Shown here: positions 1-30,523 of the stretch, piece after piece | How positions within the stretch are numbered: the first letter of the stretch is position 1 | How the letters are laid out: each line of letters opens with the position of its first letter | Origin: a virus | Lineage: Duplodnaviria > Heunggongvirae > Uroviricota > Caudoviricetes | Length of the DNA: 30,523 nt | Direction: 5' to 3' (one strand) | IMG/VR virus record: IMGVR_UViG_2737471824_000004 | Location: 1-30,523 of that record | Notes under the pieces: generated by a model | Told to the model about the DNA's origin: nothing | The model's input: the letters and a program-made list of their open reading frames with translations, nothing else | Database searches by the model: none | Position numbers and translations under genes: made by a program

Positions 1-1857
1 ACCGTTCACCTTAATTGAGTGATCTGCCGTCTCGCCAGTTTTATTATCGCTGGCGTGATGCTGATTGCCGCCAGGGTTCTCCTTGTGTGGATGTTCAGCG
101 CCTTCCATTTCCTCCGGATCATTTTCCTGAACTTCAACCTGATTCTCTTCATCGAATGTTTCCTGGTATGTTGCGTCGCCCATCACCGCGCCACAATCAG
201 GGCAGTTGCCGCCACCGCTCTGACCGCAGGCGGTGCAGACTTTTTCCGGTTCCTGTTGCGCTACTGGTTCGGATTGTTTCGTTTCTGGCTCGTTTTGTAA
301 CGCATTTGGGCTGTTTTGTTCCGCTTTTTGGTCGTTCCGTTCCGATTCATGCTGGTTCTGGTTCACAGAATCGCGAGTCTGGATCCCCTTGACCCATTTC
401 GGATCATTAGGGTCGCTAATCCCCTCAACAAATTCACCACGCGATACAGCAAGTAACTTATCGGCGTCAGGCTGGCTGATATTGGCTGCCTGCATAATTT
501 TGTTTACTTCGTCAGCGGTGACTTTTACTTGGTTAGCGGAACTCACCTGCGACTGAGCATCCAGCGACTGCGCGTTCTGGCCATGTTCAGTTGTATCCGG
601 TTCCATTGTTTCAGTTGTTGCCTGTTCACCTGCCATTGCGTCAGATGGTTGTGGTTTTTCTTCTTCTGTTTCACGCTCAGTAACCACCTCGCGGTTAATT
701 TCTTCCAGGATATCTTTTTCCGGCGTATGCCGGGCAGCTGTGAGAGTTTCCTTGCTGGGGTTCTCGTGATCAGTTTCCGTCAAATAGGCGTTGATATACC
801 CCTGAAGGCGTCCCGGGTAGTGATAAAATTCAGGGTGTGCGCTTCGGATAAGTGCAAAAATAGCGGCGCGGGAATAGTCCAGAATACCCGGGGTTGCACG
901 AAGTGCTGCGGACCATTCTTTGAACGGACTTTCTTTGTTCAGGACTACTTCTTTTGCGCGACGATAAACGCTGCCCGGAATTTCATAAATATTAAAATCC
1001 ATCGGAAGTGTGGCTGCTGCAATCTCCACATCCAGTGTGTCGAGGGTGTGTACTAAATTCGGATTGCGATCGGTTTTGTTCCCACCGCCAGCATTAGCAC
1101 CGGAAGCCGTGCGGGTGATGCGTGAAACACGATTTCCTTTCATCCACTCTTTTGTCAGCAGGCCGCGATCGGTGTAGTCAGCGTCCAGGTATGCTTCGAA
1201 AAAAGCAGTCATTAATCCCAGACTGGAATTAACGGGATTAGGGAAAACTTTGTCAGTGTCGCGAACCAGTTTGTGGAGGTCGCGAAGTTCCAGTGGGTCG
1301 AGCAGGCTGGTTTTGTGCGAAATAGCCAGGGCAGTAACTGCCGGTAGCTCTTCAGCCCGAGCGATATGTAATGCCTGAAGTTCATCTCTTGAAACGTGTG
1401 TTACTGGTTTTTCGCTGCCGTGTTGAGCAAGCCAACGGATAGCCACCTCCTGACCGGAAACTGGCAGGAGCATGCTCTCCTCAATCTCCGTCATGTCTTC
1501 GCCGTTAACATTGGTATTTTCGGTGCTGGCTGGTTTGTTCTGCACAGAGGGAGATGGCGCGGTGAATACCATTGTGATGCCATCTTCACCGCCTTTTTCA
1601 TAGCGGTTACAGAATTCGGTATCAAACACGCCTTCTGGTGGAAGGTCATTCACAACAGGCAAATGGACGCGAACAGGTTTTTTAAAGTCCTCTTCGTCGT
1701 AACCAGCATCATCCATTGCGACATTACCGCGGGAAACTGCAACAGATAATTTTTTTGCTGTAGTCCAGTAAAAACCGCCTTTAATACCGAGACGTTTTCT
1801 GACTTTGTCATTTTTGGCTTCGTAATGGAGTGCAATGTCTTGTTTGTCAGTGCTCAT
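1..1857 (-). CDS. recE: RecE-like exodeoxyribonuclease VIII, N-terminal/central part (619 codons in window; gene continues past the left edge)
   Basis: Hand translation of the minus strand from ATG at 1857 (MSTDKQDIALHYEAKNDKV...) to position 1 has no stop. RBS GAGGT about 8 nt upstream. Recalled similarity to Rac RecE (FPVVNDLPPEG, NTNVNGEDMTEIEE, WLAQHGSEKPVTHVSRD). Absent from the ORF track only because it is open at the window edge. Confidence 0.7.
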   Translation of the reverse strand, partial: MSTDKQDIALHYEAKNDKVRKRLGIKGGFYWTTAKKLSVAVSRGNVAMDDAGYDEEDFKKPVRVHLPVVNDLPPEGVFDTEFCNRYEKGGEDGITMVFTAPSPSVQNKPASTENTNVNGEDMTEIEESMLLPVSGQEVAIRWLAQHGSEKPVTHVSRDELQALHIARAEELPAVTALAISHKTSLLDPLELRDLHKLVRDTDKVFPNPVNSSLGLMTAFFEAYLDADYTDRGLLTKEWMKGNRVSRITRTASGANAGGGNKTDRNPNLVHTLDTLDVEIAAATLPMDFNIYEIPGSVYRRAKEVVLNKESPFKEWSAALRATPGILDYSRAAIFALIRSAHPEFYHYPGRLQGYINAYLTETDHENPSKETLTAARHTPEKDILEEINREVVTERETEEEKPQPSDAMAGEQATTETMEPDTTEHGQNAQSLDAQSQVSSANQVKVTADEVNKIMQAANISQPDADKLLAVSRGEFVEGISDPNDPKWVKGIQTRDSVNQNQHESERNDQKAEQNSPNALQNEPETKQSEPVAQQEPEKVCTACGQSGGGNCPDCGAVMGDATYQETFDEENQVEVQENDPEEMEGAEHPHKENPGGNQHHASDNKTGETADHSIKVNG

Positions 1858-1986
1858 TGTTTTTAACCTCAACTAAGATTAAAATTCCTCCGGAATGATG
1901 AATAAATGTCCCAGGTTCATCATTCTGGCCTGCACTGAGTGCAGGCCTTTTTACCATTCAGATTTCATCTTTTAGTTCTGTCCCAA

Positions 1987-2232
1987 TCAGTGAGGCCAGA
2001 TACATGTCTTTTTTTCTGCAGGCAGATTCTTAATGATATGCACCAGACACATTTTTTTAACACCATCGTTAAGTGTTTTAACATTTCCTGAGAAACCGTA
2101 GATATCAACCACAGTGAATGGGGTTTCTTTATTTTCTGTCTTAATTACGTAGCCAATACGCTTTTCTTCAAGATTAACCTCGTGAACAATATTATCAGCA
2201 GTAACAGTAGTGACTTCATAACTGGTAATCAT
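1987..2232 (-). CDS. hypothetical small early protein (81 aa)
   Basis: ORF-track frame 1987..2280 trimmed to ATG at 2232, which has an AGGAG RBS 8 nt upstream; same strand as neighbouring early-left genes. Confidence 0.5.
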   Translation of the reverse strand: MITSYEVTTVTADNIVHEVNLEEKRIGYVIKTENKETPFTVVDIYGFSGNVKTLNDGVKKMCLVHIIKNLPAEKKTCIWPH

Positions 2233-2316
2233 ATTTTTCTCCTTAATTAAGGTTGAGTGAATCCCTGCCATTGCTGGCATATAAGAATGAAACCGTACAT
2301 TTGTGACGTAGCTGCT

Positions 2317-2508
2317 TTAAATACTTGTCGTGACTTCTTTATTATCCTGACGAATAACTTTATCAACCTGATAACAGTTACCTGGAATTTTCTGTTCTTC
2401 TGCAGCAGCCATGCATTCTTTCATGGAGTTGTATATTCCTGCAACTATATCAACCGGTTCACCGGAAACAAGAAAAACAGTCATAACAAGCGCGAATACT
2501 GTATTCAT
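2317..2508 (-). CDS. hypothetical small protein with N-terminal hydrophobic segment (63 aa; sits where YdfD lies in Qin)
   Basis: ORF-track ORF; start ATG shares one base with the upstream gene stop (TGATG); N-terminus VFALVMTVFLV is hydrophobic. Confidence 0.5.
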   Translation of the reverse strand: MNTVFALVMTVFLVSGEPVDIVAGIYNSMKECMAAAEEQKIPGNCYQVDKVIRQDNKEVTTSI

Positions 2509-2693
2509 CAGTGTCTCCAGAAAATACCAAGTCTGAGAAGAGCCATTCTGGAAAGTATGGAATTATCATTGAGAAAATAAGGCTCATATTTCCTCATATT
2601 AATGGCATCTTCAGTAAACTCACGGTTACTGATTTGAACACCAATTTCAAAACAACCTTCAGATGTATTGATGTTTGGTAATAACGTTTCCAT
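2508..2693 (-). CDS. dicB: DicB-like cell-division inhibitor (61 aa)
   Basis: METLLPNINTSEGCFEIGVQISNREFTEDAIN closely resembles my recollection of the E. coli DicB N-terminus (MKTLLPNVNTSEGCFEIGV...); C-terminus diverged. True start is ATG at 2693 with RBS GAGGAAACGATA; the track M at 2711 is TTG. Confidence 0.6.
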   Translation of the reverse strand: METLLPNINTSEGCFEIGVQISNREFTEDAINMRKYEPYFLNDNSILSRMALLRLGIFWRH

Positions 2694-2707
2694 TATCGTT
2701 TCCTCGA

Positions 2708-3262
2708 TCAATGGATATTAAGTAACTGCTCCACGGTCATATTTTTAATTACGTCCCTGTTCACAAGCGTCCATCCCTGTTTCTCCAGATAAAAGCGGAA
2801 GGTTTCCAGGGTACAGACTATTGCTCCATCAGGAACGGTTTCAGTGAATTTGATGTTGCCGTGTTCGTCGAAGTGAACAACCAGAGTACGGCCATCGCCA
2901 GGAATCATCTTGTCAGCGGACGGGGTGTTATTCTGGCGCAGCTCTGCCTCCATGCGGTCAAACTCGGCAATGTAGGCTTCTTTGAACGCGGCGGCTTTTT
3001 TGCCGGTGAACCCCATCACCAAAAAAACGAAGCCGTTTTTGGTGATCTGGTACATTGGGAGCTTGCGTCCTGTTGAGTCGGTGTATTCGCTCGACACAAA
3101 ATTGTGCTCAGTGAATTTTGCTGAACAGTCCAGATTGCGAATTTTATCCAACACTCGTTCGTGGCGTTTACCAAAGAACTCGGCGATCGCAACAGACGTA
3201 GTGACAGCGCGACCATTTTCGATGGTTACATCAGGGTGATAAATGGTAGGGGTAGTAGCCAT
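2708..3262 (-). CDS. Rha-family phage regulatory/antirepressor protein with C-terminal domain shared with the ORF6N protein at 17746..18309
   Basis: Rha motif (VAIAEFFGKRHERVLDKIRNL...YQITKNGFVFLVMGFTGKKAAAFKEAYIAEF). Start chosen at ATG 3262 with GGAGG RBS 8 nt upstream; the in-frame upstream extension to 3670 crosses a terminator and a leader whose paralogue is non-coding. Confidence 0.7.
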   Translation of the reverse strand: MATTPTIYHPDVTIENGRAVTTSVAIAEFFGKRHERVLDKIRNLDCSAKFTEHNFVSSEYTDSTGRKLPMYQITKNGFVFLVMGFTGKKAAAFKEAYIAEFDRMEAELRQNNTPSADKMIPGDGRTLVVHFDEHGNIKFTETVPDGAIVCTLETFRFYLEKQGWTLVNRDVIKNMTVEQLLNIH

Positions 3263-3428
3263 GATGGCAGCCTCCGCGATGAATTTAATTAACTCACCAC
3301 CAGAGGTGCTAATCTCATGGGTGGTGAGACGCACAGGGTTAGCACTACCGGTCATCACGGAACCCGGCCAGCCTTGCGGCTGCCCTGCACGCCTCACCAT
3401 AATGCGAATGTGGCTGTGCTTAACGCAT

Positions 3429-3451
3429 AAAAAAACCGCCTGAGCGCGGTT
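3429..3451 (-). terminator. intrinsic terminator in the Rha leader (stem AACCGC/GCGGTT plus U7 on the minus strand)
   Basis: Hairpin at 3434..3451 followed on the minus strand by a 7-T run (plus-strand A-run 3429..3435). Confidence 0.5.
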
Positions 3452-3511
3452 ATGCGCCGTGATTGACTTCGGGGTGCTAATCCCGGCACCCGTTTTATGA
3501 GGTGCAGGTGA

Positions 3512-3540
3512 ACTATAATTCCACCCGTACTGGTTTTCAA
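3512..3540 (-). promoter_or_regulatory. sigma70-like promoter of the Rha cassette (-35 TTGAAA, 17-nt spacer, -10 TATAGT on the minus strand)
   Basis: Minus-strand hexamers at 3535..3540 and 3512..3517; homologous in position and sequence to the promoter at 17469..17497. Confidence 0.4.
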
Positions 3541-3739
3541 TAGCTACATTCAACATTTTCTCTTGCCTTTCATCACCGAAGTGAACTTTATTGATGCGGT
3601 GCCTGGTGCCTCCAGGTGACGTTAACCAGTTAACAATTAACGCCGGATACAGAGAATCCACCCATAACACTGTTTTTAGTTTTAACTGTTCCGCGTGCGC
3701 TTAGCCGCATTCACCGCATCACAAAATTCACTTTAAAAA

Positions 3740-3792
3740 GGGCGGCAGAGCAGTCACGGAGTAAAACTGATACCGCCAAACGTCACCAGAAA
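3740..3792 (-). ncRNA. dicF: DicF small RNA (53 nt), followed by a T-run at 3735..3739
   Basis: Minus strand reads TTTCTGGTGACGTTTGGCGGTATCAGTTTTACTCCGTGACTGCTCTGCCGCCC then TTTTT, matching my recollection of the 53-nt E. coli DicF including its GGCGG/CCGCC terminator stem. Confidence 0.8.
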
Positions 3793-4127
3793 ATTGATAA
3801 CAGAGGGCGTTGCAGCGGGGTTGTCACTTAAGCGTATGGTCAACCTGACAACCCGGTGTCCTCAACGGGGGAAGGAATAACCCCGCCATACTTACCGCCG
3901 CGCCATTTCGCGGATTGCCACAACCGGAAGCGCACGGTCGACGAAAATTTAACGACAGGCTATCTATGAACCAGCTACCTCGCCGTGCGCTTTCGCGTTA
4001 TGGTCTGACTTTTCAGGGAAATATCCTTTCAGTAAACTGTCAGTGCCGGATGCTCACCCGTGTCCGGCGCACGTACTCCACCTCACCCGTGGAGAACTCC
4101 TTAATCACCAACCCTCAGGAGGGTGAA

Positions 4128-4418
4128 ATGTCGACTGAAAATGATGAAATCATTAACTCCCTGATACGCCAAATTAATAATTTTGATAAAGCATTGCAGC
4201 ATGCTGCGGCGCGTAGTGATATAACTCTTTTAGCAATTTCATTTCTTGCATCTGTTATGGATAAAAATGAAGTCGTACGACAGAGTCTTGTTGATTATAT
4301 CGACTCGCTTCAACCCGGCACTTTCAATCATGAGAGCTTCAATCATGAGAGCTTCAATCATGAGAAAGAGCATGTTAAGTCTGTAATTAATTCTCTTATT
4401 TTGAATCAAAAGAATTAA
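4128..4418 (+). CDS. hypothetical protein (96 aa) with tandem SFNHE repeats; low-GC insert
   Basis: ATG 4128 with strong RBS AGGAGGG 5 nt upstream; low-GC coding sequence; opposite strand to the surrounding leftward operon; 3' end overlaps the convergent gene 4396..4716. Confidence 0.5.
   Translation: MSTENDEIINSLIRQINNFDKALQHAAARSDITLLAISFLASVMDKNEVVRQSLVDYIDSLQPGTFNHESFNHESFNHEKEHVKSVINSLILNQKN
4322..4366 (+). repeat. 15-bp tandem repeat (TTCAATCATGAGAGC x about 3) encoding SFNHE-SFNHE-SFNHE
   Basis: Direct reading of 4321..4370. Confidence 0.8.
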
Positions 4419-4716
4419 TGCTTTTTGTTGCAAAGTAATTTTCAAGGGGCTCTATTCGAATCCCTTTCTTTTTCATTAACAAGCCAAACCCCTTATCAAT
4501 GATGTCCATTAGATCCAGGAAGTATTTTTCATGTAAATCCTGGTTATCAGAGAGCTGCTTCTCTTCGTACAGACCGATAAAGGCACGACGCACGTTACCG
4601 GATATAGTATCGATGGTTTCTTTTTCTACGGTACTCAGGTCAAGAGTCGCCAGTTGGGAACGAACTATATTCGCTGCCATTTCCTGGAATTGCATTGGTA
4701 AATCTTTAAATTCCAT
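4396..4716 (-). CDS. hypothetical protein (106 aa); low-GC insert, convergent with 4128..4418
   Basis: ORF-track ORF; ATG 4716 with GAGG RBS; no family recognised. Confidence 0.55.
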   Translation of the reverse strand: MEFKDLPMQFQEMAANIVRSQLATLDLSTVEKETIDTISGNVRRAFIGLYEEKQLSDNQDLHEKYFLDLMDIIDKGFGLLMKKKGIRIEPLENYFATKSINSFDSK

Positions 4717-4738
4717 TATTAGCCTCGTTGGTTAGCTA

Positions 4739-4957
4739 TTAACGCGGGTATGTAATCATTCTGGCAATGCTTAATGCCGCTGCTTTTTCCAGCCTGGTGA
4801 TATCCTGCTCCAGAGCGGACAGATTTTCAGCCTGCTTAACCCTGGCTTCATTAGCCCATTTCAGATCCTGCGCTGCATTAATTTTCTGGCGCATCCACTC
4901 ATAAAGTTCATCATCGGTATAGTCTGGCGCGATGATGACGGGTTCTCGTTTCTGCAT
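4739..4957 (-). CDS. YdfC-like small protein (72 aa)
   Basis: ORF-track ORF with GAGGA RBS; size and position match YdfC of the Qin dicB operon as I recall it. Confidence 0.5.
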   Translation of the reverse strand: MQKREPVIIAPDYTDDELYEWMRQKINAAQDLKWANEARVKQAENLSALEQDITRLEKAAALSIARMITYPR

Positions 4958-4986
4958 ACTGATTCCTCGCGGTGCTGCTTCGCTTA

Positions 4987-5115
4987 TCAGCCGTTAGATT
5001 TTGCCGAGCTGGAAAGCGCCTGTTTAAACTCACTGAAGCTGAGAGCTTCTTCGCCTTCGGCAAGGCCTTCGAAGTATTCTTCGTAAGCCTTTTCCATGAT
5101 TGTGTCGAAATCCAT
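4987..5115 (-). CDS. YdfB/YdaG-like small protein (42 aa)
   Basis: Hand translation MDFDTIMEKAYEEYFEGLAEGEEALSFSEFKQALSSSAKSNG; RBS AGGTGAG; start 1 nt after the upstream stop; below the ORF-track length cutoff. Confidence 0.5.
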   Translation of the reverse strand: MDFDTIMEKAYEEYFEGLAEGEEALSFSEFKQALSSSAKSNG

Positions 5116-5116
5116 A

Positions 5117-5272
5117 TCACTCACCTGAGTTTCTTTCCAGCCAGCGACGGGCACCATTTTCGGTTTTAAACGTTTTGCTTTTGGTATACGTCATCGCGGT
5201 GAATGTGCCGTCCTGGTTGGGAAACACGCCGTACACCAGAGATTCGTTGTTGCCAAGATCGATAGTATCCAT
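5117..5272 (-). CDS. YdfA/YdaF-like small protein (51 aa)
   Basis: In-frame ATG at 5272 with GAGGT RBS (MDTIDLGNNESLVYGVFPNQDG...); first gene of the leftward early operon. Confidence 0.55.
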   Translation of the reverse strand: MDTIDLGNNESLVYGVFPNQDGTFTAMTYTKSKTFKTENGARRWLERNSGE

Positions 5273-5457
5273 GTTGACCTCATTTCCCCTTAACGCCGGG
5301 GTAGCGGAACAAGAACCTGCTGCATAGTTATTAAAGTTGAACCCTGCCGTCATGTTCTTACGCCTCGGGCTGGCTACTTAACCCCTGACCACTGCCTGGT
5401 AACTCGAAGTATTGCCCTGCGTTCTGTGGGGCGGGGTGGGGTGGTGAAATAAGGATG

Positions 5458-5494
5458 CACTTTTAAAGTTATTATGTCAACACTTATAAAGTTA
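5458..5494. promoter_or_regulatory. left operator-like region: two copies of a 14-bp motif (CACTTTTAAAGTTA 5458..5471, CACTTATAAAGTTA 5481..5494) flanking a minus-strand TTGACA
   Basis: Same motif in opposite orientation in the cI/cro intergenic region (TAACTTTTAAAGTG 6522..6535); a -35-like TTGACA (minus, 5475..5480) lies between the copies. Confidence 0.4.
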
Positions 5495-5507
5495 GTTTGT
5501 GTGCAAC

Positions 5508-5531
5508 AAAAACCGCCTCGAGATGAGACGG
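5508..5531 (-). terminator. intrinsic terminator after the repressor-TA operon (imperfect stem CCGTCTC/GAGGCGG plus T5 on minus strand)
   Basis: Plus-strand hairpin 5513..5531 preceded by an A-run 5508..5512. Confidence 0.45.
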
Positions 5532-5544
5532 CCCTGTGAAAGGG

Positions 5545-5832
5545 TTAGTTCTGCTTAGGGAATTGGCGTCTGGCGTGTACTACACTCACGATCTCAATGC
5601 TTAAAGTGGCTACACGGTAAAGAATTATATAGTTAGGGTGAGCTACAATCTCACGCAAGCCAGGTACTCTGTCGCTTGGTGGGTATAAATACGGGTGTTC
5701 GGATAACGGCAGCACACACCCCCTTAATCGCTGCCATAAGCGTTCTGCCGCATCTATGTCGAAACGAGCAATATAACTAGTTATATCATCCAGGTCGGTA
5801 TCTGCGCTTTCAAGCCATAACACGGGTAACAT
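5545..5832 (-). CDS. type II toxin, ParE/RelE superfamily (95 aa)
   Basis: C-terminal signature ...REIVAHPNYIILYRV...VVHARR typical of ParE/RelE toxins; start ATG 3 nt after the upstream antitoxin stop with RBS ACGGAG inside that gene. Confidence 0.7.
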   Translation of the reverse strand: MLPVLWLESADTDLDDITSYIARFDIDAAERLWQRLRGCVLPLSEHPYLYPPSDRVPGLREIVAHPNYIILYRVATLSIEIVSVVHARRQFPKQN

Positions 5833-5835
5833 TTA

Positions 5836-6024
5836 CTACTTACTCCGTTCCTTGCGCATTTTAGCAAAGCGTTCTGCCATTCTGCGCTCAACCTCGTCAT
5901 GGGGAATTGCTGGGCGCGGATTTGCAAGGCTCGCTGCTACTTTCGCACGCAGCCATTCGTTGTAACTGTTTTCTTGTTCAATGGTTTCGAACTCAGAAAC
6001 CATTGGTGAAAGGGCCGTATTCAT
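5836..6024 (-). CDS. type II antitoxin (ParD/StbD-like, 62 aa) paired with the toxin at 5545..5832
   Basis: ATG 6024 with RBS CGGAGG 6 nt upstream; the longer track frame from 6087 would overlap the repressor gene; small acidic protein directly upstream of a ParE-like toxin. Confidence 0.6.
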   Translation of the reverse strand: MNTALSPMVSEFETIEQENSYNEWLRAKVAASLANPRPAIPHDEVERRMAERFAKMRKERSK

Positions 6025-6053
6025 GGCACACCTCCGTCTGTGTATGGTGGTCA

Positions 6054-6461
6054 TTATGCTCGATGCCCTTTCCGGGCAGCGAGCCATCTTTCAATTGTGC
6101 GCTCCATTAACTCTTTTTTGTCTTTCATCTCCTGAAGCATTTGTCCCTGTTCTTCCTCTGGGAATGCTCCAAATGTCTGAAGTAGCTCTCTTTGCTTCGG
6201 ACCTATTTTCATTGTGTCAGGTACCACAATCTGTTCGTCCTCACTTGGTGGCAACATAAACCAATATGGAGGGAATCCTGTTACTTCAGAAAGTTTATCA
6301 AGATTAGCCATTGATGGGCTTGTGATGCCATGAACCCACTTTTGGACCGATTGTTGGGCAACACCTATTCTGCGGGCTAGTTCTGCTTGCTTAAGCCCTG
6401 TTTTTTCCAGCACCAGTTTTATCCGGTACGTGGTTATTTCAAGAGTGGTCATTCGCTTCAT
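6054..6461 (-). CDS. prophage repressor, DicA/RacR-like (135 aa, N-terminal XRE HTH, no S24 peptidase domain)
   Basis: HTH motif LKQAELARRIGVAQQSVQKW; size and C-terminal pattern resemble DicA as recalled; divergent from the Cro-like gene; leaderless start at the predicted pRM. Confidence 0.75.
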   Translation of the reverse strand: MKRMTTLEITTYRIKLVLEKTGLKQAELARRIGVAQQSVQKWVHGITSPSMANLDKLSEVTGFPPYWFMLPPSEDEQIVVPDTMKIGPKQRELLQTFGAFPEEEQGQMLQEMKDKKELMERTIERWLAARKGHRA

Positions 6462-6568
6462 GCATTCATTTTACACAAAAAAAGTGTAGCTAGCATAATC
6501 AGCTTGAAAGTGTTGATAATGTAACTTTTAAAGTGTATAAGTGATGTCGATTGATTGGAGTTAACGAT
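6462..6568. promoter_or_regulatory. divergent immunity promoter/operator region (pR-like rightward, pRM-like leftward)
   Basis: Rightward TTGATA (6513..6518), 17-nt spacer, TATAAG (6536..6541); leftward -10 TAAAAT (minus, 6468..6473) placing the start at the ATG 6461; three AAAGTGT copies at 6481, 6507, 6530 (spacing 26 and 23 bp); palindrome TACAC-A7-GTGTA at 6472..6488. Confidence 0.55.
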
Positions 6569-6847
6569 ATGCATAAATGTTTAAAAAATAAAATTCGCCA
6601 AATAGGGTTATCCCAAGCGGGTATTGCTCGCTTGATTGGGTTGCCACAGCAGGTTGTATGTCGATGGGTTAATGGGCAACAGGTCCCTGCATCAAGGGTT
6701 TTACAACTGTGTGAGATTATGGCGTGGACTGTCACCCCCCACGAGCTCCGACCAGATATTTACCCTAACCCAACCGATGGCCTGCCTTGTGGACGTAAGA
6801 GTACAGCGAATGAATTACTGGCGGTGAACAATGAAAATCACTCCTGA
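6569..6847 (+). CDS. Cro/YdaS-like HTH regulator (92 aa)
   Basis: ATG 6569 with GGAG RBS 8 nt upstream; HTH LSQAGIARLIGLPQQVVCRW and HELRPD motif typical of YdaS/Cro-like proteins. Confidence 0.7.
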   Translation: MHKCLKNKIRQIGLSQAGIARLIGLPQQVVCRWVNGQQVPASRVLQLCEIMAWTVTPHELRPDIYPNPTDGLPCGRKSTANELLAVNNENHS

Positions 6848-7352
6848 ACAGGTTTGCGAGGCTCTGGATGCCTGGGTATGCAAACCAGGAATGACACAGG
6901 AGCAGGCGACGATATTAATCACAGAAGCATTCTGGGATCTGAAAGAGCGCCCGAACATCGATGTTCAGCGTGTCACGCTTGATGATGGCGGGGTTGATCA
7001 GCGTGCGCTTGGCGTTAACCGGGTGAAGATATTCGAACGCTGGAAGGCTATCGACACCAGGGATAAGCGTGAAAAATTCACGGCGCTGATTCCGGCAATT
7101 ATGGAGGCTATCCGGATTAGTGATTTCAGGTTGTACCGCGAAATTACTGATGGAAAAAGCATTACGTACATGATTGCCGGGTTAAACAAAGAATATGTCG
7201 ATGTGGTGGAGTCCGGGCTGCTTTTTGCAGATCCAGCTGTTGTGGAACGTGAGACAGACGAGCTTATAGAAAAAGCAATCGCTTTCAAGCGTGCCTATCG
7301 TCACCAGTACCAACAAAAAGCCGGATGGAATTATGAGCCTTCTTTTTGCTGA
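6831..7352 (+). CDS. YdaT-like protein (173 aa), function uncertain
   Basis: ORF-track ORF overlapping the Cro-like stop; position after the Cro/YdaS-like gene matches the Rac order racR-ydaS-ydaT-ydaU-ydaV; family assignment from memory only. Confidence 0.4.
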   Translation: MKITPEQVCEALDAWVCKPGMTQEQATILITEAFWDLKERPNIDVQRVTLDDGGVDQRALGVNRVKIFERWKAIDTRDKREKFTALIPAIMEAIRISDFRLYREITDGKSITYMIAGLNKEYVDVVESGLLFADPAVVERETDELIEKAIAFKRAYRHQYQQKAGWNYEPSFC

Positions 7353-8310
7353 ACGCCCGCTGGTTATAAACACACAGCTGGCGATGAAGATTGGTTTAAA
7401 CGAAGCAATTGTGTTGCAGCAACTGCATTACTGGTTGAGGGATACCAGTTCTGGCATGGAATGTGATGGCGTTCGCTGGATTTACAACACAACGGAACAA
7501 TGGCTGGAACAGTTTCCGTTCTGGTCAGAGTCAACGTTAAAGCGTGCGTTTGCAAGTCTGAAAACGCTGGGGCTTTTGCGTAGCGAAAAGCTCAATAAAT
7601 CGAAGCGTGACATGACTAATTTTTACACAATTAACTACGATAGCGCGCTTTTAGATGATGGCAAAGTGAACGAATCCATCGGGTCAAAATGCGCCACTCC
7701 ATCAGGTCAAAATGACACGATGGAAGAGGTCAGGATGAAACGTTCCATTGGTTCAAAACGACCCAATGTCATCAGGTCAAAATGGCACGATGATCCTACA
7801 GAGAATACAACAGAGAATACAACAGAGAATACAACAGAGAATAAAAAACTCTCTTGTCCGGACGCTTCGCAACCGGACGAGTTGACGGCTGAACAGGCGT
7901 TTTTAACCCGCCATCCTGATGCTGTTGTGTTCAGCGTGAAAAAACGCCAGTGGGGAACCCGGGAGGATTTGACATGTGCGCAGTGGATCTGGGGGCGGGT
8001 TGTAAACCTGTACGAACAGGCTGCCAGTGACGATGGTGAGATCACGCGACCGAAAGAGCCCAACTGGACGGCGTGGGCCAATGACGTGCGCACAATGCGG
8101 ATGCTGGATGGAAGAAGTCACAGACAAATTTGCGAAATGTTCAGCCGGGCACAACGGGATCCGTTCTGGATAAAAAACATCAAGAGCCCGGAAAAACTCC
8201 GTGAGAAATGGGATGAACTGGTTATTCGACTGTGGCGTGGTCCCGCGCAGCGTTGCGTGAATCATATTTCTGAACCGGATACCGAAATTCCGCCGGGTTT
8301 CAGGGGGTAG
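7333..8310 (+). CDS. phage replication initiation/replisome organiser protein (O/YdaU-like, about 325 aa)
   Basis: ATG 7333 (track M at 7291 is GTG); N-terminal motif NEAIVLQQLHYWL typical of replisome-organiser N domains; iterons inside the gene; followed by a DnaC-like loader. Confidence 0.6.
   Translation: MSLLFAERPLVINTQLAMKIGLNEAIVLQQLHYWLRDTSSGMECDGVRWIYNTTEQWLEQFPFWSESTLKRAFASLKTLGLLRSEKLNKSKRDMTNFYTINYDSALLDDGKVNESIGSKCATPSGQNDTMEEVRMKRSIGSKRPNVIRSKWHDDPTENTTENTTENTTENKKLSCPDASQPDELTAEQAFLTRHPDAVVFSVKKRQWGTREDLTCAQWIWGRVVNLYEQAASDDGEITRPKEPNWTAWANDVRTMRMLDGRSHRQICEMFSRAQRDPFWIKNIKSPEKLREKWDELVIRLWRGPAQRCVNHISEPDTEIPPGFRG
7678..7784. repeat. putative origin iterons: four copies of ATCRGGTCAAAATG-like motif (7678, 7701, 7747, 7771)
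   Basis: Direct repeats at 23, 46 and 24-bp spacing inside the O-like gene, analogous to ori-lambda lying within gene O. Confidence 0.5.
7798..7845 (+). repeat. 12-bp tandem repeat ACAGAGAATACA x 4 (encodes TENTTENTTENTTEN)
   Basis: Direct reading; immediately downstream of the iterons. Confidence 0.8.
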
Positions 8311-8316
8311 CGCATC

Positions 8317-9057
8317 ATGAAAAACATTACGTCAGGTGGTGTTCTGGCAAGAGTCAGCAGATTTGTGCCGCAGGATGCAATCCCTCCGTACCGTACGGTG
8401 GCGGAGTGGCGGGAATGGCAGCTTGCTGAAGGGCGTAAGCGAAGCGAGGAAGTTAATCGTCTGAATCATCAGACGCGGGTTGAAAAAATCATTAACCGCT
8501 CCGGTATCCAGCCGCTTCACCGGAAGTGTACGTTCGGTAACTACCGGGTGCAGAACGATGGTCAGCGCCATGCCCTGAGTCAGGCGAAATCCATTGCGGC
8601 AGAGCTGGAAGGCGGCTGTACGAATTTTGTTTTCAGTGGCAGGCCTGGCACAGGAAAAAACCACCTGGCGGCGGCTATTGGCAACCACCTTCTGGCGAAA
8701 GGTCGCAGTGTGATTGTGATAACAGTGGCGGATGTGATGCTGGCGTTACATGGCAGCTACGACAACAAAAACTCGGGCGAAAAATTTTTGCAGGGATTGT
8801 GTGGCGTTGACCTGCTGGTACTGGATGAAATTGGCATGCAACGGGATACGCGTAATGAGCAGGTCACGCTGAATCAGATTGTTGACCGCAGAACGGCATC
8901 GTTACTCAGTGTGGGGATGCTGACAAATCTTAACCATGCAGCGATGAATACACTTCTCGGCGAGCGGGTGATGGACCGCATGTCCATGAACGGTGGTCGC
9001 TGGGTGACGTTTAACTGGGAGAGCTGGCGTCCGAACGTCAGCCAGCACAGGAACTGA
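8317..9057 (+). CDS. DnaC-like helicase loader / IstB-like ATPase (YdaV-like, 246 aa)
   Basis: Walker A GRPGTGKNHLAAAIG and Walker B DLLVLDEIG; RBS AGGGGG. Confidence 0.8.
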   Translation: MKNITSGGVLARVSRFVPQDAIPPYRTVAEWREWQLAEGRKRSEEVNRLNHQTRVEKIINRSGIQPLHRKCTFGNYRVQNDGQRHALSQAKSIAAELEGGCTNFVFSGRPGTGKNHLAAAIGNHLLAKGRSVIVITVADVMLALHGSYDNKNSGEKFLQGLCGVDLLVLDEIGMQRDTRNEQVTLNQIVDRRTASLLSVGMLTNLNHAAMNTLLGERVMDRMSMNGGRWVTFNWESWRPNVSQHRN

Positions 9058-9086
9058 GAAGTAATTTTTATCCGGAGGAAGTTTTA

Positions 9087-9857
9087 ATGGAAACCGTATT
9101 GCATGCACTGAAAGCAATGGGAAAAGCCACGTCGGTGGAACTGGCTACGCGACTTGATATCAGTCGTGAAGAAGTGCTGAACGAGCTGTGGGAACTCAAA
9201 AGAAATGGCGTCGTTGATAAAACTGGTCACACCTGGTTTCTGGCTGGCGAAGGTGAATCCCGGGTAACCGAAGAGCGGCCAGTAAAATCTGAAGCACAGG
9301 ATATGCTGACCGGGGAGGTCGAACAAAAAGTTACCGCAGACATGATGATTGAGTTTATCGGTCAGGAGGGGGCTAAAACGTGTGAGGAACTGGCGGGTAA
9401 GTTCGGTGTCAGTACTCGCAAAGTTGCTTCCACGCTGGCTGTGGTAACCGCAACGGGGCGGCTGGCACGCGTTAATCAGAACGGTAAATTTCGTTACTGC
9501 ATGCCGGGCGATAAGTTACCAGCAGAGCCGAAATCCGTGCCGGTAACGGAAAATGATGGTAAGGCCTTTCCTCAGCCAGCAGGTGTTGCGTTACCAGTAC
9601 AGGAAGCGGCAACACAGGAAGATATAAAAACAGAAACTGTAGCGGACATTGTGCAATCGTTGCCATCGTTTACTGAAACGCGAGCGGATGACCTGGTTTT
9701 ACCATCGCTGCATATGGCAAACCGCGAATTGCGTCGGGCGAAAAATCATGTTCAGAAGTGGGAGCGTGTCTGCGCCGCGCTGCGGGAGCTGAACAAGCAC
9801 CGGGATATTGTTCGACATATTACGGATTCTTCCCGCCGTGTTGCATCGGAAAAGTGA
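9087..9857 (+). CDS. hypothetical protein with two winged-helix-like segments (256 aa)
   Basis: Strong RBS GGAGGA; ORF-track ORF. Confidence 0.5.
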   Translation: METVLHALKAMGKATSVELATRLDISREEVLNELWELKRNGVVDKTGHTWFLAGEGESRVTEERPVKSEAQDMLTGEVEQKVTADMMIEFIGQEGAKTCEELAGKFGVSTRKVASTLAVVTATGRLARVNQNGKFRYCMPGDKLPAEPKSVPVTENDGKAFPQPAGVALPVQEAATQEDIKTETVADIVQSLPSFTETRADDLVLPSLHMANRELRRAKNHVQKWERVCAALRELNKHRDIVRHITDSSRRVASEK

Positions 9858-9872
9858 TTGCCGGAGGCGCTT

Positions 9873-10295
9873 ATGGCAAAAGTATTTACACAAGAAGAGC
9901 GGGAAAAAATTAAAGGGCAGGTGGTTGAACTCGTGCGCCAGAGCGGTCGTGAGACGTTACGGCAACTGGAAGCCAAGACAGGTGCGACAAGATATCTGAT
10001 GAGCGTTCTCGCCAGAGAGCTGGTTGCCAGTGGCGACGTATATAACTCCGGCTACGGGTTATTCCCGTCAGAACAGGCTCGTAAGGACTGGCAAAATGCC
10101 CGCAAAAAACTATCCAGGGCAAAGGTGAAGAAACCATCTGTGGTTGATCCTGACCTTATCTGGTCATTACCTGACGGAGAAATACGTCGCTACGACAGGA
10201 GTATGAACATAATCTGTCACGAGTGCCGGAAGAGTGAGGTTATGCAGCGAGTGCTGGCGTTTTATCAGGGTAATTATCAGGAGGTGATGCTGTGA
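9873..10295 (+). CDS. hypothetical protein (140 aa)
   Basis: ATG 9873 with GGAGG RBS (track M at 9858 is TTG). Confidence 0.5.
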   Translation: MAKVFTQEEREKIKGQVVELVRQSGRETLRQLEAKTGATRYLMSVLARELVASGDVYNSGYGLFPSEQARKDWQNARKKLSRAKVKKPSVVDPDLIWSLPDGEIRRYDRSMNIICHECRKSEVMQRVLAFYQGNYQEVML

Positions 10296-10765
10296 GTGCA
10301 CCGGCAACCATTCTTGATATGTGCTGCGGCAGCCGCATGTTCTGGTTTGATAAGAATGACGACCGGGCGATATTTAGCGATATCAGAAAGGAAGAGCACA
10401 CATTGTGTGATGGACGACGCCTGATTATCAGTCCTGATCTGATAGCTGATTTTCGTGCACTACCATTTGCAGACGCATCTTTTTCGATGGTTATATTCGA
10501 TCCTCCGCATCTTGAGCGTGTTGGTGATAACGCCTGGATGGGAAAGAAATATGGACGGCTGAATAAAGATACCTGGCGTGATGATTTGCGGCAGGGATTT
10601 AAAGAAGCCTTTCGTGTGTTGCGTCCATACGGCGTTCTGATTTTTAAATGGAATGAAACGCAAATACCTGTTCGCCAGATATTGGTGCTGACCGACAGAA
10701 AACCTGTTATCGGTCAACGAACAGGAAAAAACGATAAAACCCACTGGATTATTTTTATGAAATAG
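10292..10765 (+). CDS. putative small DNA methyltransferase (157 aa; motifs DMCCGS and FDPPH)
   Basis: GTG start after AGGAGGTGA, overlapping the upstream stop (GTGA); FxGxG-like motif I near the N-terminus and a DPPH motif resembling the (D/N)PP(Y/F/W/H) motif of amino-methyltransferases. Confidence 0.4.
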   Translation: MSAPATILDMCCGSRMFWFDKNDDRAIFSDIRKEEHTLCDGRRLIISPDLIADFRALPFADASFSMVIFDPPHLERVGDNAWMGKKYGRLNKDTWRDDLRQGFKEAFRVLRPYGVLIFKWNETQIPVRQILVLTDRKPVIGQRTGKNDKTHWIIFMK

Positions 10766-10909
10766 GCATCCAGTGAGTAGGTTAGTAAGGTTACAGATAC
10801 GTATATCTGAATAATTAAATTCAGTTCTGTAAATAAAATTTAATCCTTAACCGGAGGGATTTCTGCACCCTCAGAACATCAGGAGGCCACCCGAAAGGGC
10901 GGTAGTGAA

Positions 10910-11092
10910 ATGCGAAAGTTCAAAATAATTATTGAAACTGGAATAGCTGGTGGAGATTTTGAGGATGTATTCGAAGTGGACGATGACGCAACACCTGATG
11001 AAATTCATGACGAAGCAAAAGAAATTTTCTTTAACTACTGCAATTACTCATATCACGAAATAAAAGACGAAGAGGAAGAACAAAATGGCTGA
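10910..11092 (+). CDS. hypothetical small acidic protein (60 aa)
   Basis: ORF-track ORF; weak RBS. Confidence 0.35.
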   Translation: MRKFKIIIETGIAGGDFEDVFEVDDDATPDEIHDEAKEIFFNYCNYSYHEIKDEEEEQNG

Positions 11093-11261
11093 TTTTGGTT
11101 CAACTAAATACAACATCAGTTTTGAAGAATGGCATGAACTGTTAATGGACTATGCCGAGTTACGTGGTGGCAGTGCTGCTGATGCTGAAGCCTGGCGTGA
11201 TGACTACGAAGCAGGAAAAACTCCGGTCGAAGCATATTGTGATGAGTGGGGCGATGAATGA
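11085..11261 (+). CDS. hypothetical small protein (58 aa)
   Basis: Hand translation MADFGSTKYNISFEEWHELLMDYAELRGG...; overlaps neighbours by a few nt at both ends; below track cutoff. Confidence 0.35.
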   Translation: MADFGSTKYNISFEEWHELLMDYAELRGGSAADAEAWRDDYEAGKTPVEAYCDEWGDE

Positions 11262-11617
11262 GCGAGATTAATTATCAGGAAGGGTATGAAACGGCGGGGC
11301 AAGCAAAACCAGTGGCATGGCGATATCGCTACGTGAAAAAAGGCGTTACGGACTTTCAGGAGAAGATGTGGGTTGGTGACTGGAAATATGTACCGACAAA
11401 AGAGGATTGTAACGACAGGCCGAACTATGAAATTCAGGCGTTATTCACTGCCCCGCCTGTGCCACTGACACCAGAAGGATTGATTAAAGCAGTGCGCTTC
11501 TATGAACAGGTTAAGCGTGAAAATCCGCCAGTCGAAACCGGAGCATGGAAAGACGCTGTTGACTGGGTGCTCAAAGAGGCTTGCCAGGCTGTAAACATTG
11601 GCATCAAAGGAGAGTGA
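11258..11617 (+). CDS. hypothetical protein (119 aa)
   Basis: ORF-track ORF; ends ...NIGIKGE, encoded by the 17-bp repeat that also ends the next gene. Confidence 0.45.
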   Translation: MSEINYQEGYETAGQAKPVAWRYRYVKKGVTDFQEKMWVGDWKYVPTKEDCNDRPNYEIQALFTAPPVPLTPEGLIKAVRFYEQVKRENPPVETGAWKDAVDWVLKEACQAVNIGIKGE

Positions 11618-11620
11618 GAG

Positions 11621-12111
11621 TGCAGATTTCACCGGTTACTCTTCGTGTTGCGAAGGCGTTTATATCCAGACATCACCGACACAATAAACCCCCGGTGGGG
11701 CATAAATTCAGCATTGGTCTGAGAAATGATGCCGGAGAATTGATAGGTGTGGCGACAGCCGGTCGACCTGTTGCACGACATTTGGATGATGGATTAACGC
11801 TTGAAGTAAATCGCACATGTACCACAGGAGAACGCAACGCTAACAGCGCGCTTTATGGTGCTGTCTGGCGGGCAGCAAAAGCTATGGGTTATCAACGTTG
11901 TATTACGTACACCCGGGCAGATGAATCAGGAGCATCTCTTCGCGCAGCTGGTTTTGTTCGTGTGAAAGAGCTTCCTCCAAGAAAAAGCTGGGCGGAATCA
12001 AGCGTCGCCCTGCGGAGTAAACGCGATCCAGTCGGAAACGGTGGTGTTCCTCGTGTGCTCTGGGAAATCAGGAGAATGAGTACCACTGGTATTCGCATCA
12101 AAGGAGAGTGA
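11621..12111 (+). CDS. hypothetical protein (163 aa), weak GNAT-acetyltransferase-like motifs
   Basis: GTG 11621 preceded by AGGAG inside the 17-bp repeat; segments ERNANSALYGAVWRAAKAMGYQRCITYT and SGASLRAAGF resemble GNAT motifs (weak). Confidence 0.4.
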
Positions 12112-12112
12112 T

Positions 12113-12376
12113 ATGGCAACTTTGACAAAAAAAGAACGGGCATGGTTGAACGAATTACAGGACGTTCTTGATCGCTGCCCATCACCGAAAAAAATTGGTT
12201 TTTACACCATTGGCGATAAAAGCATTTACCTGTATGACCTACGCCGCATGGATGAAATCATGGAGGCTCTTGATAATCGTTCGTCGATGGATTGGTGTGT
12301 TGCTGTTCATGATATGAATGCAGGGTTTGATGAAAAGATTTTGTTCCCCTCATCAGTTGAAAGCACTGCGGGTTAA
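12113..12376 (+). CDS. hypothetical protein (87 aa)
   Basis: ORF-track ORF; ATG directly after the 17-bp repeat, which supplies its RBS. Confidence 0.45.
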   Translation: MATLTKKERAWLNELQDVLDRCPSPKKIGFYTIGDKSIYLYDLRRMDEIMEALDNRSSMDWCVAVHDMNAGFDEKILFPSSVESTAG

Positions 12377-12386
12377 GGAGTAACAC

Positions 12387-12554
12387 ATGACCACTATTAC
12401 CAAAGAACGTATTGAATTGTTCATTAAAAACCCGCTTGAAAACGGGCTTACCCGTGGTGAACAAATGGAACTGGCACGGATTGCGCTGGCATCGCTGGAA
12501 GCAGAGCCGGTTGTGTTCTGGTTTGAAAAATATCAAGAAGGGGCTACGGCATGA
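12387..12554 (+). CDS. hypothetical small protein (55 aa), paralogue of the N-terminal part of 12551..12895
   Basis: Hand translation [12 protein letters not shown]...[15 protein letters not shown]...; RBS AAGGAG. Confidence 0.35.
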
Positions 12555-12895
12555 CGACTTTTACCAGAGAGCAGTTAATAGCTCACGCAGAGGAGACTAT
12601 TGAAGCACAGAGACTGTGCATACCGGGCACAATCGACCATGACATCATCCGCACATATAAGATGGATATTGCTGTTCTGGAAATCGCACTGGTATCGCTG
12701 GCAGCAGAGCCAGCCGGTAAATTGCATGAATACAAACCAGTGGGATATCAGCGTCTGGTCGATGAGTTAACCATGCTGGTAAAGCAGTTAACCTGGCAAC
12801 TGAGGAAAGCGAAGCCAGACTGCAAATTACCGGATAAGGCGATGAGTTATCTGGAGCGGAACGGACTGATAAGCGTGGAGGATATTTTACGATGA
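12551..12895 (+). CDS. hypothetical protein (114 aa)
   Basis: ORF-track ORF; starts [12 protein letters not shown]..., paralogous to the preceding small ORF. Confidence 0.45.
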
Positions 12896-12982
12896 CCTGG
12901 CCTGAAGCATTAACAACGGTAGGAATTGCGATGGCGGTGGCGCTGGTGGTGTATTCGATTTGCCGCTGGGGATAAAAACGGT

Positions 12983-13010
12983 TTGCGGGAAAAGGAGAGT
13001 TAAGTAGAAT
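12983..13010 (+). promoter_or_regulatory. promoter of the hok mRNA (-35 TTGCGG, 16-nt spacer, -10 TAGAAT)
   Basis: Hexamers at 12983..12988 and 13005..13010; predicted start near 13017 coincides with the 5' element complementary to the mRNA 3' end. Confidence 0.4.
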
Positions 13011-13186
13011 TGCAGCGGGTGCTTGAGGCTATCTGTCTCAGGCATGAACACCAAAAGGCAGATAGAGAAAAGCCCCAGTTAACATTACGCGTCCGGCAAG
13101 ACGCTTAACATTAATCTGAGGCTCAATCTATGAACGGCAAATCTAGGTTAGCCTCTTACGTGCCGAAAGGCAAGGAGAAGCAGGCT

Positions 13187-13342
13187 ATGAAGCAGCAAAA
13201 GGCGATGTTAATCGCCCTGATCGTCATCTGTTTAACCGTCATAGTGACGGCACTGGTAACGAGGAAAGACCTCTGCGAGGTACGAATCCGAACCGGCCAG
13301 ACGGAGGTCGCTGTCTTCACAGCTTACGAACCTGAGGAGTAA
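13187..13342 (+). CDS. hokD: Hok/Gef-family type I toxin (51 aa; HokD/RelF-like)
   Basis: MKQQKAMLIALIVICLTVIVTALVTRKDLCEVRIRTGQTEVAVFTAYEPEE: transmembrane helix plus LCEVR...EVAVF signature; AAGGAG RBS; in-frame upstream extension from 13130 is a mok-like leader frame. Confidence 0.75.
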   Translation: MKQQKAMLIALIVICLTVIVTALVTRKDLCEVRIRTGQTEVAVFTAYEPEE

Positions 13343-13410
13343 GAGACTAGGCGGGGGAGAAATCCCTCGCCACCTCTGATGTGTCAGGCATCCTCAATGC
13401 ACCCGCGCTT

Positions 13411-13433
13411 AACCCGCTTCGGCGGGTTTTTCT
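13411..13433 (+). terminator. intrinsic terminator of the hok mRNA (AACCCGC-TTCG-GCGGGTT plus T-run)
   Basis: Direct reading. Confidence 0.6.
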
Positions 13434-13508
13434 AGCATCTATCTGGTTGACAAAGTTGATGTTAAATGGAAATATGGTTGACACCAAAACAACAAGGATA
13501 TTACGGTC

Positions 13509-14123
13509 ATGCAGAATTTATCTCAACAGTTGTTAGAAGCATATGACAAGGAGTGCCGCAAAGAGCTTTCGATCGCGTTAGCACAGGCTTATCTTCATTC
13601 GCATATGAAGGCAAAAGAGTTTGGTTCTTTTTGGGCTCAAGCACAGTCATATTTGCGCTGGTTTTATGCCGATGCATTGCTTGAGAATGCGGCTAAGCGT
13701 GTGGGGCTGGATTTTGAAGTCGGTAGCAATGCTGCTAAAAATTGTAAACACATTGCGATTCACTCGAACAACTGGAAAATGACGGCACATCATTTATCGG
13801 GTAATGCGCCACTTCCTAAGCAGGCATTGTATAGAGCTGTTTACGCTAATCAAAATTATGAATTGAATTTTGGGGATGAAAATGCCGACTCCCTGGATGG
13901 GAGAGCGTCTGGTGGACATGTTTATATGTTACATGATGGCAGTAATCAGCACTTGTCCAAACTGAATTTAACTGTTCCTTCTTCGGATAATTACGGGATT
14001 CTTTATACTGAGTCTTTACCAATTATGACGATGGTAGAAGTTGAAGCAGAAAATGTGGATTCTGAGATTGAAGATAAAATCAAGATTCTTACCGAACAAA
14101 TAATTAAATCACAGCAATCATGA
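13509..14123 (+). CDS. hypothetical protein (204 aa), first gene of a two-gene low-GC module
   Basis: ATG 13509 with AAGGA RBS; stop overlaps the downstream start (ATGA); two TGGTTGACA boxes upstream (13445..13452, 13477..13484). Confidence 0.55.
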   Translation: MQNLSQQLLEAYDKECRKELSIALAQAYLHSHMKAKEFGSFWAQAQSYLRWFYADALLENAAKRVGLDFEVGSNAAKNCKHIAIHSNNWKMTAHHLSGNAPLPKQALYRAVYANQNYELNFGDENADSLDGRASGGHVYMLHDGSNQHLSKLNLTVPSSDNYGILYTESLPIMTMVEVEAENVDSEIEDKIKILTEQIIKSQQS

Positions 14124-15265
14124 GCATGAATATCGCACAAACACCATTTACTGATAAATCGTTTAATCCTCGTCGCCTTGAGGAGGCAAGAGAGGCAAAA
14201 GGGTTGACGATGGCTGAACTTGCCAGAGTGCTCAATATTTCAAGACAAGCTATTTCGTCATTTGAGAAGGGGTTGAAGTCTCCCTCTGCTGATACACTTT
14301 CTGCAATAGCCAAGGTGTTAGGATTTCCAGAACGATTTTTCTTAGCCTCCAGTGCTTCTCCATCTCTGGAGGGGGCGATTCATTTTAGAAGTCGTTCAAC
14401 TGCGACCAAAAAGGCTCGAGTTACAGGGAAAACACGTGGGCGTTGGGCGGCATTAATATTGGATGAATGTCTAAAATATGCTCAATTACCAGATGTGGTT
14501 CTGCCTGAATTCGATATTATTGATTTTGAGGTTCTGTCTCTATCTGATATTGAGGATATGTCCACCCAATTAAGGCGTTTTTGGGGGTTAGGTGATGGTC
14601 CAATACTCAATTTAACTAGACTTGTTGAAAATAAAGGAATCGTGGTTTCTCATTTACCTTCTGGTGAGAAAGTTGATGCCTTTTCGTTCTGGCATAATGG
14701 GCGGCCTTTAATTATGTTAGATAGCTCGAAGACGGCTGTTCGCATGCGATTTAGTCTTGCTCATGAACTTGGCCATTTAATTATGCATAGGGCAGTGGAG
14801 GATGACTACCTGAATGATAAAGAATTATTCGACCTGGTGGAGTTGCAGGCCGATTATTTTGCCTCCAGCTTTTTAATGCCAGCCACGACTTTCGGGCGTG
14901 AATTTTATAGTCCAAATTTATCAGCGTTAGAACGATTAAAACTACGTTGGATTACATCTATCGGTAGTATTGCCATGAGGAGTCATAGCCTTAAGTTAAT
15001 CAGCGATAATCAGAAAAGCTATATATTTAAGCAATTAGCGCCATTCCATCGTAGGGAGCCGTTAGATGATGCAATCCCAAAAGAAGAGCCTGAGTTACTT
15101 AATAAGTTACTTTTACTTCTTGATAAGCATTCAATCATAAAGGTAACTGAGTTAACTGATATCTTTGCTCTTCCCTTAAATGAGTTATCTGCAATTACAC
15201 GATTTAAAGAATCAGATATGATTCATTCTGACAATGTTATTTCATTTACCATAAAACAAAAATAA
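14120..15265 (+). CDS. XRE-family HTH fused to ImmA/IrrE-type zinc metallopeptidase (COG2856-like), 381 aa with C-terminal extension
   Basis: HTH LTMAELARVLNISRQAISSFEKG; HEXXH motif LAHELGHLIMH. Confidence 0.75.
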   Translation: MSMNIAQTPFTDKSFNPRRLEEAREAKGLTMAELARVLNISRQAISSFEKGLKSPSADTLSAIAKVLGFPERFFLASSASPSLEGAIHFRSRSTATKKARVTGKTRGRWAALILDECLKYAQLPDVVLPEFDIIDFEVLSLSDIEDMSTQLRRFWGLGDGPILNLTRLVENKGIVVSHLPSGEKVDAFSFWHNGRPLIMLDSSKTAVRMRFSLAHELGHLIMHRAVEDDYLNDKELFDLVELQADYFASSFLMPATTFGREFYSPNLSALERLKLRWITSIGSIAMRSHSLKLISDNQKSYIFKQLAPFHRREPLDDAIPKEEPELLNKLLLLLDKHSIIKVTELTDIFALPLNELSAITRFKESDMIHSDNVISFTIKQK

Positions 15266-15276
15266 TTCTCATTCAT

Positions 15277-15300
15277 ACCCGCCTCGGCGGGTTTTTGTTT
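15277..15300 (+). terminator. intrinsic terminator (ACCCGCC-TC-GGCGGGT plus T-run)
   Basis: Direct reading. Confidence 0.6.
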
Positions 15301-15371
15301 TACGTATTCTGGTTTACAATCCACAGGCCAGCCTGAACAACTGGCACCTGCTGCGCCAGCAGAGACAACCG

Positions 15372-15650
15372 ATGGCGCACGATACCAAATTATACAATTC
15401 TGATGATTCTGCCGTCTTTGCCAGCAGGCGCGGACGGTGTTTTCACGCATTCAAATCTGACTGGTACCAGCATCCCCCATGCACTGAAGAACAGGCCGAG
15501 TGGCTAATTCAGTGCTACCGCAGACACGGATACGAGATTAAGAAAGCCCTCAGCCTCGATTATCGTCACTGGATAATCTCCGTCAGGCTTCCTTACTCTG
15601 AACGCCCACCGCGTCCGTCCCGCACATTCCAGCAACGCATCTGGAGGTAA
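15372..15650 (+). CDS. hypothetical protein (92 aa), just upstream of the DUF968 gene
   Basis: ORF-track ORF; weak RBS. Confidence 0.35.
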   Translation: MAHDTKLYNSDDSAVFASRRGRCFHAFKSDWYQHPPCTEEQAEWLIQCYRRHGYEIKKALSLDYRHWIISVRLPYSERPPRPSRTFQQRIWR

Positions 15651-15651
15651 C

Positions 15652-16710
15652 GTGCGGGTATTACTTCGACCTGTTCTGGTACCGGAACTCGGGCTGGTGA
15701 TCGTTAAGCCGGGCCGTGAATCCATGCCGGTATTCCACAATACCCGGGTATTGGTGGAGCCGGAACCGAAAAGCATGCGTAATCTGCCGTCCGGGGTCGT
15801 TCCTGCCGTTCGCCAGCCGCTGGTGGAAGACAAAACATTGCTGCCGTTTTTCAGTAACGCACGGGTGATTCGTGCTGCTGGTGGTGCTGGTGCATTGTCT
15901 GACTGGCTGTTGCGCCATATTAAATCCTGCCAGTGGCCACACGGCGATTATCATCACAGCGAAACCGTCATTCACCGTTATGGTACCGGCGCAATGGTGT
16001 TGTGCTGGCACTGCGACAACCAGCTGCGTGACCAGACATCCGAATCACTCGAGCAACTTGCTCATCAAAACCTGTCAGCATGGATGATTGACGTCATCGG
16101 TCACGCAATAAGCGGTACGCAGGAGCGTGAATTATCTCTGGCTGAATTATCTTGGTGGGCGGTCCGCAATCAGGTGGCGGACGCGCTACCGGAAGCGGTA
16201 TTACGTCGTTCGCTGGGGTTGCGTGCGGAAAAAATCCGCTCAATGTACCGTGAAAGCGACATCGTACCGGGAGAGCAGACCGCCACCAGCATACTGAAAC
16301 AGCGCACAAAAAATCTTGCGCCGCTGCCTCACGCCCACCAGCAACAGAACCCGCCACAGGAAAAGACGGTGGTCAGCATTGCTGTTGATCCGGAGTCACC
16401 GGCTCAGTATCTCCAGCGCCAGAAACCACAACGGGAAGAGATGCCTGTATACACGCGCTGGGTAAAAACGCAGAAATGCATGACGTGCGGTAATCAGGCA
16501 GATGATCCGCATCACATCATTGGTCATGGACTGGGAGGGATGGGAACAAAGGCTGATGATTTGTTCGTTATTCCGCTGTGCCGTAAATGCCATAACGAAC
16601 TACACGCCGGGGTAAAAGATTTTGAAGAAAAACACGGCAGCCAGCTGTTGTTGCTGATTCGTTTTTTAATGCACGCGAAAAATTCGGGCGTCCTGAAGTG
16701 GAAATCATAA
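15652..16710 (+). CDS. DUF968-family prophage protein (YdfU-like, 352 aa) with C-terminal Cys/His-rich HNH-like motif
   Basis: GTG start after GGAGG; C-terminal CMTCG...HHIIGH...CRKCHNELH; position before rusA and Q matches Qin ydfU. Confidence 0.6.
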   Translation: MRVLLRPVLVPELGLVIVKPGRESMPVFHNTRVLVEPEPKSMRNLPSGVVPAVRQPLVEDKTLLPFFSNARVIRAAGGAGALSDWLLRHIKSCQWPHGDYHHSETVIHRYGTGAMVLCWHCDNQLRDQTSESLEQLAHQNLSAWMIDVIGHAISGTQERELSLAELSWWAVRNQVADALPEAVLRRSLGLRAEKIRSMYRESDIVPGEQTATSILKQRTKNLAPLPHAHQQQNPPQEKTVVSIAVDPESPAQYLQRQKPQREEMPVYTRWVKTQKCMTCGNQADDPHHIIGHGLGGMGTKADDLFVIPLCRKCHNELHAGVKDFEEKHGSQLLLLIRFLMHAKNSGVLKWKS

Positions 16711-17088
16711 ATGACTGAACGCATAGAATTTGTTTTGCCTTACCCGCCGACGGTGAATACTTACTGGCGACGTCGCGGCAGCACATATTTTGTATCAAAA
16801 GCCGGTGAGCGTTATCGCCGAGATGTGGCGCTTATTGTTCGCCATCAGCAACTGAAATTAAACCTCTCCGGAAGGCTGGCGATAAAGATTATTGCAGAGC
16901 CACCGGATAAGCGCCGTCGTGACCTGGACAATATCCTGAAAGCACCGCTGGATGCACTAACGCATGCGGGACTGCTTATCGATGACGAGCAGTTTGATGA
17001 AATCAATATTGTGCGCGGACTGCCTGTTCCTGGTGGGCGGTTGGGCGTGAAGATTTACGAAATTACAGGTGATAACGATGGTGCGTGA
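16711..17088 (+). CDS. rusA: RusA Holliday-junction resolvase (125 aa)
   Basis: [15 protein letters not shown]...[27 protein letters not shown] matches RusA hallmarks. Confidence 0.8.
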
Positions 17089-17464
17089 TATTCAGCAGGT
17101 TATGGAGCGGTGGGGAGCATGGGCTGCGAACAATCACGAAGATGTGTCATGGGCGTCAATCGCTGCTGGTTTTAAAGGATTAATCCCGCCGAAAGTGAAA
17201 TCACGCCCTCAGTGTTCTGATGATGATGCAATGATAATTTGTGGCTGTATGGCCCGGTTGAACAAGAAAAATCAGGATTTGCACGATTTGTTGGTGGATT
17301 ATTACGTAGGTGGAATGACTTTTATGGGGTTGGCACGAAAGCATGGGTGTTCGGATACCTGTATTGGCAAGCGCCTGCAGAAAGCGGAAGGGGTTATTGA
17401 TGGCATGTTGATGATGCTTGATATCCGACTGGAGATGGACAGATACGTAGAACGAATCATGTAG
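17078..17464 (+). CDS. late antiterminator Q (Q21/QuuD-like, 128 aa)
   Basis: [23 protein letters not shown]...[10 protein letters not shown]... resembles DLP12 QuuD as recalled; ATG 17078 with AGGTGA RBS; overlaps the rusA end. Confidence 0.75.
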
Positions 17465-17468
17465 GAGC

Positions 17469-17497
17469 TTGACCAGACACATTGTCCGGGGCTATAT
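17469..17497 (+). promoter_or_regulatory. pR'-like promoter directly after Q (-35 TTGACC, 17-nt spacer, -10 CTATAT/TATATT)
   Basis: Hexamers at 17469..17474 and 17492..17499; homologous to the promoter at 3512..3540. Confidence 0.4.
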
Positions 17498-17560
17498 TCC
17501 TCACGCGTCAGCAAAATCTGGCGTCGGGATTAGGAACCCCGGATAGAGACCGCGACAGAT

Positions 17561-17583
17561 ACACGCCGCGAGCGTGTTTTTTA
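17561..17583 (+). terminator. tR'-like intrinsic terminator (ACACGC-CGCGA-GCGTGT plus T6)
   Basis: Direct reading; about 70 nt downstream of the pR'-like promoter. Confidence 0.5.
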
Positions 17584-17745
17584 TTGTCGTATGCACGCGC
17601 ACATCTGAATTATGGTGGGGCGTATGGGGGAGCTGAAAGGCTCGCCGGTTGGTTTCCCGGTAGTTCCTAACCCTGTACGTCTCACCACCCGATGATTAGG
17701 AACCTGACGGTGGTGATAGTTTAGAAACCACTAGAGGGCGTCATT

Positions 17746-18309
17746 ATGACAACTCAAATCTCTGTTGAAACTCTCTCCCCGATCACCCATAACCAGATTC
17801 CTGTTATTACCACTGAACTTTTGGCGCAGCTTTATGGCACCGAAATTCTGAATATCCAGGTTAACTTCACCAGAAACAAAGAGCGTTTTGTCGCAGGAAA
17901 GCACTTTTTTAAAGCAGCGGGTGAGGAATTAAAAAAATTGCGACTTACTTTAAGTAAGTCACAAAATCCCATCTCTCCCAAAACCCGCTTCCTCATCCTA
18001 TGGACAGAACGCGGAGCTGCCCGCCACGCAAAAATGCTGGAAACAGATCAGGCGTGGGAAGTATTCGAAAAACTGGAAGACTGTTATTTCAGCCAGAAAC
18101 AGCCACCAGCAACACAAAACTCCCCCACCGAAAATGATGGATGCGCATTACTGATCCACTTCGATAAACACGGTCAGGTCGACTTCACGGAAAAAGTACC
18201 CGCCGATGCGATGGTATGCACTCTGGAACGGTTCAAATTTTATCTGGAACAACGCGGCTGGATCGTTGCCAGTAAAGAGCAACTGGTGGAACGACTGATG
18301 CGACTTTAA
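17746..18309 (+). CDS. ORF6N/KilA-N-type antirepressor-like protein with the same C-terminal domain as the Rha protein (187 aa)
   Basis: N-terminal ITTELLAQLYGTE...NKERFVAGKHFF...LWTERGAARHAKML resembles the ORF6N domain; C-terminus LLIHFDKHGQVDFTEKVPADAMVCTLERFKFYLEQRGW parallels the Rha C-terminus; RBS GAGGG. Confidence 0.65.
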   Translation: MTTQISVETLSPITHNQIPVITTELLAQLYGTEILNIQVNFTRNKERFVAGKHFFKAAGEELKKLRLTLSKSQNPISPKTRFLILWTERGAARHAKMLETDQAWEVFEKLEDCYFSQKQPPATQNSPTENDGCALLIHFDKHGQVDFTEKVPADAMVCTLERFKFYLEQRGWIVASKEQLVERLMRL

Positions 18310-18385
18310 AAATTTTCCCCGAACACTTTACGATCGTAAAAAGTTGAATATCCTGTTAAGAGTGGTTACTACGCCACACAGCTTA

Positions 18386-18410
18386 AACCCGCCGATGAGC
18401 GGGTTTTTTT
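18386..18410 (+). terminator. intrinsic terminator (AACCCGC-CGATGA-GCGGGTT plus T7)
   Basis: Direct reading. Confidence 0.6.
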
Positions 18411-18533
18411 GTGCCTGAAAAGCAGTACAGGACGTTAAATGCGCTGGTGGTTGCGAATACCGGCCTTTCAACTTGCTGGCTTTTTCGACAAGAGTTATTG
18501 GTATGTCACGTTAACCAGAAAAGGGAAAAAGAC

Positions 18534-18731
18534 ATGCTAAAACAGCAGGATATGAGCGAAACCGCCAGAGTGGTGTTTAATGAATTAAGCGTCACCGAAC
18601 CAGCGACCGTCGGGGAGATTGCGCAGAATACTTACCTTTCACGCGAATGCTGCCAGTTAATACTGACCCAGCTTGTTATGGCGGGCCTGGCAGATTATCA
18701 GTTCGGTTGTTACAGACGCCTTCCGCAGTGA
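18534..18731 (+). CDS. hypothetical small protein (65 aa)
   Basis: In-frame ATG at 18534 with purine-rich RBS; the track start at 18411 is GTG and overlaps the terminator. Confidence 0.4.
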   Translation: MLKQQDMSETARVVFNELSVTEPATVGEIAQNTYLSRECCQLILTQLVMAGLADYQFGCYRRLPQ

Positions 18732-18881
18732 AGGCTTTTTAATTTGTGGTAATGGGCGGCTGGTGGGTGTTAGCGGCACCTGCCAGCCATCTGCTCATGC
18801 GTTGGGGTCACAAGCAAACCTCAGGCCCATCTGCTTTGCGCAAAAGCGGTATGAGCCTATCAGAGAAGCGCTTATTGATCT

Positions 18882-19943
18882 ATGGCTAATACTGTAAAAA
18901 TATCCAGTTGTGAGTTAATCAACGCTGATTGCCTGGAATTTATCCAGACCTTACCGGAAAACTCTGTCGATCTGATAGTCACAGACCCACCATACTTTAA
19001 AGTGAAGCCAGATGGCTGGGATAACCAGTGGAAGGGCGATGATGATTACCTGAAATGGCTGGATCAGTGTCTGGCGCAGTTCTGGCGGGTGTTAAAACCT
19101 GCCGGAAGCCTTTACCTGTTCTGCGGTCATCGTCTGGCATCTGATATCGAAATCATGATGCGTGAACGCTTTAATGTGCTGAACCACATTATCTGGGCGA
19201 AGCCGTCCGGACGTTGGAATGGGTGTAATAAAGAAAGTCTGCGCGCATATTTTCCTGCCACAGAGCGCGTTCTGTTTGCTGAACATTACCAGGGGCCATA
19301 TCGCGGCAAAAGTGACGGCTATGCAGCAAAAGAAAGGAAACTCAAACAGCACATAATGGCACCGCTGATATCGTATTTCAGGGATGCTCGTGCCGAACTG
19401 GGTATAACGGCAAAACAAATTGCCGAAGCCACAGGTAAGAAAAATATGGTTTCCCACTGGTTTGGTGCCAGTCAGTGGCAGTTGCCGAATGAGGCTGACT
19501 ACCGGAAGTTACAGGCACTGTTTTCCCGTATAGCGGCAGAGAAGTTTCAGGAACAACAACTGGAACAACCACACCACCAGTTGGTGGCATCTTATGATTC
19601 ACTGAATCGCAAATATTCTGAATTGCTGGATGAGTTTAAATCTCTCCGGCGCTGGTTCTCCGTATCAGTCTCCGTGCCTTATACCGATGTCTGGATGCAT
19701 AAACCCGTTCAGTTCTACCCGGGCAAACATCCGTGTGAGAAACCGGCGGATATGCTCAGGCAAATAATCAATGCCAGTAGTCGACCTGGCGATCTGGTTG
19801 CTGATTTCTTTATGGGATCCGGTTCCACAATAAAAGCAGCAATGGCGCTGGGGCGTCGGGCATTAGGTGTTGAGCTTGAGACAGAACGGTTCAATAAGAC
19901 CATTCAGGAAATCAGTATGTTATCAGCAAATACAATTTTGTGA
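18882..19943 (+). CDS. DNA methyltransferase, N6-adenine/N4-cytosine family (beta class; 353 aa)
   Basis: Motif IV DPPY (IVTDPPYF) before motif I FxGSGS (FFMGSGSTIKAA); no adjacent restriction gene. Confidence 0.8.
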   Translation: MANTVKISSCELINADCLEFIQTLPENSVDLIVTDPPYFKVKPDGWDNQWKGDDDYLKWLDQCLAQFWRVLKPAGSLYLFCGHRLASDIEIMMRERFNVLNHIIWAKPSGRWNGCNKESLRAYFPATERVLFAEHYQGPYRGKSDGYAAKERKLKQHIMAPLISYFRDARAELGITAKQIAEATGKKNMVSHWFGASQWQLPNEADYRKLQALFSRIAAEKFQEQQLEQPHHQLVASYDSLNRKYSELLDEFKSLRRWFSVSVSVPYTDVWMHKPVQFYPGKHPCEKPADMLRQIINASSRPGDLVADFFMGSGSTIKAAMALGRRALGVELETERFNKTIQEISMLSANTIL

Positions 19944-20184
19944 ATTAACTCAATTATTAGTGGGACATCTGTTACGTATAATCCGTAACAACACGGTGCA
20001 TCCTGCAATGTAGCAGGGCTGATGTGGTATGATGTAATAAGGATTTTCATCATTTTCATGAGCATCAAAAGTTAAAGGGAGCGAGCCACGGTTGACCACG
20101 CCAAAGGCTCATCGGTAAAAATCCGACACCGTGTCTTCTTAACTCACTTATTGTTTCCACCCATGTTTTTGGATACCTGCTGTA

Positions 20185-20221
20185 GCTGTCAGATTAGCGC
20201 GATAATCTGACAGCTTTTTTT
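20185..20221 (+). terminator. strong intrinsic terminator (12-bp stem GCTGTCAGATTA/TAATCTGACAGC plus T7)
   Basis: Direct reading. Confidence 0.6.
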
Positions 20222-20513
20222 ACAACGAATCCTTCTGATCTGCTTTTGCGGGGCTTTTTTGTATCCGCTCCATGCCCGGCGTATAAGCGGAGGTTGGTCA
20301 GTTTTCTAAAAATTGAAATACCTCACAATTCAGCCAGTTAATGGTTGTTTGTCTGGCGAAGAGTTTGTAAATAAAAAAACGCATGGTGAATCCCCCTAAG
20401 CGGCGGGGCGAATCAGCAGTCAGTTCTGGGATAATCGCGGGTTTGTATGCTGATGCCGGACTCACCGGGAGGCACCCGGCACCATGCATCATGGTCATCC
20501 CCTTGTATGATAC

Positions 20514-20568
20514 CCCTCTCCGGAGGGGTATTTTTTGGATAAAAAAGCCCGCGCTGGGAGGCACGGGC
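20514..20568. terminator. back-to-back terminator-like hairpins (plus: CCCCTC-TCCG-GAGGGG plus T6 at 20514..20537; minus: hairpin 20547..20568 with T6 on the minus strand)
   Basis: Direct reading. Confidence 0.4.
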
Positions 20569-20969
20569 GGCAAGGAATAAAACGTGAAGAAATTTTCACA
20601 GGCGCATAATAATCCGATGTTGCCAGATTTTGCAACTGCAGCATCTGGTTATTATGTGAGCTGGAAAATCAGATTCTGTATGGACTGAAGCCATGCTGTT
20701 ATTTAGGGCCAAAGAGCTGGCTTTTTCCCGCCTTCTCTCCAGTAACGATTAATGAGAAAAGAATGAAATGCTTTTCCTGGGGAGGAGGGCAGTAGAAAAA
20801 AGAACCCGCCAGCAAAAATATGGGGGATGAACAGCTTTTGCTACTCAGGTTGCTGGCGGGTATGGTTCTTCATGAAATAAGAATGTTACGCTGTATTTTT
20901 AATGAAAATGATAATCATTGTCAATTGGTTGTGCGTATTTTTTCATACATGACTGGTAAAGGTGATTCA

Positions 20970-21000
20970 GGCCATCAGAGTTTTGCTGATGGCCTTTTTT
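20970..21000 (+). terminator. intrinsic terminator immediately upstream of the holin (GGCCATCAG-AGTTTTG-CTGATGGCC plus T6)
   Basis: Direct reading. Confidence 0.55.
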
Positions 21001-21033
21001 CTTTCCGGTAGCACAGGTCTGTCGGGGCGGGAT

Positions 21034-21249
21034 ATGTATCAGATGGAAAAAATATCAACAGGCATTGCCTACGGCGCCTCCGCAGGCAGTGCTGGCTACT
21101 GGTTTTTACAATGGCTTGATCAGGTTAGTCCGTCTCAGTGGGCTGCGATTGGTGTGCTGGGGAGCCTGTTCCTGGGTTTTCTGACTTATCTGACGAATCT
21201 GTACTTCAAGATAAAAGAGGACCGTCGCAAGGCGGCGCGGGGAGAGTAA
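21034..21249 (+). CDS. class II pinholin, S21-like (71 aa) with dual-start motif MYQM
   Basis: [38 protein letters not shown]...[13 protein letters not shown] matches phage 21 S as recalled; ATGs at 21034 and 21043. Confidence 0.8.
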
Positions 21250-21253
21250 TTCA

Positions 21254-21805
21254 ATGATTAAAAGCTATGAGTTGATTGTGAAAGGAACCCGCAATTTTGA
21301 GAATAAAGTCTCGGTAATTGTAGCCTTACAGGATAAAGAACGTTTTGCCGGTGAAATTGTTGATCTGAATATCAGCATGGATCGTGTTGAAGGGGCAACG
21401 CTGGAGTTTTACGAGACAGAGGCAATCAAACAGGCAAAGATATTGTTCCGGGATATTGCTGCCGGGTTATGTGAAGGGAACGAACCGTTGCCGGGAAAGC
21501 GCCCCATAATTTTAGAGGCGCAGAATGTGTGGATAACCTACAGAGGAAAACTACCGGGAAGAATTACTGGTTCTCTGAAGACGCCACCTACGGCATTGTG
21601 GTCAGAAAAAGATGATATTGAATCGCTCATTGAAAAACTGGAGGGCAGCGTCGCTGATCTGAATAAAAAATTGTCGGTGCTGATTCCTTCTGAAGATGAA
21701 AAAAAACACCGCGATGAGCAGTTTGCGGCGTTTTACGATTATTGCATTGAAGTTACTCGCAGGAATTTTGTGAAGATTTTTGAGGAGGGTAAATCTCTTC
21801 AGTAA
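21254..21805 (+). CDS. hypothetical protein (183 aa) inserted between holin and endolysin; low GC
   Basis: ATG 21254 preceded by GGAGAG inside the holin 3' end; no recognisable family. Confidence 0.55.
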   Translation: MIKSYELIVKGTRNFENKVSVIVALQDKERFAGEIVDLNISMDRVEGATLEFYETEAIKQAKILFRDIAAGLCEGNEPLPGKRPIILEAQNVWITYRGKLPGRITGSLKTPPTALWSEKDDIESLIEKLEGSVADLNKKLSVLIPSEDEKKHRDEQFAAFYDYCIEVTRRNFVKIFEEGKSLQ

Positions 21806-22013
21806 GCTTAATGGCGGACGCTGCAATTAATTCAGGAAGGTCCACAAGGTCATCTGTCAGTGAATATGATGAAAAATCGGCGGCAGTTCTGTTAAGAAGC
21901 GCTTTAACTAATTCCTTTTCCTTCTCTGGCAACAAGTTGATTAGAGCTACGACTGCTTGCCTGAGTGCGATTAAATCAGCAAAAGTTTGTTTTGGTAGAT
22001 TTGTGTAATCCAT
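21753..22013 (-). CDS. hypothetical protein (86 aa), convergent with and overlapping 21254..21805
   Basis: ATG 22013 (MDYTNLPKQTF...) with GAGGTG RBS; 3' ends of the two genes overlap by about 53 nt. Confidence 0.45.
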   Translation of the reverse strand: MDYTNLPKQTFADLIALRQAVVALINLLPEKEKELVKALLNRTAADFSSYSLTDDLVDLPELIAASAIKLTEEIYPPQKSSQNSCE

Positions 22014-22126
22014 AGTCACCTCTGTGTTTATCAGATTGACATCCTCCTCCCGCCAGTGCCCATCACTGGCGAGGTAAGATTTAACATATCCGGGGATTTG
22101 AAGCCGATAAATCCTGATAAATACCC

Positions 22127-22660
22127 ATGAACGTAAAAATCAGATACAGCCTGTCGGCTGCTGTTCTGGCACTGATTGCCGCCAGTGCTCCTGCCCCTGA
22201 CATTCTCGATCAGTTTCTGGATGAAAAAGAGGGGAATCACACCACTGCATACCTCGATGGCTCCGGCATCTGGACCATCTGTCGGGGTGCCACGATGGTG
22301 GATGGAAAACCCGTTTTTCCCGGTATGAAACTGTCGAAGGAAAAATGCGACCAGGTTAACGCCATTGAACGTGATAAGGCGCTGGCATGGGTGGAACGTA
22401 ATATTAAAGTACCACTGACCGAACCCCAGAAAGCGGGTATCGCGTCATTTTGCCCCTATAACATTGGCCCCGGTAAGTGTTTCCCGTCAACGTTTTATAA
22501 GCGGCTTAATGCAGGTGATCGTAAAGGTGCCTGCGAGGCGATTCGCTGGTGGATTAAGGACAGGGGGCACGATTGCCGCATTCGTTCAAATAACTGTTAT
22601 GGTCAGGTTATTCGTCGTGACCAGGAAAGCGCATTAGCCTGTTGGGGGATAGAGCAGTGA
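22127..22660 (+). CDS. SAR endolysin (R21-type lysozyme, 177 aa)
   Basis: N-terminal signal-arrest-release segment ([16 protein letters not shown]) and E...D...T triad region [20 protein letters not shown]. Confidence 0.85.
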
Positions 22661-23121
22661 GAAGAGTAATCGCGATTATTTATGCTCTGGTTATCTGCAT
22701 CATCGTCTGCCTGTCATGGGCTGTTAATCATTACCGTGATAATGCCATTACCTATAAAGCCCAGCGCGATAAAAATGCCAGAGAACTGAAGCTGGCAAAC
22801 TCGACAATTACTGATATGCAGGTGCGCCAGCGTGATGTTGCTGTGCTCGATGCAAAATACACGAAGGAGTTAGCTGATGCGAAAGCTGAAAATGATGCTC
22901 TGCGTGATGATGTTGCCGCTGGTCGTCGTCGGTTGCGCATCAAAGCAGTCTGTCAGTCAGTGCGTGAAGCCACCACCGCCTCCGGCATGGATAATGCAGT
23001 CTCCCCCAGACTGGCAGACGTCGCTGAACGGGATTATTTTACCCTCAGAGAACGAGTGATGGTGATGCAGAAACAACTGGAAGGAGCGCAAGAATATATC
23101 CGTACTCAATGTCTGAAATAA
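22657..23121 (+). CDS. Rz i-spanin (154 aa)
   Basis: GTG 22657 overlapping the endolysin stop; N-terminal TM then coiled-coil ([18 protein letters not shown]...). Confidence 0.75.
22877..23059 (+). CDS. Rz1 o-spanin lipoprotein embedded in +1 frame within Rz (60 aa)
   Basis: AAGGAG RBS 7 nt upstream; lipobox LPLVVVGC; proline-rich. Confidence 0.7.
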
Positions 23122-23270
23122 GTTCCCGGATACGCTGTATCGACGCTGTGTTTCCGTATTAACAGAAATAGTTGACTGATGTAGTTGACTTCATGTTCGT
23201 TGGTACGGAAATAATCGAAACGATGCACATCGGATTTTACAGTGTACAAGGTGTGAGGATTTATTTCCCG

Positions 23271-23510
23271 TCATTGTCCATTAGTACGATGGTAAAAGTA
23301 ACCTGACCGGGTATTTAGTTCTTCAGTATTCCGTTGTGCTGTCTTTATTCTCTTCTCTGTTGACAGTCTTCGGCGACAGGCTTCAATGACCCATGCAGAA
23401 AAATTTCCTGATCCTTTTTCTTCAAGAGCAATATGTATCTGCTCGATCATTCGGTTTGGAAAGCGGATGTTACGGGTAGTTGTTCTGCTGGTTTTATTTT
23501 TTGATGACAT
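23271..23510 (-). CDS. hypothetical protein, possibly ribbon-helix-helix DNA-binding (79 aa)
   Basis: RNIRFPNRMIEQIHIALEE...NFSAWVIEACRRRL resembles a CopG/Arc-type strand-helix-helix; weak RBS. Confidence 0.4.
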   Translation of the reverse strand: MSSKNKTSRTTTRNIRFPNRMIEQIHIALEEKGSGNFSAWVIEACRRRLSTEKRIKTAQRNTEELNTRSGYFYHRTNGQ

Positions 23511-23699
23511 GATGTTGTCCCGTGTTCAGTGTTGCTGATTTGTATTGTCTGAAGTTGTTTTTACGTTAAGTTGATGCGGATCAATTAATGCGACACCTGC
23601 GCCAAAATTGATTATTTGCCGTGGTTTCATGGTGTACATAGAAGTTGTGATGGTCTTTATGAACATGATAATTATTATCATTTGAGTGGGTCCTTTCCG

Positions 23700-23890
23700 G
23701 TGATCCGGCAGGCTACGGGGCGGCGACCTCGCGCGTTTTCACTATTTATGAAAATTTTTCGGGAAAAGCAGATCCGTTCTTCTTCTTTTTAACTAATTGA
23801 TTATCAATAGAATATTAAAAATATAAAAGGATCTGACAAAGGCTGTTTTTGTCCGAAAACGCCATTTTCAGATCCTTTCTGGTTTCCGGA
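23700..23890. other. lambda-like cos site (cosN cohesive-end sequence GGGCGGCGACCT at 23718..23729; cosB toward Nu1)
   Basis: ACGGGGCGGCGACCTCGCGCGTTTTCACTATTTATGAAAATTTT matches the lambda cos region as recalled, immediately upstream of Nu1. Confidence 0.65.
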
Positions 23891-23897
23891 TGAGTGT

Positions 23898-24446
23898 ATG
23901 AACGTCAATAAGAAAAAACTGGCCGATATTTTTGGCGTTGATGTCAGGACCATCACCGCCTGGCAGAGTCAGGGGTTACCACTAGTTTCTGGTGGAGGGA
24001 AAGGGACTGAATCAGTTTTTGATACAACTGCTGCCATTCAGTGGTATGCGCAGAGGGAAGCTGATATCGAAAATGAAAAGCTCCGGAAAGAGCTGGAAGA
24101 TTTGCGGGCGGCTGCAGAATCAGACTTACAACCGGGCACCATTGACTATGAGCGCTACCGGCTCACAAAAGCGCAGGCAGATGCGCAGGAACTGAAAAAT
24201 GCCCGTGAAGAAGGAATGGTTCTGGAAACTGAATTGTTTACCTTCATTCTGCAACGTGTGGCACAGGAAATTTCGGGGATACTTGTGCGTGTGCCATTGA
24301 CGTTACAGCGTAAATATCCAGACATTTCACCATCACATCTTGATGTGGTGAAAACTGAAATCGCGAAAGCCTCCAATGTTGCAGCTAAAGCCGGTAAAAA
24401 CGTGGGCGGGTGGATCGATGATTTCAGACGCACAGAAGGCAGCTAA
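23898..24446 (+). CDS. terminase small subunit Nu1 (182 aa)
   Basis: [23 protein letters not shown]...GGGKG closely resembles lambda gpNu1. Confidence 0.8.
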
Positions 24447-26346
24447 TGCAGCCGGTGCGATAGCTACAGGGCTTTTATCTCTCAATATTCCGGTTCCACT
24501 GACAACAGTTCAGTGGGCTGATCAACATTATTATCTGCCGAAAGAATCTTCATATACTCCCGGAAAATGGGAAACACTGCCGTTTCAGGTTGCCATTATG
24601 AACAGCATGGGAAATGACCGGATCCGCACCATTAATCTGATTAAATCGGCGCGCGTCGGTTATACCAAAATGCTGTTAGGGGTGGAGGCCTATTTTATTG
24701 AGCATAAATCCCGTAACAGTCTGCTTTTTCAGCCAACAGATTCTGCCGCCGAGGATTTCATGAAATCTCATGTCGAGCCAACAATAAGGGATGTTCCTGC
24801 ATTGTTGGATCTGGCTCCATGGTTCGGAAGAAAACACCGCGATAATACGCTCACCCTGAAGCGTTTTTCCTCCGGCGTGGGGCTCTGGTGTCTGGGGGGC
24901 GCGGCAGCAAAAAATTACCGTGAAAAATCTGTGGATGTGGTCTGTTATGACGAACTCTCCTCGTTTGAACCGGATGTGGAAAAAGAAGGTTCGCCAACAC
25001 TGCTTGGCGATAAACGTATTGAAGGTTCGGTATGGCCTAAATCCATACGCGGCTCGACGCCCAAAACCAAAGGCACCTGCCAGATCGAAAAAGCCGCTAA
25101 CGAGTCGGCGCATTTCATGCGGTTTTATGTTCCTTGTCCTCATTGTGGGGAGATCCAGTATCTGAAGTTTGGTGATGAATCCACGCCGTTTGGCCTGAAA
25201 TGGGAGAAGGGTAAACCGGAAACGGTGTATTACCTGTGTGAGCATAATGGCTGTGTGATCCGTCAGTCGGAACTTGACCAGACTGACGGGCGCTGGATTT
25301 GTGACAATACAGGAATGTGGACACGTGACGGCCTGGCATTTTACAGCGCGGGTGATGAGGAGATGCCGCCACCGCGATCCATCACTTTCCACATCTGGAC
25401 GGCCTATAGCCCGTTTACCACCTGGGTACAGATTGTCTATGACTGGCTGGATGCACTGAAAGATCCCAACGGCCTGAAAACCTTTGTGAACACCACGCTG
25501 GGCGAGACCTGGGAAGAGGCCGTGGGCGAAAAACTCGATCACCAGGTTCTGATGGATAAGGTCGTGCATTACACGGCGGCGGTACCTGACAGGGTGGTTT
25601 ATCTGACGGCGGGCATTGACTCGCAGCGAAACCGTTTTGAGATGTATGTCTGGGGATGGGCTCCGGGAGAGGAAGCCTTTCTGGTGGATAAAATCATCAT
25701 TATGGGGCGTCCTGATGAGGAAGAGACGCTGTTACGTGTGGATGCGGCGATCAACAAAAAATACCGCCATGCGGATGGCACCGAAATGACCATTTCCCGT
25801 GTCTGCTGGGACATAGGGGGGATCGATGGTGAAATTGTTTATCAGAGATCAAAAAAACACGGTGTTTTCCGGGTGCTGCCGGTAAAAGGCGCATCTGTCT
25901 ATGGCAAGCCGGTGATCACCATGCCAAAAACCCGCAATCAGCGGGGCGTGTATCTGTGTGAAGTGGGGACGGACACCGCAAAAGAAATTCTCTATGCCCG
26001 TATGAAAGCCGATCCCACGCCTGCGGATGAAGCCACGTCGTATGCCATCCGTTTTCCTGATGATCCGGAGATTTTTTCGCAGACAGAGGCGCAGCAACTG
26101 GTTGCGGAAGAGCTTGTGGAGAAGTGGGAAAAAGGAAAGATGCGTCTGCTGTGGGATAACAAAAAGCGGCGTAACGAAGCGCTGGACTGCCTGGTGTATG
26201 CCTACGCGGCATTACGTGTGTCCGTGCAGCGCTGGCAGCTCGATCTGGCTGTACTGGCAAAATCCCGGGAAGAAGAGACGACCCGGCCAACCCTTAAAGA
26301 ACTGGCAGCGAAGCTGTCCGGAGGAGTGAATGGTTACAGTCGCTGA
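24418..26346 (+). CDS. terminase large subunit A (642 aa)
   Basis: Extensive similarity to lambda gpA ([12 protein letters not shown]..., [33 protein letters not shown]); start overlaps the Nu1 end. Confidence 0.9.
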
Positions 26347-26536
26347 ATTGCAGGCGCTGCGTCAGGCGCGCCTTGATTTATTAACCGGTAAACGGGTGGT
26401 GTCTGTCCAGAAAGATGGTCGCAGAATTGAATATACGGCGGCTTCTCTGGATGAGCTTAACCGGGCGATCAATGATGCGGAGTCGGTACTGGGGACAACC
26501 CGACGTCGCCGTCGTCCGCTGGGAGTGAGGTTATGA
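26330..26536 (+). CDS. head-tail joining protein W (68 aa)
   Basis: LTGKRVVSVQKDGRRIEYTAASL resembles lambda gpW; GGAGG RBS. Confidence 0.75.
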   Translation: MVTVAELQALRQARLDLLTGKRVVSVQKDGRRIEYTAASLDELNRAINDAESVLGTTRRRRRPLGVRL

Positions 26537-27480
26537 AACTAACGCCTGTCCTGATTGATGTGAACGGCGTTCCGCTTCGTGAGAGTCTCAGCTACAACGG
26601 GGGCGGCGCAGGATTTGGCGGGCAAATGGCGGAGTGGTTGCCACCGGCGCAGAGTGCCGATGCGGCCCTGCTGCCCGCGTTGCGTCTGGGGAATGCCCGG
26701 GCAGATGATCTGGTGCGCAATAACGGAATAGCGGCTAATGCGGTGGCCCTGCATAAAGATCACATTGTCGGGCATATGTTTCTGATCAGCTACCGTCCGA
26801 ACTGGCGCTGGCTGGGGATGCGGGAGACTGCAGCCAAAAGCTTTGTCGATGAGGTGGAGGCGGCCTGGTCGGAATACGCCGAAGGGATGTTTGGCGAGAT
26901 CGACGTGGAAGGAAAACGCACCTTCACGGAATTTATCCGTGAAGGTGTGGGCGTTCATGCGTTTAACGGCGAAATATTTGTGCAGCCGGTCTGGGATACG
27001 GAAACCACGCAGTTATTCCGTACGCGTTTTAAAGCCGTGAGTCCGAAACGGGTGGACACGCCAGGACACGGTATGGGGAACCGTTTTCTGCGGGCCGGTG
27101 TGGAGGTCGATCGATATGGCCGTGCCGTTGCGTACCACATCTGTGAGGATGATTTTCCGTTCTCTGGTAGTGGAGGATGGGAACGGATCCCGCGTGAACT
27201 TCCCACCGGGCGTCCGGCCATGCTGCATATTTTCGAGCCGGTGGAGGACGGGCAGACCCGTGGGGCTAATCAGTTTTACAGCGTCATGGAGCGGCTGAAG
27301 ATGCTCGATTCCCTGCAGGTAACACAGCTTCAGTCGGCCATTGTGAAGGCCATGTATCCGCACCTGATACCAGCCGTCGCTCAGTTTCTGGCGAAACGCA
27401 GGGAGCTGTGTGGCCAGCGCCCGGATGGCTTCTGCCCCCGTTTTCACACGCAGGTCGATGCGGCGGCCAAATCGTTGTAA
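26533..27480 (+). pseudogene. portal protein B, 3'-truncated (homology ends near 27360)
   Basis: N-terminal about 276 aa resemble lambda gpB through ...SAIVKAMY; the following 39 codons are antisense to the I fragment; lambda B is far longer as recalled. Confidence 0.7.
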
Positions 27481-27546
27481 ATCCCCGTAAAGGCAGATGC
27501 GTGCCATGCCCGGTGACGCCAGACGGAGTGTGTGCGTCGCTGCCAT
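27357..27546 (-). pseudogene. tail assembly protein I, N-terminal fragment (about 64 codons), inverted
   Basis: MAATHTLRLASPGMARICLYGDLQRFGRRIDLRVKTGAEAIRALATQLPAFRQKLSDGWYQVRI resembles the lambda gpI N-terminus; homology stops at the junction with the portal remnant. Confidence 0.6.
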
Positions 27547-28187
27547 TTGTCGGTGTACCTCTCTCGTTTGCTCAGTTGTTCAGGAATATGGTGCAGCAGC
27601 TCGCCGTCACCACAGTAAATGGCGGCATGATTGGCAACAGGCGAGCCAAAACAACACAGCAGCACGTCGCCTGCCTGTGCCTCATGCGGTGAGACCCGGT
27701 AAAAACCCTGTGTTTCAAGGTTATCCAGATAGAGATTCTGACCGTGACACCACCAGTCATCCTCACGATGAAAATCAGGCAGCTCAATCCCCGCCAGATG
27801 GTACGCATCCCGGAACAGCGTGTAACAGTCCGTCACCCCGTGCTCAAAGCGCCGCCCGGTGAGATGCGGCACACAGCGGAACTTATGAATCGCCCCCCGG
27901 CAGACCAGCAACCACGGCAAATCACTCTGCACCTGCAGCCGCCGGTCAGCCTCACTCAGCCAGGGCAGACCACCGGGGTGGCTGTGGACCAGCGCCACAA
28001 TCTCACCCTGCATTTCTGCCTGCAGCCAGTCCTCCGGAGCCATCCGGAAATAATCCTCCGGCTCACCGGAAATATTCACGCAGGGAAAATATCTTTCCCC
28101 CACCGGCGTTCTCACCACGAAGCCGCACGACTCCGCTGGCGCACATCGCCGGGCGTGCGCCAGAATCGCTGATTCTGTCTCTGTCAT
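27444..28187 (-). CDS. tail tip assembly protein K-like (MPN/JAB plus NlpC/P60 domains, 247 aa)
   Basis: MTETESAILAHARRCAPAESCGFVV...HSHP...GVTDCYTLFRDAYHLAGIELPD resembles lambda gpK; apparently intact. Confidence 0.75.
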   Translation of the reverse strand: MTETESAILAHARRCAPAESCGFVVRTPVGERYFPCVNISGEPEDYFRMAPEDWLQAEMQGEIVALVHSHPGGLPWLSEADRRLQVQSDLPWLLVCRGAIHKFRCVPHLTGRRFEHGVTDCYTLFRDAYHLAGIELPDFHREDDWWCHGQNLYLDNLETQGFYRVSPHEAQAGDVLLCCFGSPVANHAAIYCGDGELLHHIPEQLSKRERYTDKWQRRTHSVWRHRAWHASAFTGIYNDLAAASTCV

Positions 28188-28192
28188 GGGAT

Positions 28193-28819
28193 TTACTGCG
28201 AAAGTTTGTTAATGGAAAGGTAGCCGCCAAAGTTACCGATGTTATTGCGAAACTTACAGCCGCTCAGGCATTTGCTGCATTTATCTTTCGTGATATCGGA
28301 CGTTGGCTGGTCATATTCATCCGCGACCGCCGGACCGTGATAACCGCACTCATCACCGCGATAGGTCCAGGTGCAGGTGTTGGCCAGCATGATGCGCCCC
28401 GGAAAAACGGCGCCATCCGTTTCCGTCGGTGTGGCCAGCACAAAGGAGGCACTCACCGCGCTCAGTTCGCTGCACTGCTCGATGCGCCAGCGGCTGACCA
28501 CCTCCTGCTCCGGGTCGGCGTCACTGTTTCCGTTGAAGAAGTTCACCGCATCCAGAAAACGGGCGTAAACCTTACGTCGGACCACCGTTCCGCCAACCAG
28601 ACTCTGCCAATCCTCCACCATCCCGGTGACCAGACCATACAGATTGGACACGCTCAGCACTGGTCTGGCGCTGGCCCCTTTGCCATTCAGTTCAAAACCG
28701 CTCCCCTGAATGGGGTATGCCTGATACTGCCGCCCCTGCCAGGTGACCGGTTCACCTTTTTCGTTCTGCTCATTACAGAAAAAATAACGTTCACCACCGA
28801 CCTCTGTCAGGTCGATTTC
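28193..28819 (-). pseudogene. minor tail protein L, 5'-truncated
   Basis: Homology to lambda gpL begins at ...EIDLTEVGGERYFFCNEQNEKGEPVTWQGRQYQ; the upstream in-frame stretch in the track ORF is antisense to a tail-fibre fragment. Confidence 0.7.
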
Positions 28820-28855
28820 CTGACGGCGCAGTGATACACCTGGTTCCTCGGACAG

Positions 28856-29539
28856 GTGCAGCAACTGGTCAGCCGGGCGGAAGACAGTGCCACGACAGCA
28901 GGTGAACATGAGCAGGGGGCACTGAAGGCACTGGAGGAAGCCAGGGAGATTGCAAAAACGCCAGGACCACAGGGAGAGCCGGGACCGCAGGGAGAAAAAG
29001 GTGAGAAAGGCGATAAAGGTGATACCGGTGCCCGGGGAGCCACCGGCCCTCAGGGGCCTCAGGGACCCATGGGTCCCAGCGGAGTTTACCCGGAAGACGG
29101 GATAAAGACTGCGAAAAAATTCACGGGCATTCTGGCTCATGGTTTTATGTATTCTGACCTTCAGTTTCCGTTGCTGAAATATAACCACTACCTTGCCTGT
29201 GAAGACCACCCCGTTCCGGGGGCCGTGGGGAATTATGCATATGGTCTGATGTGGCAGGTTCCGACGAATGAGAATGTTTCAGGTCAGATTTTCCTTAACT
29301 GTATGGGACAGGCATTCATCAGGGCTTACAGCGGACTGGGTACCACTCCGTGGTGGCAGTTCGCCGGTCGTCCGGTAGCCGGTGGAGTGGGGAGTTACCT
29401 GTTCTGTGCTTCTCAGGATGCGGTCAGTTACGGAGATGAACTGGCCGGAGAGCGGCTTGACCCGGTACAGTCAGGAATCTGGATGGCCTGCGGAAATGCA
29501 GAAGCTGAAGAGAAAATGCTTTTTCTGAGGGTGAAATAA
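28856..29539 (+). pseudogene. side tail-fibre C-terminal fragment with collagen-like Gly-X-Y repeats
   Basis: PGPQGEPGPQGEKGEKGDKGDTGARGATGPQGPQGPMGP then a tail-fibre C-terminal region; no credible start or N-terminal portion; abuts the inverted L remnant. Confidence 0.5.
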
Positions 29540-30150
29540 TGGATACCAGGAATTCAGAAGCGGACGTCCGCAATGCCCGTTTTAATGAAGATGGCAGCAT
29601 TACCTGTGAGGTGTTCATGGCAGACCGTTCTGATGACAGTCATCGGGTATATGTACCTTATACTGCCAGAGCTTCAGACCCGACAGAATTCGGGTTAAGG
29701 CTCTGGTCAGGACTGATATCAGGGGCCTGGGGTGGAGTCACGCCGTTTGTGGTGACAGAGGAGATACTGGAAAAGGCCAGAAATCAGAAATACGGTGAAA
29801 TCAGTCGCTGGCGTGACAGCCAGGAGAACAGCAGTTTTGTTTTTGAATTCAGTGGTCATCGCTGGGATGCCGGAAAGGCGTCACAGTCCAGACTGACACC
29901 TGTTGTTGCGGTGGCAGGAAACGGGCTGTTGCCGGAGCATTTTTTCTGGACGGATGCGGATAATCAGGATGTCACTCTGACGCCGGAAGAGCTGATACAA
30001 CTGGATACTGCGATGAATGCGGCAATGGTGATGCAGGGGTTTAAAATCCACGAACGCCAGCGCCGGATGAAAGAAGAAGTGGCAGGGCTGACCGCACTGC
30101 CGGATATTCGTGCGTATCCTGTTGGCTGGCCGGAGGGTGATGATGAGTAA
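29539..30150 (+). CDS. tail-fibre assembly protein (Tfa-like, 203 aa)
   Basis: Start overlaps the fibre-fragment stop (TAATG); position and C-terminal W-P-containing end typical of Tfa. Confidence 0.55.
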   Translation: MDTRNSEADVRNARFNEDGSITCEVFMADRSDDSHRVYVPYTARASDPTEFGLRLWSGLISGAWGGVTPFVVTEEILEKARNQKYGEISRWRDSQENSSFVFEFSGHRWDAGKASQSRLTPVVAVAGNGLLPEHFFWTDADNQDVTLTPEELIQLDTAMNAAMVMQGFKIHERQRRMKEEVAGLTALPDIRAYPVGWPEGDDE

Positions 30151-30523
30151 GTTCACCACACCGGCCATTCTGGAGATGCTGGATGATTACCGCTGGCGGC
30201 TGGTTGAGCCGTTTGAATTCTGGCTGACGGATAACCCGGATGATGTGATTTATGTTCCGGAGGGATATGTGACGGACCTTGCCAGTGTGCCCCGGCTTCT
30301 GTGGGCACTGTTCCCGCCGCATGGTCGTTATGCGAAAGCCGCGATTATTCATGACTGGCTGTATGACAATGCCCTGCGCACGAAGGCGGAAGCGGACAGG
30401 ATATTTCTGGATGCGATGACGGTGCTGGGAGTTCCACGCTGGCGCAGACGGTTGATGTATCTTGCGGTAAGGTTGTTCGGGAAAGGGAAATACAGCGACA
30501 CGCAACAGGGGACCTGTTGCTGA
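30140..30523 (+). CDS. hypothetical protein (DUF1353-like, 127 aa) downstream of tfa
   Basis: ATG 30140 with GGAGGGTGA RBS; stop at the window end; family assignment from memory, weak. Confidence 0.4.
   Translation: MMSKFTTPAILEMLDDYRWRLVEPFEFWLTDNPDDVIYVPEGYVTDLASVPRLLWALFPPHGRYAKAAIIHDWLYDNALRTKAEADRIFLDAMTVLGVPRWRRRLMYLAVRLFGKGKYSDTQQGTCC

Follow-up and report, generated by a model that had tools for sequence, protein, structure and literature searches.

The window analyzed here, a stretch of viral DNA of 30,523 nucleotides, is probably a lambdoid, Qin/Gifsy-like prophage that carries two diverged two-part regulators, each gated by an antisense RNA with its own private pairing code (the a/b sites) and each built with an exchangeable head. 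One of the two genes (cassette 1) encodes a protein with a Rha-type head and the other (cassette 2) a protein with an ORF6N-type head, and both proteins end in the same rare C-terminal segment, here called the tail.

Results

Organization of the Two Loci

Each gene follows a putative sigma-70-like promoter and copies of the isrK RNA and the C4 antisense RNA, and the RNA matches all score over the Rfam gathering scores (Table 1); this agrees with the sequence-only reading, which had described the leaders of the two genes as homologous.

Cassette 1 is situated between DicF and dicB, and not after the antiterminator gene Q. In L001, a related prophage of E. coli, it is missing from between DicF and dicB, and blastn aligns positions 2247-2719 of the window with 6966-7437 of L001, and positions 3582-4013 with 7430-7856. 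One cassette of the window belongs to the dicBF early operon, which is repressed by DicA, and the other one follows Q. The position of the promoter-like site of cassette 1 is kept in related loci. Site b′ of the Rha leader overlaps the GGAGG Shine–Dalgarno sequence located 8 nt 5′ of the ATG, which suggests translational control in this cassette.

Most database annotations give the Rha protein in a long form, to which protein P0029 (282 aa) is 100% identical. The extra 98 codons of this form are the translated promoter, isrK, and C4 region, and the long form carries the Pfam domain Phage_ASH (66.5 bits) in addition to Phage_pRha. It could be translated from an upstream transcript only. A further in-frame start, ATGGTG, lies within the C4 region of cassette 1 (3398-3400) and shares the frame of the Rha ATG in 81 out of 82 loci.

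The putative upstream open reading frame (uORF) in the C4 region of cassette 2 is the counterpart of Gifsy-1 orf45 and retains its two AUGs, 12 nt apart; in cassette 1, the corresponding AUG is the in-frame start just mentioned. As its stop lies approximately 50 nt 5′ of the ORF6N gene, and b′ of the ORF6N leader stops 3 nt short of the GAGG Shine–Dalgarno sequence, the coupling in cassette 2 may differ from that in Gifsy-1.

Table 1. Features of the two cassettes and the repressor gene of the window.
Feature	Position	Strand	Evidence
Cassette 1 (Rha), extent, 862-bp block	2720..3581	-	blastn breakpoints vs L001
Promoter-like site TTGAAA-17-TATAGT, directly 5′ of isrK	3512..3540	-	Consensus scan 10/12; putative
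isrK RNA, copy 1	3429..3505	-	Rfam RF01394, 68.7 bits vs gathering score 50
isrK copy 1, site a1 (UUAGCAC)	3474-3480	-	Read from sequence
isrK copy 1, site b1	3457-3464	-	Read from sequence
isrK copy 1, intrinsic terminator + T run	3434-3451	-	Terminator scan
C4 antisense RNA, copy 1	3317..3404	-	Rfam RF01695, 81.0 bits vs gathering score 45
C4 copy 1, site b2, hairpin 2 loop (UUCCGUGAUGA)	3352-3362	-	MFE fold
C4 copy 1, site a2, single-stranded (GUGCUAA)	3339-3345	-	MFE fold
C4 target sites, Rha mRNA leader	3272..3312	-	Read from sequence; predicted
Rha leader, site a′ (UUAGCAC)	3306-3312	-	
Rha leader, site b′ (UCAUCGCGGAG)	3272-3282	-	
Rha, long form, 282 aa, start ATG 3556	2708..3556	-	Most database annotations
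Rha-type gene, short form, 184 aa	2708..3262 (incl. stop)	-	ORF check
Rha protein, Phage_pRha head (linker follows)	2948-3202	-	Pfam, AF2 model
Rha protein, tail	2711-2899	-	AF2 model
DicA-like HTH repressor, 135 aa	6054..6461	-	Pfam HTH_3, PHROG repressor families
Antiterminator Q gene, directly 5′ of cassette 2	17069..17464	+	Pfam Phage_antitermQ, 176 bits
Promoter-like site TTGACC-18-TATATT, directly 5′ of isrK	17469..17498	+	Consensus scan 10/12; putative
isrK RNA, copy 2	17505..17582	+	Rfam RF01394, 66.9 bits vs gathering score 50
isrK copy 2, site a1 (UUAGGAAC)	17530-17537	+	
isrK copy 2, site b1	17546-17552	+	
isrK copy 2, terminator + T run	17561-17577	+	Terminator scan
C4 antisense RNA, copy 2	17608..17692	+	Rfam RF01695, 65.7 bits vs gathering score 45
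C4 copy 2, site b2 (UGGUUUC)	17650-17656	+	
C4 copy 2, site a2 (GUUCCUAA)	17663-17670	+	
Putative uORF in C4, 27 codons (ATGGTGGGGCGTATG...), stop TGA 17693-17695	17612..17695	+	Sequence reading
C4 target sites, ORF6N mRNA leader	17696..17730	+	Read from sequence; predicted
ORF6N leader, site a′ (UUAGGAAC)	17696-17703	+	
ORF6N leader, site b′ (GAAACCA)	17724-17730	+	
ORF6N-type gene, 187 aa, Gifsy-1 AnrP homologue	17746..18309	+	ORF check, Pfam, AnrP comparison
ORF6N protein, ORF6N head	17779-18036	+	Pfam
ORF6N protein, tail	18133-18306	+	
Intrinsic-terminator-like hairpin + T run, end of cassette 2	18385..18406	+	Terminator scan

Heads and Tail of the Two Proteins

The two proteins had been claimed to share a homologous C-terminal segment of about 50 amino acids and to differ in their N-terminal domains, and both observations hold. 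The peptides quoted for the segment were found, and in a single pairwise BLASTP comparison, residues 101-183 of the Rha protein align with residues 107-187 of the ORF6N protein (34 identical positions out of 85, 40%, E = 2e-21), the identity being 50% in the tail core of 58-63 aa. The heads belong to separate Pfam families, Phage_pRha (PF09669) on residues 21-105 of the Rha protein (107.5 bits, cutoff 29.9) and ORF6N (PF10543) on residues 12-97 of the ORF6N protein (71.7 bits, cutoff 27.8); the Rha protein is also matched by TIGR02681 (107.6 bits, cutoff 45.95). Comparison of the head profiles by hhalign, with shallow alignments, gave no significant similarity (E = 0.054, probability 1%), and in PHROG families 373 and 63 the same stretch is matched by both heads.

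In the gap-free 50-codon core of the tails, nucleotide differences number 15, 12, and 32 at codon positions 1, 2, and 3, respectively, and 13 out of 26 conserved tail-core residues are encoded by different codons. Since the differences favor the third position and synonymous codons differ, the likeness of the tails is maintained at the protein level and is old.

The AF2 model of the Rha protein consists of a winged-helix-like head, a long helix (residues 88-111), a linker modeled with low confidence (block pLDDT 62), and a tail that stands apart, the latter being modeled as approximately 60 residues that form a beta-hairpin plus helices. A search of the PDB with the full-length Rha model returned E ≥ 0.15 throughout, with weak matches to PadR-like winged-helix and LAGLIDADG folds.

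We also tested the objection that the common segment is a generic domain, and found the opposite: judged by its sequence, the tail is rare, lacks a family name, and is not generic. Neither tail has a Pfam match at E ≤ 1, including ANT/KilAC (PF03374), P22_AR_C, ORF6C, and ORF11CD3; the search of NCBIfam gave no match, and comparison with the PDB yielded neither a sequence nor a fold match. An exhaustive HMM search of 1.84 billion representatives with the tail gave 25 matches, about 12 of them credible, and a 5.8-billion-protein index, queried with the tail only, returned 28 short fragments, from which a domain-architecture census was not obtained. The tail is seen on the heads Phage_pRha (P0152, P0164), ORF6N (P0156), and AntA (P0150), as well as in a stand-alone 68-aa ORF that consists of it, and is apparently confined to prophages of Escherichia/Shigella, Salmonella, and Citrobacter. 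The tail of Gifsy-1 AnrP is a divergent version (hhalign probability 76.8%, E = 2.1e-5 against the tail profile).

Heads and tails also occur in the reciprocal combinations, a Rha head with a cassette-2-type tail (P0006) and an ORF6N head with a cassette-1-type tail (P0020), the junctions of these recombinants falling at the linker. Iyer, Koonin, and Aravind are said to have described, in 2002, a "Bro-N network" of domain-shuffling phage proteins. The present proteins and their database relatives resemble this network in that Phage_pRha, ORF6N, and AntA heads are combined with interchangeable C-terminal segments and adjoined by C4/isrK RNAs; the difference is that neither Pfam nor NCBIfam has a model for the present tail. 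Domain swapping in the "Bro network" includes ORF6N, Phage_pRha, AntA, and Phage_ASH, and C4/isrK RNAs have been recorded beside genes of the network (PMC10111431). Thus, both the head/tail shuffling and its link with these RNAs are already published, and different heads on a common tail are an ordinary instance of known phage domain shuffling.

Relationship of the Two Cassettes

The sequence-only reading regarded the loci as one mobile antirepressor cassette present twice with swapped heads. One part of this stands, as the leaders are of the same type and heads and tails reassort (P0006, P0020, P0150). The other part does not: there is no duplication within the element, the DNA identity between the cassettes being 80% in C4, 57% in isrK, 40% in the heads, and 63% in the tail core, and each cassette has much closer relatives elsewhere. 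One relative of cassette 1 encodes a 100% identical protein, and one of cassette 2, in an E. coli prophage, has 99.1% identical DNA.

The same figures bear on the possibility that the common tail arose through a recent duplication inside this prophage or through gene conversion between its loci. The copies occupy one element at a distance of 15 kb and have the leader type and the tail in common, as would be expected from such an event, but the low identities, the different codons for half of the conserved residues, the unlike RNA specificity sites, and the existence of near-identical relatives of each copy in genomes without the other one (e.g., L001, which has cassette 2 only) make it hardly credible. 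We dismissed this explanation, as the divergence figures contradict it; to judge from their divergence, the cassettes are old relatives.

Predicted Pairing Specificity of the Leader RNAs

Pairing was tested by site-restricted duplex energies of cognate vs. non-cognate a2–a′ and b2–b′ pairs; whole-molecule folding of C4–target duplexes was dropped, as C4 was unfolded and the output was uninformative. The cognate a2–a′ and b2–b′ duplexes have energies of -8.7 and -16.5 kcal/mol in cassette 1, and -9.8 and -8.1 kcal/mol in cassette 2, respectively. Cross pairs between the two cassettes of the window range from -0.7 to -6.0 kcal/mol, that is, the cassettes are mutually non-cognate. Among 37 related leaders, there are seven a2 alleles and 14 b2 alleles, each mirrored in a1/a′ and b1/b′, with mean energies of -8.6 (cognate) vs. 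-2.3 kcal/mol (non-cognate) for a2–a′, and -14.7 vs. -7.3 kcal/mol for b2–b′. As the a/b sites differ between the cassettes and are internally matched, each C4 RNA should control its own gene only.

In both cassettes, the order of the module is a constitutive-looking promoter, isrK (with a1 and b1), C4 (with a2 and b2), a′/b′ at the ribosome-binding site, and the gene. In the mechanism that we propose, the C4 RNA, cut from the leader, would pair with a′/b′ and block ribosome binding, keeping the protein off, whereas IsrK, which bears target-like sites, would compete for C4 or refold the leader, turning translation on. Both RNA processing and translational control are suggested here by analogy with known systems.

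Discussion

Comparison With Known Systems

An antisense-RNA switch before an antirepressor-like gene is a known phage module, represented by P1 immI and Gifsy-1. The immI operon of phages P1 and P7, with the c4 antisense RNA, icd, and ant1/ant2, was reportedly described by Citron and Schuster in 1990. As in immI, in both cassettes a C4 RNA, belonging to the Rfam family of the P1 RNA, lies, co-oriented, 5′ of an antirepressor-type gene and contains two short sequences complementary to a′/b′ of the ribosome-binding site and to the upstream a1/b1. The differences between a/b alleles resemble P1 vs. P7 heteroimmunity, and the in-frame start pair of cassette 1 recalls Ant1/Ant2. In contrast to immI, the cassettes have no icd homologue, and the heads of the proteins are of the Rha or ORF6N type and their tail is another one; moreover, the element is a lambdoid prophage with a repressor of the DicA type, not C1, and contains two orthogonal copies. 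In the P1 c4-icd-ant1/2 system, the C4-controlled protein binds the repressor (PMC8198154).

The closest counterpart of cassette 2 is the isrK-orf45-anrP locus of Gifsy-1 (Hershko-Shalev et al., 2016, PMC4825925). Along its full length, the ORF6N protein shares 57% identity with AnrP (STM2616), and cassette 2, like Gifsy-1 antQ-isrK-anrP, lies directly 3′ of Q and has a leader composed of a promoter, a terminated isrK, a C4-like RNA (STnc1160 in Gifsy-1), and paired uORF AUGs. It differs in the uORF, which has 27 codons instead of 45 and stops approximately 50 nt 5′ of the gene, in the tail, which is just distantly similar, and in the a/b alleles (UUAGGAAC/GAAACCA vs. UUGGCGU/AUCACCGG in Gifsy-1). 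Cassette 1 is further removed from the Gifsy-1 locus, having a Rha head and lying in the dicBF early operon. The authors of the Gifsy-1 study ascribe to IsrK an activating role exerted through mRNA structure, and could not demonstrate repression by STnc1160 (PMC4825925), which counts against the mechanism proposed here.

A third system for comparison is P4 eta/CI RNA/seqA, where CI acts mainly via transcription termination (PMC10111431). According to the same source, the immunity RNA of P4 and its upstream target lie within the frame of a Bro-network gene, Phage_ASH being a translated RNA region; similarly, the frame of cassette 1 is open across isrK and C4. Unlike in P4, the gene product is different and b′ of cassette 1 overlaps the Shine–Dalgarno sequence.

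Possible Functions of the Proteins

The designation "antirepressor" derives from annotation labels and from one studied homologue, Gifsy-1 AnrP, by analogy with which it may apply here. AnrP raises the transcripts of the antQ operon and induces Gifsy-1, and its authors speak of transcription activation (PMC4825925). By homology to AnrP, both proteins of the window would push the prophage to lytic/early gene expression.

The protein target suggested by the sequence-only reading is the DicA-like repressor (Table 1). Short HTH-only repressors of the Gifsy/DicA type are controlled by antirepressors and not by RecA cleavage, the known antirepressor of Qin DicA being Rem, a small unrelated protein (PMC10448788). 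The window is similar to the Rem–DicA (Qin) and GfoA–GfoR (Gifsy) systems, in which the repressor is short and non-cleavable, and an antirepressor is needed for induction (PMC10448788; Lemire et al., 2011, PMC3121763), but the Rha and ORF6N proteins are unrelated to Rem and GfoA, which are small and have a single domain. A tblastn search of the whole window with Rem of L001 found nothing at E ≤ 1e-3. No LexA box was found in the vicinity of the cassettes; the search gave 15 matches vs. 9.2 expected, a number near chance.

These facts could be accommodated if the tail were the repressor-binding part, both proteins antirepressing the resident DicA-like repressor and the heads adding secondary activities. 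The repressor is indeed short and has no cleavage domain, the window is without a Rem/GfoA-type antirepressor, purifying selection has kept one rare tail on two differently headed proteins of a single prophage, and AnrP, with its divergent version of the tail, induces Gifsy-1. However, the same cassette 2 (99.1% DNA identity) is present in L001, whose repressor is merely 30% identical to the 135-aa repressor of the window, which argues against tuning to the resident repressor. In addition, tail subtypes freely reassort with heads, and many proteins with the same heads and leaders lack the tail (e.g., CP-1639 Ant, whose C-terminus is different). Hence, we consider repressor binding by the tail unlikely.

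We see a somewhat better, though still doubtful, chance that the proteins are not antirepressors at all, but sequence-specific DNA-binding transcription factors for phage or host promoters, with the tail as a dimerization domain. Such activity has been demonstrated for some Bro-network members, the Rha family is entered in PHROG as "transcriptional regulator," and the head families, described as DNA-binding, have a winged-helix-like topology in the model; DNA binding by the heads is thus suggested by family annotation. On the other hand, we identified neither an operator nor a repeated binding site, none of the DNA-binding folds matched significantly in the fold search, and in the P1 paradigm the product of the C4-controlled gene binds the repressor. 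With PADLOC, the Rha protein matched no defense system, and the ORF6N head had weak matches to PDC-S05 only.

Returning to the RNA-gated regulators, the proteins are two-part members of the Bro network, each consisting of an exchangeable winged-helix-like head (Rha or ORF6N), a long helix, a flexible linker, and the rare common tail. The tail would most likely serve as a common module for oligomerization or partner docking, with the head providing target specificity; this is the least certain step of the scheme. Going further, one may speculate that the tail is a dedicated docking/oligomerization module of an AnrP-type family of RNA-gated induction factors, and that the two orthogonal cassettes, with their different heads and a/b sites, make up a switch with two inputs that serves a non-cleavable repressor of the DicA type without Rem/GfoA, but we regard this extension as quite improbable.

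Implications

In E. coli, Shigella, and Salmonella, prophages of this kind bring along toxins and inhibitors of cell division. In practical terms, the present analysis yields a modest gain, namely an unnamed tail domain for the catalogue. If the proposed module works, the prophage runs two induction-type regulators by two private antisense RNA codes and, if this is true, the many a/b alleles of related prophages would amount to a naturally occurring collection of orthogonal RNA switches, which would be relevant to how co-resident prophages of E. coli, Shigella, and Salmonella avoid or exploit cross-talk.

The two proteins and their common tail

The Rha-type and ORF6N-type proteins were expected, from the sequence-only reading, to share a homologous C-terminal segment, and the comparison bears this out: in a BLASTP alignment, 40% of the C-terminal 85 residues are identical (E=2e-21), and the two proteins are 50% identical over the tail core of 58–63 residues. 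Over the gap-free tail core, codon positions 1/2/3 show 15/12/32 nucleotide differences, and half of the conserved residues are encoded by different codons; thus, the match is real, at the protein level, and old. Pfam identifies Phage_pRha at residues 21–105 of the former protein and ORF6N at residues 12–97 of the latter, and neither tail has a match even when E≤1 is allowed; beyond Pfam, NCBIfam yields TIGR02681 alone, on the Rha head. The ORF6N head also has weak PADLOC matches to the candidate defence family PDC-S05 (E=2e-7 to 8e-4).

The AlphaFold model of the Rha-type protein (mean pLDDT 83, pTM 0.56) has four parts, namely, a head (residues 13–82, beta-beta-alpha-alpha-alpha-beta-beta-alpha), a long helix (residues 88–111), a weaker linker, and a separate tail comprising a beta-hairpin, one helix, and two short helices; when modelled by itself, the tail retains the same elements (pLDDT 83, pTM 0.50).

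An exhaustive search of 1.84 billion cluster representatives with the tail profile produced 25 matches, about 12 of them credible as single-stretch, where the tail is joined to Phage_pRha, ORF6N or AntA heads; one match is a stand-alone ORF of 68 aa, and in another, a protein of 171 aa, the domain is N-terminal. Judging from named sources and species-representative genomes, the tail occurs in Escherichia/Shigella, Salmonella, and Citrobacter. Two database fragments, P0006 (cassette-2-type tail under a Rha head) and P0020 (cassette-1-type tail under an ORF6N head), represent both reciprocal recombinants, with the junction at the linker, and the same head types carry quite different tails in CP-1639 Ant and in several PHROG families.

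Rha, ORF6N, AntA, Bro-N, KilA-N, and related heads are shuffled with diverse C-terminal segments in what Iyer et al. reportedly described in 2002 as the "Bro network". A 2023 study listed ORF6N, Phage_pRha, AntA, and Phage_ASH among its members and found immunity RNAs beside such genes with the Rfam C4 and isrK models (PMC10111431). As both the shuffling and the C4/isrK association are already published, the two cassettes are an instance of a known pattern; this particular tail has no family name in the catalogues.

Features of the window considered here
Feature	Position	Strand	Remark
dicB	2508-2711
Rha-type ORF	2708..3262	-	184 aa
Cassette 1 block	2720-3581		862 bp
Phage_ASH (PF10554) match	3263-3556	-	66.5 bits
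GGUGGUGA, cassette 1	3288-3295	-
C4, cassette 1	3317-3404	-	Rfam
isrK, cassette 1	3429-3505	-	Rfam
DicF sRNA	3740-3791	-	Rfam
DicA-like repressor	6054-6461	-	135 aa
sok antitoxin RNA	13017-13192	+	Rfam
hok ORF	13130-13342
Rosmer-like gene pair	13509-15265	+
isrK, cassette 2	17505-17582	+	Rfam
C4, cassette 2	17608-17692	+	Rfam
GGUGGUGA, cassette 2	17709-17716	+
ORF6N-type ORF	17746..18309	+	187 aa
ORF6N head, PDC-S05 matches	17746-18075	+
STnc100	20352-20540	+	Rfam

RNA leaders and covariation of their pairing sites

Both genes are preceded by isrK and a C4 antisense RNA, all above the Rfam gathering scores, and their Pfam heads differ, so that the window does hold the same kind of cassette twice, with different heads, as proposed. 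Each isrK has a sigma-70-like promoter upstream (10/12 matches) and an intrinsic terminator at its end, and cassette 2 is closed by an additional terminator. Other Rfam RNAs in the window are DicF, STnc100, and a sok antitoxin RNA adjoining the hok ORF.

In both leaders, sites a1 and b1 lie in isrK and have complements in C4, b2 lying in the hairpin 2 loop and a2 in the unpaired stretch that follows, and the sites recur as a' and b' just upstream of the start codon. Phage P1 has the same triple-site logic, and a 2010 catalogue includes the c4 and c4-a1b1 motifs (PMC2864571). Site a is UUAGCAC in cassette 1 and UUAGGAAC in cassette 2; b' is UCAUCGCGGAG, overlapping the GGAGG Shine-Dalgarno, and GAAACCA, ending 3 nt before the Shine-Dalgarno, respectively. 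The motif GGUGGUGA, conserved after a' in all leaders, is complementary to UCACCACC, the 3' strand of the C4 outer stem; C4 folding would have to compete with this alternative pairing, which is probably the counterpart of the alternative structures reported in the Gifsy-1 leader.

Leaders were compared in 80 related IMG/VR loci, retrieved with the tail as bait, together with an E. coli prophage, Gifsy-1, and phage CP-1639. The 37 distinct leaders contain seven a2 and 14 b2 alleles in 19 combinations, and a1/a' and b1/b' co-vary with a2 and b2 in every case. Site-restricted duplex energies average -8.6 (cognate) versus -2.3 kcal/mol (non-cognate) for a2–a', and -14.7 versus -7.3 kcal/mol for b2–b'. 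The window cassettes are mutually non-cognate (cognate -8.7, -9.8, -16.5, and -8.1, cross -0.7 to -6.0 kcal/mol). Such concerted changes provide the strongest evidence that the leaders would work by C4–target pairing, and they also indicate that the two copies would be insulated from each other. A similar situation is heteroimmunity at c4, reportedly observed for phages P1 and P7 by Citron and Schuster in 1990. The P1 immI region is summarised in PMC8198154.

Origin and location of the cassettes

Duplication, the origin implied by the sequence-only reading, did not hold. The cassettes are 80% identical in C4, 57% in isrK, 40% in the heads, which is the noise level, and 63% in the tail core, and near-identical relatives of each exist in other genomes, with 100% protein identity in the case of cassette 1 and 99.1% DNA identity in that of cassette 2.

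Cassette 1 is a cleanly bounded block that the E. coli R1 prophage, collinear in other respects, lacks. Flanked by DicF and dicB, it is thus located within the early-left operon repressed by DicA, and behaves like a moron within dicBF. Phage_ASH matches the translated isrK and C4 region here and in loci L002–L081, and most databases give the Rha gene as 282–284 aa with this part included. In 77 of 82 loci, the frame remains open over 100 codons or more upstream of the Rha ATG, and an ATGGTG at the C4 5' end is in frame with that ATG in 81 of 82 (spacing 138 or 141 nt). The frame is kept across many a'/b' alleles and a 3-nt indel, which suggests either genuine isoforms extended at the N-terminus (cf. 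P1 Ant1/Ant2, P4 Eta) or a family of proteins based on an RNA gene.

Cassette 2 lies directly downstream of the Q antiterminator gene, and its DNA has matches in both the antQ-isrK-anrP region of Gifsy-1 (77% identity) and Stx-phage ant regions. The ORF6N-type protein is 57% identical to AnrP over its full length, the AnrP tail being a divergent member of the same family (hhalign E=2.1e-5). In Gifsy-1, the isrK promoter produces a translationally silent isrK-orf45-anrP mRNA, short IsrK opens it in trans, and AnrP increases the transcripts of the antQ operon and triggers prophage induction (PMC4825925). Both AUGs of orf45 are kept in cassette 2 (ATGGTGGGGCGTATG), but here the ORF ends after 27 codons.

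Repressor, induction, and proposed mechanism

The DicA-like repressor had been proposed as the target of both proteins. Its binding by the tail seems somewhat disfavoured, as a 99% identical cassette 2 in the E. coli R1 prophage stands beside a repressor (locus L001, 8782–9189) that shares only 30% identity with the window repressor, and for Qin DicA the antirepressor that has been proven is Rem, which is small and unrelated (PMC10448788). The window repressor consists of an HTH only, and neither a Rem homologue in the window nor a LexA box close to the cassettes was found; therefore, some other induction factor is needed, and the Rha-type and ORF6N-type proteins are obvious candidates.

Window positions 15355–27357, including cassette 2, are 94% identical to DNA of the R1 prophage, in contrast to the two repressors; exchange of the immunity region has been independent of the cassette in the Q region. 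Two neighbouring genes at 13509–15265 match the Rosmer anti-phage defence system, with an RmrT-like first ORF (204 aa, E=7.5e-10) and RmrA as the second (381 aa, HTH and Peptidase_M78, E=5.5e-102); in the R1 prophage, the antirepressor gene rem replaces this pair between hok and the DUF968 gene.

Very likely, C4 would pair with a'/b' and block translation, and IsrK would compete or refold the leader; family membership and covariation are direct observations, and processing and the direction of the effect are taken from P1 and Gifsy-1. By homology with AnrP, the proteins may then derepress or activate early/late prophage transcription, which we regard as an even call. More tentatively, the size of the tail, its head-independence, and the lack of any other signal could point to an oligomerisation or docking module, with specificity coming from the head. 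The C4 specificity alleles of related prophages (L002–L083; window 3250–3520 (-) and 17490–17760 (+)) form a combinatorial set, a natural library of apparently orthogonal antisense switches.

Follow-up and report, generated by a model that had tools for sequence, protein, structure and literature searches.

Two C4/IsrK-type RNA leaders with different pairing codes precede antirepressor-type genes in a Qin-like prophage

We analyzed a window of 30,523 nucleotides (positions 1 to 30,523 of the IMG/VR virus record IMGVR_UViG_2737471824_000004), in which a Qin-like prophage carries two related leaders upstream of genes that, judging from their domain matches, probably belong to antirepressor-type families. 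Copy A, on the minus strand, precedes a gene for a Rha-family regulator or antirepressor (2708..3262, minus strand, 184 residues; Pfam Phage_pRha, E = 5e-31) within a cassette located between dicF and dicB, the latter starting 14 nt 3' of rha, and the prophage also encodes a DicA-like repressor (6054..6461); with regard to a possible dicB duplication around this cassette, a direct repeat was looked for and not found. Copy B, on the plus strand, follows the Q gene (17069..17464) and precedes an ORF6N-domain antirepressor-like gene (17746..18309, plus strand; Pfam ORF6N), the product of which is 56% identical to AnrP/STM2616 of the Salmonella prophage Gifsy-1 (E = 3e-66). The two leaders can be aligned with each other from about positions 3505 and 17505, respectively, up to the ATG, with a mean column identity of 75% over an aligned stretch that includes some flank. 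The 10-mer GATTAGCACC and the 11-mer GATTAGGAACC each occur twice in the window, solely at the leader sites. An earlier note, prepared from the letters of this DNA, had pointed out both leaders, and its coordinates and sequence statements are correct for both copies.

Searches with the curated covariance models of Rfam identified, in both copies and above the curated thresholds, an isrK RNA (RF01394) followed by a C4 antisense RNA (RF01695). The isrK model scored 68.7 bits for copy A and 66.9 bits for copy B (gathering score 50), and the C4 model 81.0 and 65.7 bits (gathering score 45). The third related family, c4-a1b1 (RF03163), scored 25.4 bits on copy A, under its gathering score of 46.7, and gave no gathering-level match on copy B; Gifsy-1 itself lies barely over this score with 48.1 bits. 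No riboswitch family of Rfam matched within the window. A P1-like phage, Gifsy-1, and P4 show the same succession of isrK and C4, and by alignment copy A resembles the immI leader of phage P1 and copy B the isrK locus of Gifsy-1. Both leaders are ordinary members of an already known control module, the C4/IsrK antisense-RNA module of antirepressor genes. The earlier note had not recognized a described element here, a view refuted by the three Rfam families and by the literature on P1/P7, P4, N15, and Gifsy-1. What had been noticed in the sequence is thus a rediscovery of the logic by which the C4 antisense-immunity RNA finds its a and b targets. Taking the homology and the arrangement of the parts together, each leader is very probably a C4/IsrK-type RNA immunity module governing the antirepressor gene downstream.

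Copy A begins with a promoter-like site, TTGAAA-17-TATAGT (3512..3540, minus strand), matching the consensus at 10 of 12 positions, and similarity to other phages sets in just 3' of it, at about 3505. There the IsrK-like or a1b1 leader RNA starts (3429..3505, minus strand), which is predicted to end in an intrinsic terminator composed of a hairpin and a T-run (3451..3429); its fold has an energy of −25.7 kcal/mol (z −2.7). It includes the element GGGATTAGCACCCC (3484..3471), within which TTAGCAC (3474..3480) lies in the loop of IsrK hairpin 2 and constitutes the b1 site, as indicated by the covariation of b1 with b'. The a1 site, ATCACGG (3457..3463), is located between hairpin 2 and the terminator and is complementary to the loop of hairpin 2 of the C4 RNA. 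The C4-type antisense RNA (3317..3404, minus strand) is distinguished by co-varying helices and by a stable fold (−47.6 kcal/mol, z −4.8). It carries a' (CCGTGATGA, 3352..3360) in the loop of its hairpin 2 and b' (GTGCTAA, 3339..3345) in a single-stranded stretch.

Downstream of the C4 RNA of copy A, b2 (TTAGCAC, 3306..3312) appears 5 nt past the C4 3' end. It is followed by GGTGGTGA (3294..3301), an element nearly invariant among 81 leaders, whose possible partners are either TCACCACC (3327..3320) in the 3' strand of C4 or the region of a2 and the Shine-Dalgarno (SD) sequence. The a2 site TCATCGCGG (3282..3274) overlaps the SD sequence GGAGG (3275..3271), so that the two occupy 3271..3282 on the minus strand; a2 and a' can form nine base pairs, one of them G.U. 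A hairpin sequestering the SD sequence is predicted for copy A (−28.5 kcal/mol, z −3.5). The three elements singled out in the earlier note are the classical b1, b', and b2 sites, and a second co-varying triplet, a1, a', and a2, had been overlooked. The note had also regarded a stem-loop of GTGCTAA and TTAGCAC as the main fold, but the stretch CCCTGTGCGTCTCACCACCC (3338..3319) between these two arms, taken for a conserved loop, turned out to be the 3' strand of the 17-bp helix that closes the C4 RNA.

All these parts recur in copy B, on the plus strand. Its promoter-like site, TTGACC-18-TATATT (17469..17498; 10 of 12 consensus matches), starts 5 nt past the Q gene. The IsrK-like RNA (17505..17582), which also aligns with Gifsy-1 isrK, contains b1 (TTAGGAAC, 17530..17537), a1 (GAGACCG, 17546..17552), and a predicted terminator (17561..17582), and its fold is no better than that of shuffled sequence (z −0.35). 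The C4-type RNA (17608..17692; −42.3 kcal/mol, z −3.6) presents a' (TGGTTTC, 17650..17656) and b' (GTTCCTAA, 17663..17670). The target region (17696..17738) comprises b2 (TTAGGAAC, 17696..17703), GGTGGTGA (17709..17716), a2 (GAAACCA, 17724..17730), and the SD sequence GAGGG (17734..17738). The minimum-energy fold of C4 reproduces the Rfam consensus in both copies, namely a long closing helix around a pair of hairpins and an unpaired 3' segment. Measured from the C4 3' end, the offset is +5 or +6 for b2 and +31 to +34 for a2 in the two copies, and in both a2 abuts or overlaps the SD sequence.

To follow the pairing elements beyond these two loci, we compared 93 distinct homologous leaders, which contain 27 different b' heptamers and 60 variants of a'. 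In an exact-match test, a complement of b' occurs on both sides at 81 of the 93 own loci, whereas 8 of 7984 non-self pairs show this; the downstream complement considered separately is found at 87 of 93 own loci and in 12 of 7984 non-self pairs. The same test for a' gave matches at 43 of the 93 loci compared with 18 of 8420 non-self pairs. These comparisons confirm that, once homologues are included, the elements change together far beyond chance, and the concerted change of three elements noticed earlier is borne out. We judged b':b2 and a':a2 without an alignment, as MAFFT loses the register of b2 and a2, whose offsets vary by 1–3 nt. Two other measures were tried and set aside. RNAduplex energies were better by 5–13 kcal/mol for cognate pairs of C4 and target, but we do not rely on them because the values are governed largely by stem sequence held in common and by long interior loops; the longest run of Watson-Crick or G.U pairs showed a high self/non-self background owing to conserved flanks within the probes, and exact matches and pair counts give a cleaner picture.

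Covariation of the structure itself was among the checks proposed in the earlier note, and it is present among the wider homologues. The whole structure has a covariation score of 0.376 compared with 0.148 in shuffles, and none of 500 shuffles reaches the observed value; sliding the partner by one to three columns lowers the score to 0.036 to 0.079. The long-range helix between b1 and b' is 96% paired among 81 leaders with changes on both sides at 6 of 7 pairs. The a1:a' helix scores 0.419 compared with 0.186 in shuffles. Within the C4 RNA, the 17-bp closing helix reaches 99.7% pairing and shows compensatory changes at 8 of its 17 pairs, and hairpin 1 shows them at all 5 of its pairs. G.U is among the pair types, which indicates a constraint at the RNA level. 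Together, the a and b sequences constitute a specificity code: copy A uses TTAGCAC together with CCGTGATGA, whereas copy B uses TTAGGAAC together with TGGTTTC. Since the codes differ, the two copies are expected to be regulated independently.

By analogy with the characterized relatives, a sigma-70-type promoter would give rise to a transcript whose first 77 nt, the IsrK-like or a1b1 part, could stop at the intrinsic terminator, and the majority of transcripts presumably end there as a short RNA. Read-through transcripts would contain the C4 RNA, which in P1/P7, according to secondary citations, is cut out by RNase P. C4 is predicted to present two antisense segments, a' in the hairpin-2 loop and b' in the single-stranded stretch, which would pair with a2 and b2 directly downstream on the mRNA. 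Such pairing would block translation of Rha (copy A) or of the AnrP-like ORF6N protein (copy B), given that a2 abuts or overlaps the SD sequence, and premature transcription end may follow, as the analogy with P1 and P4 suggests. The same segments could also pair in cis with a1 and b1 upstream, yielding an inactive long-range fold, and the short terminated RNA may pair with C4 in trans, compete with it, and lift repression as IsrK does in Gifsy-1. We consider it likely that a processed C4 RNA represses antirepressor translation as an antisense RNA and that the short upstream RNA acts as its competitor or activator. The published read-outs differ between the systems: P1 combines a translational block with polarity, P4 and N15 use termination, and Gifsy-1 employs trans-activation by the short RNA together with coupling through an upstream ORF. 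The sequence by itself does not single out one of them.

The closest counterpart of copy A is c4/immI of P1 and P7, where c4 acts at the ribosome binding site to stop ant expression and determines the heteroimmunity of the two phages. Secondary citations count C4 among the substrates of RNase P, and a stable RNA of about 77 nt that represses in trans with immunity specificity is known for P1/P7. The parts follow the same order: the promoter and a1b1 come first, C4 carries a' and b', and the ribosome binding site of the first gene downstream is where b2 and a2 lie. As in P1/P7 heteroimmunity, specificity resides in compensatory a and b changes. In the P1-like phage JL22, the leader aligns with copy A and even the start of the downstream frame is similar (MATTPT.. 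versus VATIPT..). However, P1 is a plasmid prophage, unlike the lambdoid host element here, and its leader precedes the icd-ant pair, whereas copy A would control Rha directly. The a and b sequences of P1/P7 also differ from those of copy A, and no P1 C1 operator sequence was seen in the bases inspected 5' of copy A.

Copy B, on the other hand, shares with the IsrK/orf45/AnrP locus of Gifsy-1 the gene order Q, isrK, C4, and antirepressor with the module located directly after Q, the promoter type, the IsrK hairpins and terminator, the C4-like RNA (STnc1160 in Salmonella), and the AnrP-like protein of 187 residues. The sequences of the code are different, b TTGGCGT and a ATCACCG in Gifsy-1 as opposed to b TTAGGAAC and a GAAACCA in copy B. 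It is possible, and we hold this tentatively, that the logic of Gifsy-1 dominates here as well: the cis fold of b1a1 with b'a' would be the inactive state, the short RNA would open it in trans, an upstream ORF whose start is a conserved AUG within the 5' arm of C4 would bring ribosomes into the antirepressor gene, and a separate C4 repressor RNA would be dispensable. Besides the shared gene order, copy B can be aligned from end to end with the isrK leader of Gifsy-1, the minimum-energy fold of each full leader includes the long-range b1:b' helix, and the Rfam consensus shows the AUG as conserved. There is experimental backing in Gifsy-1 itself, where the compensatory mutants G28A/C162U and G31A/C159U prove the alternative structures (PMC4825925); numbered by us on the Gifsy-1 sequence, these positions fall in b1 and b'. 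Mutations of b1 in cis raise expression in Gifsy-1 (PMC4825925), which counts against a pure decoy role of the short RNA.

However, the coupling ORF of 45 codons with its 4-nt AUGA stop/start overlap is limited to Gifsy-1-like loci (L030 and L063 in our survey), and this overlap is absent from both copies. The counterpart of orf45 in copy B has 27 codons and stops 50 nt 5' of the ATG without overlapping the antirepressor start, the one in copy A has no stop and is fused in frame to Rha, and elsewhere the ORF comprises 8 to 59 codons or is fused. Moreover, the authors of the Gifsy-1 study detected STnc1160, an RNA of about 80 nt that arises by processing, and remarked on the analogy with P4 CI, and b2 and a2 co-vary as tightly as b1 and a1, as predicted for an interaction of C4 with its target.

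In P4 and N15, three mutually complementary sites likewise lie upstream of, inside, and downstream of the regulatory RNA (seqA, seqB, and seqC of the P4 CI RNA; the CA RNA of N15). According to secondary citations, the CI RNA is processed from the leader under its control and pairs with seqA and seqC. That C4 acts here on the nascent leader at a1b1 and a2b2 chiefly by raising termination, either at the IsrK terminator or further downstream by Rho, with a secondary block of translation, appears doubtful. In both copies a1 directly precedes the terminator hairpin, a position that would fit such a role, as would the premature termination that the same citations ascribe to the CI RNA acting through seqA and seqC, and P4 shares the pair of isrK-like and C4 elements, a likeness that rests on Rfam matches. 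In P4, premature termination governs a replication operon, whereas here an antirepressor gene follows whose SD sequence is abutted or overlapped by a2, an arrangement that suits a translational block. The authors of the Gifsy-1 study also considered such a mechanism, and constitutive STnc1160 left the IsrK-mediated growth arrest unweakened.

Apart from antisense repression by C4, translation through the leader deserves attention. In P1-type leaders with an 84-nt C4, the frame of the C4 AUG contains 0.15 stops per 43 codons, compared with 1.6 and 2.1 in the other two frames, and it runs in frame into the antirepressor gene; it is depleted of stops further upstream, too. It seems unlikely, though worth stating, that P1-type leaders, copy A included, have a dual function, with ribosomes that start at the C4 AUG (3400..3398 in copy A), a start demonstrated for Gifsy-1 orf45, passing over b2 and a2 and through the hairpin that sequesters the SD sequence before entering Rha. 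If so, antirepressor translation would be mutually exclusive with the folding or processing of C4, and an N-terminally extended 'Ash-Rha' isoform could arise.

A very unlikely reading is that the leader is conserved as protein, the 'Ash' domain (PF10554) being the N-terminus of a longer Rha. The Rha frame of copy A is indeed open for 146 codons 5' of the ATG, a conceptual peptide of 136 residues (3670..3263) scores 59.4 bits on PF10554 (Phage_ASH; gathering score 26), RefSeq annotates an Ash+Rha protein of 284 residues at a homologous locus, and 38 of 40 P1-type leaders are without stops in this frame. We tested for protein-level selection and did not find it: there is no clear excess of variation at third codon positions, and pN/pS is 0.89 in the Rha frame compared with 0.83 and 1.05 in the other two. 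Two Rfam RNA families with co-varying helices span the region, the ORF starts 5' of the leader's own promoter, and other C4 classes, copy B among them, are rich in stops in the Rha frame. In P4, where the immunity factor is the CI RNA, PF10554 falls on an ORF annotated as 'cI gene product' that overlaps the C4 match, i.e., the CI RNA. The Pfam 'Ash' domain is a conceptual translation of the IsrK-C4 RNA leader, and the more modest version of our proposal is that it be retired as a protein domain. Gene callers and Pfam lengthen Rha proteins by about 100 residues with their 'Ash' calls, and the literature has taken 'Ash' for a domain of unknown function.

The suggestion of the earlier note that the leader is a self-contained cis switch or attenuator operating through the GTGCTAA/TTAGCAC stem, perhaps responsive to Q or a ligand, is highly improbable: mutually exclusive pairings are present and copy B lies directly 3' of Q, but the supposed loop is one strand of the nearly fully paired helix that closes C4, the pairing elements vary more than any other part of the leader while keeping their complementarity, which indicates an RNA-RNA recognition code and not a ligand pocket, copy A is far from Q, and homologous modules are found in P1, P4, and numerous settings that lack Q. 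Of this suggestion, the structured leader with mutually exclusive, co-varying pairings stands; a simple cis attenuator does not, because in characterized relatives the excised antisense RNA acts both on its own transcript and in trans. The leaders do not fit the pattern of a ligand-sensing riboswitch or classical attenuator, a conserved sensing core with pairing alternatives confined to cis, and nothing was found that ties the element to Q antitermination.

The genes 3' of the leader at 78 loci belong to families of antirepressor type, namely Rha (27), ORF6N (25), P4-epsilon-like Derepression (14), P22_AR_N (4), and Bro-N (4). Within one Qin-like prophage, two modules of different specificity would guard two antirepressor-type genes, an arrangement that bears on the possible control of induction and of the toxic dicB gene. 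The catalogue of at least 27 b' specificities may also offer orthogonal RNA regulators. The promoter-like site 3' of Q was also considered as a candidate for the Q-dependent late promoter, but a full STnc100 element with a terminator is located just 5' of the lysis genes of this prophage, the commoner place for such a leader.

Both leaders belong to described RNA families. An Rfam scan of the window at curated thresholds identified an isrK RNA (RF01394), a short leader RNA ending at a terminator, followed by a C4 antisense RNA (RF01695), in the minus-strand leader upstream of the Rha gene (copy A; isrK 3505..3429, 68.7 bits; C4 3404..3317, 81.0 bits) and in the plus-strand leader upstream of the ORF6N gene (copy B; isrK 17505..17582, 66.9 bits; C4 17608..17692, 65.7 bits). 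P1-like phage JL22, Salmonella prophage Gifsy-1 and satellite phage P4 likewise have isrK followed by C4. RF03163 ("a1, b1 targets of C4 antisense RNA") scored 48.1 bits on Gifsy-1 and 25.4 bits on copy A, under its gathering score of 46.7. Both c4 and c4-a1b1 were listed previously (Weinberg et al., 2010), the seqA/CI analogy has been discussed for IsrK (Hershko-Shalev et al., 2016), and an "IsrK-C4 immunity system" has been described, with structurally similar ones in P1, P7, N15 and Salmonella lambdoid prophages (Barquist et al., 2013). The literature already covers the element, the logic of its three sites and its occurrence in lambdoid prophages. The earlier note had proposed an undescribed RNA switch with mutually exclusive pairings; the structured RNA control element stands, whereas its novelty does not, as both copies match isrK and C4, making the note a correct re-discovery and not a new element.

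Copy A is followed by a Rha-family gene and resides in a Qin-like early-left operon, where its cassette (promoter, isrK, C4 and rha) lies between DicF (3791..3740, minus), in its upstream flank, and dicB (2693..2508, minus), the whole spanning 2508..3791. The ATG of dicB (2693) is 14 nt past the rha stop, so rha and the gene of the cell-division inhibitor DicB may share a transcript, placing DicB under C4 control. At the homologous E. coli STEC388 locus, a partial dicB pseudogene is annotated directly upstream of the cassette. Copy B starts 5 nt after the Q antiterminator gene (17069..17464, plus) and precedes, on the same strand, an ORF6N protein of 187 aa with 56% identity to Gifsy-1 AnrP. 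We found no link of the element to Q.

Reading of both regions confirmed the sequence elements and coordinates reported earlier for the two leaders, which share the order of their parts and are alignable from ~3505 and ~17505, respectively, up to the ATG, with a mean column identity of 75%. On the minus strand, copy A comprises a promoter-like site TTGAAA-17-TATAGT (3540..3512; 10 of 12 consensus matches), an upstream element GGGATTAGCACCCC (3484..3471), a terminator made of a GC-rich hairpin and a T-run (3451..3429), b' GTGCTAA (3345..3339), CCCTGTGCGTCTCACCACCC (3338..3319), b2 TTAGCAC (3312..3306) and the Rha ATG (3262). Copy B, on the plus strand, has a promoter-like site TTGACC-18-TATATT (17469..17498), a terminator (17561..17582) and b1, b' and b2 reading TTAGGAAC, GTTCCTAA and TTAGGAAC. 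Within the 30.5-kb window, GATTAGCACC and GATTAGGAACC have exactly two occurrences each, both at the leader sites.

The stem of GTGCTAA and TTAGCAC around a conserved loop, as previously drawn, does not agree with the C4 fold, in which the "loop" CCCTGTGCGTCTCACCACCC provides the 3' strand of a closing helix of 17 bp and GTGCTAA is a single-stranded stretch separating C4 hairpin 2 from that helix. The fold thus places the three co-varying elements as the classical sites b1 (loop of IsrK hairpin 2), b' (inside C4) and b2 (5-6 nt past C4). Half of the sites had been missed, since a1, a' and a2 form a second triplet. Site a1 lies between IsrK hairpin 2 and the terminator (copy A, ATCACGG, 3463..3457, minus; copy B, GAGACCG, 17546..17552, plus), a' forms the loop of C4 hairpin 2 (copy A, CCGTGATGA, 3360..3352, minus; copy B, TGGTTTC, 17650..17656, plus), and a2 adjoins the Shine-Dalgarno (SD) sequence (copy A, TCATCGCGG, 3282..3274, minus; copy B, GAAACCA, 17724..17730, plus). 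The a2 site of copy A forms 9 bp with a', one being G.U, and overlaps the SD GGAGG (3275..3271), whereas in copy B 3 nt separate the a2 end from the SD GAGGG.

The C4 folds have z-scores of -4.8 (copy A) and -3.6 (copy B), and a hairpin sequestering the SD of copy A is predicted at -28.5 kcal/mol (z -3.5). The minimum-energy structures of both full leaders contain the presumed inactive cis fold, with a1b1 paired with the C4 segments. Downstream of b2, GGTGGTGA (3294..3301, minus; 17709..17716, plus) is nearly invariant in an alignment of 81 leaders and complementary to the C4 3' strand TCACCACC (3320..3327, minus; 17681..17688, plus). In the unprocessed transcript, GGTGGTGA could replace the C4 closing helix, placing b2 in the loop of a hairpin. 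The alternative partners of GGTGGTGA in copy A are a2 and the SD.

The coordinated change of the three elements noted in the two copies extends to homologues. Among 120 viral-contig loci fetched with a pattern that relied on the invariant C4 helix ends alone, 93 are distinct genuine C4 leaders, in which b' occurs as 27 different heptamers and a' as 60 nonamers. Without any alignment, 81 of the 93 own loci had the exact complement of b' upstream as well as downstream, as opposed to 8 of 7984 mismatched pairs, in which b' was taken from a locus whose b' differs; for 7-mer complements of a' the counts were 43/93 and 18/8420. In a MAFFT alignment of 81 leaders, the long-range b1:b' helix was 96% paired, with six of its seven positions changed on both sides (e.g., C-G 38, A-U 26, U-A 8 and G-C 3 at one position). 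The covariation score of the whole structure was 0.376 versus 0.148 in shuffled alignments, none of 500 reaching 0.376, and dropped to 0.036-0.079 in controls with the 3' partner slid by 1-3 columns; the a1:a' helix scored 0.419 versus 0.186. Because G.U is among the accepted pair types, the constraint points to RNA rather than DNA.

The downstream gene starts 47-59 nt past C4. In 78 loci these genes encode Rha (27), ORF6N (25), P4-epsilon-like Derepression (14), P22_AR_N (4) and Bro-N (4) proteins. Since the genes that follow it are of antirepressor type, the leader acts like a portable cassette controlling them. Several viral contigs have more than one C4 module, either two or three, and two of these contigs have three (L061/L062 and L064/L065/L066). 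Loci L064 and L066 have an identical b', ACGCCAA, and unlike a' loops; the specificity of a and b may therefore be combinatorial.

The computation provides the anatomy of both modules, their folds and a specificity code in the a and b sequences. In the proposed working, processed C4 would pair with b2 and a2 and repress translation of Rha (copy A) or the AnrP-like protein (copy B). The upstream a1b1 segment would pair with the same C4 segments, giving the inactive fold in cis, while in trans the short terminated RNA would compete for C4. As b (TTAGCAC in copy A versus TTAGGAAC in copy B) and a both differ, the two modules should not cross-regulate. Translational block, terminator control and trans-activation are the candidate read-outs, each with precedents among relatives. 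In P1 and P7, c4 RNA pairs with ant mRNA around the ribosome binding site, blocking expression and setting heteroimmunity, and the C4 antisense RNAs of both phages are reported among the non-tRNA substrates of RNase P. In P4, CI RNA is reportedly processed from the leader, and pairing with seqA (upstream) and seqC (downstream) leads to premature termination. In Gifsy-1, the IsrK terminator stops most transcripts, those that read through are translationally inactive mRNAs, and anrP is activated over 100-fold by short IsrK provided in trans (PMC4825925). Two compensatory mutant pairs there, G28A/C162U and G31A/C159U, establish that an intramolecular helix forms (PMC4825925); by our numbering these positions map to Gifsy-1 b1 (UUGGCGU) and b' (ACGCCAA), whose helix is the one co-varying in our alignment.

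In a four-way alignment, copy A resembles the P1 immI leader as far as the first codons of the downstream frame, and copy B the Gifsy-1 isrK leader. Unlike P1 with its icd-ant pair, copy A would control Rha directly, and no P1 C1 operator sequence was seen among the bases read upstream of it. Gifsy-1 orf45 has 45 codons, begins at a conserved AUG within the 5' arm of C4 and ends with a stop that overlaps the start of anrP. This ORF is not conserved here. In copy B, the equivalent (17612..17695, plus) has 27 codons and ends at a TGA directly before b2, 50 nt ahead of the ATG. The translational coupling of Gifsy-1 can therefore not operate identically. In copy A, the corresponding frame meets no stop codon and continues in phase into Rha.

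In copy A, the 146 codons ahead of the ATG in the Rha frame contain no stop. Translated conceptually from the earliest start codon of this frame, a peptide of 136 aa (3670..3263, minus) matches PF10554, the "Ash protein family", with 59.4 bits (gathering 26), over exactly the isrK-C4-target stretch. RefSeq has a 284-aa Ash+Rha protein for the homologous STEC388 gene (408..1259 of that locus). In P4, PF10554 falls on the annotated "cI gene product (AA 1-137)" ORF (8168..8584 of the P4 locus), overlapping the C4 (CI RNA) match, and the real epsilon protein belongs to another family, PF25738. The "Ash domain" has served as a marker for P4 epsilon and was reported on Stx-phage Rha proteins as a domain of unknown function. 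We found no protein-level selection in the variation by codon position (0.74/0.77/0.85) or in pN/pS (0.89 in the Rha frame versus 0.83 and 1.05 in the other two). PF10554 was probably defined as a protein family from translations of an RNA gene. Stops were counted in 3263..3700 (minus) and 40 P1-type leaders from the 120 loci. In this class, with an 84-nt C4, 43 codons of the Rha frame are stop-free in 38 of 40 distinct leaders, with 0.15 stops per 43 codons from the C4 AUG versus 1.6 and 2.1 in the other frames, and 0.62 versus 2.4 and 3.6 further upstream. Other C4 classes, including copy B, have no stop depletion in that frame.

The region 2600..6600 has no identical match in a collection of 5,426 complete genomes of E. 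coli, and the best of the places covering most of it show 86-93% identity; the prophage is a mosaic that this collection lacks in that form. The window also carries a ParE-toxin/PaaA2-antitoxin pair (5545..6087, minus), a sok antitoxin RNA (112 bits) next to a hok-like ORF (13017..13192, plus) and an HTH and M78 peptidase (ImmA/IrrE-like) protein (14120..15265, plus). Upstream of the lysis genes, the STnc100 sRNA is matched in full, with a terminator (113.9 bits; 20352..20540, plus). DicF and the copy A isrK flank a partial STnc100-like stretch containing CACCTGGAGGCACCAGGCACC (3587..3728, minus), whose 38.9 bits fall short of the gathering score of 47.

Follow-up and report, generated by a model that had tools for sequence, protein, structure and literature searches.

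The window analyzed here is a stretch of 30,523 nucleotides, the whole of a Caudoviricetes virus record (IMGVR_UViG_2737471824_000004). Its early region carries, in order, a repressor gene, a PaaA2/ParE pair, ydfA (DUF1391), ydfB, ydfC, a minus-strand gene referred to hereafter as S, a plus-strand gene (A) that converges on S, the small RNA DicF and dicB. A begins with an ATG at 4128 and ends with a stop codon at 4416-4418 (4128..4418, plus strand), and encodes a protein of 96 aa antisense to the operon. An AGGAGG ribosome-binding site lies at 4117-4122, 5 nt before the ATG, and Tandem Repeats Finder located a perfect 15-nt tandem repeat of 2.9 copies, encoding SFNHE, at 4323-4365 (plus strand). 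S (4396..4716, minus strand) encodes 106 aa in the sense of the early operon, and the 3' ends of the two genes overlap by 23 nt on opposite strands (4396-4418). Upstream of S in the operon is ydfC (4739-4957, minus strand); beyond the start of A are a conserved, GC-rich dicF leader delimited by alignment (3792..4113, minus strand) and DicF itself (3740-3791, minus strand; Rfam RF00039, 76.7 bits). The initial annotation had described a plus-strand gene of 96 aa with a strong ribosome-binding site and tandem SFNHE repeats, a minus-strand gene of 106 aa, a 3' overlap of 23 nt and flanks formed by a ydfC-like gene and DicF, and each of these features was found.

Other elements were mapped in the same prophage. 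The interval of about 1 kb between DicF and dicB (2508..2711), at 2708-3670, holds isrK (3429-3505, minus strand) and a C4-type antisense RNA (3317-3404, minus strand), both recognized by Rfam, together with an ORF that has Ash and Rha domains. This block is an antirepressor module of the P1/Gifsy type that K-12 Qin does not have; a second isrK/C4 pair is present at 17505-17692 (plus strand). Between ydfA and the repressor lie the ParE toxin (5545..5832, minus strand) and the PaaA2 antitoxin (5836..6087, minus strand), whose ORF as listed overlaps that of the adjoining 135-aa helix-turn-helix repressor (6054..6461). Rfam also placed two RNAs elsewhere in the prophage, at 13017-13192 and 20352-20540: sok, the antitoxin RNA of a hok/sok module, and the small RNA STnc100.

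In K-12 Qin, as the initial annotation had stated, dicF follows ydfC directly. Alignment of the window with Qin (L002) and with a near-identical E. coli prophage (L001) revealed an exact 605-bp indel at the junction of ydfC and the dicF leader, which confirms the insertion proposed in the initial annotation. The indel spans 4114-4718, contains S, A and the ribosome-binding sites of both, and is bordered by flanks that are about 97% identical; in K-12 the junction reads GCTAA followed by GGTTAGTAATTAAGG. The block had been described as low in GC and roughly 0.9 kb long; its base composition is indeed low (38.0% GC) but its length by alignment with K-12 is 605 bp. The GC content of A is 35.1%, compared to 47.9% for ydfC, 54.3% for the dicF leader and 48.6% for the whole window, a contrast (35% versus flanks of 48-54%) typical of acquired genes.

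The frequency of the insertion was determined in a sample of 5426 complete E. coli genomes, with an empty junction counted at a coverage of at least 80%. The ydfC/dicF flanks were present in 4595 genomes and the empty junction in 2695 (about half of the sample). DNA matching the N-terminus of S was found in 1328 genomes and the A gene of the window in 198, where RefSeq annotates it as protein-coding. The presence/absence comparison proposed with the initial annotation thus shows that the block is not ubiquitous. Nearly all of the 198 genomes carry a 253-nt version of the queried stretch with two repeats; the window has three.

Several lines of evidence show that A is a real coding gene under purifying selection, and S is a real coding gene as well. 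Relative to an allele that is 15% diverged (L013), A has 41 nucleotide differences and zero stop codons or frameshifts, with dN of 0.12 and dS of 0.37 (dN/dS ~0.33). The reading frame was intact in all 57 full-length IMG/VR loci that contain A; a 58th is cut off. Full-length alleles encode 86, 91 or 96 aa and all indels come in multiples of 15 nt, such that one SFNHE copy gives 86 aa (276 contigs), two give the common 91-aa form and three give the 96-aa form of the window (3 contigs). When the cassette was subjected to dinucleotide shuffling 2000 times, only two of the shuffled sequences had ORFs of at least 90 aa on both strands. Purifying selection, a conserved ribosome-binding site and in-frame repeat changes together argue that A functions at the level of the protein. 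The proposal that the plus-strand ORF is a gene was therefore upheld by its conserved strong ribosome-binding site, the dN/dS ratio, the in-frame repeat variation and the distant homologues described below.

The closest of these homologues, A92, is 26% identical to A over its full length (BLASTP E = 5e-5; here and below, numbers after A or S give the length of the protein in aa). A profile search widened the family to Salmonella, and in both E. coli and Salmonella the slot is occupied by relatives that are 26-30% identical. A92 and the Salmonella protein A93 are themselves related by a dN/dS of 0.25, and the ratio for their sense-strand partners is 0.16. Close relatives of A were confined to Escherichia, and no homologue of A was detected in the species-representative genomes scanned. 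Homologues of the A96/A92 family were likewise absent from 50,697 phage records, and given this absence the family may be confined to defective prophages.

The A protein is acidic and predicted to be helical, with no confident membrane segment. Its AlphaFold model consists of three helices at low confidence (pLDDT 69) and places the SFNHE repeat in a predicted loop, residues 61-72. Searches for a characterized relative were negative: Pfam matches at E values up to 1 were noise (DUF6376, RanGAP1_C) and did not include SieB, PHROGs gave one weak match (phrog_712, function unknown), and A had no homology to any Pfam, NCBIfam, PADLOC or PDB entry or to a known defence protein. For both A and S, PDB sequence-profile searches found nothing significant and Foldseek against the PDB returned only generic helical bundles (E >0.7). 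When A, S and six proteins of sister cassettes were searched together against Pfam, NCBIfam, PADLOC and PHROGs, they matched only PHROGs of unknown function. The remote-homology search suggested earlier thus yielded distant relatives of A (A92 and Salmonella A93) but no characterized family or fold. The literature that mentions ydfC with dicF does not describe the cassette, and searches returned nothing for the RefSeq accessions and nothing relevant on sieB hotspots.

Two further ideas about A were discarded. Because the frame of A is open upstream into the GC-rich leader (3915-4127, plus strand), gene callers often report a protein of 127-167 aa (P0122, P0125 and the ORF 3915..4418); the extension is an artefact, since in L003 the upstream frame is shifted with respect to the shared ribosome-binding site. 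A was also considered as an immunity-specific antirepressor and rejected, as the same type of A is found beside 135-aa, 214-aa and LexA-like repressors.

S belongs to a phage protein family. It matched PHROG 6937 over its full length (E = 2.9e-69), with residues 1-106 aligned to profile positions 1-106 of 124, and residues 1 to about 55-66 are common to PHROGs 1363, 2151 and 9419; none of the four families has an assigned function. The earlier statement that neither protein belongs to a known family accordingly holds for A, which matches no curated family, but not for S. A collection of 5.8 billion proteins contained 235 relatives of S. A full HMMER scan with its N-terminal 60 residues identified 35 proteins among 1.84 billion representatives, none of them fused to a known domain; in 34 of the 35 the domain starts at residue 1, and the remaining one is a weak internal match in a repetitive protein. 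The C-termini that follow this domain are unrelated to each other, in proteins of up to 208 aa in total. In the window the constant N-terminal domain of about 53 aa (MEFKDLP...NVRRAFIGLY; 4558..4716, minus strand) is common to forms of S with unrelated C-termini. S is acidic with no confident membrane segment, its AlphaFold model has three helices at low confidence (pLDDT 67), and in the scan of species-representative genomes it was found only in Escherichia albertii. S is thus shown to be an operon-sense early gene whose constant N-terminal domain of two helices is joined to exchangeable C-termini, and which can stand alone in its 124-aa form.

The N-terminal domain of S also heads gp25, a 147-aa protein of Stx-converting phages (for example L004, phage PA2, 3001..3444), where the gene is flanked by genes for a DUF2303 protein and a PAPS reductase and no convergent partner is annotated. 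The C-terminus of S106 was compared with that of S133 and with p71, a stand-alone 71-aa Salmonella protein equivalent to the C-terminal domain of S133; homology was rejected, with no BLASTP alignment and an hhalign probability of 0.1%.

Related loci drawn from GenBank phages, public assemblies and IMG/VR showed that the site is a polymorphic slot with defined ends. The left end, GAGGCTAATA-ATGGAATTTAAAGATTTACC, is common to every ydfC-dicF cassette and corresponds to the ribosome-binding site and first ~53 codons of S. The right end, CAT(T)TCACCCTCCTGAG followed by GGTTGGT, is common to the window, L003, L005, L006/L007 and L009/L010, and CAT(T)TCACCCTCCTGAG corresponds to the start codon and ribosome-binding site of the antisense gene, adjoining the dicF leader. 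Read in the direction of the antisense gene, the junction motif CTCAGGAGGGTGAA(A)ATG, which includes AGGAGG, is common to the A96 (window), A92, A73 and A77 cassettes, and a diverged version, ATGGAGGATAAAATG, is found in the A100 (L012) and A69 (L157) cassettes. Besides A, the slot holds at least five antisense genes, and those of ydfC-dicF cassettes start at the conserved ribosome-binding site. S106 or S109 is accompanied by A86, A91 or A96 with an overlap of 23 or 32 nt, S124 by A73 (11 nt), S133 by A92 (41 nt), S135 by A77 (23 nt; prophage PPompW and phage Evi), S122 by A100 (77 nt) and S208 by A69, where the genes abut with an overlap of 0 nt. S124 also occurs with no antisense partner, in L044, L047, L049, L053, L072 and L093, and there the stop codon of S lies directly on the leader.

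Two additional antisense ORFs were observed at comparable places. In some prophages S124 is followed at the usual dicF-region place by a 148-aa antisense ORF (L045, 2954..3400, minus strand) with two hydrophobic segments and no Pfam or PADLOC match. Cronobacter phage phiES15 (L158) has an unannotated 95-aa antisense ORF (2247..2534, minus strand) in a 600-nt 'empty' gap before kil. With an overlap of 30 nt, this ORF converges on a p71-like gene, the first of the early-left genes; the layout matches that of the window, and the phage is inducible.

Comparison with loci that carry S alone indicated how the arrangement in the window arose. Homology between the window and L044 extends to about codon 106 of S and resumes at the leader, and the blastn breakpoints delimit an A-specific segment of 308 nt (4092..4399, approximately) that replaces the last 64 nt (18 codons and the stop) of the 124-aa S gene. 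The S of the window, 18 residues shorter than the 124-aa form of PHROG 6937, is a product of this insertion. The last six codons of A (LNQKN and the stop) are antisense to S-derived sequence (INSFDSK), and past the breakpoint S continues for two further codons of A-derived sequence before its stop. In the cassette with S124 and A73, the stop codon of S is intact and A73 was cleanly inserted behind it as a segment of 247 nt. Since the insertion of A cut into the 3' end of S124 and each frame extends to the first stop codon it meets, the 23-nt overlap is a by-product, and the differing overlaps in sister cassettes (11, 23, 41 and 77 nt) fit an overlap set by the place of insertion. The suggestion that the overlap permits antisense regulation is consequently not supported. 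The antisense relation that matters is that of the whole A gene, which a transcript of the operon must cross to reach dicF and dicB.

On these results the 605-bp block is best explained as a combination of two distinct accessory modules, located where the early-left (dicBF) operon of Qin/Rac-like lambdoid prophages is prone to recombination. A single inserted two-gene unit was rejected: S exists alone, and one body of S (residues 1 to ~95; the first 273 nt 97% identical in DNA) can be accompanied by A96, by the non-homologous A73 or by no partner. We conclude that the S and A modules assort largely independently.

Expression signals of A were sought in the leader and downstream of the gene. 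No sigma-70 promoter upstream of A exceeded the scan threshold; the best promoter-like site on the plus strand (TTTTCA at 4010-4015, a 17-nt spacer and TAAACT at 4033-4038) matches at 8 of 12 positions and sits in leader sequence that empty sites also carry. The terminator scan detected no terminator after A and only a weak terminator-like site at 4762-4779. Beside the cassette the dicF leader contains two adjacent hairpins, at 4043-4072 and 4076-4094. The first was invariant across nine loci, and the second is swapped for other hairpin-forming sequence in L012 and L157; the hairpin block is also present upstream of A93 in a Salmonella prophage (L154), where Rfam recognized no DicF. The hairpins are possibly a processing site, an antitermination element or the 5' UTR of A.

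The position of A is that of sieB, a superinfection-exclusion gene of lambda, P22 and the Rac prophage whose product aborts the lytic growth of superinfecting phages. In lambda, sieB (34482-35036) lies inside the early-left operon on the opposite strand and abuts N (35037-35438), and A likewise converges on S. The order in Rac is racR, ydaG, ydaF (DUF1391), a convergent sieB that overlaps ydaF by 4 nt, KilS RNA and kilR. A is thus placed as sieB is, antisense and between the early genes and a small RNA with a division inhibitor (DicF and dicB here, KilS and kilR in Rac). The likeness is one of position: A shares with the SieB family the antisense convergence on an early gene of the early-left operon, but homology was not found. 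Unlike SieB (162-184 aa), A is an acidic protein of 96 aa that has no confident membrane segment and no similarity to SieB in sequence or fold.

On account of the position it shares with sieB of lambda and Rac, A is expected to be made in the lysogen. Our preferred, though tentative, interpretation of the two modules is that A is a lysogeny-phase accessory gene in the sieB position, most plausibly acting in phage exclusion or host modulation. Judging from the position of sieB, A would be produced while the early promoter is repressed, and in that phase the most plausible role for the protein would be to exclude other phages or to modulate the host. Upon induction, convergent transcription of the operon would pass across the whole of A and shut it off. 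S would be an unrelated early lytic protein.

A also resembles the morons of lambdoid phages, such as HK97 gp15. Like these, it is precisely present or absent between 97%-identical backbones, as defined by the 605-bp and 308-nt segments, its low GC deviates from the surroundings, and it is a lone small gene that brings its own translation signal to a site that accepts many alternative genes. Classic morons have their own promoter and terminator. For A, the scan brought out neither clearly, the best promoter-like site matching at 8 of 12 positions, and the alternative A genes use one shared ribosome-binding site beside a conserved leader, an arrangement more like a fixed expression port than a set of independent insertions. 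S, for its part, shares with polymorphic toxin-immunity loci a constant N-terminus, swappable C-termini and an adjoining small gene that varies. In contrast to such loci, the neighbouring gene points toward S, neither a toxin nor an immunity domain was recognized, S has no secretion or delivery domain, and the partner does not co-vary with the C-terminal domain. The features of type II toxin-antitoxin loci, namely co-directional genes, family homology (Pfam, NCBIfam, PADLOC) and obligate co-occurrence, were all absent. A is therefore of a familiar kind, an uncharacterized moron or sieB-slot gene beside a modular early gene.

We considered whether the proteins S and A instead function as a pair, in the manner of a toxin and an antitoxin or as an exclusion protein and its self-immunity factor. 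In such a pair the proteins would neutralize each other, the variable C-terminus of S would correspond to the type of A, and the lysogen would make one protein and the induced prophage the other. Consistent with this, S106 or S109 adjoins A in 58 of 58 IMG/VR loci with A, and each distinct C-terminus of S (the 133-, 135-, 122- and 208-aa forms) is found with its own type of A. In Salmonella, p71 is convergent with A93 with the same 41-nt overlap as S133 and A92, and both proteins are under purifying selection (dN/dS 0.16 and 0.25, respectively). However, S124 lacks a partner in several loci, one body of S tolerates A96, A73 or no partner, and the homologues A96 and A92 face partners that are not homologous to each other (hhalign probability 0.1%). 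Moreover, p71-like proteins are found in many phages, yet an A92/A96 homologue was found in 0 of 50,697 phage records; the genes are convergent and not co-transcribed, and neither protein falls in a toxin-antitoxin or defence family. We therefore regard a functional pair as unlikely.

A related scheme, which we judge quite unlikely, treats the slot as a dedicated exchange port for a polymorphic two-component system, in which A, drawn from many unrelated families and expressed in the lysogen, would exclude phages or control dicF/dicB, and the C-terminus of S would neutralize A in the induced prophage. Self-immunity of this type would be analogous to P22 sieB/esc, and the p71/A93 locus of Salmonella would be its minimal form.

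It is also conceivable, if improbable, that transcription of A matters and its protein does not, plus-strand antisense RNA running through S, ydfC, ydfB and ydfA and damping the leaky, toxic dicF/dicB operon in the lysogen. The damping could, with similarly low probability, take the form of transcriptional interference or of cleavage of double-stranded RNA. The whole of A and all plus-strand sequence downstream of it are antisense to the operon, no terminator separates the convergent genes other than the weak site at 4762-4779, and the slot accepts unrelated coding sequences as if orientation outweighed sequence. Purifying selection on the protein (dN/dS 0.25-0.33), the conserved strong ribosome-binding site and repeat changes that stay in frame speak against such a role for the transcript, as do the empty site in about half of the genomes and a promoter scan in which nothing exceeded the threshold. 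Finally, that the plus-strand ORF is a chance or decaying ORF on low-GC DNA of largely defective prophages is highly improbable: it would fit the lack of a family match, the absence from 50,697 records of sequenced phages, the lack of a clear promoter in the scan and the modest structure confidence (pLDDT 69), but not a frame intact in 57 of 57 full-length loci, A DNA in 198 complete genomes, 41 differences from the L013 allele without a stop codon or frameshift, indels in multiples of 15 nt, relatives of 26-30% identity in the same slot of E. coli and Salmonella, or the rarity of a 96-aa ORF in shuffles of the AT-rich cassette.

None of these findings overturns the current understanding of lambdoid mosaicism. 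For annotation, our results mean that A is often over-extended upstream and that in at least one sequenced phage (Cronobacter phiES15) a gene at this place has gone unannotated. Provided that A is expressed in lysogens, an unrecognized variable slot beside DicF/DicB would be present in about a quarter of E. coli genomes, and this slot, with at least six unrelated small genes at the sieB position, would be a source of testable candidates for exclusion or host-modulating proteins.

Follow-up and report, generated by a model that had tools for sequence, protein, structure and literature searches.

In phages lambda and 434, a single repressor and a single Cro protein act on the two divergent early promoters through related dyad sites, which overlap the -10/-35 region and lie approximately 23-24 bp apart. 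The repressor operon of these phages ends at a terminator before PL, and the boundaries of the immunity region fall at PL and near the end of cro. Three operator sites are typical of lambdoid OL and OR regions but are not required, as illustrated by phage 933W, which has two OL sites.

Prophage CP-933P of E. coli O157:H7 carries the module paaR2-paaA2-parE2 / ydaS-ydaT with the promoters PRM933P, PR933P and PL933P (Jurenas et al. 2021, PMC8630535). Both PaaR2 and YdaS protect the OR region and cover overlapping DNA, the study leaving open which exact sequences each of the two proteins reads (PMC8630535). In addition, PL933P, whose operators resemble those of OR, is repressed approximately 100-fold by PaaR2 and by YdaS, and the paaR2 mRNA was shown experimentally to be leaderless (PMC8630535). 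PaaR2 has also been reported to form octamers.

The Qin prophage of E. coli K-12 carries the dicA-dicC / dicBp switch (Bejar et al. 1988, cited in PMC10448788; Yun et al. 2012, PMC3441716). Deletion of dicA derepresses dicBp 22-fold (PMC10448788), and of the three OR operators predicted from sequence, DicA bound just one (PMC3441716). For DicA/Rem, and likewise for the Gifsy phages, induction has been proposed to work by an antirepressor or through repressor instability (PMC10448788). A further module of this type, racR-ydaS-ydaT, is found in the Rac prophage (PMC11879457).

The DNA analyzed here, a stretch of 30,523 bp that we refer to as the window, contains a lambdoid immunity region of the DicA / PaaR2-YdaS-YdaT kind. 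On the basis of comparative sequence analysis, we consider it very probable (roughly 0.85) that positions 5458-5494 constitute the left operator, OL1 plus OL2, of this prophage switch.

The immunity module and its counterparts

The prophage repressor is encoded at 6054..6461 on the minus strand and comprises 135 amino acids, with an N-terminal HTH_3 domain and a PaaR2/DicA-type C-terminal domain. An earlier note on this DNA had named the gene cI, and a prophage repressor it is, but not one of the lambda cI kind: a Pfam search of the 135-aa protein returned HTH families only and no Peptidase_S24 domain. It is a short DicA/PaaR-type repressor without a cleavage domain. The window thus differs from lambda, 434 and P22, whose repressors (cI, cI and c2) carry the S24 autocleavage domain, while sharing with lambda and 434 a layout of related dyad sites at both early promoters, over the region contacted by RNA polymerase. 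Similarity to DicA, which is likewise 135 residues long and without a RecA-cleavage site, extends over 109 aa including the HTH (34% identity, E = 2e-17). Phage Evi, which has the same immunity as CP-933P, encodes a PaaR2-type repressor that aligns with the C-terminal 80 aa at 41% identity, and the N-terminal domains of these two proteins do not align. Only in its N-terminal domain does the window repressor resemble 434 cI and P22 c2; among solved DNA-binding domains the nearest comes from the 434 repressor, the recognition helix starting Q-Q-S in both proteins.

Divergent from the repressor gene lie a Cro-like regulator of the YdaS HTH family (6569..6847 (+); Pfam YdaS_toxin, E = 1.3e-10) and a YdaT-family, CII-like gene (6831-7352; Pfam YdaT_toxin). 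The Cro-like protein matches the Cro protein structure 3bd1 (E = 8e-4) and is distantly similar to DicC (26% identity) and to the CP-933P-type YdaS (25% identity). The YdaT-box TTGATT-N6-AATCAA does not occur near the ydaT-like gene and is not enriched in the window. On the other side, the repressor gene is followed by a PaaA2-type antitoxin gene (5836..6024 (-); Pfam PaaA2, E = 2.7e-19), the start of which was taken from the RefSeq annotation of a 99.8% identical prophage, and by a ParE-family toxin gene (5545..5832 (-); Pfam ParE_toxin, E = 8e-16). This paaA2-parE segment (5545-6024 (-)) has approximately 93% DNA identity to Evi/CP-933P while the flanking DNA-binding domain of the repressor and the operators differ, and the pair appears to form a sub-mosaic inside the immunity module. 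To the left of PL are a ydfA-like gene (DUF1391 by Pfam; 5117-5272 (-)) and, within the leftward operon, the DicF sRNA (Rfam; 3740-3791 (-)), which together make this operon the counterpart of the Qin dicBF operon. No dicB was recognized downstream of DicF, its place being taken by a C4/isrK and antirepressor unit.

Compared with CP-933P, the window has the same gene order, with the repressor, paaA2 and parE genes preceding PL and with divergent ydaS-type and ydaT-type genes (Pfam), and the two also have in common the conserved leader that follows PL and a -10 hexamer, putative in the window, placed 6 nt before the repressor ATG. The repressor N-terminal DNA-binding domains are unrelated, however, so that the likeness to PaaR2 does not extend over the full length of the protein, and the operators of CP-933P are of the GTTTAGTAA type (TTTAGT-type) rather than TAACTTTNAAAGTG; because of this difference in operators, the window and Evi/CP-933P are heteroimmune. 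Further differences are the number of OL sites (two in the window, three reported for CP-933P) and the hexamers of PL and PR, which differ from each other in the window and are identical in CP-933P.

The Qin prophage has the leftward operon ydfA-ydfB-ydfC-DicF, to which the operon of the window, with its ydfA-like gene and DicF, appears to correspond, and its dicBp promoter (TTGACC-17-TAATCT) bears one operator copy in the spacer and another upstream. Both prophages have one strong OR site, DicA having bound Oc and not Om or Oa. In contrast to the window, Qin has no toxin-antitoxin pair between the repressor and PL, a different leader after PL and a different operator motif (Oc, TTGTTAGTCATAACTAACAA). 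Rac has the same module layout and the same PL leader as the window, together with its own PL repeat, TTAGGCATnnCCTA, which abuts the -35 and recurs inside the spacer, but it carries a different member of the repressor family and a different operator. Given its counterparts in CP-933P and Qin, the window therefore represents a heteroimmune member of a characterized family of switches. A literature search with the motif string returned unrelated papers only, and the operator sequence was not found described in the searchable literature.

Repeated 14-mers at the two early promoters

Within the 30,523 bp, the motif TAACTTTNAAAGTG (searched as TAACTTTWAAAGTG over the whole window, with up to two mismatches allowed) occurs at 5458-5471 (-), at 5481-5494 (-, one mismatch) and at 6522-6535 (+), and nowhere else. 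The plus-strand letters at these positions are CACTTTTAAAGTTA, CACTTATAAAGTTA and TAACTTTTAAAGTG, respectively, and the earlier description of the two left 14-mers as inverted copies of the one in the cI/cro intergenic region proved accurate in sequence and in coordinates. In reverse complement, OL1 (TAACTTTAAAAGTG) is identical to OR1 at 13 of 14 positions, the sole difference being the central base of the dyad, and OL2 (TAACTTTATAAGTG) at 12 of 14. The operator dyad, TAACTTT-N-AAAGTG, is of odd length and has a conserved asymmetry, every strong site being asymmetric in the same way, with TAAC on one side and CAC on the other; this is a feature that a purely symmetric dimer model leaves unexplained.

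When the whole window was shuffled, a mean of 0.44 matches with up to two mismatches was obtained, and three matches arose in 1 of 100 shuffles. The best 14-mer common to both intergenic regions (107 and 191 bp) has 1 mismatch, and 6 of 1000 dinucleotide shuffles gave an equally good match. Allowing 3 mismatches over the whole window brings no excess (13 found versus 9.7 expected). For a motif this rich in A and T, sequence statistics give only moderate significance, and the case therefore rests on the placement of the sites and on their conservation in comparison with other prophages.

With regard to placement, the minus strand at PL reads, in succession, TAACTTTATAAGTG, TTGACA, TAA, TAACTTTAAAAGTG and CATCCT. 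OL1 (5458..5471 (-)) lies between the -10 and the -35, at promoter positions -13 to -26, and OL2 (5481..5494 (-)) abuts the -35 and occupies positions -36 to -49, the spacing between the two being 23 bp from centre to centre. The -35 hexamer (TTGACA, 5475-5480 (-)) is a perfect consensus, invariant in relatives at all 6 positions, and the equivalent hexamer of heteroimmune relatives is found at an equal distance from the common leader. The earlier note had found no convincing leftward -10, yet a candidate can be placed: CATCCT at 5452-5457 (-), 17 bp from TTGACA and matched in position in relatives. It agrees with the consensus at only three of six positions (A2, T3 and T6 are kept), which is why it was passed over in that first reading and by a consensus scan with a threshold of 4/6.

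The place of this hexamer is taken by CATCCT, CATTCT or CATCAT in relatives of the window type. When the PL regions of heteroimmune prophages were anchored on the conserved start of the leader, ACCA(A/C)CCCACCCCGCCCC, the corresponding -10 hexamers were TATGAT in a sister group of five loci (L016-L020), TAAACT in Evi/CP-933P and locus L022, TATAGT in Rac, TATCCT in L025 and CATTAT in L026, and upstream of each there is a -35 resembling TTGAC or TTTAC. Six bases separate the hexamer from the leader in the window type, the sister group, Evi and L022, and the register is approximate in Rac, L025 and L026. That six heteroimmune PL promoters have -10 hexamers of their own at about the same position relative to the leader lends independent support to CATCCT as the probable -10. 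The primer R-PL-BamHI, which was used for the PL933P reporter, ends six bases after TAAACT (in Evi), at the position homologous to 5446 of the window (PMC8630535, supplementary).

From the promoter geometry, PL transcription is predicted to start at the A at 5445 (-), 7 nt after the -10. Alignments of the window to more than 3,000 E. coli genomes with other immunities stop at 5445-5456, beside OL1, which indicates that the immunity-specific DNA begins at the predicted PL start, like the classical boundaries of immunity regions; on the right side, similarity to other phages is regained close to the end of cro, at about 6820. The PL operon opens with a leader (5273..5444 (-)) that ends at the ydfA-like gene (ATG at 5272). 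This leader, of approximately 173 nt when counted from the predicted start at 5445, shows conservation across many immunity types, including Rac, and in more than 3,000 of the 5,426 complete E. coli genomes. It was also considered as a structured RNA of the put- or nut-like type, a proposal that was rejected because 176 nt of it fold no better than shuffled sequences (z = +0.93), and an Rfam search of 5100-6700 with E values up to 1 gave no match for it.

Just upstream of OL2 lies an intrinsic terminator (5505..5531 (-)) with a 7-bp GC-rich stem, a 5-nt loop and a T-run. The surrounding segment (5495-5550 (-)) has a folding energy of -16 kcal/mol (z = -2.98), and the stem and T-run are retained in relatives despite base changes. 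A third OL site was considered and discarded, its position coinciding with the T-run of the terminator and being variable among relatives.

On the cro side, the plus strand reads TCAGCTTGAAAGTG, TTGATA, ATG, TAACTTTTAAAGTG and TATAAG. OR1 (6522..6535 (+)) fills the spacer between the PR -35 (TTGATA, 6513..6518 (+); TTGATA or TTGATT in relatives) and the PR -10 (TATAAG, 6536..6541 (+); TATAAA or TATAAC in relatives), in the same register (-13 to -26) as OL1 in PL. The two promoters are in fact parallel over approximately 45 bp, in the order site-GTG, -35, three nucleotides, 14-mer and -10, so that in both of them the 17-bp spacer consists of three free bases plus the 14-mer and a second site touches the -35. 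All three 14-mers have identical orientation relative to the hexamers of their own promoter, and those inside a spacer (OL1 and OR1) also identical register.

In addition to OR1, the right operator probably holds two further, weaker sites. The OR2-like candidate (6499..6512 (+), TCAGCTTGAAAGTG) has 3 mismatches, and its spacer is in effect shorter by one base. It adjoins the PR -35, in the manner of OL2 at PL, lies 23 bp from OR1 and has 8 of 14 columns invariant; locus L011 has TAACTTATAAGTG at this position, and the sister group has a full site. As there is no enrichment at 3 mismatches, this assignment is one of position only. The OR3-like candidate (6472..6488) is a perfect 17-bp palindrome, TACACAAAAAAAGTGTA, centred 25.5 bp from the OR2-like site, with 16 of 17 columns invariant. 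Its core is ACAC-N7-GTGT, the form of the operators of the sister group, which has a full operator at this position, and unlike the 14-mers of the window. The right operator thus comprises one consensus site and two degenerate candidates, and the left one two sites, rather than three at each. Since predicted OR sites of Qin failed to bind DicA (PMC3441716), the OR2-like and OR3-like sites are treated here as candidates only.

A putative -10 for PRM, TAAAAT at plus-strand positions 6467-6472, is touched by the OR3-like palindrome and is 6 nt from the repressor ATG (6461), a distance that suggests a leaderless repressor mRNA, as for paaR2. The same geometry, GATAAT-6 nt-ATG, is seen in Evi. In the 99.8% identical prophage, RefSeq has the repressor begin at the fourth codon (6452, MTTLE...), giving a protein of 132 aa. 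The promoter geometry favours the ATG at 6461, with a leaderless mRNA, over 6452. With a start at 6461, the OR2-like site would be centred near -44 and the palindrome near -19 of PRM, which we take to be roughly the positions of lambda OR2 and OR3 relative to that promoter. A rightward promoter proposed by a promoter scan (TTTACA-18-CATAAT, 6470-6499) was rejected, its -10 not being conserved in relatives.

Conservation and covariation of the sites

The relatives used were all supplied by a scan of viral contigs, which gave 20 loci; a scan of genome contigs for relatives of the repressor yielded no confirmed locus. In 13 loci (L003-L015) the repressor is 87-100% identical to that of the window, with residues 1-50 identical, and, with two mismatches or fewer, 39 of the 40 motif matches in these loci coincide with the positions of OR1, OL1 and OL2. 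Among 10 distinct relatives, the invariant columns number 13 of 14 in OL2, 12 of 14 in OL1, 12 of 14 in OR1 and 6 of 6 in the PL -35, counts that come from related prophages and do not represent independent events. The variable columns of OL1 are the central base and one neighbour, and the central base of the 14-mer is A in some relatives and T in others, the behaviour to be expected on a dyad axis. At PL and PR alike, none of the three nucleotides that separate the -35 from the 14-mer is invariant, and only 3 of 13 columns are invariant in the stretch just upstream of OL2.

In the sister group (L016-L020), whose repressor has 68% identity to that of the window, the C-terminal half of the protein is nearly unchanged and the DNA-binding domain is different (recognition helix SQQTVQRW versus AQQSVQKW in the window type). 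The HTH of the Cro-like protein is different as well. These five loci contain no copy of the 14-mer of the window and instead carry ACAC-N7-GTGT, or variants with ACTC/GAGT, in three copies at OR (23 and 25 bp apart) and two at PL, one abutting TTGACT and one in the spacer, so that all five operator positions are as in the window. Repeats of their own, in the PL spacer and beside the -35, are also seen in Evi/CP-933P, Qin, Rac and two further immunity types. The operator sequence therefore appears to be specific to the immunity type and to change with the DNA-binding domains of the repressor and of Cro, and an exchange of motifs together with those domains looks like the behaviour of operators rather than that of promoter spacers or of chance similarities.

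Two loci, L021 and L022, were excluded from the covariation argument. At about 2700-3400 they contain two repressor-like genes in tandem, and at their PL stands an Evi-like TTTAGT motif in place of the one that would go with the second repressor; their immunity region may be recombinant or decaying.

Alternative readings and the proposed switch

The different form of the OR3-like palindrome raises the possibility, which we regard as unlikely, that the right operator has a mixed specificity, with OR1 of the TAACTTT-N-AAAGTG type and the PRM site (6472-6488) an ACAC-N7-GTGT palindrome. If the two forms were read differently, the 14-mers could be targets of the repressor and the palindrome a target of the Cro-like protein, and the asymmetry of the strong sites would fit a protein that reads two half-sites differently. 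A phage of the sister group, whether co-resident or superinfecting, could then shut off PRM, which, if true, would amount to a built-in cross-immunity interference, or anti-immunity route, between related prophages.

Also unlikely is an arrangement in which the 14-mers serve the Cro-like YdaS-family protein, mainly or exclusively, and the repressor binds elsewhere, for example at the palindrome at 6472-6488. The Cro-like HTH covaries with the operators too, its recognition helix also starts Q-Q, the palindrome differs in form from the 14-mer, and in CP-933P the overlapping protection by both proteins does not separate the sequences read by each (PMC8630535). Nevertheless, the repressor and Cro share operators in every characterized relative (lambda, 434, CP-933P and Qin), PL933P and dicBp are both repressed by the repressor (PMC8630535, PMC10448788), and a lysogen must silence PL and PR, where the 14-mers are the only strong repeats.

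That the left and right sites resemble each other through common descent or duplication of the promoters, the spacer being kept for RNA polymerase or for DNA shape and the 14-mer being read by no protein, is distinctly improbable. Such an origin would account for the parallel between PL and PR over approximately 45 bp, which includes the hexamers and the preceding GTG, and for the like orientation of the asymmetric 14-mer relative to each promoter. It does not account for OL2, which is outside the core promoter and is nevertheless the best conserved copy (13/14), for a dyad symmetry with a free central base that flips between A and T, or for the variation of the spacer bases outside the motif. 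Moreover, the heteroimmune relatives keep the positions of the hexamers, while their spacers are wholly different, internally repeated and track the DNA-binding domains.

A chance resemblance of AT-rich intergenic DNA draws some support from the shuffles, 6 of 1000 for the intergenic regions and 1 of 100 for the window giving results as good, but all three copies stand at promoters in the same register, 13 related loci have kept them with 39 of 40 matches positional, and the operators covary with the DNA-binding domains; these comparative data make chance very unlikely, to the point of being negligible. Almost no weight can be given to an autoregulatory operator of the paaA2-parE pair, for although classical type II pairs autoregulate through operators and the distance from the parE stop codon to the left sites is 50 bp, these sites follow parE and the terminator instead of preceding paaA2, PaaA2 has no DNA-binding domain, the CP-933P pair is controlled by the repressor from PRM (PMC8630535), and the same motif is present at PR.

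The reading of 5458-5494 as a left operator served by the repressor of the right one, which the earlier note had put forward, is therefore preferred, with support from placement, conservation, covariation and the precedents of CP-933P and Qin. In the switch that we propose, dimers of the 135-aa HTH repressor would bind the dyad TAACTTT-N-AAAGTG, and later, in the lytic pathway, the Cro-like YdaS-family protein would probably use the same operators. With OL1 in the PL spacer and OL2 against the -35, bound repressor would exclude RNA polymerase and silence the operon from ydfA to DicF, and OR1, in identical register inside TTGATA-17-TATAAG, would silence cro at PR. The sites at 6499-6512 and 6472-6488 may act as weaker OR sites, at the places of lambda OR2 and OR3 relative to a probably leaderless PRM, and the terminator at 5505-5531 would keep the repressor-paaA2-parE transcript from reading into PL. 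The motif, its position at the hexamers, its conservation and its exchange along with the DNA-binding domains are shown by the sequences compared, whereas we infer repressor binding itself, the start near 5445, cooperativity, and whatever OL-OR looping or function of OR2 and OR3 there may be; looping over approximately 1.05 kb is possible in that PaaR2, whose C-terminal domain is shared by the window repressor, is reported to be octameric.

The architecture is a standard lambda-like design and leaves the understanding of such switches unchanged. What the comparison adds, for one immunity type with 42 carriers among the 5,426 complete E. coli genomes that were searched, is a definition of the likely operator TAACTTT-N-AAAGTG, of the PL and PR promoters and of the boundaries. 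In this family of prophages (relatives of Qin, Rac and CP-933P), the switches control DicF, division inhibitors of the Kil type and toxin-antitoxin pairs. The window thereby provides an additional repressor/operator pair for comparing short repressors that are without a cleavage domain, as well as ready constructs for tests of heteroimmunity.

No LexA box that could provide an SOS link was found in the 30,523-bp window, and as the repressor also has no cleavage domain, induction presumably proceeds via an antirepressor or through instability of the repressor. Pairs of isrK and C4-antisense RNAs occur twice in the window, at 3317-3505 (-) with an ORF at 2708-3670 (-) and at 17505-17692 (+) with an ORF at 17746-18309 (+), the first copy being situated inside the PL operon, downstream of DicF. 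Each pair is followed by an antirepressor-type gene, one with Ash and Rha domains and the other ORF6N/Ant-like, in a layout that resembles the immI region of P1 (c4-icd-ant) and the isrK-antirepressor units of Gifsy. These two genes are candidates for the inducing function in a switch whose repressor lacks a cleavage domain. Rfam also places a sok antitoxin RNA and the sRNA STnc100 at 13017-13192 (+) and 20352-20540 (+); the sok RNA belongs to a hok/sok module, and hokD is annotated in a related prophage.

What the first reader, a model, noticed from the sequence alone, without database searches (positions are those of the whole stretch)
5545..6024. ParE/RelE-type toxin-antitoxin pair in the slot equivalent to lambda rexAB
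Directly downstream of the repressor gene and upstream of an intrinsic terminator (5508..5531) and the left operator region, a tightly coupled antitoxin-toxin pair (3-nt gap, toxin RBS inside the antitoxin gene) occupies the position where lambda carries rexA/rexB. It would be co-transcribed with the repressor in the lysogen. In K-12 Qin, as I recall, dicA is followed directly by ydfA, so the pair is accessory.
Basis: partly seen in the sequence, partly recalled or inferred. Interest (0 to 1): 0.55.

Follow-up and report, generated by a model that had tools for sequence, protein, structure and literature searches.

The report
Known PaaA–ParE toxin–antitoxin behind prophage repressor
The two small genes are a real toxin–antitoxin pair, but they are a near-copy of the already characterised paaR–paaA–parE "three-component" module that sits behind the repressor in lambda-like prophages of E. 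coli O157:H7, so the finding is correct but ordinary.

Summary
On the minus strand, a 62-aa antitoxin (5836..6024) and a 95-aa ParE toxin (5545..5832) are separated by 3 nt. They lie 29 nt downstream of an HTH repressor (6054..6461). An intrinsic terminator (5513..5531 plus a U-run) and an operator/promoter block follow them.

The pair is not new. The proteins are 95% and 93.5% identical to PaaA2 and ParE2 of cryptic prophage CP-933P, whose structures are solved (3ZBE, 5CW7). That operon was described by Hallez 2010 and Jurėnas 2021 (PMC8630535). Its regulator acts like lambda CI, its YdaS like Cro and its YdaT like CII. It is co-transcribed and addictive, and the antitoxin is degraded by ClpAP/ClpXP.

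What differs here is the regulator allele. It is a DicA-type repressor, 64% identical to the regulator of the second O157 locus. It matches PaaR2 only in the C-terminal 55 aa. It has its own ACTTTWAAAGT operators at OR and OL. The last ~20 codons of parE come from a diverged allele.

The same DNA occurs at 100% identity in RefSeq genomes. K-12 Qin lacks the pair between dicA and ydfA, so it is accessory.

Verdict: already known, low interest. An anti-phage, Rex-like role remains untested.

The parts
5545..5832 (-). parE-type toxin gene (95 aa). It is the ParE2 allele with a diverged 3' end.
   Evidence: Pfam ParE_toxin E = 8e-16. PDB 5cw7_B 'ParE' E = 1.2e-57. 93.5% identical to EDL933 ParE2. 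Codons 1-73 show 7 synonymous and 0 non-synonymous differences from parE2. Codons 74-92 are only 68% identical at nucleotide level.
5836..6024 (-). paaA-type antitoxin gene (62 aa). It has no DNA-binding domain.
   Evidence: Pfam PaaA2 (PF21217) E = 1.4e-19. PDB 3zbe_A PaaA2 E = 4.3e-34. 95% identical to EDL933 PaaA2, and one residue shorter through CAG->TAG. 6 synonymous and 3 non-synonymous differences.
6054..6461 (-). Regulator gene: a DicA-type HTH repressor with a PaaR-like C-terminal domain. It is the CI analogue and the third component of the module. RefSeq starts it at 6452.
   Evidence: Pfam HTH_3 E = 1.3e-13 and no peptidase S24 domain. 34% identical to K-12 DicA over 109 aa. Only the C-terminal 55 aa align to PaaR2, at 53%. 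64-65% identical over its full length to the regulator of the second O157 locus.
5508..5531 (-). Intrinsic terminator ending the repressor-antitoxin-toxin transcript, analogous to lambda t_imm.
   Evidence: 7-bp G+C-rich stem (5531..5525 / 5519..5513), 5-nt loop and a U5GUUG tail. Fold z = -2.98. A terminator occupies the same place in the O157 locus L165.
5452..5492 (-). OL/PL-like block: -35 TTGACA (5480..5475), a 17-nt spacer, a weak -10 CATCCT (5457..5452), and two operators at 5459..5469 and 5482..5492, spaced 23 bp apart.
   Evidence: Repeat family D1 links it to OR. Pattern search. It is paralogous to the PR block. It has no DNA homology to the CP-933P PL region although both flanks are homologous. 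Promoter function is inferred.
6468..6541 (.). OR block between the divergent repressor and cro-like genes. Operators lie at 6524..6534 (perfect), 6501..6511 and 6475..6485 (degenerate). The PR candidate is TTGATA (6513..6518), 17 nt, TATAAG (6536..6541) on the plus strand. The PRM candidate has a -10 TAAAAT (6473..6468, minus strand) that would start transcription at the A of the ATG at 6461, giving a leaderless mRNA.
   Evidence: and direct reading. The leaderless arrangement is inferred by analogy with paaR2 and cI (PMC8630535). It was not tested.
6569..6847 (+). ydaS-like gene (Cro analogue), divergent from the repressor.
   Evidence: Pfam YdaS_toxin E = 1.6e-10 and HTH_3. 25% identical to CP-933P YdaS.
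6831..7352 (+). ydaT-like gene (CII analogue).
   Evidence: Pfam YdaT_toxin E = 1.1e-5. 31% identical to CP-933P YdaT.
5117..5272 (-). ydfA homologue (DUF1391), the first gene of the leftward early operon beyond PL.
   Evidence: 100% identical to K-12 YdfA over 51 aa. The DNA from 5000 to 5310 is 98% identical to Qin.

Best explanation
This is a member of the paaR-paaA-parE three-component type II toxin-antitoxin module, built into the immunity region of a lambdoid prophage.

Proposed mechanism:
1. In the lysogen the CI-like repressor (6054..6461) is transcribed leftward from a PRM-like promoter in the OR block.
2. The same mRNA continues across a 29-nt gap into paaA and parE. It stops at the hairpin and U-run at 5508..5531, just before OL/PL.
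3. PaaA is a short protein without a DNA-binding domain. It binds and neutralises ParE. Transcriptional control is left entirely to the prophage repressor, the Cro-like YdaS and the CII-like YdaT.
4. PaaA is protease-labile (ClpAP/ClpXP). A cell that loses the operon, by excision, deletion or replacement of the immunity region, is therefore left with free ParE.
5. Free ParE associates with the nucleoid and triggers the SOS response, probably through a topoisomerase, so that cell dies.
6. The net effect is addiction, which stabilises the prophage immunity region.

Shown here: gene identities, layout, operators, terminator, mosaic boundaries and purifying selection.
Taken from experiments on the 93-95% identical CP-933P proteins: operon structure, toxicity, neutralisation, proteolysis and plasmid stabilisation.
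Inferred for this allele: the promoters, a possible leaderless repressor mRNA, and that the diverged ParE C-terminus stays active.
For: - Pfam ParE_toxin and PaaA2 hits.
- Near-identity to solved ParE2 and PaaA2 and to the EDL933 CP-933P genes.
- Same neighbourhood as CP-933P: ydaT, ydaS, OR, regulator, paaA, parE, terminator, OL/PL, ydfA.
- The regulator shares the PaaR2 C-terminal domain (53%). It is 64% identical over its full length to the regulator of the second O157 locus.
- ACTTTWAAAGT operators occur at both OR and OL, spaced 23 bp apart.
- The terminator folds at z = -2.98.
- No minus-strand terminator-like site lies between 6461 and 5545.
- Purifying selection: parE codons 1-73 show 7 synonymous and 0 non-synonymous changes; paaA shows 6 and 3.
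- The pair occurs in 623 of 5426 complete E. coli genomes.
- The published work on paaR2-paaA2-parE2 covers the operon, PaaR2 as CI analogue, PL933P downstream of parE2, mini-F stabilisation and ClpAP/ClpXP-dependent PaaA2 decay (PMC8630535).
Against: - Nothing here measures transcription, toxicity or addiction for this allele.
- The last ~20 codons of parE are a diverged segment, and the protein is 3 aa longer than ParE2.
- The antitoxin is one residue shorter than PaaA2.
- The candidate PL -10 (CATCCT) and PR -10 (TATAAG) are imperfect, and the generic promoter scan did not report them.
- In the published system no ParE2 activity was detected in either transcriptional state. The natural trigger and the biological pay-off of the addiction therefore remain unproven even for the reference locus.
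Confidence: 0.88

Rival explanations
1. The pair is mainly a lysogen-expressed anti-phage (abortive-infection or superinfection-exclusion) module. That would make it a functional as well as positional equivalent of lambda RexAB. Infection by another phage would deplete PaaA or shut off its synthesis, and freed ParE would abort the infection. This does not exclude addiction.
For: - It occupies the rexAB slot and would be expressed from the repressor transcript.
- The same prophage carries other cassettes in accessory positions: an RmrT/RmrA-like (Rosmer-type) defence pair and a hok/sok locus.
- The pair is conserved behind many heteroimmune repressor alleles.
- The literature increasingly assigns defence roles to type II TA systems (PMC10440598).
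Against: - No PADLOC defence model matches either protein.
- Full-text searches found no report of phage protection by PaaA2-ParE2.
- There is no sequence relation to RexA or RexB.
- The only demonstrated phenotype of the homologue is post-segregational killing.
Confidence: 0.15
2. The pair is an inert remnant. The chimeric parE 3' end and the shortened antitoxin have inactivated the module, which is merely carried along in a mosaic prophage.
For: - parE codons 74-95 differ strongly from parE2 (68% nucleotide identity, 6 amino-acid changes, 3 extra residues).
- paaA has a premature TAG that removes the last residue.
- Some related contigs have truncated regulator ORFs.
Against: - Both ORFs are intact with good ribosome-binding sites.
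- Exactly this allele is 100% conserved in RefSeq genomes and in four IMG/VR contigs.
- There are no non-synonymous changes in 73 parE codons against 7 synonymous ones.
- The diverged C-terminal segment keeps the ParE pattern (YRV..S.E.V.V.HARRQFP) and resembles the C-terminus of the O157 second-locus ParE.
Confidence: 0.05
3. The pair is transcribed on its own rather than with the repressor, from an internal promoter in the 3' part of the repressor gene. It would then be a classical two-gene TA that merely neighbours the repressor.
For: - In 68 non-enteric proteobacterial genomes, homologous paaA-parE pairs have no PaaR/DicA-like gene upstream. The pair can therefore exist as a two-gene unit.
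- In the published reporter, the TA operon was transcribed in both switch states.
Against: - The gap is only 29 nt, with no terminator and no promoter-like site reported.
- PaaA has no DNA-binding domain for autoregulation.
- The homologous operon was reported as a single transcription unit controlled by PaaR2.
Confidence: 0.1

Closest known systems
paaR2-paaA2-parE2 of cryptic prophage CP-933P / Sp12, E. coli O157:H7 (Hallez et al. 2010; Jurėnas et al. 2021, PMC8630535; structures 3ZBE, 5CW7, 5CZE, 5CZF)
   Same: - Antitoxin 95% and toxin 93.5% identical.
- Same gene order, and a similarly short regulator-antitoxin gap (29 nt here, 20 nt in CP-933P).
- Same position between the CI-like regulator and a terminator plus PL/OL block.
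- Same divergent ydaS-ydaT and downstream O/DnaC-like replication genes.
- The regulator C-terminal 55 aa are homologous at 53%.
   Different: - The regulator N-terminal DNA-binding domain is unrelated (a canonical DicA/HTH_3 type here).
- The operators differ: ACTTTWAAAGT here against a GTTTAGTAA-based consensus in CP-933P.
- YdaS and YdaT are only 25% and 31% identical.
- There is no DNA homology over 6026..7840 or over the terminator/OL/PL stretch.
- The parE 3' end is a diverged segment.
- PaaA is 62 aa rather than 63, and the gap to parE is 3 nt rather than 1 nt.
Second O157:H7 regulator-antitoxin-ParE locus (locus L165). It is presumably the paaR1-paaA1-parE1 system that PMC8630535 places in CP-933M. 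I did not verify the name or the prophage identity.
   Same: - Identical architecture, including terminator, OL/PL, the conserved leader and ydfA.
- Its 133-aa regulator is 64% identical to the window's repressor over its full length.
   Different: - ParE is only about 71% identical and PaaA about 73% (figures from the related IMG/VR locus L076), with a different antitoxin C-terminus.
- The operators differ (AAAACTGT/ACAGTTTT type).
DicA-DicC immunity region of K-12 cryptic prophage Qin
   Same: - The repressor is a DicA homologue of the same length (34% identity, including the C-terminal domain).
- The downstream ydfA is 100% identical at protein level.
   Different: Qin has no toxin-antitoxin pair between dicA and ydfA (167 nt there against about 780 nt here).
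Lambda cI-rexA-rexB operon
   Same: Accessory genes sit directly behind the repressor gene, are transcribed with it in the lysogen, and end at a terminator before OL/PL. This positional and regulatory analogy is already drawn in PMC8630535.
   Different: - There is no sequence or fold relationship.
- RexAB is an exclusion system with a membrane channel component.
- The repressor here has no S24 autocleavage domain.
Classical ParD-ParE (RK2; Caulobacter 3KXE; Vibrio ParDE2)
   Same: ParE-fold toxin (PDB 3kxe E = 3e-5) with the antitoxin encoded upstream.
   Different: The antitoxin has no ribbon-helix-helix DNA-binding domain and does not autoregulate. Regulation is delegated to a separate HTH protein.

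Membership tests
paaR-paaA-parE three-component type II TA | ParE-fold toxin closely related to ParE1/ParE2 | tested here: met
   Pfam PF05016 E = 8e-16. PDB 5cw7_B E = 1.2e-57. 93.5% identity to EDL933 ParE2.
paaR-paaA-parE three-component type II TA | Short PaaA-type antitoxin without a DNA-binding domain, encoded immediately upstream of the toxin | tested here: met
   Pfam PF21217 PaaA2 E = 1.4e-19 is the only hit. 95% identical to PaaA2. 3-nt gap.
paaR-paaA-parE three-component type II TA | A separate HTH regulator gene directly upstream in the same orientation | tested here: met
   HTH_3 protein ending 29 nt before paaA. C-terminal domain 53% identical to PaaR2. 64% identical over its full length to the O157 second-locus regulator. 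The N-terminal domain is not homologous to that of PaaR2.
paaR-paaA-parE three-component type II TA | Embedded in a lambdoid immunity region: divergent ydaS/ydaT, shared operators at OR and at a PL downstream of parE | tested here: met
   YdaS_toxin and YdaT_toxin Pfam hits. Operator repeats at 5459-5492 and 6475-6534. Replication, nin, lysis and terminase genes to the right.
paaR-paaA-parE three-component type II TA | Single operon; toxin toxic and neutralised by the antitoxin; antitoxin degraded by ClpAP/ClpXP; post-segregational killing | not testable with these tools
   Known only for the CP-933P homologue (PMC8630535). Here it is only consistent with the sequence: short gaps, no internal terminator, purifying selection.
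Classical ParD-ParE | Antitoxin with an N-terminal ribbon-helix-helix (ParD/CopG-type) DNA-binding domain that autoregulates the operon | tested here: not met
   No RHH or ParD model matches the antitoxin; only PaaA2 does.
RelB-RelE (mRNA interferase) | Toxin matches the RelE/StbE family above its threshold | tested here: not met
   TIGR02385 RelE_StbE scores 21.4 bits, below the 27.9 cut-off. Pfam assigns ParE_toxin. RefSeq's 'RelB family antitoxin' name comes from NF050103 and is only a label.
Lambda RexAB exclusion system | RexA and RexB homologues | tested here: not met
   No RexA or RexB Pfam hit for either protein. The analogy is positional only.
Catalogued anti-phage defence systems (PADLOC v2) | Either protein matches a defence-system model | tested here: not met
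   0 families for toxin and antitoxin at E <= 1e-3. The repressor hits only generic HTH parts of RmrA models.

The most novel reading that the evidence does not exclude
The conserved paaA-parE core (about 97% identical between heteroimmune prophages, while the repressor/OR and OL/PL segments on either side share no DNA homology) might be more than an addiction cassette. It could be a lysogen-expressed, Rex-like abortive-infection module. It could also act as a conserved recombination linker that polices exchange of immunity regions. On that reading, any swap has to pass through or retain the TA, which would explain a recombination junction inside parE and the shuffling of TA and repressor alleles.
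Probability: 0.15. Interest if true: 0.45.

Novelty: already known. Interest (0 to 1): 0.12.

Why it matters
As a discovery it matters little. The module, its structures, its regulation by a CI/Cro/CII-like circuit and its addictive behaviour are published, and this exact DNA is already in RefSeq genomes with routine annotation.

The residual value is comparative:
- The same PaaA-ParE core is coupled to at least four or five different repressor alleles, each with its own operators.
- A mosaic junction lies inside parE.
- The homologous pairs surveyed in other Proteobacteria have no PaaR/DicA-like regulator gene upstream.

This supports the published idea that a two-gene TA was captured by the prophage immunity operon. 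It also shows that the TA survives immunity-region swaps. Whether it protects lysogens against other phages, as its rexAB-like position suggests, is still open and easy to test.

Tried and rejected
1. Canonical ParDE or RelBE was rejected. The antitoxin has no RHH or RelB-fold DNA-binding hit, and the toxin is below the RelE_StbE cut-off.
2. The regulator is not PaaR2 itself. Only the C-terminal 55 aa align, and the published PaaR2 N-terminus is MQKKE.
3. A search for the published YdaT site TTGATTN6AATCAA found 4 matches at up to 2 mismatches, against 2.5 expected, and none in the immunity region. This is uninformative, as expected for a YdaT only 31% identical.
4. The generic promoter/terminator scan found no more sites than shuffles. 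It missed the minus-strand terminator and the PR/PL candidates, which rest on folding and on paralogy between OL and OR.
5. The operator pattern is not enriched window-wide (11 matches against 8.1 expected at up to 3 mismatches). The evidence is its clustering: 5 of the 11 matches, and 3 of the 4 with at most 2 mismatches, lie at OL and OR.
6. The phage database holds only one record with the pair (Escherichia phage Evi, 92%), so it added little.
7. No complete E. coli genome holds more than 61% of the first 25 kb of the window. The prophage as a whole is a new mosaic, but that is normal for lambdoid prophages.
8. Literature searches for an anti-phage role of PaaA2/ParE2 found nothing.
9. Structure prediction was not run, because the proteins are more than 93% identical to solved structures.

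Full report
**Observation**

The minus strand of 5545..6024 holds two tightly packed ORFs.
- The antitoxin ORF starts at ATG 6024, six bases after a GGAGG, and ends at TAG 5838..5836.
- Three bases (TAA) follow, then the toxin ATG at 5832. A GGAG at 5846..5843 lies inside the antitoxin gene.
- The toxin ORF ends at 5545.
- An HTH gene (6054..6461) ends 29 nt upstream of the antitoxin.
- Downstream of the toxin, a 7-bp G+C-rich hairpin (5531..5513) is followed by UUUUUGUUG. The 56-nt stretch folds at -16 kcal/mol, z = -2.98. The generic terminator scan missed it.
- Beyond the hairpin lie two 11-bp palindromes, ACTTTTAAAGT (5459..5469) and ACTTATAAAGT (5482..5492), 23 bp apart. They flank and overlap a TTGACA hexamer.
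- The same palindrome recurs at 6524..6534, between the divergent repressor and cro-like genes. Degenerate copies lie 23 and 26 bp further on.

**Identity of the genes**

- Pfam calls the toxin ParE_toxin (E = 8e-16) and the antitoxin PaaA2, 'stability determinant' (E = 1.4e-19).
- Against solved structures, the toxin matches ParE of 5CW7/5CZE at E = 1.2e-57. The antitoxin matches PaaA2 of 3ZBE at E = 4.3e-34.
- Against the CP-933P locus of E. coli O157:H7 EDL933 (L002), the identities are 93.5% for ParE2 and 95% for PaaA2.
- The divergent genes are YdaS-like and YdaT-like. O-like and DnaC-like replication genes follow. Further right come nin-region, lysis, terminase and portal genes.
- The window is therefore a lambdoid prophage, and the pair lies in its immunity region.

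**What is already known**

The mBio 2021 paper (PMC8630535) describes the paaR2-paaA2-parE2 locus of CP-933P as a three-component TA operon in the immunity region.
- PaaR2 is a functional analogue of lambda CI. It is translated leaderless, and it binds repeats at OR and at a PL located beyond parE2.
- YdaS acts like Cro and YdaT like CII.
- The circuit is bistable.
- PaaA2 has no DNA-binding domain and is degraded by ClpAP and ClpXP.
- ParE2 localises to the nucleoid and induces SOS.
- The locus stabilises an unstable mini-F plasmid.
- The authors draw the comparison with cI-rexA-rexB and propose that the TA inserted into the immunity region.
- A second homologous system is stated to exist in CP-933M.

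**What is particular to this window**

- *The regulator is not PaaR2.* Only its C-terminal 55 residues align with PaaR2, at 53%. The N-terminal domain is a canonical HTH_3.
- *It is a DicA-type protein.* It is a full-length homologue of K-12 DicA (34%, same length). It is 64-65% identical to the 133-aa regulator of a second O157:H7 locus with the same architecture (L076, L165). That locus is presumably the published paaR1-paaA1-parE1, but I did not verify the name.
- *No autocleavage domain.* The repressor has no S24 domain. Induction would therefore need another route.
- *Mosaic boundaries.* DNA alignment with CP-933P shows homology beginning exactly at the paaA ATG. It runs at about 97% through paaA and the first 73 codons of parE and decays over the last ~20 codons. 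It is absent over the terminator and OL/PL (about 5447..5545) and resumes at 5446 towards ydfA. To the right there is no homology from 6026 to 7840.
- *Consequence.* The two immunity-specific segments (repressor/OR/cro/cII, and OL/PL) are swapped, while the TA core between them is conserved.
- *Selection.* Substitution counts show purifying selection: parE codons 1-73 have 7 synonymous and 0 non-synonymous changes, and paaA has 6 and 3. In parE codons 74-92, synonymous sites are saturated (pS 0.86). This indicates a recombination junction inside parE.

**Distribution**

- The pair is found by megablast in 623 of 5426 complete E. coli genomes. Fifteen match at 99% or more, and 597 match at 90-95%, the band that holds the CP-933P paaA2-parE2 allele of O157:H7.
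- This repressor allele with its OR occurs in only 37 genomes. At least 32 of them also carry the pair next to it.
- The best match, 100% over the pair, is a Stx2b prophage beside potC.
- Among 80 IMG/VR contigs, 50 have a PaaR2-type regulator, 8 have the window type, and 22 have other PaaR/DicA-related alleles. Eight of those 22 have a truncated ORF upstream of the pair; I did not examine them further.
- One contig combines the window-type repressor with a 73%-identical ParE. Regulator and TA alleles therefore shuffle.
- In 68 representative genomes of other Proteobacteria, homologous paaA-parE pairs (45-75% identity) have no PaaR/DicA-like gene upstream.
- K-12 Qin has dicA followed directly by ydfA. 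Its ydfA region is 98% identical to window 5000..5310.

**Mechanism**

The best-supported account is the published one, transferred by near-identity.
1. The repressor, antitoxin and toxin are made from one leftward transcript that stops at the hairpin before OL/PL.
2. PaaA neutralises ParE.
3. Loss of the operon lets the labile antitoxin decay, and ParE then kills the cell.

The following points are my inference and were not tested:
- PR is TTGATA-17-TATAAG.
- PL is TTGACA-17-CATCCT.
- PRM has a -10 TAAAAT at 6473..6468, which would start transcription at the A of the ATG at 6461 and give a leaderless repressor mRNA as for paaR2 and cI.
- The three OR sites are arranged like lambda OR1-OR3.

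**Rivals**

- *Rex-like anti-phage role.* It is plausible from the position, but it has no support. No PADLOC model matches and no paper reports it.
- *Inactivation by the chimeric C-terminus.* This is unlikely given intact ORFs, exact conservation and the substitution pattern.
- *Independent transcription.* This is unlikely given the 29-nt gap and the lack of a DNA-binding domain in PaaA.

**Verdict**

The feature is real and correctly interpreted, but it is a known system. This exact allele is already in public genomes with standard annotation. Novelty: already known. At most it is a further regulator/TA allele combination. Interest is low.

Noticed in passing
window 13509..14123 (+) and 14120..15265 (+): A second two-gene cassette. 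A 204-aa protein matches PADLOC RmrT (E = 7.5e-10). A 381-aa HTH plus Peptidase_M78 (ImmA/IrrE) protein matches RmrA (E = 5.5e-102). Together they look like a Rosmer-type toxin/antitoxin defence pair with a 4-nt overlap. The segment 13431..15276 has no counterpart in the CP-933P or Stx2b-prophage loci.
   Followed up: partly
window 13017..13192 (+): Rfam sok antitoxin RNA (112 bits), indicating a hok/sok type I toxin-antitoxin locus. hokD is annotated at the homologous place in related prophages. The prophage thus carries three TA-like modules.
   Followed up: no
window 3317..3505 (-) and 17505..17692 (+): Two isrK plus C4 antisense-RNA units (Rfam). Each lies directly upstream of a Rha/ORF6N antirepressor-like gene (2708..3238 on the minus strand; 17746..18309 on the plus strand). 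Because the repressor has no S24 autocleavage domain, an antirepressor route to induction is plausible.
   Followed up: no
window 3740..3791 (-): DicF sRNA (Rfam, 76.7 bits) in the leftward early region, as in Qin and CP-933P.
   Followed up: no
window 20352..20540 (+): STnc100 sRNA family match (113.9 bits) between the DNA methylase gene and the lysis region.
   Followed up: no
window 26533..27480 (+): The lambda-family portal ORF is only 315 aa and matches profile positions 2-243 of 354. It may be truncated or frameshifted, which would make the prophage defective.
   Followed up: no
loci L085-L164 (representative genomes of alpha-, beta- and gamma-proteobacteria): PaaA-ParE homologues (45-75% identical) occur widely as two-gene units. 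Their upstream neighbours vary and include no PaaR/DicA-like regulator. How these pairs are regulated, given an antitoxin without a DNA-binding domain, is unclear.
   Followed up: partly
window 7291..8310 (+), about 7760..7800: The O-like replication protein contains a tandem TENT-encoding repeat (TENTTENTTENTTEN), presumably the iteron/origin region inside the gene as in lambda O.
   Followed up: no

What the first reader, a model, noticed from the sequence alone, without database searches (positions are those of the whole stretch)
6054..6568. Short non-cleavable repressor with leaderless start and three-copy operator array
The repressor (135 aa) has an XRE HTH but no LexA/S24-like autocleavage domain, so SOS induction by RecA-stimulated self-cleavage is not expected; derepression would need an antirepressor, and two are encoded. 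The predicted leftward -10 (TAAAAT) puts the transcript start at the ATG itself (leaderless, as for lambda cI from pRM). Three AAAGTGT-containing sites at 23 to 26-bp spacing overlap the rightward promoter.
Basis: partly seen in the sequence, partly recalled or inferred. Interest (0 to 1): 0.45.

Follow-up and report, generated by a model that had tools for sequence, protein, structure and literature searches.

The report
Short prophage repressor, leaderless start, three operators
This is the master repressor and switch region of a lambda-like E. coli prophage, a new immunity variant of the already studied DicA / Gifsy GtgR / PaaR family of short repressors that are not cut during DNA damage, so it is a well-formed but ordinary example.

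Summary
Window 6054-6461 (-) encodes a 135-aa repressor with a 434-type helix-turn-helix and an all-helical C-terminal domain, and no S24 peptidase. A TAAAAT -10 lies exactly 6 nt upstream of its ATG, with no Shine-Dalgarno. Three AAAGTGT motifs are spaced 26 and 23 bp apart.

The motifs are right halves of 15-bp dyads (ACAC-N7-GTGT type): OR3 6473-6487, OR2 6499-6513, OR1 6522-6536. Two more sites (OL1, OL2) flank a leftward TTGACA promoter about 1 kb away.

The gene heads an operon with PaaA2/ParE2 toxin-antitoxin genes (about 95% identical to the solved proteins). It faces cro-like ydaS and cII-like ydaT.

This kind is published. PaaR2 of CP-933P was shown by 5' RACE and N-terminal sequencing to be leaderless, to footprint the intergenic region, and to lack the peptidase motif. 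DicA and the Gifsy repressors are inactivated by small antirepressors.

In 13 of 14 related loci a -10-like hexamer sits 6-8 nt from the first ATG.

The "two antirepressors" claim is not supported. They are Rha- and ORF6N-family proteins. I found no Rem, GftA or DinI homologue and no perfect LexA box.

Verdict: new member of a known kind, low interest.

The parts
6054..6461 (-). Repressor gene, 135 aa. It is the CI analogue, of the PaaR/DicA/GtgR type.
   Evidence: ORF. Pfam HTH_3 at E 1.3e-13. 65% identical to P0046, whose locus L014 (99% conserved in O157:H7 genomes) is inferred to be paaR1. 34% identical to K-12 DicA. 33.6% identical to the Gifsy-1/-2 repressor.
6258..6422 (-). 434/P22-C2-type helix-turn-helix DNA-binding domain, residues 14-68. 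The recognition helix is Q36-Q37-S38-V39-Q40-K41-W42.
   Evidence: the alignment to 434 repressor places QQSVQKW against QQSIEQL. Fold matches.
6057..6221 (-). C-terminal two-helix domain, residues 81-135. It is shared with PaaR2 and is the presumed oligomerisation or antirepressor-target domain.
   Evidence: 53% identity to PaaR2 residues 69-123, E 4e-16. Helices 88-98 and 102-133 in the model.
6468..6473 (-). -10 hexamer TAAAAT of the leftward (PRM-like) promoter.
   Evidence: Read directly. Invariant in close relatives. The same position relative to the ATG in 13 of 14 loci.
6459..6461 (-). ATG start codon at the predicted transcript 5' end (leaderless start).
   Evidence: It lies 7 nt after the last base of the -10. 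No SD is present. The PaaR2 precedent comes from 5' RACE.
6473..6487 (.). OR3: ACACAAAAAAAGTGT, perfect in its outer parts (TACAC-N7-GTGTA, 6472-6488). It is centred at -19 from the ATG and overlaps the leftward -10.
6499..6513 (.). OR2: TCAGCTTGAAAGTGT, centred at -45 from the repressor ATG. It abuts the -35 of the rightward promoter.
6522..6536 (.). OR1: TAACTTTTAAAGTGT, centred at -68. It lies between the -35 and -10 of the rightward promoter.
6513..6541 (+). Rightward PR-like promoter: TTGATA, 17 nt, TATAAG.
   Evidence: Read directly. GTGTTGAT and GTGTATAA are conserved in relatives. The consensus scan did not call it because position 6 of the -10 is not T.
6569..6847 (+). ydaS, the Cro analogue, with a GGAG Shine-Dalgarno at 6557-6560.
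   Evidence: Pfam YdaS_toxin at E 1.3e-10. Function by analogy with CP-933P YdaS.
6831..7352 (+). ydaT, the CII analogue.
   Evidence: Pfam YdaT_toxin at E 1.1e-5. PMC9986795 and PMC8630535.
5836..6024 (-). paaA2-type antitoxin, co-oriented 29 nt downstream of the repressor, with a GGAGG Shine-Dalgarno.
   Evidence: E 1e-33 to PDB 3zbe PaaA2.
5545..5832 (-). parE2-type toxin.
   Evidence: E 1.2e-57 to PDB 5cw7_B.
5503..5530 (-). Intrinsic terminator-like hairpin with a U-run, ending the repressor-paaA-parE operon.
   Evidence: Fold of -15.3 kcal/mol, z -2.67. Sequence.
5452..5494 (-). PL/OL-like region. OL1 is 5457-5471 (GCACTTTTAAAGTTA) and OL2 is 5480-5494 (ACACTTATAAAGTTA), 23 bp apart. They flank a -35 TTGACA (5480->5475) and a weak -10 CATCCT (5457->5452).
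   Evidence: The geometry matches OR1/OR2 relative to PR.

Best explanation
Window 6054-6568 is the immunity core of a lambdoid E. coli prophage.

The 135-aa protein is the CI-equivalent repressor of the DicA / Gifsy GtgR-GfoR / PaaR family. It has a 434-like HTH, a flexible linker and a two-helix C-terminal domain, and no S24 peptidase.

It is transcribed leftward from a weak PRM-like promoter. The -10 (TAAAAT) places +1 on the A of the ATG, so the mRNA is leaderless, as shown experimentally for paaR2 and lambda cI.

The repressor, and probably the Cro-like YdaS, binds three 15-bp dyad operators of the type ACAC-N7-GTGT:
- OR1 and OR2 cover the -10/-35 of the rightward promoter for ydaS-ydaT-replication genes.
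- OR3 covers the repressor's own -10, giving negative autoregulation.
- OL1 and OL2, about 1 kb to the left, cover a PL-like promoter just past the operon terminator.

The repressor operon also carries paaA2-parE2, an addiction module.

Because the protein cannot self-cleave, leaving lysogeny must rely on one of two routes. One is a bistable repressor/YdaS switch. The other is a small antirepressor that binds the repressor, as in Gifsy phages and Qin. That antirepressor is not identified in this window.

Shown here: the sequence features, the homologies, and conservation of the geometry. Inferred: the 5' end of the transcript, operator occupancy, and the induction route.
For: Domain content.

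Homology:
- PaaR2 C-terminal domain, 53% identity.
- DicA, 34% identity over 109 aa.
- Gifsy-1/-2 repressor, 33.6% identity, E 2e-11.
- 65% identity to P0046, whose locus L014 (conserved in O157:H7) is the second paaR-paaA-parE locus and is inferred to be paaR1.

Context: PaaA2 and ParE2 lie downstream and YdaS/YdaT lie divergent. The same architecture is seen in 11 fetched loci.

Leaderless start: TAAAAT + 6 nt + ATG, the same as GATAAT + 6 nt + ATG in CP-933P, where 5' RACE and N-terminal sequencing proved leaderless translation. A -10-like hexamer sits 6-8 nt from the first ATG, without an SD, in 13 of 14 loci, including Gifsy-2. The ATG and the hexamer are invariant in close relatives while the N-terminal extension varies in length.

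Operators: three 4-N7-4 dyads centred near -19, -45 and -68 in 9 of the 11 loci scanned. In L008 and L013 the -19 site fell below the scan threshold but can be read by eye. In the window, OR1 at -68 also fell below that scan and is supported. Helix residue 41 covaries with operator position 4. There are 6 hits with 3 or fewer mismatches against 1.33 expected, and five of them fall in OR and OL.

Published behaviour of homologues: footprint, repression and activation, PL/OL, octamer, no mitomycin C response. Antirepressors GftA/GfoA and Rem.
Against: There is no RNA or protein data for this locus.

The -35 of the leftward promoter is poor (ATGCTA, 3 of 6), so activity may depend on activation.

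Gene callers start most homologues at the second Met (132 aa).

The PR -10 (TATAAG) lacks the usual T at position 6, and the PL -10 (CATCCT) is weak.

OR1, OR2, OL1 and OL2 each have one degenerate half-site.

The N-terminal domain and the operators are unrelated to those of PaaR2, so the PaaR2 experiments transfer only by analogy.

No antirepressor candidate of the validated type was found.
Confidence: 0.8

Rival explanations
1. Translation starts at the second in-frame ATG (6450-6452, product MTTLE..., 132 aa). The mRNA would then have a short 9-nt leader rather than being truly leaderless.
For: RefSeq/PGAP annotates the identical gene as 6054-6452. Most database homologues are 132 aa.
Against: - No Shine-Dalgarno lies upstream of that ATG (-1.0 kcal/mol).
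- The first ATG always sits 6-8 nt after the -10, although the number of codons between the two Mets varies (MKRM, MKM, MM, M).
- In PaaR2 the terminal ATG is used.
Confidence: 0.1
2. No antirepressor is involved. The switch leaves the repressed state only through stochastic or growth-phase-dependent competition between the repressor and YdaS at the shared operators, or through proteolysis, as in a bistable cryptic-prophage circuit.
For: - CP-933P PaaR2/YdaS is bistable, is set in stationary phase, and is not mitomycin responsive.
- DicA-controlled dicBp switches on spontaneously, independent of Rem.
- The window has no Rem, GftA or DinI homologue and no perfect LexA box.
Against: - Full-length homologues GtgR/GfoR and DicA are demonstrably inactivated by small antirepressors.
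- Such proteins are small and diverge fast, so BLAST can miss them.
- They can act in trans from other prophages.
- The window covers only part of the prophage.
Confidence: 0.3
3. The Rha+Ash protein (2708-3670) and/or the ORF6N protein (17746-18309) are the cognate antirepressors.
For: PHROG families matching these proteins carry anti-repressor labels. phrog_2379 matches at E 4.6e-89, and phrog_373 and phrog_63 also match.
Against: - The best PHROG for the Rha protein is 'transcriptional regulator' (phrog_995).
- Rha, ORF6N and KilA-N are DNA-binding domains, and the label is annotation-level only.
- They are unrelated to GftA/GfoA/Rem, the only validated antirepressors of this repressor family.
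- No LexA box lies upstream of either gene.
Confidence: 0.1
4. The protein is primarily the dedicated transcriptional regulator of the paaA-parE toxin-antitoxin module (a 'split antitoxin'), not a prophage master repressor.
For: PaaR was first described this way. The gene is co-oriented with paaA2-parE2, 29 nt upstream.
Against: - The same repressor family sits in the same position with quite different downstream cargo, or without any TA genes.
- The operators cover the promoter of the cro/cII/replication operon and a PL-like promoter.
- DNA homology with CP-933P breaks exactly at the paaA start. The repressor-operator-cro block therefore behaves as an exchangeable immunity cassette.
Confidence: 0.08

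Closest known systems
PaaR2-PaaA2-ParE2 / YdaS-YdaT immunity region of cryptic prophage CP-933P (E. coli O157:H7; Jurenas et al. 2021, PMC8630535)
   Same: - Gene order and orientation.
- PaaA2 and ParE2 about 95% identical.
- C-terminal 55 aa of the repressor 53% identical.
- The same -10 + 6 nt + ATG leaderless geometry.
- About 100-bp divergent intergenic region with multiple operators.
- PL/OL-like site beyond the operon.
- No peptidase motif.
   Different: - The N-terminal DNA-binding domain is not detectably homologous.
- The operators differ (ACAC-N7-GTGT here, against GTTTAGTAA-type repeats).
- DNA homology stops at the paaA start codon, so this is a heteroimmune cassette.
- YdaT is longer (173 aa), and no TTGATT-N6-AATCAA site is found.
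Second paaR-paaA-parE locus of O157:H7 (inferred paaR1 system of Hallez et al. 2010; locus L014)
   Same: Full-length homologue (65% identity, 133 aa). It shares the HTH_3 type, the same three-operator layout, and TAAAAT + 6 nt + ATG.
   Different: - The operator core is ACAG/ACAA-N7-CTGT/TTGT.
- Gln replaces Lys at recognition-helix position 41.
- It is linked to a different PaaA/ParE pair.
- The identification as PaaR1 is by elimination, not from a named record.
Gifsy-1/-2/-3 repressors (GtgR/GogR, GfoR, GfhR) with LexA-controlled small antirepressors (Lemire et al. 2011, PMC3121763)
   Same: A short non-cleavable lambdoid repressor with an HTH plus a helical C-terminal region (33.6% identity). 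Gifsy-2 also shows TAAAAT + 6 nt + ATG.
   Different: The window has no dinI-antirepressor operon and no LexA box. The flanking cro/cII genes are of a different type.
DicA/DicC of cryptic prophage Qin with antirepressor Rem (Ragunathan et al. 2023, PMC10448788)
   Same: 135 aa, 34% identity across both domains. It is the CI-like repressor of a bistable switch. A DUF1391 gene and hokD are present in the prophage, as in Qin.
   Different: No Rem homologue was found. The dicA upstream region lacks an obvious -10 at the leaderless distance.
Phage 434 repressor/operator and lambda cI-PRM
   Same: - The recognition helix QQSxxx aligns with that of 434.
- The operators begin with ACA, as 434's ACAA does.
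- A tripartite OR with 23-26 bp spacing and a leaderless repressor mRNA, as for lambda cI.
   Different: - A 15-bp dyad (N7 spacer) rather than 14 bp.
- No RecA-sensitive C-terminal domain.
- OR2 is centred at -45 rather than -42 (the lambda value is from my own knowledge, not checked here).
SinR/SinI and SPbeta-like phage repressor/AimX pairs
   Same: An HTH_3 domain plus a C-terminal helical domain. Foldseek hits to 1b0n_A and to 9sf2/9iaq align over more than 100 columns. These repressors are neutralised by small binding proteins.
   Different: This is only an architectural resemblance: rmsd is 8-11 A and sequence identity 17-20%. No membership is claimed.

Membership tests
Short non-cleavable lambdoid repressors (DicA / GtgR-GfoR / PaaR family) | N-terminal Cro/C1 (XRE, 434-like) helix-turn-helix | tested here: met
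   Pfam HTH_3 at E 1.3e-13, residues 14-68. Best PDB sequence hits are the 434 and P22 C2 repressors. Fold hits.
Short non-cleavable lambdoid repressors (DicA / GtgR-GfoR / PaaR family) | No S24 peptidase domain and no RecA-dependent cleavage site | tested here: met
   No S24 hit in Pfam. The protein is 135 aa and the model is all-helical. Actual non-cleavage in vivo cannot be tested here.
Short non-cleavable lambdoid repressors (DicA / GtgR-GfoR / PaaR family) | Sequence homology to family prototypes, including the C-terminal helical domain | tested here: met
   DicA at 34% identity, E 2e-17. PaaR2 C-terminal domain at 53%, E 4e-16. Gifsy-1/-2 repressor at 33.6%, E 2e-11.
Short non-cleavable lambdoid repressors (DicA / GtgR-GfoR / PaaR family) | Occupies the cI position, divergent from cro-like and cII-like genes upstream of the replication genes | tested here: met
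   ydaS, ydaT, and O-like and DnaC-like genes lie to the right. The same layout is seen in 11 fetched loci.
Short non-cleavable lambdoid repressors (DicA / GtgR-GfoR / PaaR family) | Inactivation by a small antirepressor protein | tested here: inconclusive
   tblastn of the window found no homologue of Rem, of the presumed GftA ORF STM1020.1n, or of DinI. No perfect LexA box is present. Such proteins are small and divergent and may be encoded elsewhere. Binding cannot be tested with these tools.
paaR-paaA-parE three-component toxin-antitoxin operon | PaaA antitoxin and ParE toxin genes directly downstream of the regulator, in the same orientation | tested here: met
   PaaA2 at E 1e-33 and ParE2 at E 1.2e-57 against the solved proteins. 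Gaps are 29 nt and 3 nt. A terminator follows parE.
paaR-paaA-parE three-component toxin-antitoxin operon | Regulator orthologous to PaaR2 over its whole length, with the same operators | tested here: not met
   Only residues 81-135 align with PaaR2. The operators differ. The regulator is instead 65% identical to P0046, whose locus L014 is the inferred paaR1 locus.
Leaderless repressor mRNA (lambda cI from PRM, paaR2 from PRM933P) | -10 hexamer placed so that +1 falls on the A of the start codon | tested here: met
   TAAAAT, 6 nt, then ATG. The geometry is identical in CP-933P. The gap is 6-8 nt in 13 of 14 loci.
Leaderless repressor mRNA (lambda cI from PRM, paaR2 from PRM933P) | No Shine-Dalgarno upstream of the start codon | tested here: met
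   The anti-SD duplex is +0.4 kcal/mol, against -5.9 to -10.8 for neighbouring genes.
Leaderless repressor mRNA (lambda cI from PRM, paaR2 from PRM933P) | Mapped 5' end at the AUG, and protein N-terminus derived from that AUG | not testable with these tools
   This needs 5' RACE or primer extension plus N-terminal sequencing. It has been done only for PaaR2.
LexA/lambda CI-type autocleavable repressors | C-terminal S24 serine-lysine peptidase domain with an Ala-Gly cleavage site | tested here: not met
   The protein is too short, and the C-terminal part is two helices.

The most novel reading that the evidence does not exclude
This immunity type may carry no SOS-linked antirepressor of its own. 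Prophages that use it include an Stx2b-converting prophage with a 100% identical 2-kb immunity region in strain 2015C-3121. Such prophages would leave lysogeny in one of two ways: through the bistable repressor/YdaS switch, or through antirepressors supplied in trans by co-resident prophages.

A second point is the family-wide layout: a leaderless ATG, operators at -19/-45/-68, and residue 41 K/R pairing with C (Q with A/G) at operator position 4. If it holds, it would give a simple code to predict immunity specificity from sequence.
Probability: 0.2. Interest if true: 0.45.

Novelty: new member of a known kind. Interest (0 to 1): 0.2.

Why it matters
The window provides a clean, fully readable example of a lambda-like switch built on a non-cleavable repressor. 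It is a natural chimera: a PaaR1-like repressor, operator and cro cassette joined to the PaaA2-ParE2 addiction module.

The comparative result is useful for correcting start-codon annotation, since most database entries and RefSeq start 3 codons too late. It also helps predict heteroimmunity among E. coli and Salmonella prophages, some of which carry Shiga toxin genes. The result is a -10 hexamer 6-8 nt from the first ATG across the family, three dyad operators at fixed positions, and a residue/base covariation.

None of the principles is new. Each has been shown experimentally in PaaR2, DicA or the Gifsy repressors.

Tried and rejected
- **ImmA-like protease as inducer.** ORF 14120-15265 has HTH_3 + Peptidase_M78, which suggested an ImmA/ImmR-style cleavage route. 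PADLOC identifies it, with 13509-14123, as the Rosmer RmrA/RmrT defence pair. Rejected.
- **Small antirepressors.** tblastn of the window with K-12 Rem, with the ORF after dinI in Gifsy-2 (STM1020.1n, presumed GftA) and with DinI gave no hit better than E 0.16.
- **LexA boxes.** No perfect CTGT-N8-ACAG is present. There are 15 one-mismatch hits against 9.2 expected, and none lies upstream of a candidate gene.
- **PaaR2 structure in the PDB.** None is held. Only HTH domains of 434/P22 are hit.
- **Species-representative genome scan.** It returned only 2 loci. Diversity had to be gathered through exact-protein look-ups.
- **YdaT site TTGATT-N6-AATCAA.** It is absent from the ydaS-ydaT region.
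- **Alternative rightward promoter.** TTTACA-18-CATAAT at 6470-6499 was flagged by the scan. Its -10 is not conserved in close relatives, so it is probably not functional.
- **Whole-window match.** No complete E. coli genome holds the window as a whole; the best covers 61%. Only the 2-kb immunity region is 100% identical to strain 2015C-3121.
- **First structure job.** It was rerun without that row.
Full report
**What is at the coordinates**

The minus-strand ORF 6054-6461 encodes 135 aa. Pfam finds a Cro/C1-type HTH (HTH_3, residues 14-68, E 1.3e-13) and nothing resembling peptidase S24. The nearest solved sequences are the DNA-binding domains of the 434 and P22 C2 repressors.

An AlphaFold model (mean pLDDT 84) shows five helices at residues 6-69, a disordered linker, and two C-terminal helices at 88-98 and 102-133.

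Upstream on the coding strand the sequence is TTTTTTTGTG-TAAAAT-GAATGC-ATG. The hexamer is 6 nt from the ATG, so the canonical +1 falls on the A. The TAA inside the hexamer is an in-frame stop, so no longer ORF is possible. The anti-Shine-Dalgarno duplex energy of the 20 nt upstream is +0.4 kcal/mol. The values are -5.9 for ydaS, -10.8 for paaA and -6.1 for parE.

AAAGTGT occurs at 6481, 6507 and 6530, which accounts for 3 of the 5 copies in 30.5 kb. All three parts of the observation are therefore confirmed.

**Context**

Directly downstream on the same strand are an antitoxin (5836-6024) and a toxin (5545-5832). They match the solved PaaA2 and ParE2 of E. coli O157:H7 at E 1e-33 and 1.2e-57, with roughly 95% identity. 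A hairpin plus U-run follows them.

Divergently transcribed are a YdaS-family gene (6569-6847), a YdaT-family gene (6831-7352), an O-like gene and a DnaC/IstB-like gene. This is the architecture of the CP-933P immunity region described by Jurenas et al. 2021 (PMC8630535).

**What is already published for that system and its relatives**

For CP-933P:
- 5' RACE placed the paaR2 transcript start on the start codon, and N-terminal sequencing and mass spectrometry confirmed leaderless translation.
- PaaR2 protects about 78 bp of the 97-bp intergenic region.
- It represses PR and PL, and at low level activates its own promoter.
- It octamerises.
- It lacks the peptidase motif and is not mitomycin C responsive.
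- With YdaS it forms a bistable switch.

For DicA (135 aa) and the Gifsy repressors, cleavage does not occur. Small antirepressors inactivate them: Rem for DicA, and GftA/GfoA/GfhA for the Gifsy repressors. The Gifsy antirepressors are expressed from a LexA-controlled dinI operon in the nin region.

**Relationship of this repressor to those proteins**

I fetched CP-933P from O157:H7 EC4115 (L001). PaaR2 aligns only with residues 81-135 of the window protein (53% identity, E 4e-16). The N-terminal domains are not alignable.

K-12 DicA aligns over both domains at 34% identity. The Gifsy-1/-2 repressor aligns at 33.6%.

The closest relatives are 60-93% identical proteins of 131-135 aa from E. coli, Salmonella, Enterobacter, Klebsiella and others. 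One of them, P0046 (65% identity), heads a second paaR-paaA-parE locus that is 99% conserved in O157:H7 genomes. O157:H7 has two such systems, so this is by elimination the paaR1 system. That naming is an inference.

Megablast homology between the window and O157 CP-933P stops at window position 6025, the paaA start. Homology with other lambdoid phages resumes near 6820, at the ydaS/ydaT junction. The block of repressor, operators and ydaS therefore behaves as an exchangeable immunity cassette.

Of 5426 complete E. coli genomes, 634 carry the TA genes but only 28 carry this cassette with them. One is an Stx2b prophage in strain 2015C-3121, 100% identical over 2 kb.

**Leaderless start: comparative test**

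I collected 14 loci: the window, ten relatives with 36-77% identity, CP-933P, Gifsy-2 and Qin.

In 13 of them a hexamer of the form TAnAAT or GATAAT lies 6-8 nt upstream of the first ATG, with no Shine-Dalgarno. L004 and L008 were read by eye, because the script picked an internal hexamer there.

The number of codons between this ATG and the conserved core varies (MKRM, MKM, MM, M). In close relatives the hexamer and the ATG are invariant. This argues that the constraint is on an ATG at the transcript start, not on the peptide.

Gene callers, including RefSeq for the identical gene, usually start at the second Met. That choice is probably wrong. Only dicA lacks an obvious hexamer at this distance.

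**Operators**

The repeated heptamer is the right half of a 15-bp dyad whose idealised form is ACACTTT-N-AAAGTGT.
- OR3, 6473-6487: perfect in its outer four positions (TACAC-N7-GTGTA). It is centred at -19 from the ATG and overlaps the -10 of the repressor promoter.
- OR2, 6499-6513: centred at -45.
- OR1, 6522-6536: centred at -68.

OR2 and OR1 bracket the -35 (TTGATA, 6513-6518) and the -10 (TATAAG, 6536-6541) of the best rightward promoter candidate.

Scanning the window with the idealised dyad at 3 or fewer mismatches gives 6 hits against 1.33 expected. Three are OR. Two lie 23 bp apart at 5457-5471 and 5480-5494, and they flank a leftward TTGACA immediately after the operon terminator. 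Those two were not used to derive the consensus, so they support it independently. They reproduce the OR1/OR2-to-promoter geometry, as a PL/OL equivalent.

In 9 of the 11 loci scanned, three 4-N7-4 dyads were detected centred near -19/-20, -44/-46 and -67/-69. In L008 and L013 the -19 site fell below the scan threshold. The sites ACTCATATTTTGGGT and ACCCATTTTTTGAGT can be read by eye. In the window, OR1 at -68 also fell below that scan threshold and rests.

The fourth base of the half-site tracks recognition-helix residue 41. K or R goes with ACAC...GTGT (5 of 5 loci). Q goes with ACAA or ACAG (6 of 6 loci). In the alignment to 434 repressor, residue 41 corresponds to Gln33. From my own knowledge of the 434 co-crystal structures, Gln33 contacts operator base pair 4, and the 434 operator is ACAA. 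The loci fall into only three or four clades, so this covariation is suggestive, not proven.

**Induction route**

The statement that two antirepressors are encoded does not hold up. The candidates are a Rha+Ash-family protein (2708-3670) and an ORF6N-domain protein (17746-18309). Both belong to DNA-binding families that are labelled anti-repressor only by annotation.

Further negative results:
- There is no homologue of Rem, of the ORF after dinI in Gifsy-2 (presumed GftA), or of DinI.
- There is no perfect LexA box.
- An HTH-M78 protein that could have been an ImmA-like protease is the RmrA component of a Rosmer defence pair.

The route out of repression is therefore unresolved. The options are a divergent or trans-acting small antirepressor, or the bistable switch alone.

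Foldseek places the whole-protein architecture next to SinR/SinI and the Phi106 repressor/AimX complexes. In both, a small protein neutralises an HTH-plus-helical-domain repressor. This is an architectural resemblance only.

**Verdict**

The finding is accurate and its main interpretations are sound, but the kind is already known in detail. This is a heteroimmune new member of the DicA/GtgR/PaaR family, not a new mechanism. The comparative regularities are modestly useful additions. Interest is low, at 0.2.

Noticed in passing
window 13509-15265 (+): A two-gene Rosmer anti-phage defence system sits in the nin region. It comprises an RmrT-like gene (13509-14123, E 7.5e-10) and RmrA (14120-15265, HTH + M78 peptidase, E 5.5e-102). 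It lies between hokD (13130-13342) and a phrog_1212 ORF/DUF968 gene, and a terminator-like hairpin follows near 15270-15295.
   Followed up: partly
window 18890-18909 (+): TACTGTAAAAATATCCAGTT matches 16 of 20 positions of the LexA consensus, with CTG-N10-CAG intact. It lies inside the first codons of the DNA methyltransferase gene 18882-19943. One-mismatch LexA-like hits are not enriched in the window, so this may be chance.
   Followed up: partly
window 2708-3670 (-): One 320-aa ORF (GTG start) combines an Ash-family segment (residues 52-146) and a Rha domain (157-241). phrog_995 'transcriptional regulator' matches it over nearly its full length. Whether this is one protein or a mis-called start was not examined.
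   Followed up: no
window 6450-6461 and loci L002, L008, L010, L016: Database start codons for this repressor family look systematically wrong. RefSeq starts the identical gene at the second Met (132 aa). Gifsy-2 GtgR is annotated from a GTG that overlaps the -10 region, although TAAAAT + 6 nt + ATG is present.
   Followed up: yes
loci L006-L014, downstream of the repressor gene: The slot after the repressor (the rexAB position in lambda) holds different cargo in each relative. Examples are PaaA-ParE (window, L014), a PLDc_2 nuclease-like protein (L013), a weak DUF6414 hit (L008) and unknown ORFs elsewhere. This suggests a moron or defence hot-spot.
   Followed up: no
L002 (NZ_CP027340.1 3445000-3480522): The identical 2-kb immunity region (window 5400-7400) sits in an Stx2b-converting prophage of strain 2015C-3121. 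The rest of that prophage differs from the window. No complete E. coli genome holds the window as a whole; the best covers 61%.
   Followed up: partly
window 6470-6499 (+): A second rightward promoter-like match, TTTACA-18-CATAAT (10 of 12 positions), overlaps OR3 and the leftward -10. Its -10 is not conserved in close relatives, so it is probably not functional.
   Followed up: yes
window about 7770-7830 (+) and about 4330-4380 (+): Short in-frame tandem repeats are visible in the translations: TENTT three times in the O-like replication protein (ORF 7291-8310), and ESFNH three times in ORF 3915-4418. The first may be origin iterons inside the O gene, as in lambda. This was not examined.
   Followed up: no
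window 5452-5457 (-): The PL-like promoter has a consensus -35 (TTGACA) but a poor -10 (CATCCT). In CP-933P, by contrast, the -35 and -10 elements of PL are reported to be identical to those of PR. PL may be weak or decayed here.
   Followed up: no

Follow-up and report, generated by a model that had tools for sequence, protein, structure and literature searches.

Organization of the early region

The DNA analysed here (a stretch of 30,523 nt, referred to as the window) contains a rightward early operon, the upstream genes of which span positions 6551..7352 of the plus strand. These are a Cro/YdaS-like gene (6551-6847) and a CII/YdaT-like gene (6831-7352), the latter located upstream of the replication initiator gene. 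A divergent repressor gene occupies positions 6054-6461 of the minus strand. The initiator gene (7333..8310, plus strand) codes for a protein of 325 aa, counted from the ATG at 7333 within an ORF that opens at a GTG at 7291; this ATG is also the start annotated by PGAP in the 99.2%-identical E. coli record CP027457. Two sets of repeats, i.e. an array of iterons and a tandem 12-mer array, are located entirely inside the ORF (7291-8310), and the direction of transcription of the operon runs through the origin predicted there.

The next gene (8317..9057, plus strand) encodes a DnaC-like helicase loader, recognized by the NCBIfam model PRK12377 (475 bits) and by the Pfam models IstB_IS21 and Bac_DnaA. 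Its product is 75% identical to YdaV of the Rac prophage and is the probable functional partner of the initiator. Many relatives carry a DUF977 gene in place of the loader gene.

Domain structure of the initiator

The initiator is annotated everywhere as a 'hypothetical protein'. It is matched by PHROG 391, 'replication initiation O-like' (E = 8e-91), while the Pfam search returned no family at E <= 0.01 and the sole NCBIfam match was to the tail of DnaT. The protein has 3,906 database relatives, and no Pfam domain was found among those listed. Sequence comparison and structure modelling suggest a protein made up of a winged-helix N-terminal domain with no detectable relation to that of lambda O, a disordered linker, a lambda-O-like C-terminal domain, and a C-terminal tail of the DnaT/YdaU type.

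The N-terminal domain (aa 1-109, 7333..7659, plus strand) was modelled by AlphaFold2 as an H-H-E-E-H-H-E-E winged helix with a pLDDT of 65-87, in a model which is of low confidence overall (mean pLDDT 58.7, built on a 19-sequence alignment). The predicted recognition helix comprises aa 66-78 (7528-7566), and the codon of the putative specificity residue Ser67, assigned from the co-variation of residue 67 with the iteron half-site (see below), is located at 7531-7533. Comparison of this domain with lambda O gave neither a PF04492 match nor a BLAST alignment, and an hhalign probability of 0.05%. The best structures found by Foldseek were 5kbj and 4pql (E about 0.01-0.03, target TM 0.52), i.e. 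RepA proteins of pTZ2162 or pSK41, whereas the N-domain of DnaD (2v79) ranked 16th. All of these are winged-helix replication proteins, and one of the RepA matches, the N-domain of a staphylococcal plasmid RepA, was solved on iteron DNA. These similarities are weak, with E about 0.01, a target TM of 0.45-0.52 and 14-16% identity; they may point to a common fold class and do not imply family membership. No RepA_N or DnaD Pfam match was obtained for the window protein or for 10 diverse homologs, and a PDB profile search gave no match. In RepA_N plasmids of Gram-positive bacteria, the origin repeats are also located inside the rep gene.

The N-terminal domain is followed by a predicted disordered linker (aa 110-181, 7660..7875, plus strand; pLDDT about 25), which holds the iterons and the 12-mer array. 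As the repeats are encoded in this linker, the protein would be expected to tolerate them. The region aligned to lambda O (aa 149-298, 7777..8226, plus strand) shows 38% identity over 150 aa (BLASTP, E = 6e-25), and the lambda-O-type C-terminal domain corresponds to the folded helical part of the model (aa 187-301). An earlier note on this DNA, made from the sequence alone, had called the protein O/YdaU-like. The first label suits the C-terminal domain and fails for the N-terminal one, which has no detectable homology to lambda O. The second was mistaken: BLASTP against YdaU of E. coli K-12, a DUF1376 protein, aligns the last 19 residues only, there is no DUF1376 match, and beyond the tail the two proteins share no similarity.

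The tail itself (aa 303-325, ending in VNHISEPDTEIPPGFRG; 8239..8307, plus strand) is common to DnaT, the gene of which adjoins dnaC, and to Rac YdaU, the gene of which adjoins ydaV. The last 60 nt of the initiator gene are 96.7% identical to the corresponding sequence of Stx phages, the O genes of which are otherwise unmatched at the nucleotide level. We consider the tail a candidate contact for the DnaC-type loader; what the DnaT tail contacts is not settled in a 2026 paper on the preprimosome. Its occurrence in both DnaT and YdaU points to a shared mode of engaging DnaC-type loaders.

Iterons within the initiator gene

The iteron array (7654..7792) consists of six phased 23-bp near-palindromic units with the core dyad GGTCA-AAA-TGAC, located at 7654-7676 (weak), 7677-7699, 7700-7722, 7723-7745 (degraded in the window), 7746-7768 and 7770-7792. 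The general form of the unit is CATC-nn-GTCA-AAA-TGAC-nn-GATG, with 10-16 of the 23 positions self-complementary, compared to 5.4 +/- 2.9 in the other 23-mers of the gene. Exact copies of ATCRGGTCAAAATG start at 7678, 7701 and 7771 and a copy with 3 mismatches at 7747. The three exact copies compare with 0 in 100 dinucleotide shuffles. At 3 mismatches, 7 occurrences were observed in the whole window versus 6.4 expected, which is not significant alone; the signal therefore lies in the exact, clustered and phased copies. The copies at 7678, 7747 and 7771 share a reading frame (S-I-G-S-K and V-I-R-S-K), whereas the one at 7701 is read differently (P-S-G-Q-N-D).

The earlier note had placed four copies at 23-, 46- and 24-bp spacing. 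All its repeat coordinates are correct, including those of the three exact copies and the diverged one, and the spacing follows from them; the count of four, however, has to be replaced by six phased units. The 46-bp gap holds the degraded unit 7723-7745, in which a double substitution (AA->GG, 7733..7734), recognized by comparison with relatives, spoils the core of this fourth unit. The core reads GGTCAAAATG in 85 of 86 close relatives (the remaining one gave no match) and GGTCAGGATG here, so the defect is specific to the window. With one iteron degraded, the origin copy of the window may work less well. Direct repeats with dyad symmetry, at least three in number and about two helical turns apart, are a mark of lambda-type intragenic origins and are present in this array. 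No DnaA boxes were found inside the putative origin, the sole 1-mismatch sites being located at 6511 and 8165.

The tandem 12-mer array

The iterons are followed by a tandem array of the 12-mer ACAGAGAATACA (core CAGAGAnTAC), which runs into an A-tract (7798..7850, plus strand) and constitutes a candidate DNA-unwinding or helicase-loading element. Tandem Repeats Finder reported 3.8 perfectly matching copies (100%) at 7798-7843; for CAGAGAATA, 4 occurrences were counted versus 0.18 expected. The tandem array of four units described previously is thus real, except that the fourth unit is unfinished (ACAGAGAATAAA) and continues into the A-tract. Among relatives, the number of copies is 3, 4 or 5 and changes by whole 12-bp (4-codon) units. 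An IMG/VR scan gave only relatives of 92-98% identity, suited to counting copies and not to studies of divergence. The copies are spaced 11-12 bp apart, i.e. about one helical turn. A GATC ahead of the array, which accompanies the 13-mers of oriC and is present here at 7792, was rejected as a defining feature, as it occurs in only 17 of 59 homologs.

The array region (about 7796-7850) has 31% GC, and its top strand is 73% purine and 58% A. It is both the least stable 40-60-bp window (z = 2.7-2.8) and the most purine-skewed part of the initiator gene. An A+T-rich, strand-asymmetric tract directly downstream of the iterons, which is another mark of lambda-type origins, is present in this form. 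Within the early operon as a whole the array ranks second in low stability, one less stable site being present, and its 31% GC is modest for an unwinding element. No structure was predicted in the single strands of the array, and the Rfam search gave no family.

Conservation among homologs and selection on the 12-mer

The layout was compared in a set of 80 loci from other species. Phased repeats reach a density of 0.079 per nt at gene offset 300-480 in 74 homolog genes, likewise of other species, which is about 24-fold higher than outside this interval (0.0033 per nt in the remainder of these genes, 0.0034 in the flanking 337 kb), in statistics that treat the homologs as independent and ignore phylogeny. 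The repeats of the homologs have dyad symmetry, a 22-24-bp period and the same gene offset, while their sequence is lineage-specific. One of the two seed peptides used for collecting the homologs, QNDTMEE, is itself a translation of the iteron, so that the collection is biased toward the GGTCAAAATGAC class. At thresholds chosen here, 46 of 76 homologs have both iterons and array, 11 have neither and 19 have only one of them (odds ratio 6, p = 0.002; phylogeny again ignored).

The lineage-specific iteron sequence follows residue 67 of the initiator. When this residue is Ser or Ala, the base 5' of the CA core is T in 16 of 18 cases; Asp is accompanied by G (16/16) and Lys or Arg by A (8/8). The mutual information amounts to 1.66 of 1.71 bits, a value reached by none of 20,000 permutations, with the homologs again treated as independent. 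The rule holds across phyla and separates near-identical Pantoea proteins. This in silico co-variation suggests that the specificity of the iterons is matched to the N-domain of the initiator.

The motif CAGAGAnTAC follows the iterons in 60 of the 80 loci, Firmicutes included. Over a range that extends from Enterobacterales to Staphylococcus, Lactobacillaceae and a Thermomicrobiales genome bin, nine of its 10 positions hardly vary, although the iterons beside it do. Among the homologs the motif is read in all three frames. Codon usage was examined in TExT repeats collected by peptide alone. The ACA codon was used in 89 of 90 cases, compared to 25% elsewhere (p = 2e-49), and GAG also in 89 of 90, compared to 47% elsewhere (p = 1e-26; phylogeny ignored here as well). 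AAT (35/35) and ATT (34/34) were used exclusively, and the single amino-acid-changing base varies freely. The use of all three frames, together with the near-absence of synonymous change, means that selection on the 12-mer acts on nucleic acid, either DNA or RNA. The suggestion that the array also encodes a TENT-repeat linker was right, and the codon evidence shows this peptide to be a by-product of the DNA or RNA constraint.

The motif is sense-oriented inside the ORF, with 174 sense matches in the zone versus 21 on the whole opposite strand, counted over all loci. In a scan by DNA alone, the array was recovered downstream of N-domains from three or more sub-families, which differ in their iterons and C-domains. 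The strong form of this observation, i.e. that the array is independent of the N-domain, was rejected: the 43 array-bearing loci missed by the local HMM are remote members of one superfamily, since their PHROGs are also weakly matched by the window protein.

Comparison with known origins

The location of the origin inside the initiator gene is a textbook feature of lambdoid phages. In ori-lambda, the annotated iterons are located at offset 349-433 of the O gene, compared to about 322-460 here. Both origins have direct repeats with dyad symmetry, spaced by about 20-24 bp, at the junction of the two domains of the initiator, and in both an A-rich, strand-skewed tract lies on the promoter-distal side of the iterons. 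The residues encoded by the 12-mers align with those of the A+T-rich (unwinding) region of lambda, and the order of the operon is also alike: cro, cII-like gene, initiator and helicase-loading gene. The origins of phages 434, 21, phi80 and the Stx phages 933W and P27 are of the same kind. The number of iterons differs among the relatives of lambda, with 4 in lambda and 6 in Stx phages (PMC7466680). On the other hand, the iteron sequence of the window is unrelated to that of lambda, the loader is DnaC-like and not lambda P, the initiator carries a DnaT/YdaU-type tail, and the place of the A+T-rich tract is taken by a 12-mer of strict periodicity and cross-phylum conservation.

A similar arrangement is found in P22, in which the rep_origin annotated inside gene 18 (offset 352-496) occupies the same place. 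Three dyad iterons spaced by about 23 bp (CGGTAAAA...TTTACCG) are followed on the coding strand by two tandem copies of the A-rich ACAAAAGACAATAT. The tandem unit is 14 bp long and of another sequence, no tandem CAGAGAnTAC being found in P22; the partner protein is a DnaB-type helicase (gene 12), and the N-domain of gp18 has no detectable relation to that of the window (hhalign probability 0.65%). The ydaS-ydaT-ydaU-ydaV genes of the Rac prophage of E. coli K-12 have the same operon layout, and the initiators share the tail ...PDxxIPPGFRG. The ydaU gene also contains direct repeats in its middle, but these differ in sequence, are spaced by 33 bp and include no CAGAGAnTAC array among those found. 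The experimentally verified rep gene of TP901-1 has its own repeats and A-rich tract without CAGAGAnTAC.

Short tandem A+T-rich repeats beside initiator sites are also known as the 13-mers of oriC and of iteron plasmids such as RK2 (oriV), which are intergenic. They may serve as a mechanistic model for the 12-mer array, although the sequences are unrelated. The complement of the array agrees with the middle 13-mer of oriC at 10 of 13 positions, a resemblance which we take as a lead only.

Our literature search by keyword retrieved no description of the origin of this module, which is not covered by the 'Eru' classification of Stx phages, and the search by motif sequence returned unrelated primers only. 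The searchable literature yielded no experimental evidence for this element or for any member of its N-domain family. The iterons of the B83 paper belong to a partition site.

The putative origin and alternative interpretations

Based on these features, we suggest that positions 7654-7850 are, with high probability, the vegetative replication origin of an E. coli lambdoid prophage, located inside its own initiator gene. The parallel with ori-lambda drawn in the earlier note, i.e. iterons with an adjoining array in the initiator gene, is supported by the shared offset, the position at the domain junction, the instability of the array, the anatomy of distant homologs and the co-variation of residue 67. 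The origin very probably has a lambda-type intragenic architecture built around a DNA-binding domain unrelated to that of lambda O. As a kind of origin it is ordinary, and the interesting part is the deeply conserved 12-mer.

The events at the origin, from binding of the initiator to helicase recruitment and initiation, are inferred and would proceed as follows. Dimers of the winged-helix N-domain would bind the 23-bp dyad iterons, five or six in number, with the helix starting at residue 66 reading the half-site and Ser67 specifying the T of GGT-CA. As 23 bp correspond to about 2.2 helical turns, each iteron is turned relative to the one before it, and wrapping of the DNA into an O-some-like complex would be expected. 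The stress of wrapping would be relieved in the adjoining CAGAGAnTAC array and A-tract (7798-7850), which is rich in A+T and carries its purines mainly on the coding strand. DnaB might then be brought in by the lambda-O-type C-domain together with the DnaT/YdaU-type tail, via the phage DnaC-like loader (8317-9057), which would place the helicase on the opened array, while rightward early transcription would cross the origin.

In a refinement of this reading, the 12-mer array would, beyond melting easily, be a sequence-specific site, in single- or double-stranded DNA, read by a conserved partner: either a conserved surface of the initiator superfamily or the host DnaB, loader or primase. We propose this tentatively. 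The near-invariance of 9 of the 10 positions across phyla while the iterons change, the recurrence of the same array in three or more N-domain sub-families that differ in iterons and C-domains, and the spacing of the copies by about one helical turn argue for it, and A+T richness alone would not freeze synonymous sites. However, looser A-rich repeats are sufficient in lambda and P22, the motif is absent from TP901-1 rep, and the N-domains of the carriers are all remote homologs, so the constant reader could belong to the phage or to the host. It is conceivable, if short of probable, that the CAGAGAnTAC array is an unrecognised origin element, a site of duplex opening and helicase loading which is read strand-specifically in Gram-negative and Gram-positive hosts. 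Its reader might be a conserved surface of the initiator, a member of a large winged-helix superfamily with no Pfam model, or a universal host replication protein, and we put this forward with the same reserve. The array might instead act as RNA, the purine-rich early transcript forming an R-loop on the pyrimidine-rich template that opens the origin. Transcription is required at ori-lambda; such a stable RNA-DNA hybrid would give 'transcriptional activation' a concrete form. The early operon is transcribed through the array and, because the motif is always sense-oriented inside the ORF, all carriers have their purine-rich strand as the coding (non-template) one. Yet purine skew does not explain conservation base by base, and the array has neither an Rfam family nor a predicted structure, which makes this rather unlikely.

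We find it quite unlikely that the array is a module junction, kept for recombination that shuffles the N-domain and iterons with different C-domains. Nucleotide similarity to the Klebsiella phages does span the N-domain and iterons and end inside the array (query 100-543, corresponding to window 7390-7833), the C-domain beyond the array is unrelated, and one array joins at least three C-domain types. But a sequence common to phages of Escherichia, Staphylococcus and Thermomicrobiales cannot be kept alike by recombination among them, 30-50 bp are short for efficient homologous exchange, and the tandem form, strand-skewed and with a period of one turn, argues for a role in structure or binding, so that shuffling may be a consequence and not a cause. 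The iterons could also be binding sites of the encoded protein for autoregulation, copy-number control or the exclusion of related phages, with replication starting elsewhere in the prophage. Plasmid iterons act in control too, less stable sites exist elsewhere, and plasmid-borne fragments of ori-lambda reportedly inhibit related phages (PMC3349717). We consider this very unlikely, given that the full lambda/P22 order is present (iterons, A-rich skewed tract, helicase-recruiting domain and loader gene) and that iterons and array co-occur across homologs; control roles would not, moreover, exclude an origin role. Finally, the repeats could matter for the protein only, as a flexible SIGSK/TENT linker generated by slippage and devoid of DNA function, in line with the predicted disorder of the region and with the change of copy number by whole 4-codon units. 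This is extremely improbable: neither repeat keeps to a single frame, the iteron copies using two and the 12-mer three; change is seen at a non-synonymous position and hardly at all at the synonymous ones; a DNA-reading residue in another part of the protein co-varies with the iterons; and palindromic units are meaningless for a peptide.

Significance

At least 80% of the initiator gene is present in 1,749 of 5,426 complete E. coli genomes, i.e. in about a third of them. The predicted origin therefore fills an annotation gap in a very common prophage module, the initiator of which is called a 'hypothetical protein' and has no Pfam family. The rule for residue 67 is a directly testable prediction for re-targeting an initiator, and would explain how related prophages residing in one cell could avoid confusion between their origins. 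A 10-nt motif conserved within coding sequence from E. coli to Staphylococcus phages is unusual, and it offers a well-defined starting point for studying how initiators of the iteron type open the duplex and pass it on to the helicase. If the array is indeed a sequence-specific origin element shared by this superfamily, the 12-mer together with the residue-67 code (Ser/Ala for T, Asp for G, Lys/Arg for A) would allow phage origins, along with their specificities, to be deduced directly from sequence.

Gene context and domain structure of the initiator

The window is a lambdoid prophage, which adjoins ompW in the closest complete genome. Its early region carries genes for a repressor (6054-6461, minus strand), a Cro/YdaS-like protein (6551-6847), a CII/YdaT-like protein (6831-7352), the replication initiator (7333-8310) and a DnaC-like loader (8317-9057; PRK12377, 475 bits) that is 75% identical to YdaV. 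An E. coli chromosome with 99.2% identity has the initiator gene annotated from the ATG corresponding to 7333. At least 80% of this gene is present in 1,749 of 5,426 complete E. coli genomes, almost always under the label 'hypothetical protein'. Directly downstream of the HTH repressor gene, and overlapping it, are genes for a PaaA2 antitoxin (5836-6087, minus strand; PF21217, 3e-19) and a ParE toxin (5545-5832, minus strand; PF05016, 8e-16), a layout resembling the three-gene paaR2-paaA2-parE2 module; the closest complete genome has a DUF1391 gene at this place. The window also contains a perfect 15-bp tandem repeat (TTCAATCATGAGAGC, 2.9 copies, 4323-4365) in the ORF 3915-4418 (plus strand); the repeat encodes FNHES-FNHES-FNHEK and overlaps a minus-strand ORF.

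No Pfam family was found for the initiator protein, which matches PHROG 391 ('replication initiation O-like', 8e-91). In BLASTP, residues 149-298 align with the C-domain of lambda O (38% identity, E = 6e-25) and the N-terminal half gives no alignment with this protein. In hhalign, a profile of 25 diverse N-domains matched the lambda O N-domain with a probability of 0.05% and P22 gp18 with one of 0.65%; this profile found no sequence relative in the PDB. Rac YdaU aligns over the last 19 residues only (68% identity). The description of the protein as O/YdaU-like in the earlier note is thus correct for the C-domain as regards O, but not for the N-terminal half, and the likeness to YdaU does not extend beyond those 19 residues.

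The AlphaFold2 model, which is shallow and of low overall confidence (mean pLDDT 58.7), predicts a winged-helix domain (aa 10-108, pLDDT 65-87), a disordered stretch (aa 110-181, pLDDT about 25), a helical C-domain (aa 187-301) and a disordered C-terminal tail. The best fold matches of the N-domain, all weak, are the N-domain of staphylococcal plasmid RepA on iteron DNA (5kbj, 4pql) and, at a lower rank, that of DnaD. The predicted disordered stretch corresponds to nt 7660-7875, exactly the part of the gene holding the iterons and the 12-mer array, which is consistent with the proposal that the array encodes a TENT-repeat linker.

The tail (8239-8307, aa 303-325, ending in VNHISEPDTEIPPGFRG) matches the C-termini of DnaT (PDB 6aep, 2ru8, 9zbt) and Rac YdaU, the form SEPDxxIPPGFRG also ending E. 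coli DnaT. A DnaC-type loader gene lies directly downstream of all three tail-bearing genes (dnaT-dnaC, ydaU-ydaV and the pair in the window). The last 60 nt of the gene are 96.7% identical to Stx phages POCJ13 and 75/02, which have no other match to the query, and this suggests that the tail travels with the loader module. In mEp460 and many E. coli prophages with about 87% identity (L002, L004, L005, L006) a DUF977 gene directly follows the initiator, whereas in the window the DnaC-like gene and a DUF1627 gene (9087-9857) separate it from DUF977 (9858-10295). This arrangement makes the loader look like an optional cassette; where it is missing, the relatives presumably rely on host DnaC.

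Iterons within the initiator gene

The iterons and the 12-mer array both lie, as had been proposed, within one coding sequence (ORF 7291-8310). The earlier note described four iteron copies at 23, 46 and 24-bp spacing, and these are present at 7678 (ATCGGGTCAAAATG), 7701 and 7771 (ATCAGGTCAAAATG) and, in a diverged form, 7747 (ATTGGTTCAAAACG). Alignment with six relatives revealed an extra copy, AGAGGTCAAAATG, in the 46-bp gap, reading GGTCAGGATG in the window, and a weak unit is found at 7654, so that the array really consists of six phased 23-bp units starting at 7654, 7677, 7700, 7723, 7746 and 7770. Each approaches the near-palindrome CATC-nn-GTCA-AAA-TGAC-nn-GATG, with 10-16 of 23 positions self-complementary, compared with 5.4 +/- 2.9 in other 23-mers of the gene. 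The iteron pattern has three exact matches in the window and none in 100 shuffles; with three mismatches allowed, window-wide enrichment is absent, and hence the evidence for iterons lies in the exact, clustered and phased copies. An AA to GG change at 7733-7734 destroys the core of one unit. This unit is the fourth, and 85 of 86 close relatives have its core in intact form (the other gave no match), so the change is specific to the window, and the origin of this prophage copy may be weakened by it.

Homologs were collected by an N-domain alignment scan (80 loci, one genome per species), in which one of the two seed peptides was itself iteron-encoded, the sequences are phylogenetically related and some loci are mis-binned metagenomic contigs. 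Their sources are Enterobacterales, Pseudomonas, Acinetobacter, Moraxella, Psychrobacter, Caedibacter, Bacillaceae, Staphylococcus, Lactobacillaceae and Chloroflexota bins. In most loci the most-repeated 11-mer of the gene falls at offset 320-460 with a spacing of 22-24 bp or a multiple. Over 74 genes, offset 300-480 has 0.079 phased matches per nt, against 0.0033 in the rest of these genes and 0.0034 in flanks totalling 337 kb. The common format is N3-CA-AWW-TG-N'3 with lineage-specific outer triplets, e.g. GGTCAAAATGACC; GGGCAAnTTGCCC or GTGCAAATTGCAC; GGACAAnTTGTCC; GGATCAAAATGATCC; GTATCAAAATGATAC; TACCCAAAATGGGTA.

Residue 67, in the stretch W-S-x-X-T-[LIV]-K-R where the predicted recognition helix begins, shares 1.53 of 1.89 bits of mutual information with the iteron class (the next column of the N-domain alignment reaches 1.07), and 1.66 of 1.71 bits with the one base on the 5' side of the CA core, a value reached by 0 of 20,000 permutations. 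This base is T with Ser or Ala (16/18), G with Asp (16/16) and A with Lys or Arg (8/8). As the permutation test ignores phylogeny, the argument is carried by convergent cases: Lys/Arg accompanies GGA-CA in Pantoea, Mixta, Cellulosilyticum and Staphylococcus simiae, across phyla, and near-identical Pantoea proteins are split into SPDT with GGGCA and SEKT with GGACA. Among the in-silico evidence, this rule speaks most strongly for reading of the iterons by the N-domain.

Eleven homologs with the N-domain, mostly from Bacillus and Neobacillus (L130, L131, L135, L137, L138, L143, L146, L149, L151, L156, L157), lacked both phased iterons and the 12-mer array at the thresholds used; their origin may be at another site, or these proteins may serve a different function. 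In a similar Neobacillus homolog (L136) the N-domain is followed by an acidic linker. The homolog in Shigella flexneri CP182557 is interrupted (frameshifted, with a 30-aa ORF from the match start) and retains five iterons and three 12-mer units.

The 12-mer array as a nucleic-acid element

The tandem array said to follow the iterons is present at 7798-7843, as 3.8 rather than four copies of ACAGAGAATACA; CAGAGAATA occurs four times against 0.18 expected. Close relatives have three (78), four (3) or five (3) units. Region 7796-7850 has a GC content of 31%, compared with 49% for the window, and purines account for 73% of its top strand, where A stands at 58% and T at 11%. Among 40-60-bp stretches of the gene none is less stable (z = 2.7-2.8), and in the operon 6551-10300 the region has the second lowest stability. 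Its single strands are essentially unstructured, but shuffles of equal composition are at least as unstructured. A GATC at 7792 immediately precedes the first 12-mer, which brings to mind the 13-mers of oriC that begin with this sequence. It occurs in 17 of 59 homologs, mostly Enterobacterales, and is not a feature of the whole family.

With one mismatch allowed, CAGAGAnTAC has 174 matches in the 220-nt zone that follows the iterons; the remaining 388 kb of sense strand yield 45, and the complete antisense strand 21. Two or more copies occur in 60 of the 80 loci, including those of Pantoea, Xenorhabdus, Serratia, Pseudomonas, Staphylococcus, Lactobacillaceae and Thermomicrobiales, among which the iterons differ. 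Iterons and array occur together in 46 loci, iterons only in 7, the array only in 12 and neither in 11 (odds ratio 6, p = 0.002).

Conservation of the linker peptide might account for such repeats, but the motif is read in all three frames across the family; in several Firmicutes the first spacing is 11 instead of 12, so that one DNA motif encodes first T-R-D-Y and then T-E-T-T. In a non-circular test, with repeats found by the peptide T-E-x-T at aa 125-200 (90 units, 39 loci), Thr at codon 1 is ACA in 89/90 cases versus 25% elsewhere in the same genes (Fisher p 2e-49), Glu at codon 2 is GAG in 89/90 versus 47% (p 1e-26), and at codon 3 Asn is AAT in 35/35 versus 53% and Ile is ATT in 34/34 versus 45%. 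The middle base of codon 3 is free (Asn, Ile, Thr or Ser). Frozen synonymous sites together with a free replacement site are the opposite of protein-level selection and, on these sequence comparisons, mark the array as a nucleic-acid element. That it is conserved down to individual bases argues for recognition of a specific sequence and not simply for easy melting; it could be read by a conserved surface of the initiator, a host replication protein, or the early transcript forming an R-loop.

Distribution of the array

A scan without any protein criterion found at least 120 IMG/VR loci with two tandem units. Among the 115 listed loci with at least 500 nt upstream, a local HMM detected the window-type N-domain upstream in 72. 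Nearly all of the other 43 have the same anatomy with other iterons (e.g. TTCCCGAAATGGGGAAA, CCAACAAGTTGG, GGTCAAAAACGACC), one giant-virus low-complexity match being the clear exception. By their N-termini they fall into two additional clusters and a singleton; they have no Pfam domain and belong to PHROGs 9773, 6493, 270 and 678, which the window protein matches more weakly. The motif is present in orf292 of Lactobacillus phage mv4 and ORF015 of Staphylococcus phage 96, and in this form is absent from TP901-1 rep, lambda and P22. We read the array carriers as one large superfamily of putative winged-helix initiators.

Some records have odd host labels. Contigs labelled as Veillonella parvula, Bacillota and Collinsella bins (L089, L090, L147) have 94-98% identical copies of the E. 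coli prophage gene, and two 41,200-bp contigs labelled "Nocardioides" and "Micromonospora" (L155, L160) have the same iterons and 12-mer array, of the Firmicutes kind. These labels are probably binning or contamination artefacts in public records.

A probable variant of the lambda-type origin

Given the observed anatomy and its conservation, the co-variation, codon evidence, stability profile and domain homologies, the best-supported reading of region 7654-7850 is a lambda-type origin. N-domain dimers would bind the phased dyad iterons; as the 23-bp period corresponds to about 2.2 helical turns, each site is rotated relative to the one before, which should make the DNA wrap. The neighbouring array, A-rich and skewed, would then melt, and the O-type C-domain with the DnaT/YdaU-type tail would recruit the DnaC-like loader and DnaB.

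The parallel with ori-lambda inside gene O, drawn in the earlier note, holds well: iterons occupy offset about 322-460 in the window gene (array at 466-518) and 349-433 in gene O, where an A-rich coding-strand tract follows, and in the BLAST alignment the TENT residues stand opposite lambda O residues encoded by the A+T-rich region. P22 has its annotated rep_origin at offset 352-496 of gene 18, with three dyad iterons spaced by about 23 bp and then tandem ACAAAAGACAATAT units. In the Rac prophage of E. coli K-12 an unrelated DUF1376 gene, ydaU, occupies the initiator position; it contains four mid-gene direct repeats (AAGCAGATGTTCAA-like; L294, 3972-4063; spacing 33, 33 and 12 bp), which could be the Rac origin, oriJ.

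We found no earlier description of an origin of the window type in the literature covered, which was thin for subscription journals and older phage-replication reviews. An intragenic iteron origin is of a known kind; the putative origin of the window varies on it in that the DNA-binding domain is a different one, the partner is of DnaC type and a conserved periodic 12-mer replaces the generic A+T-rich tract.
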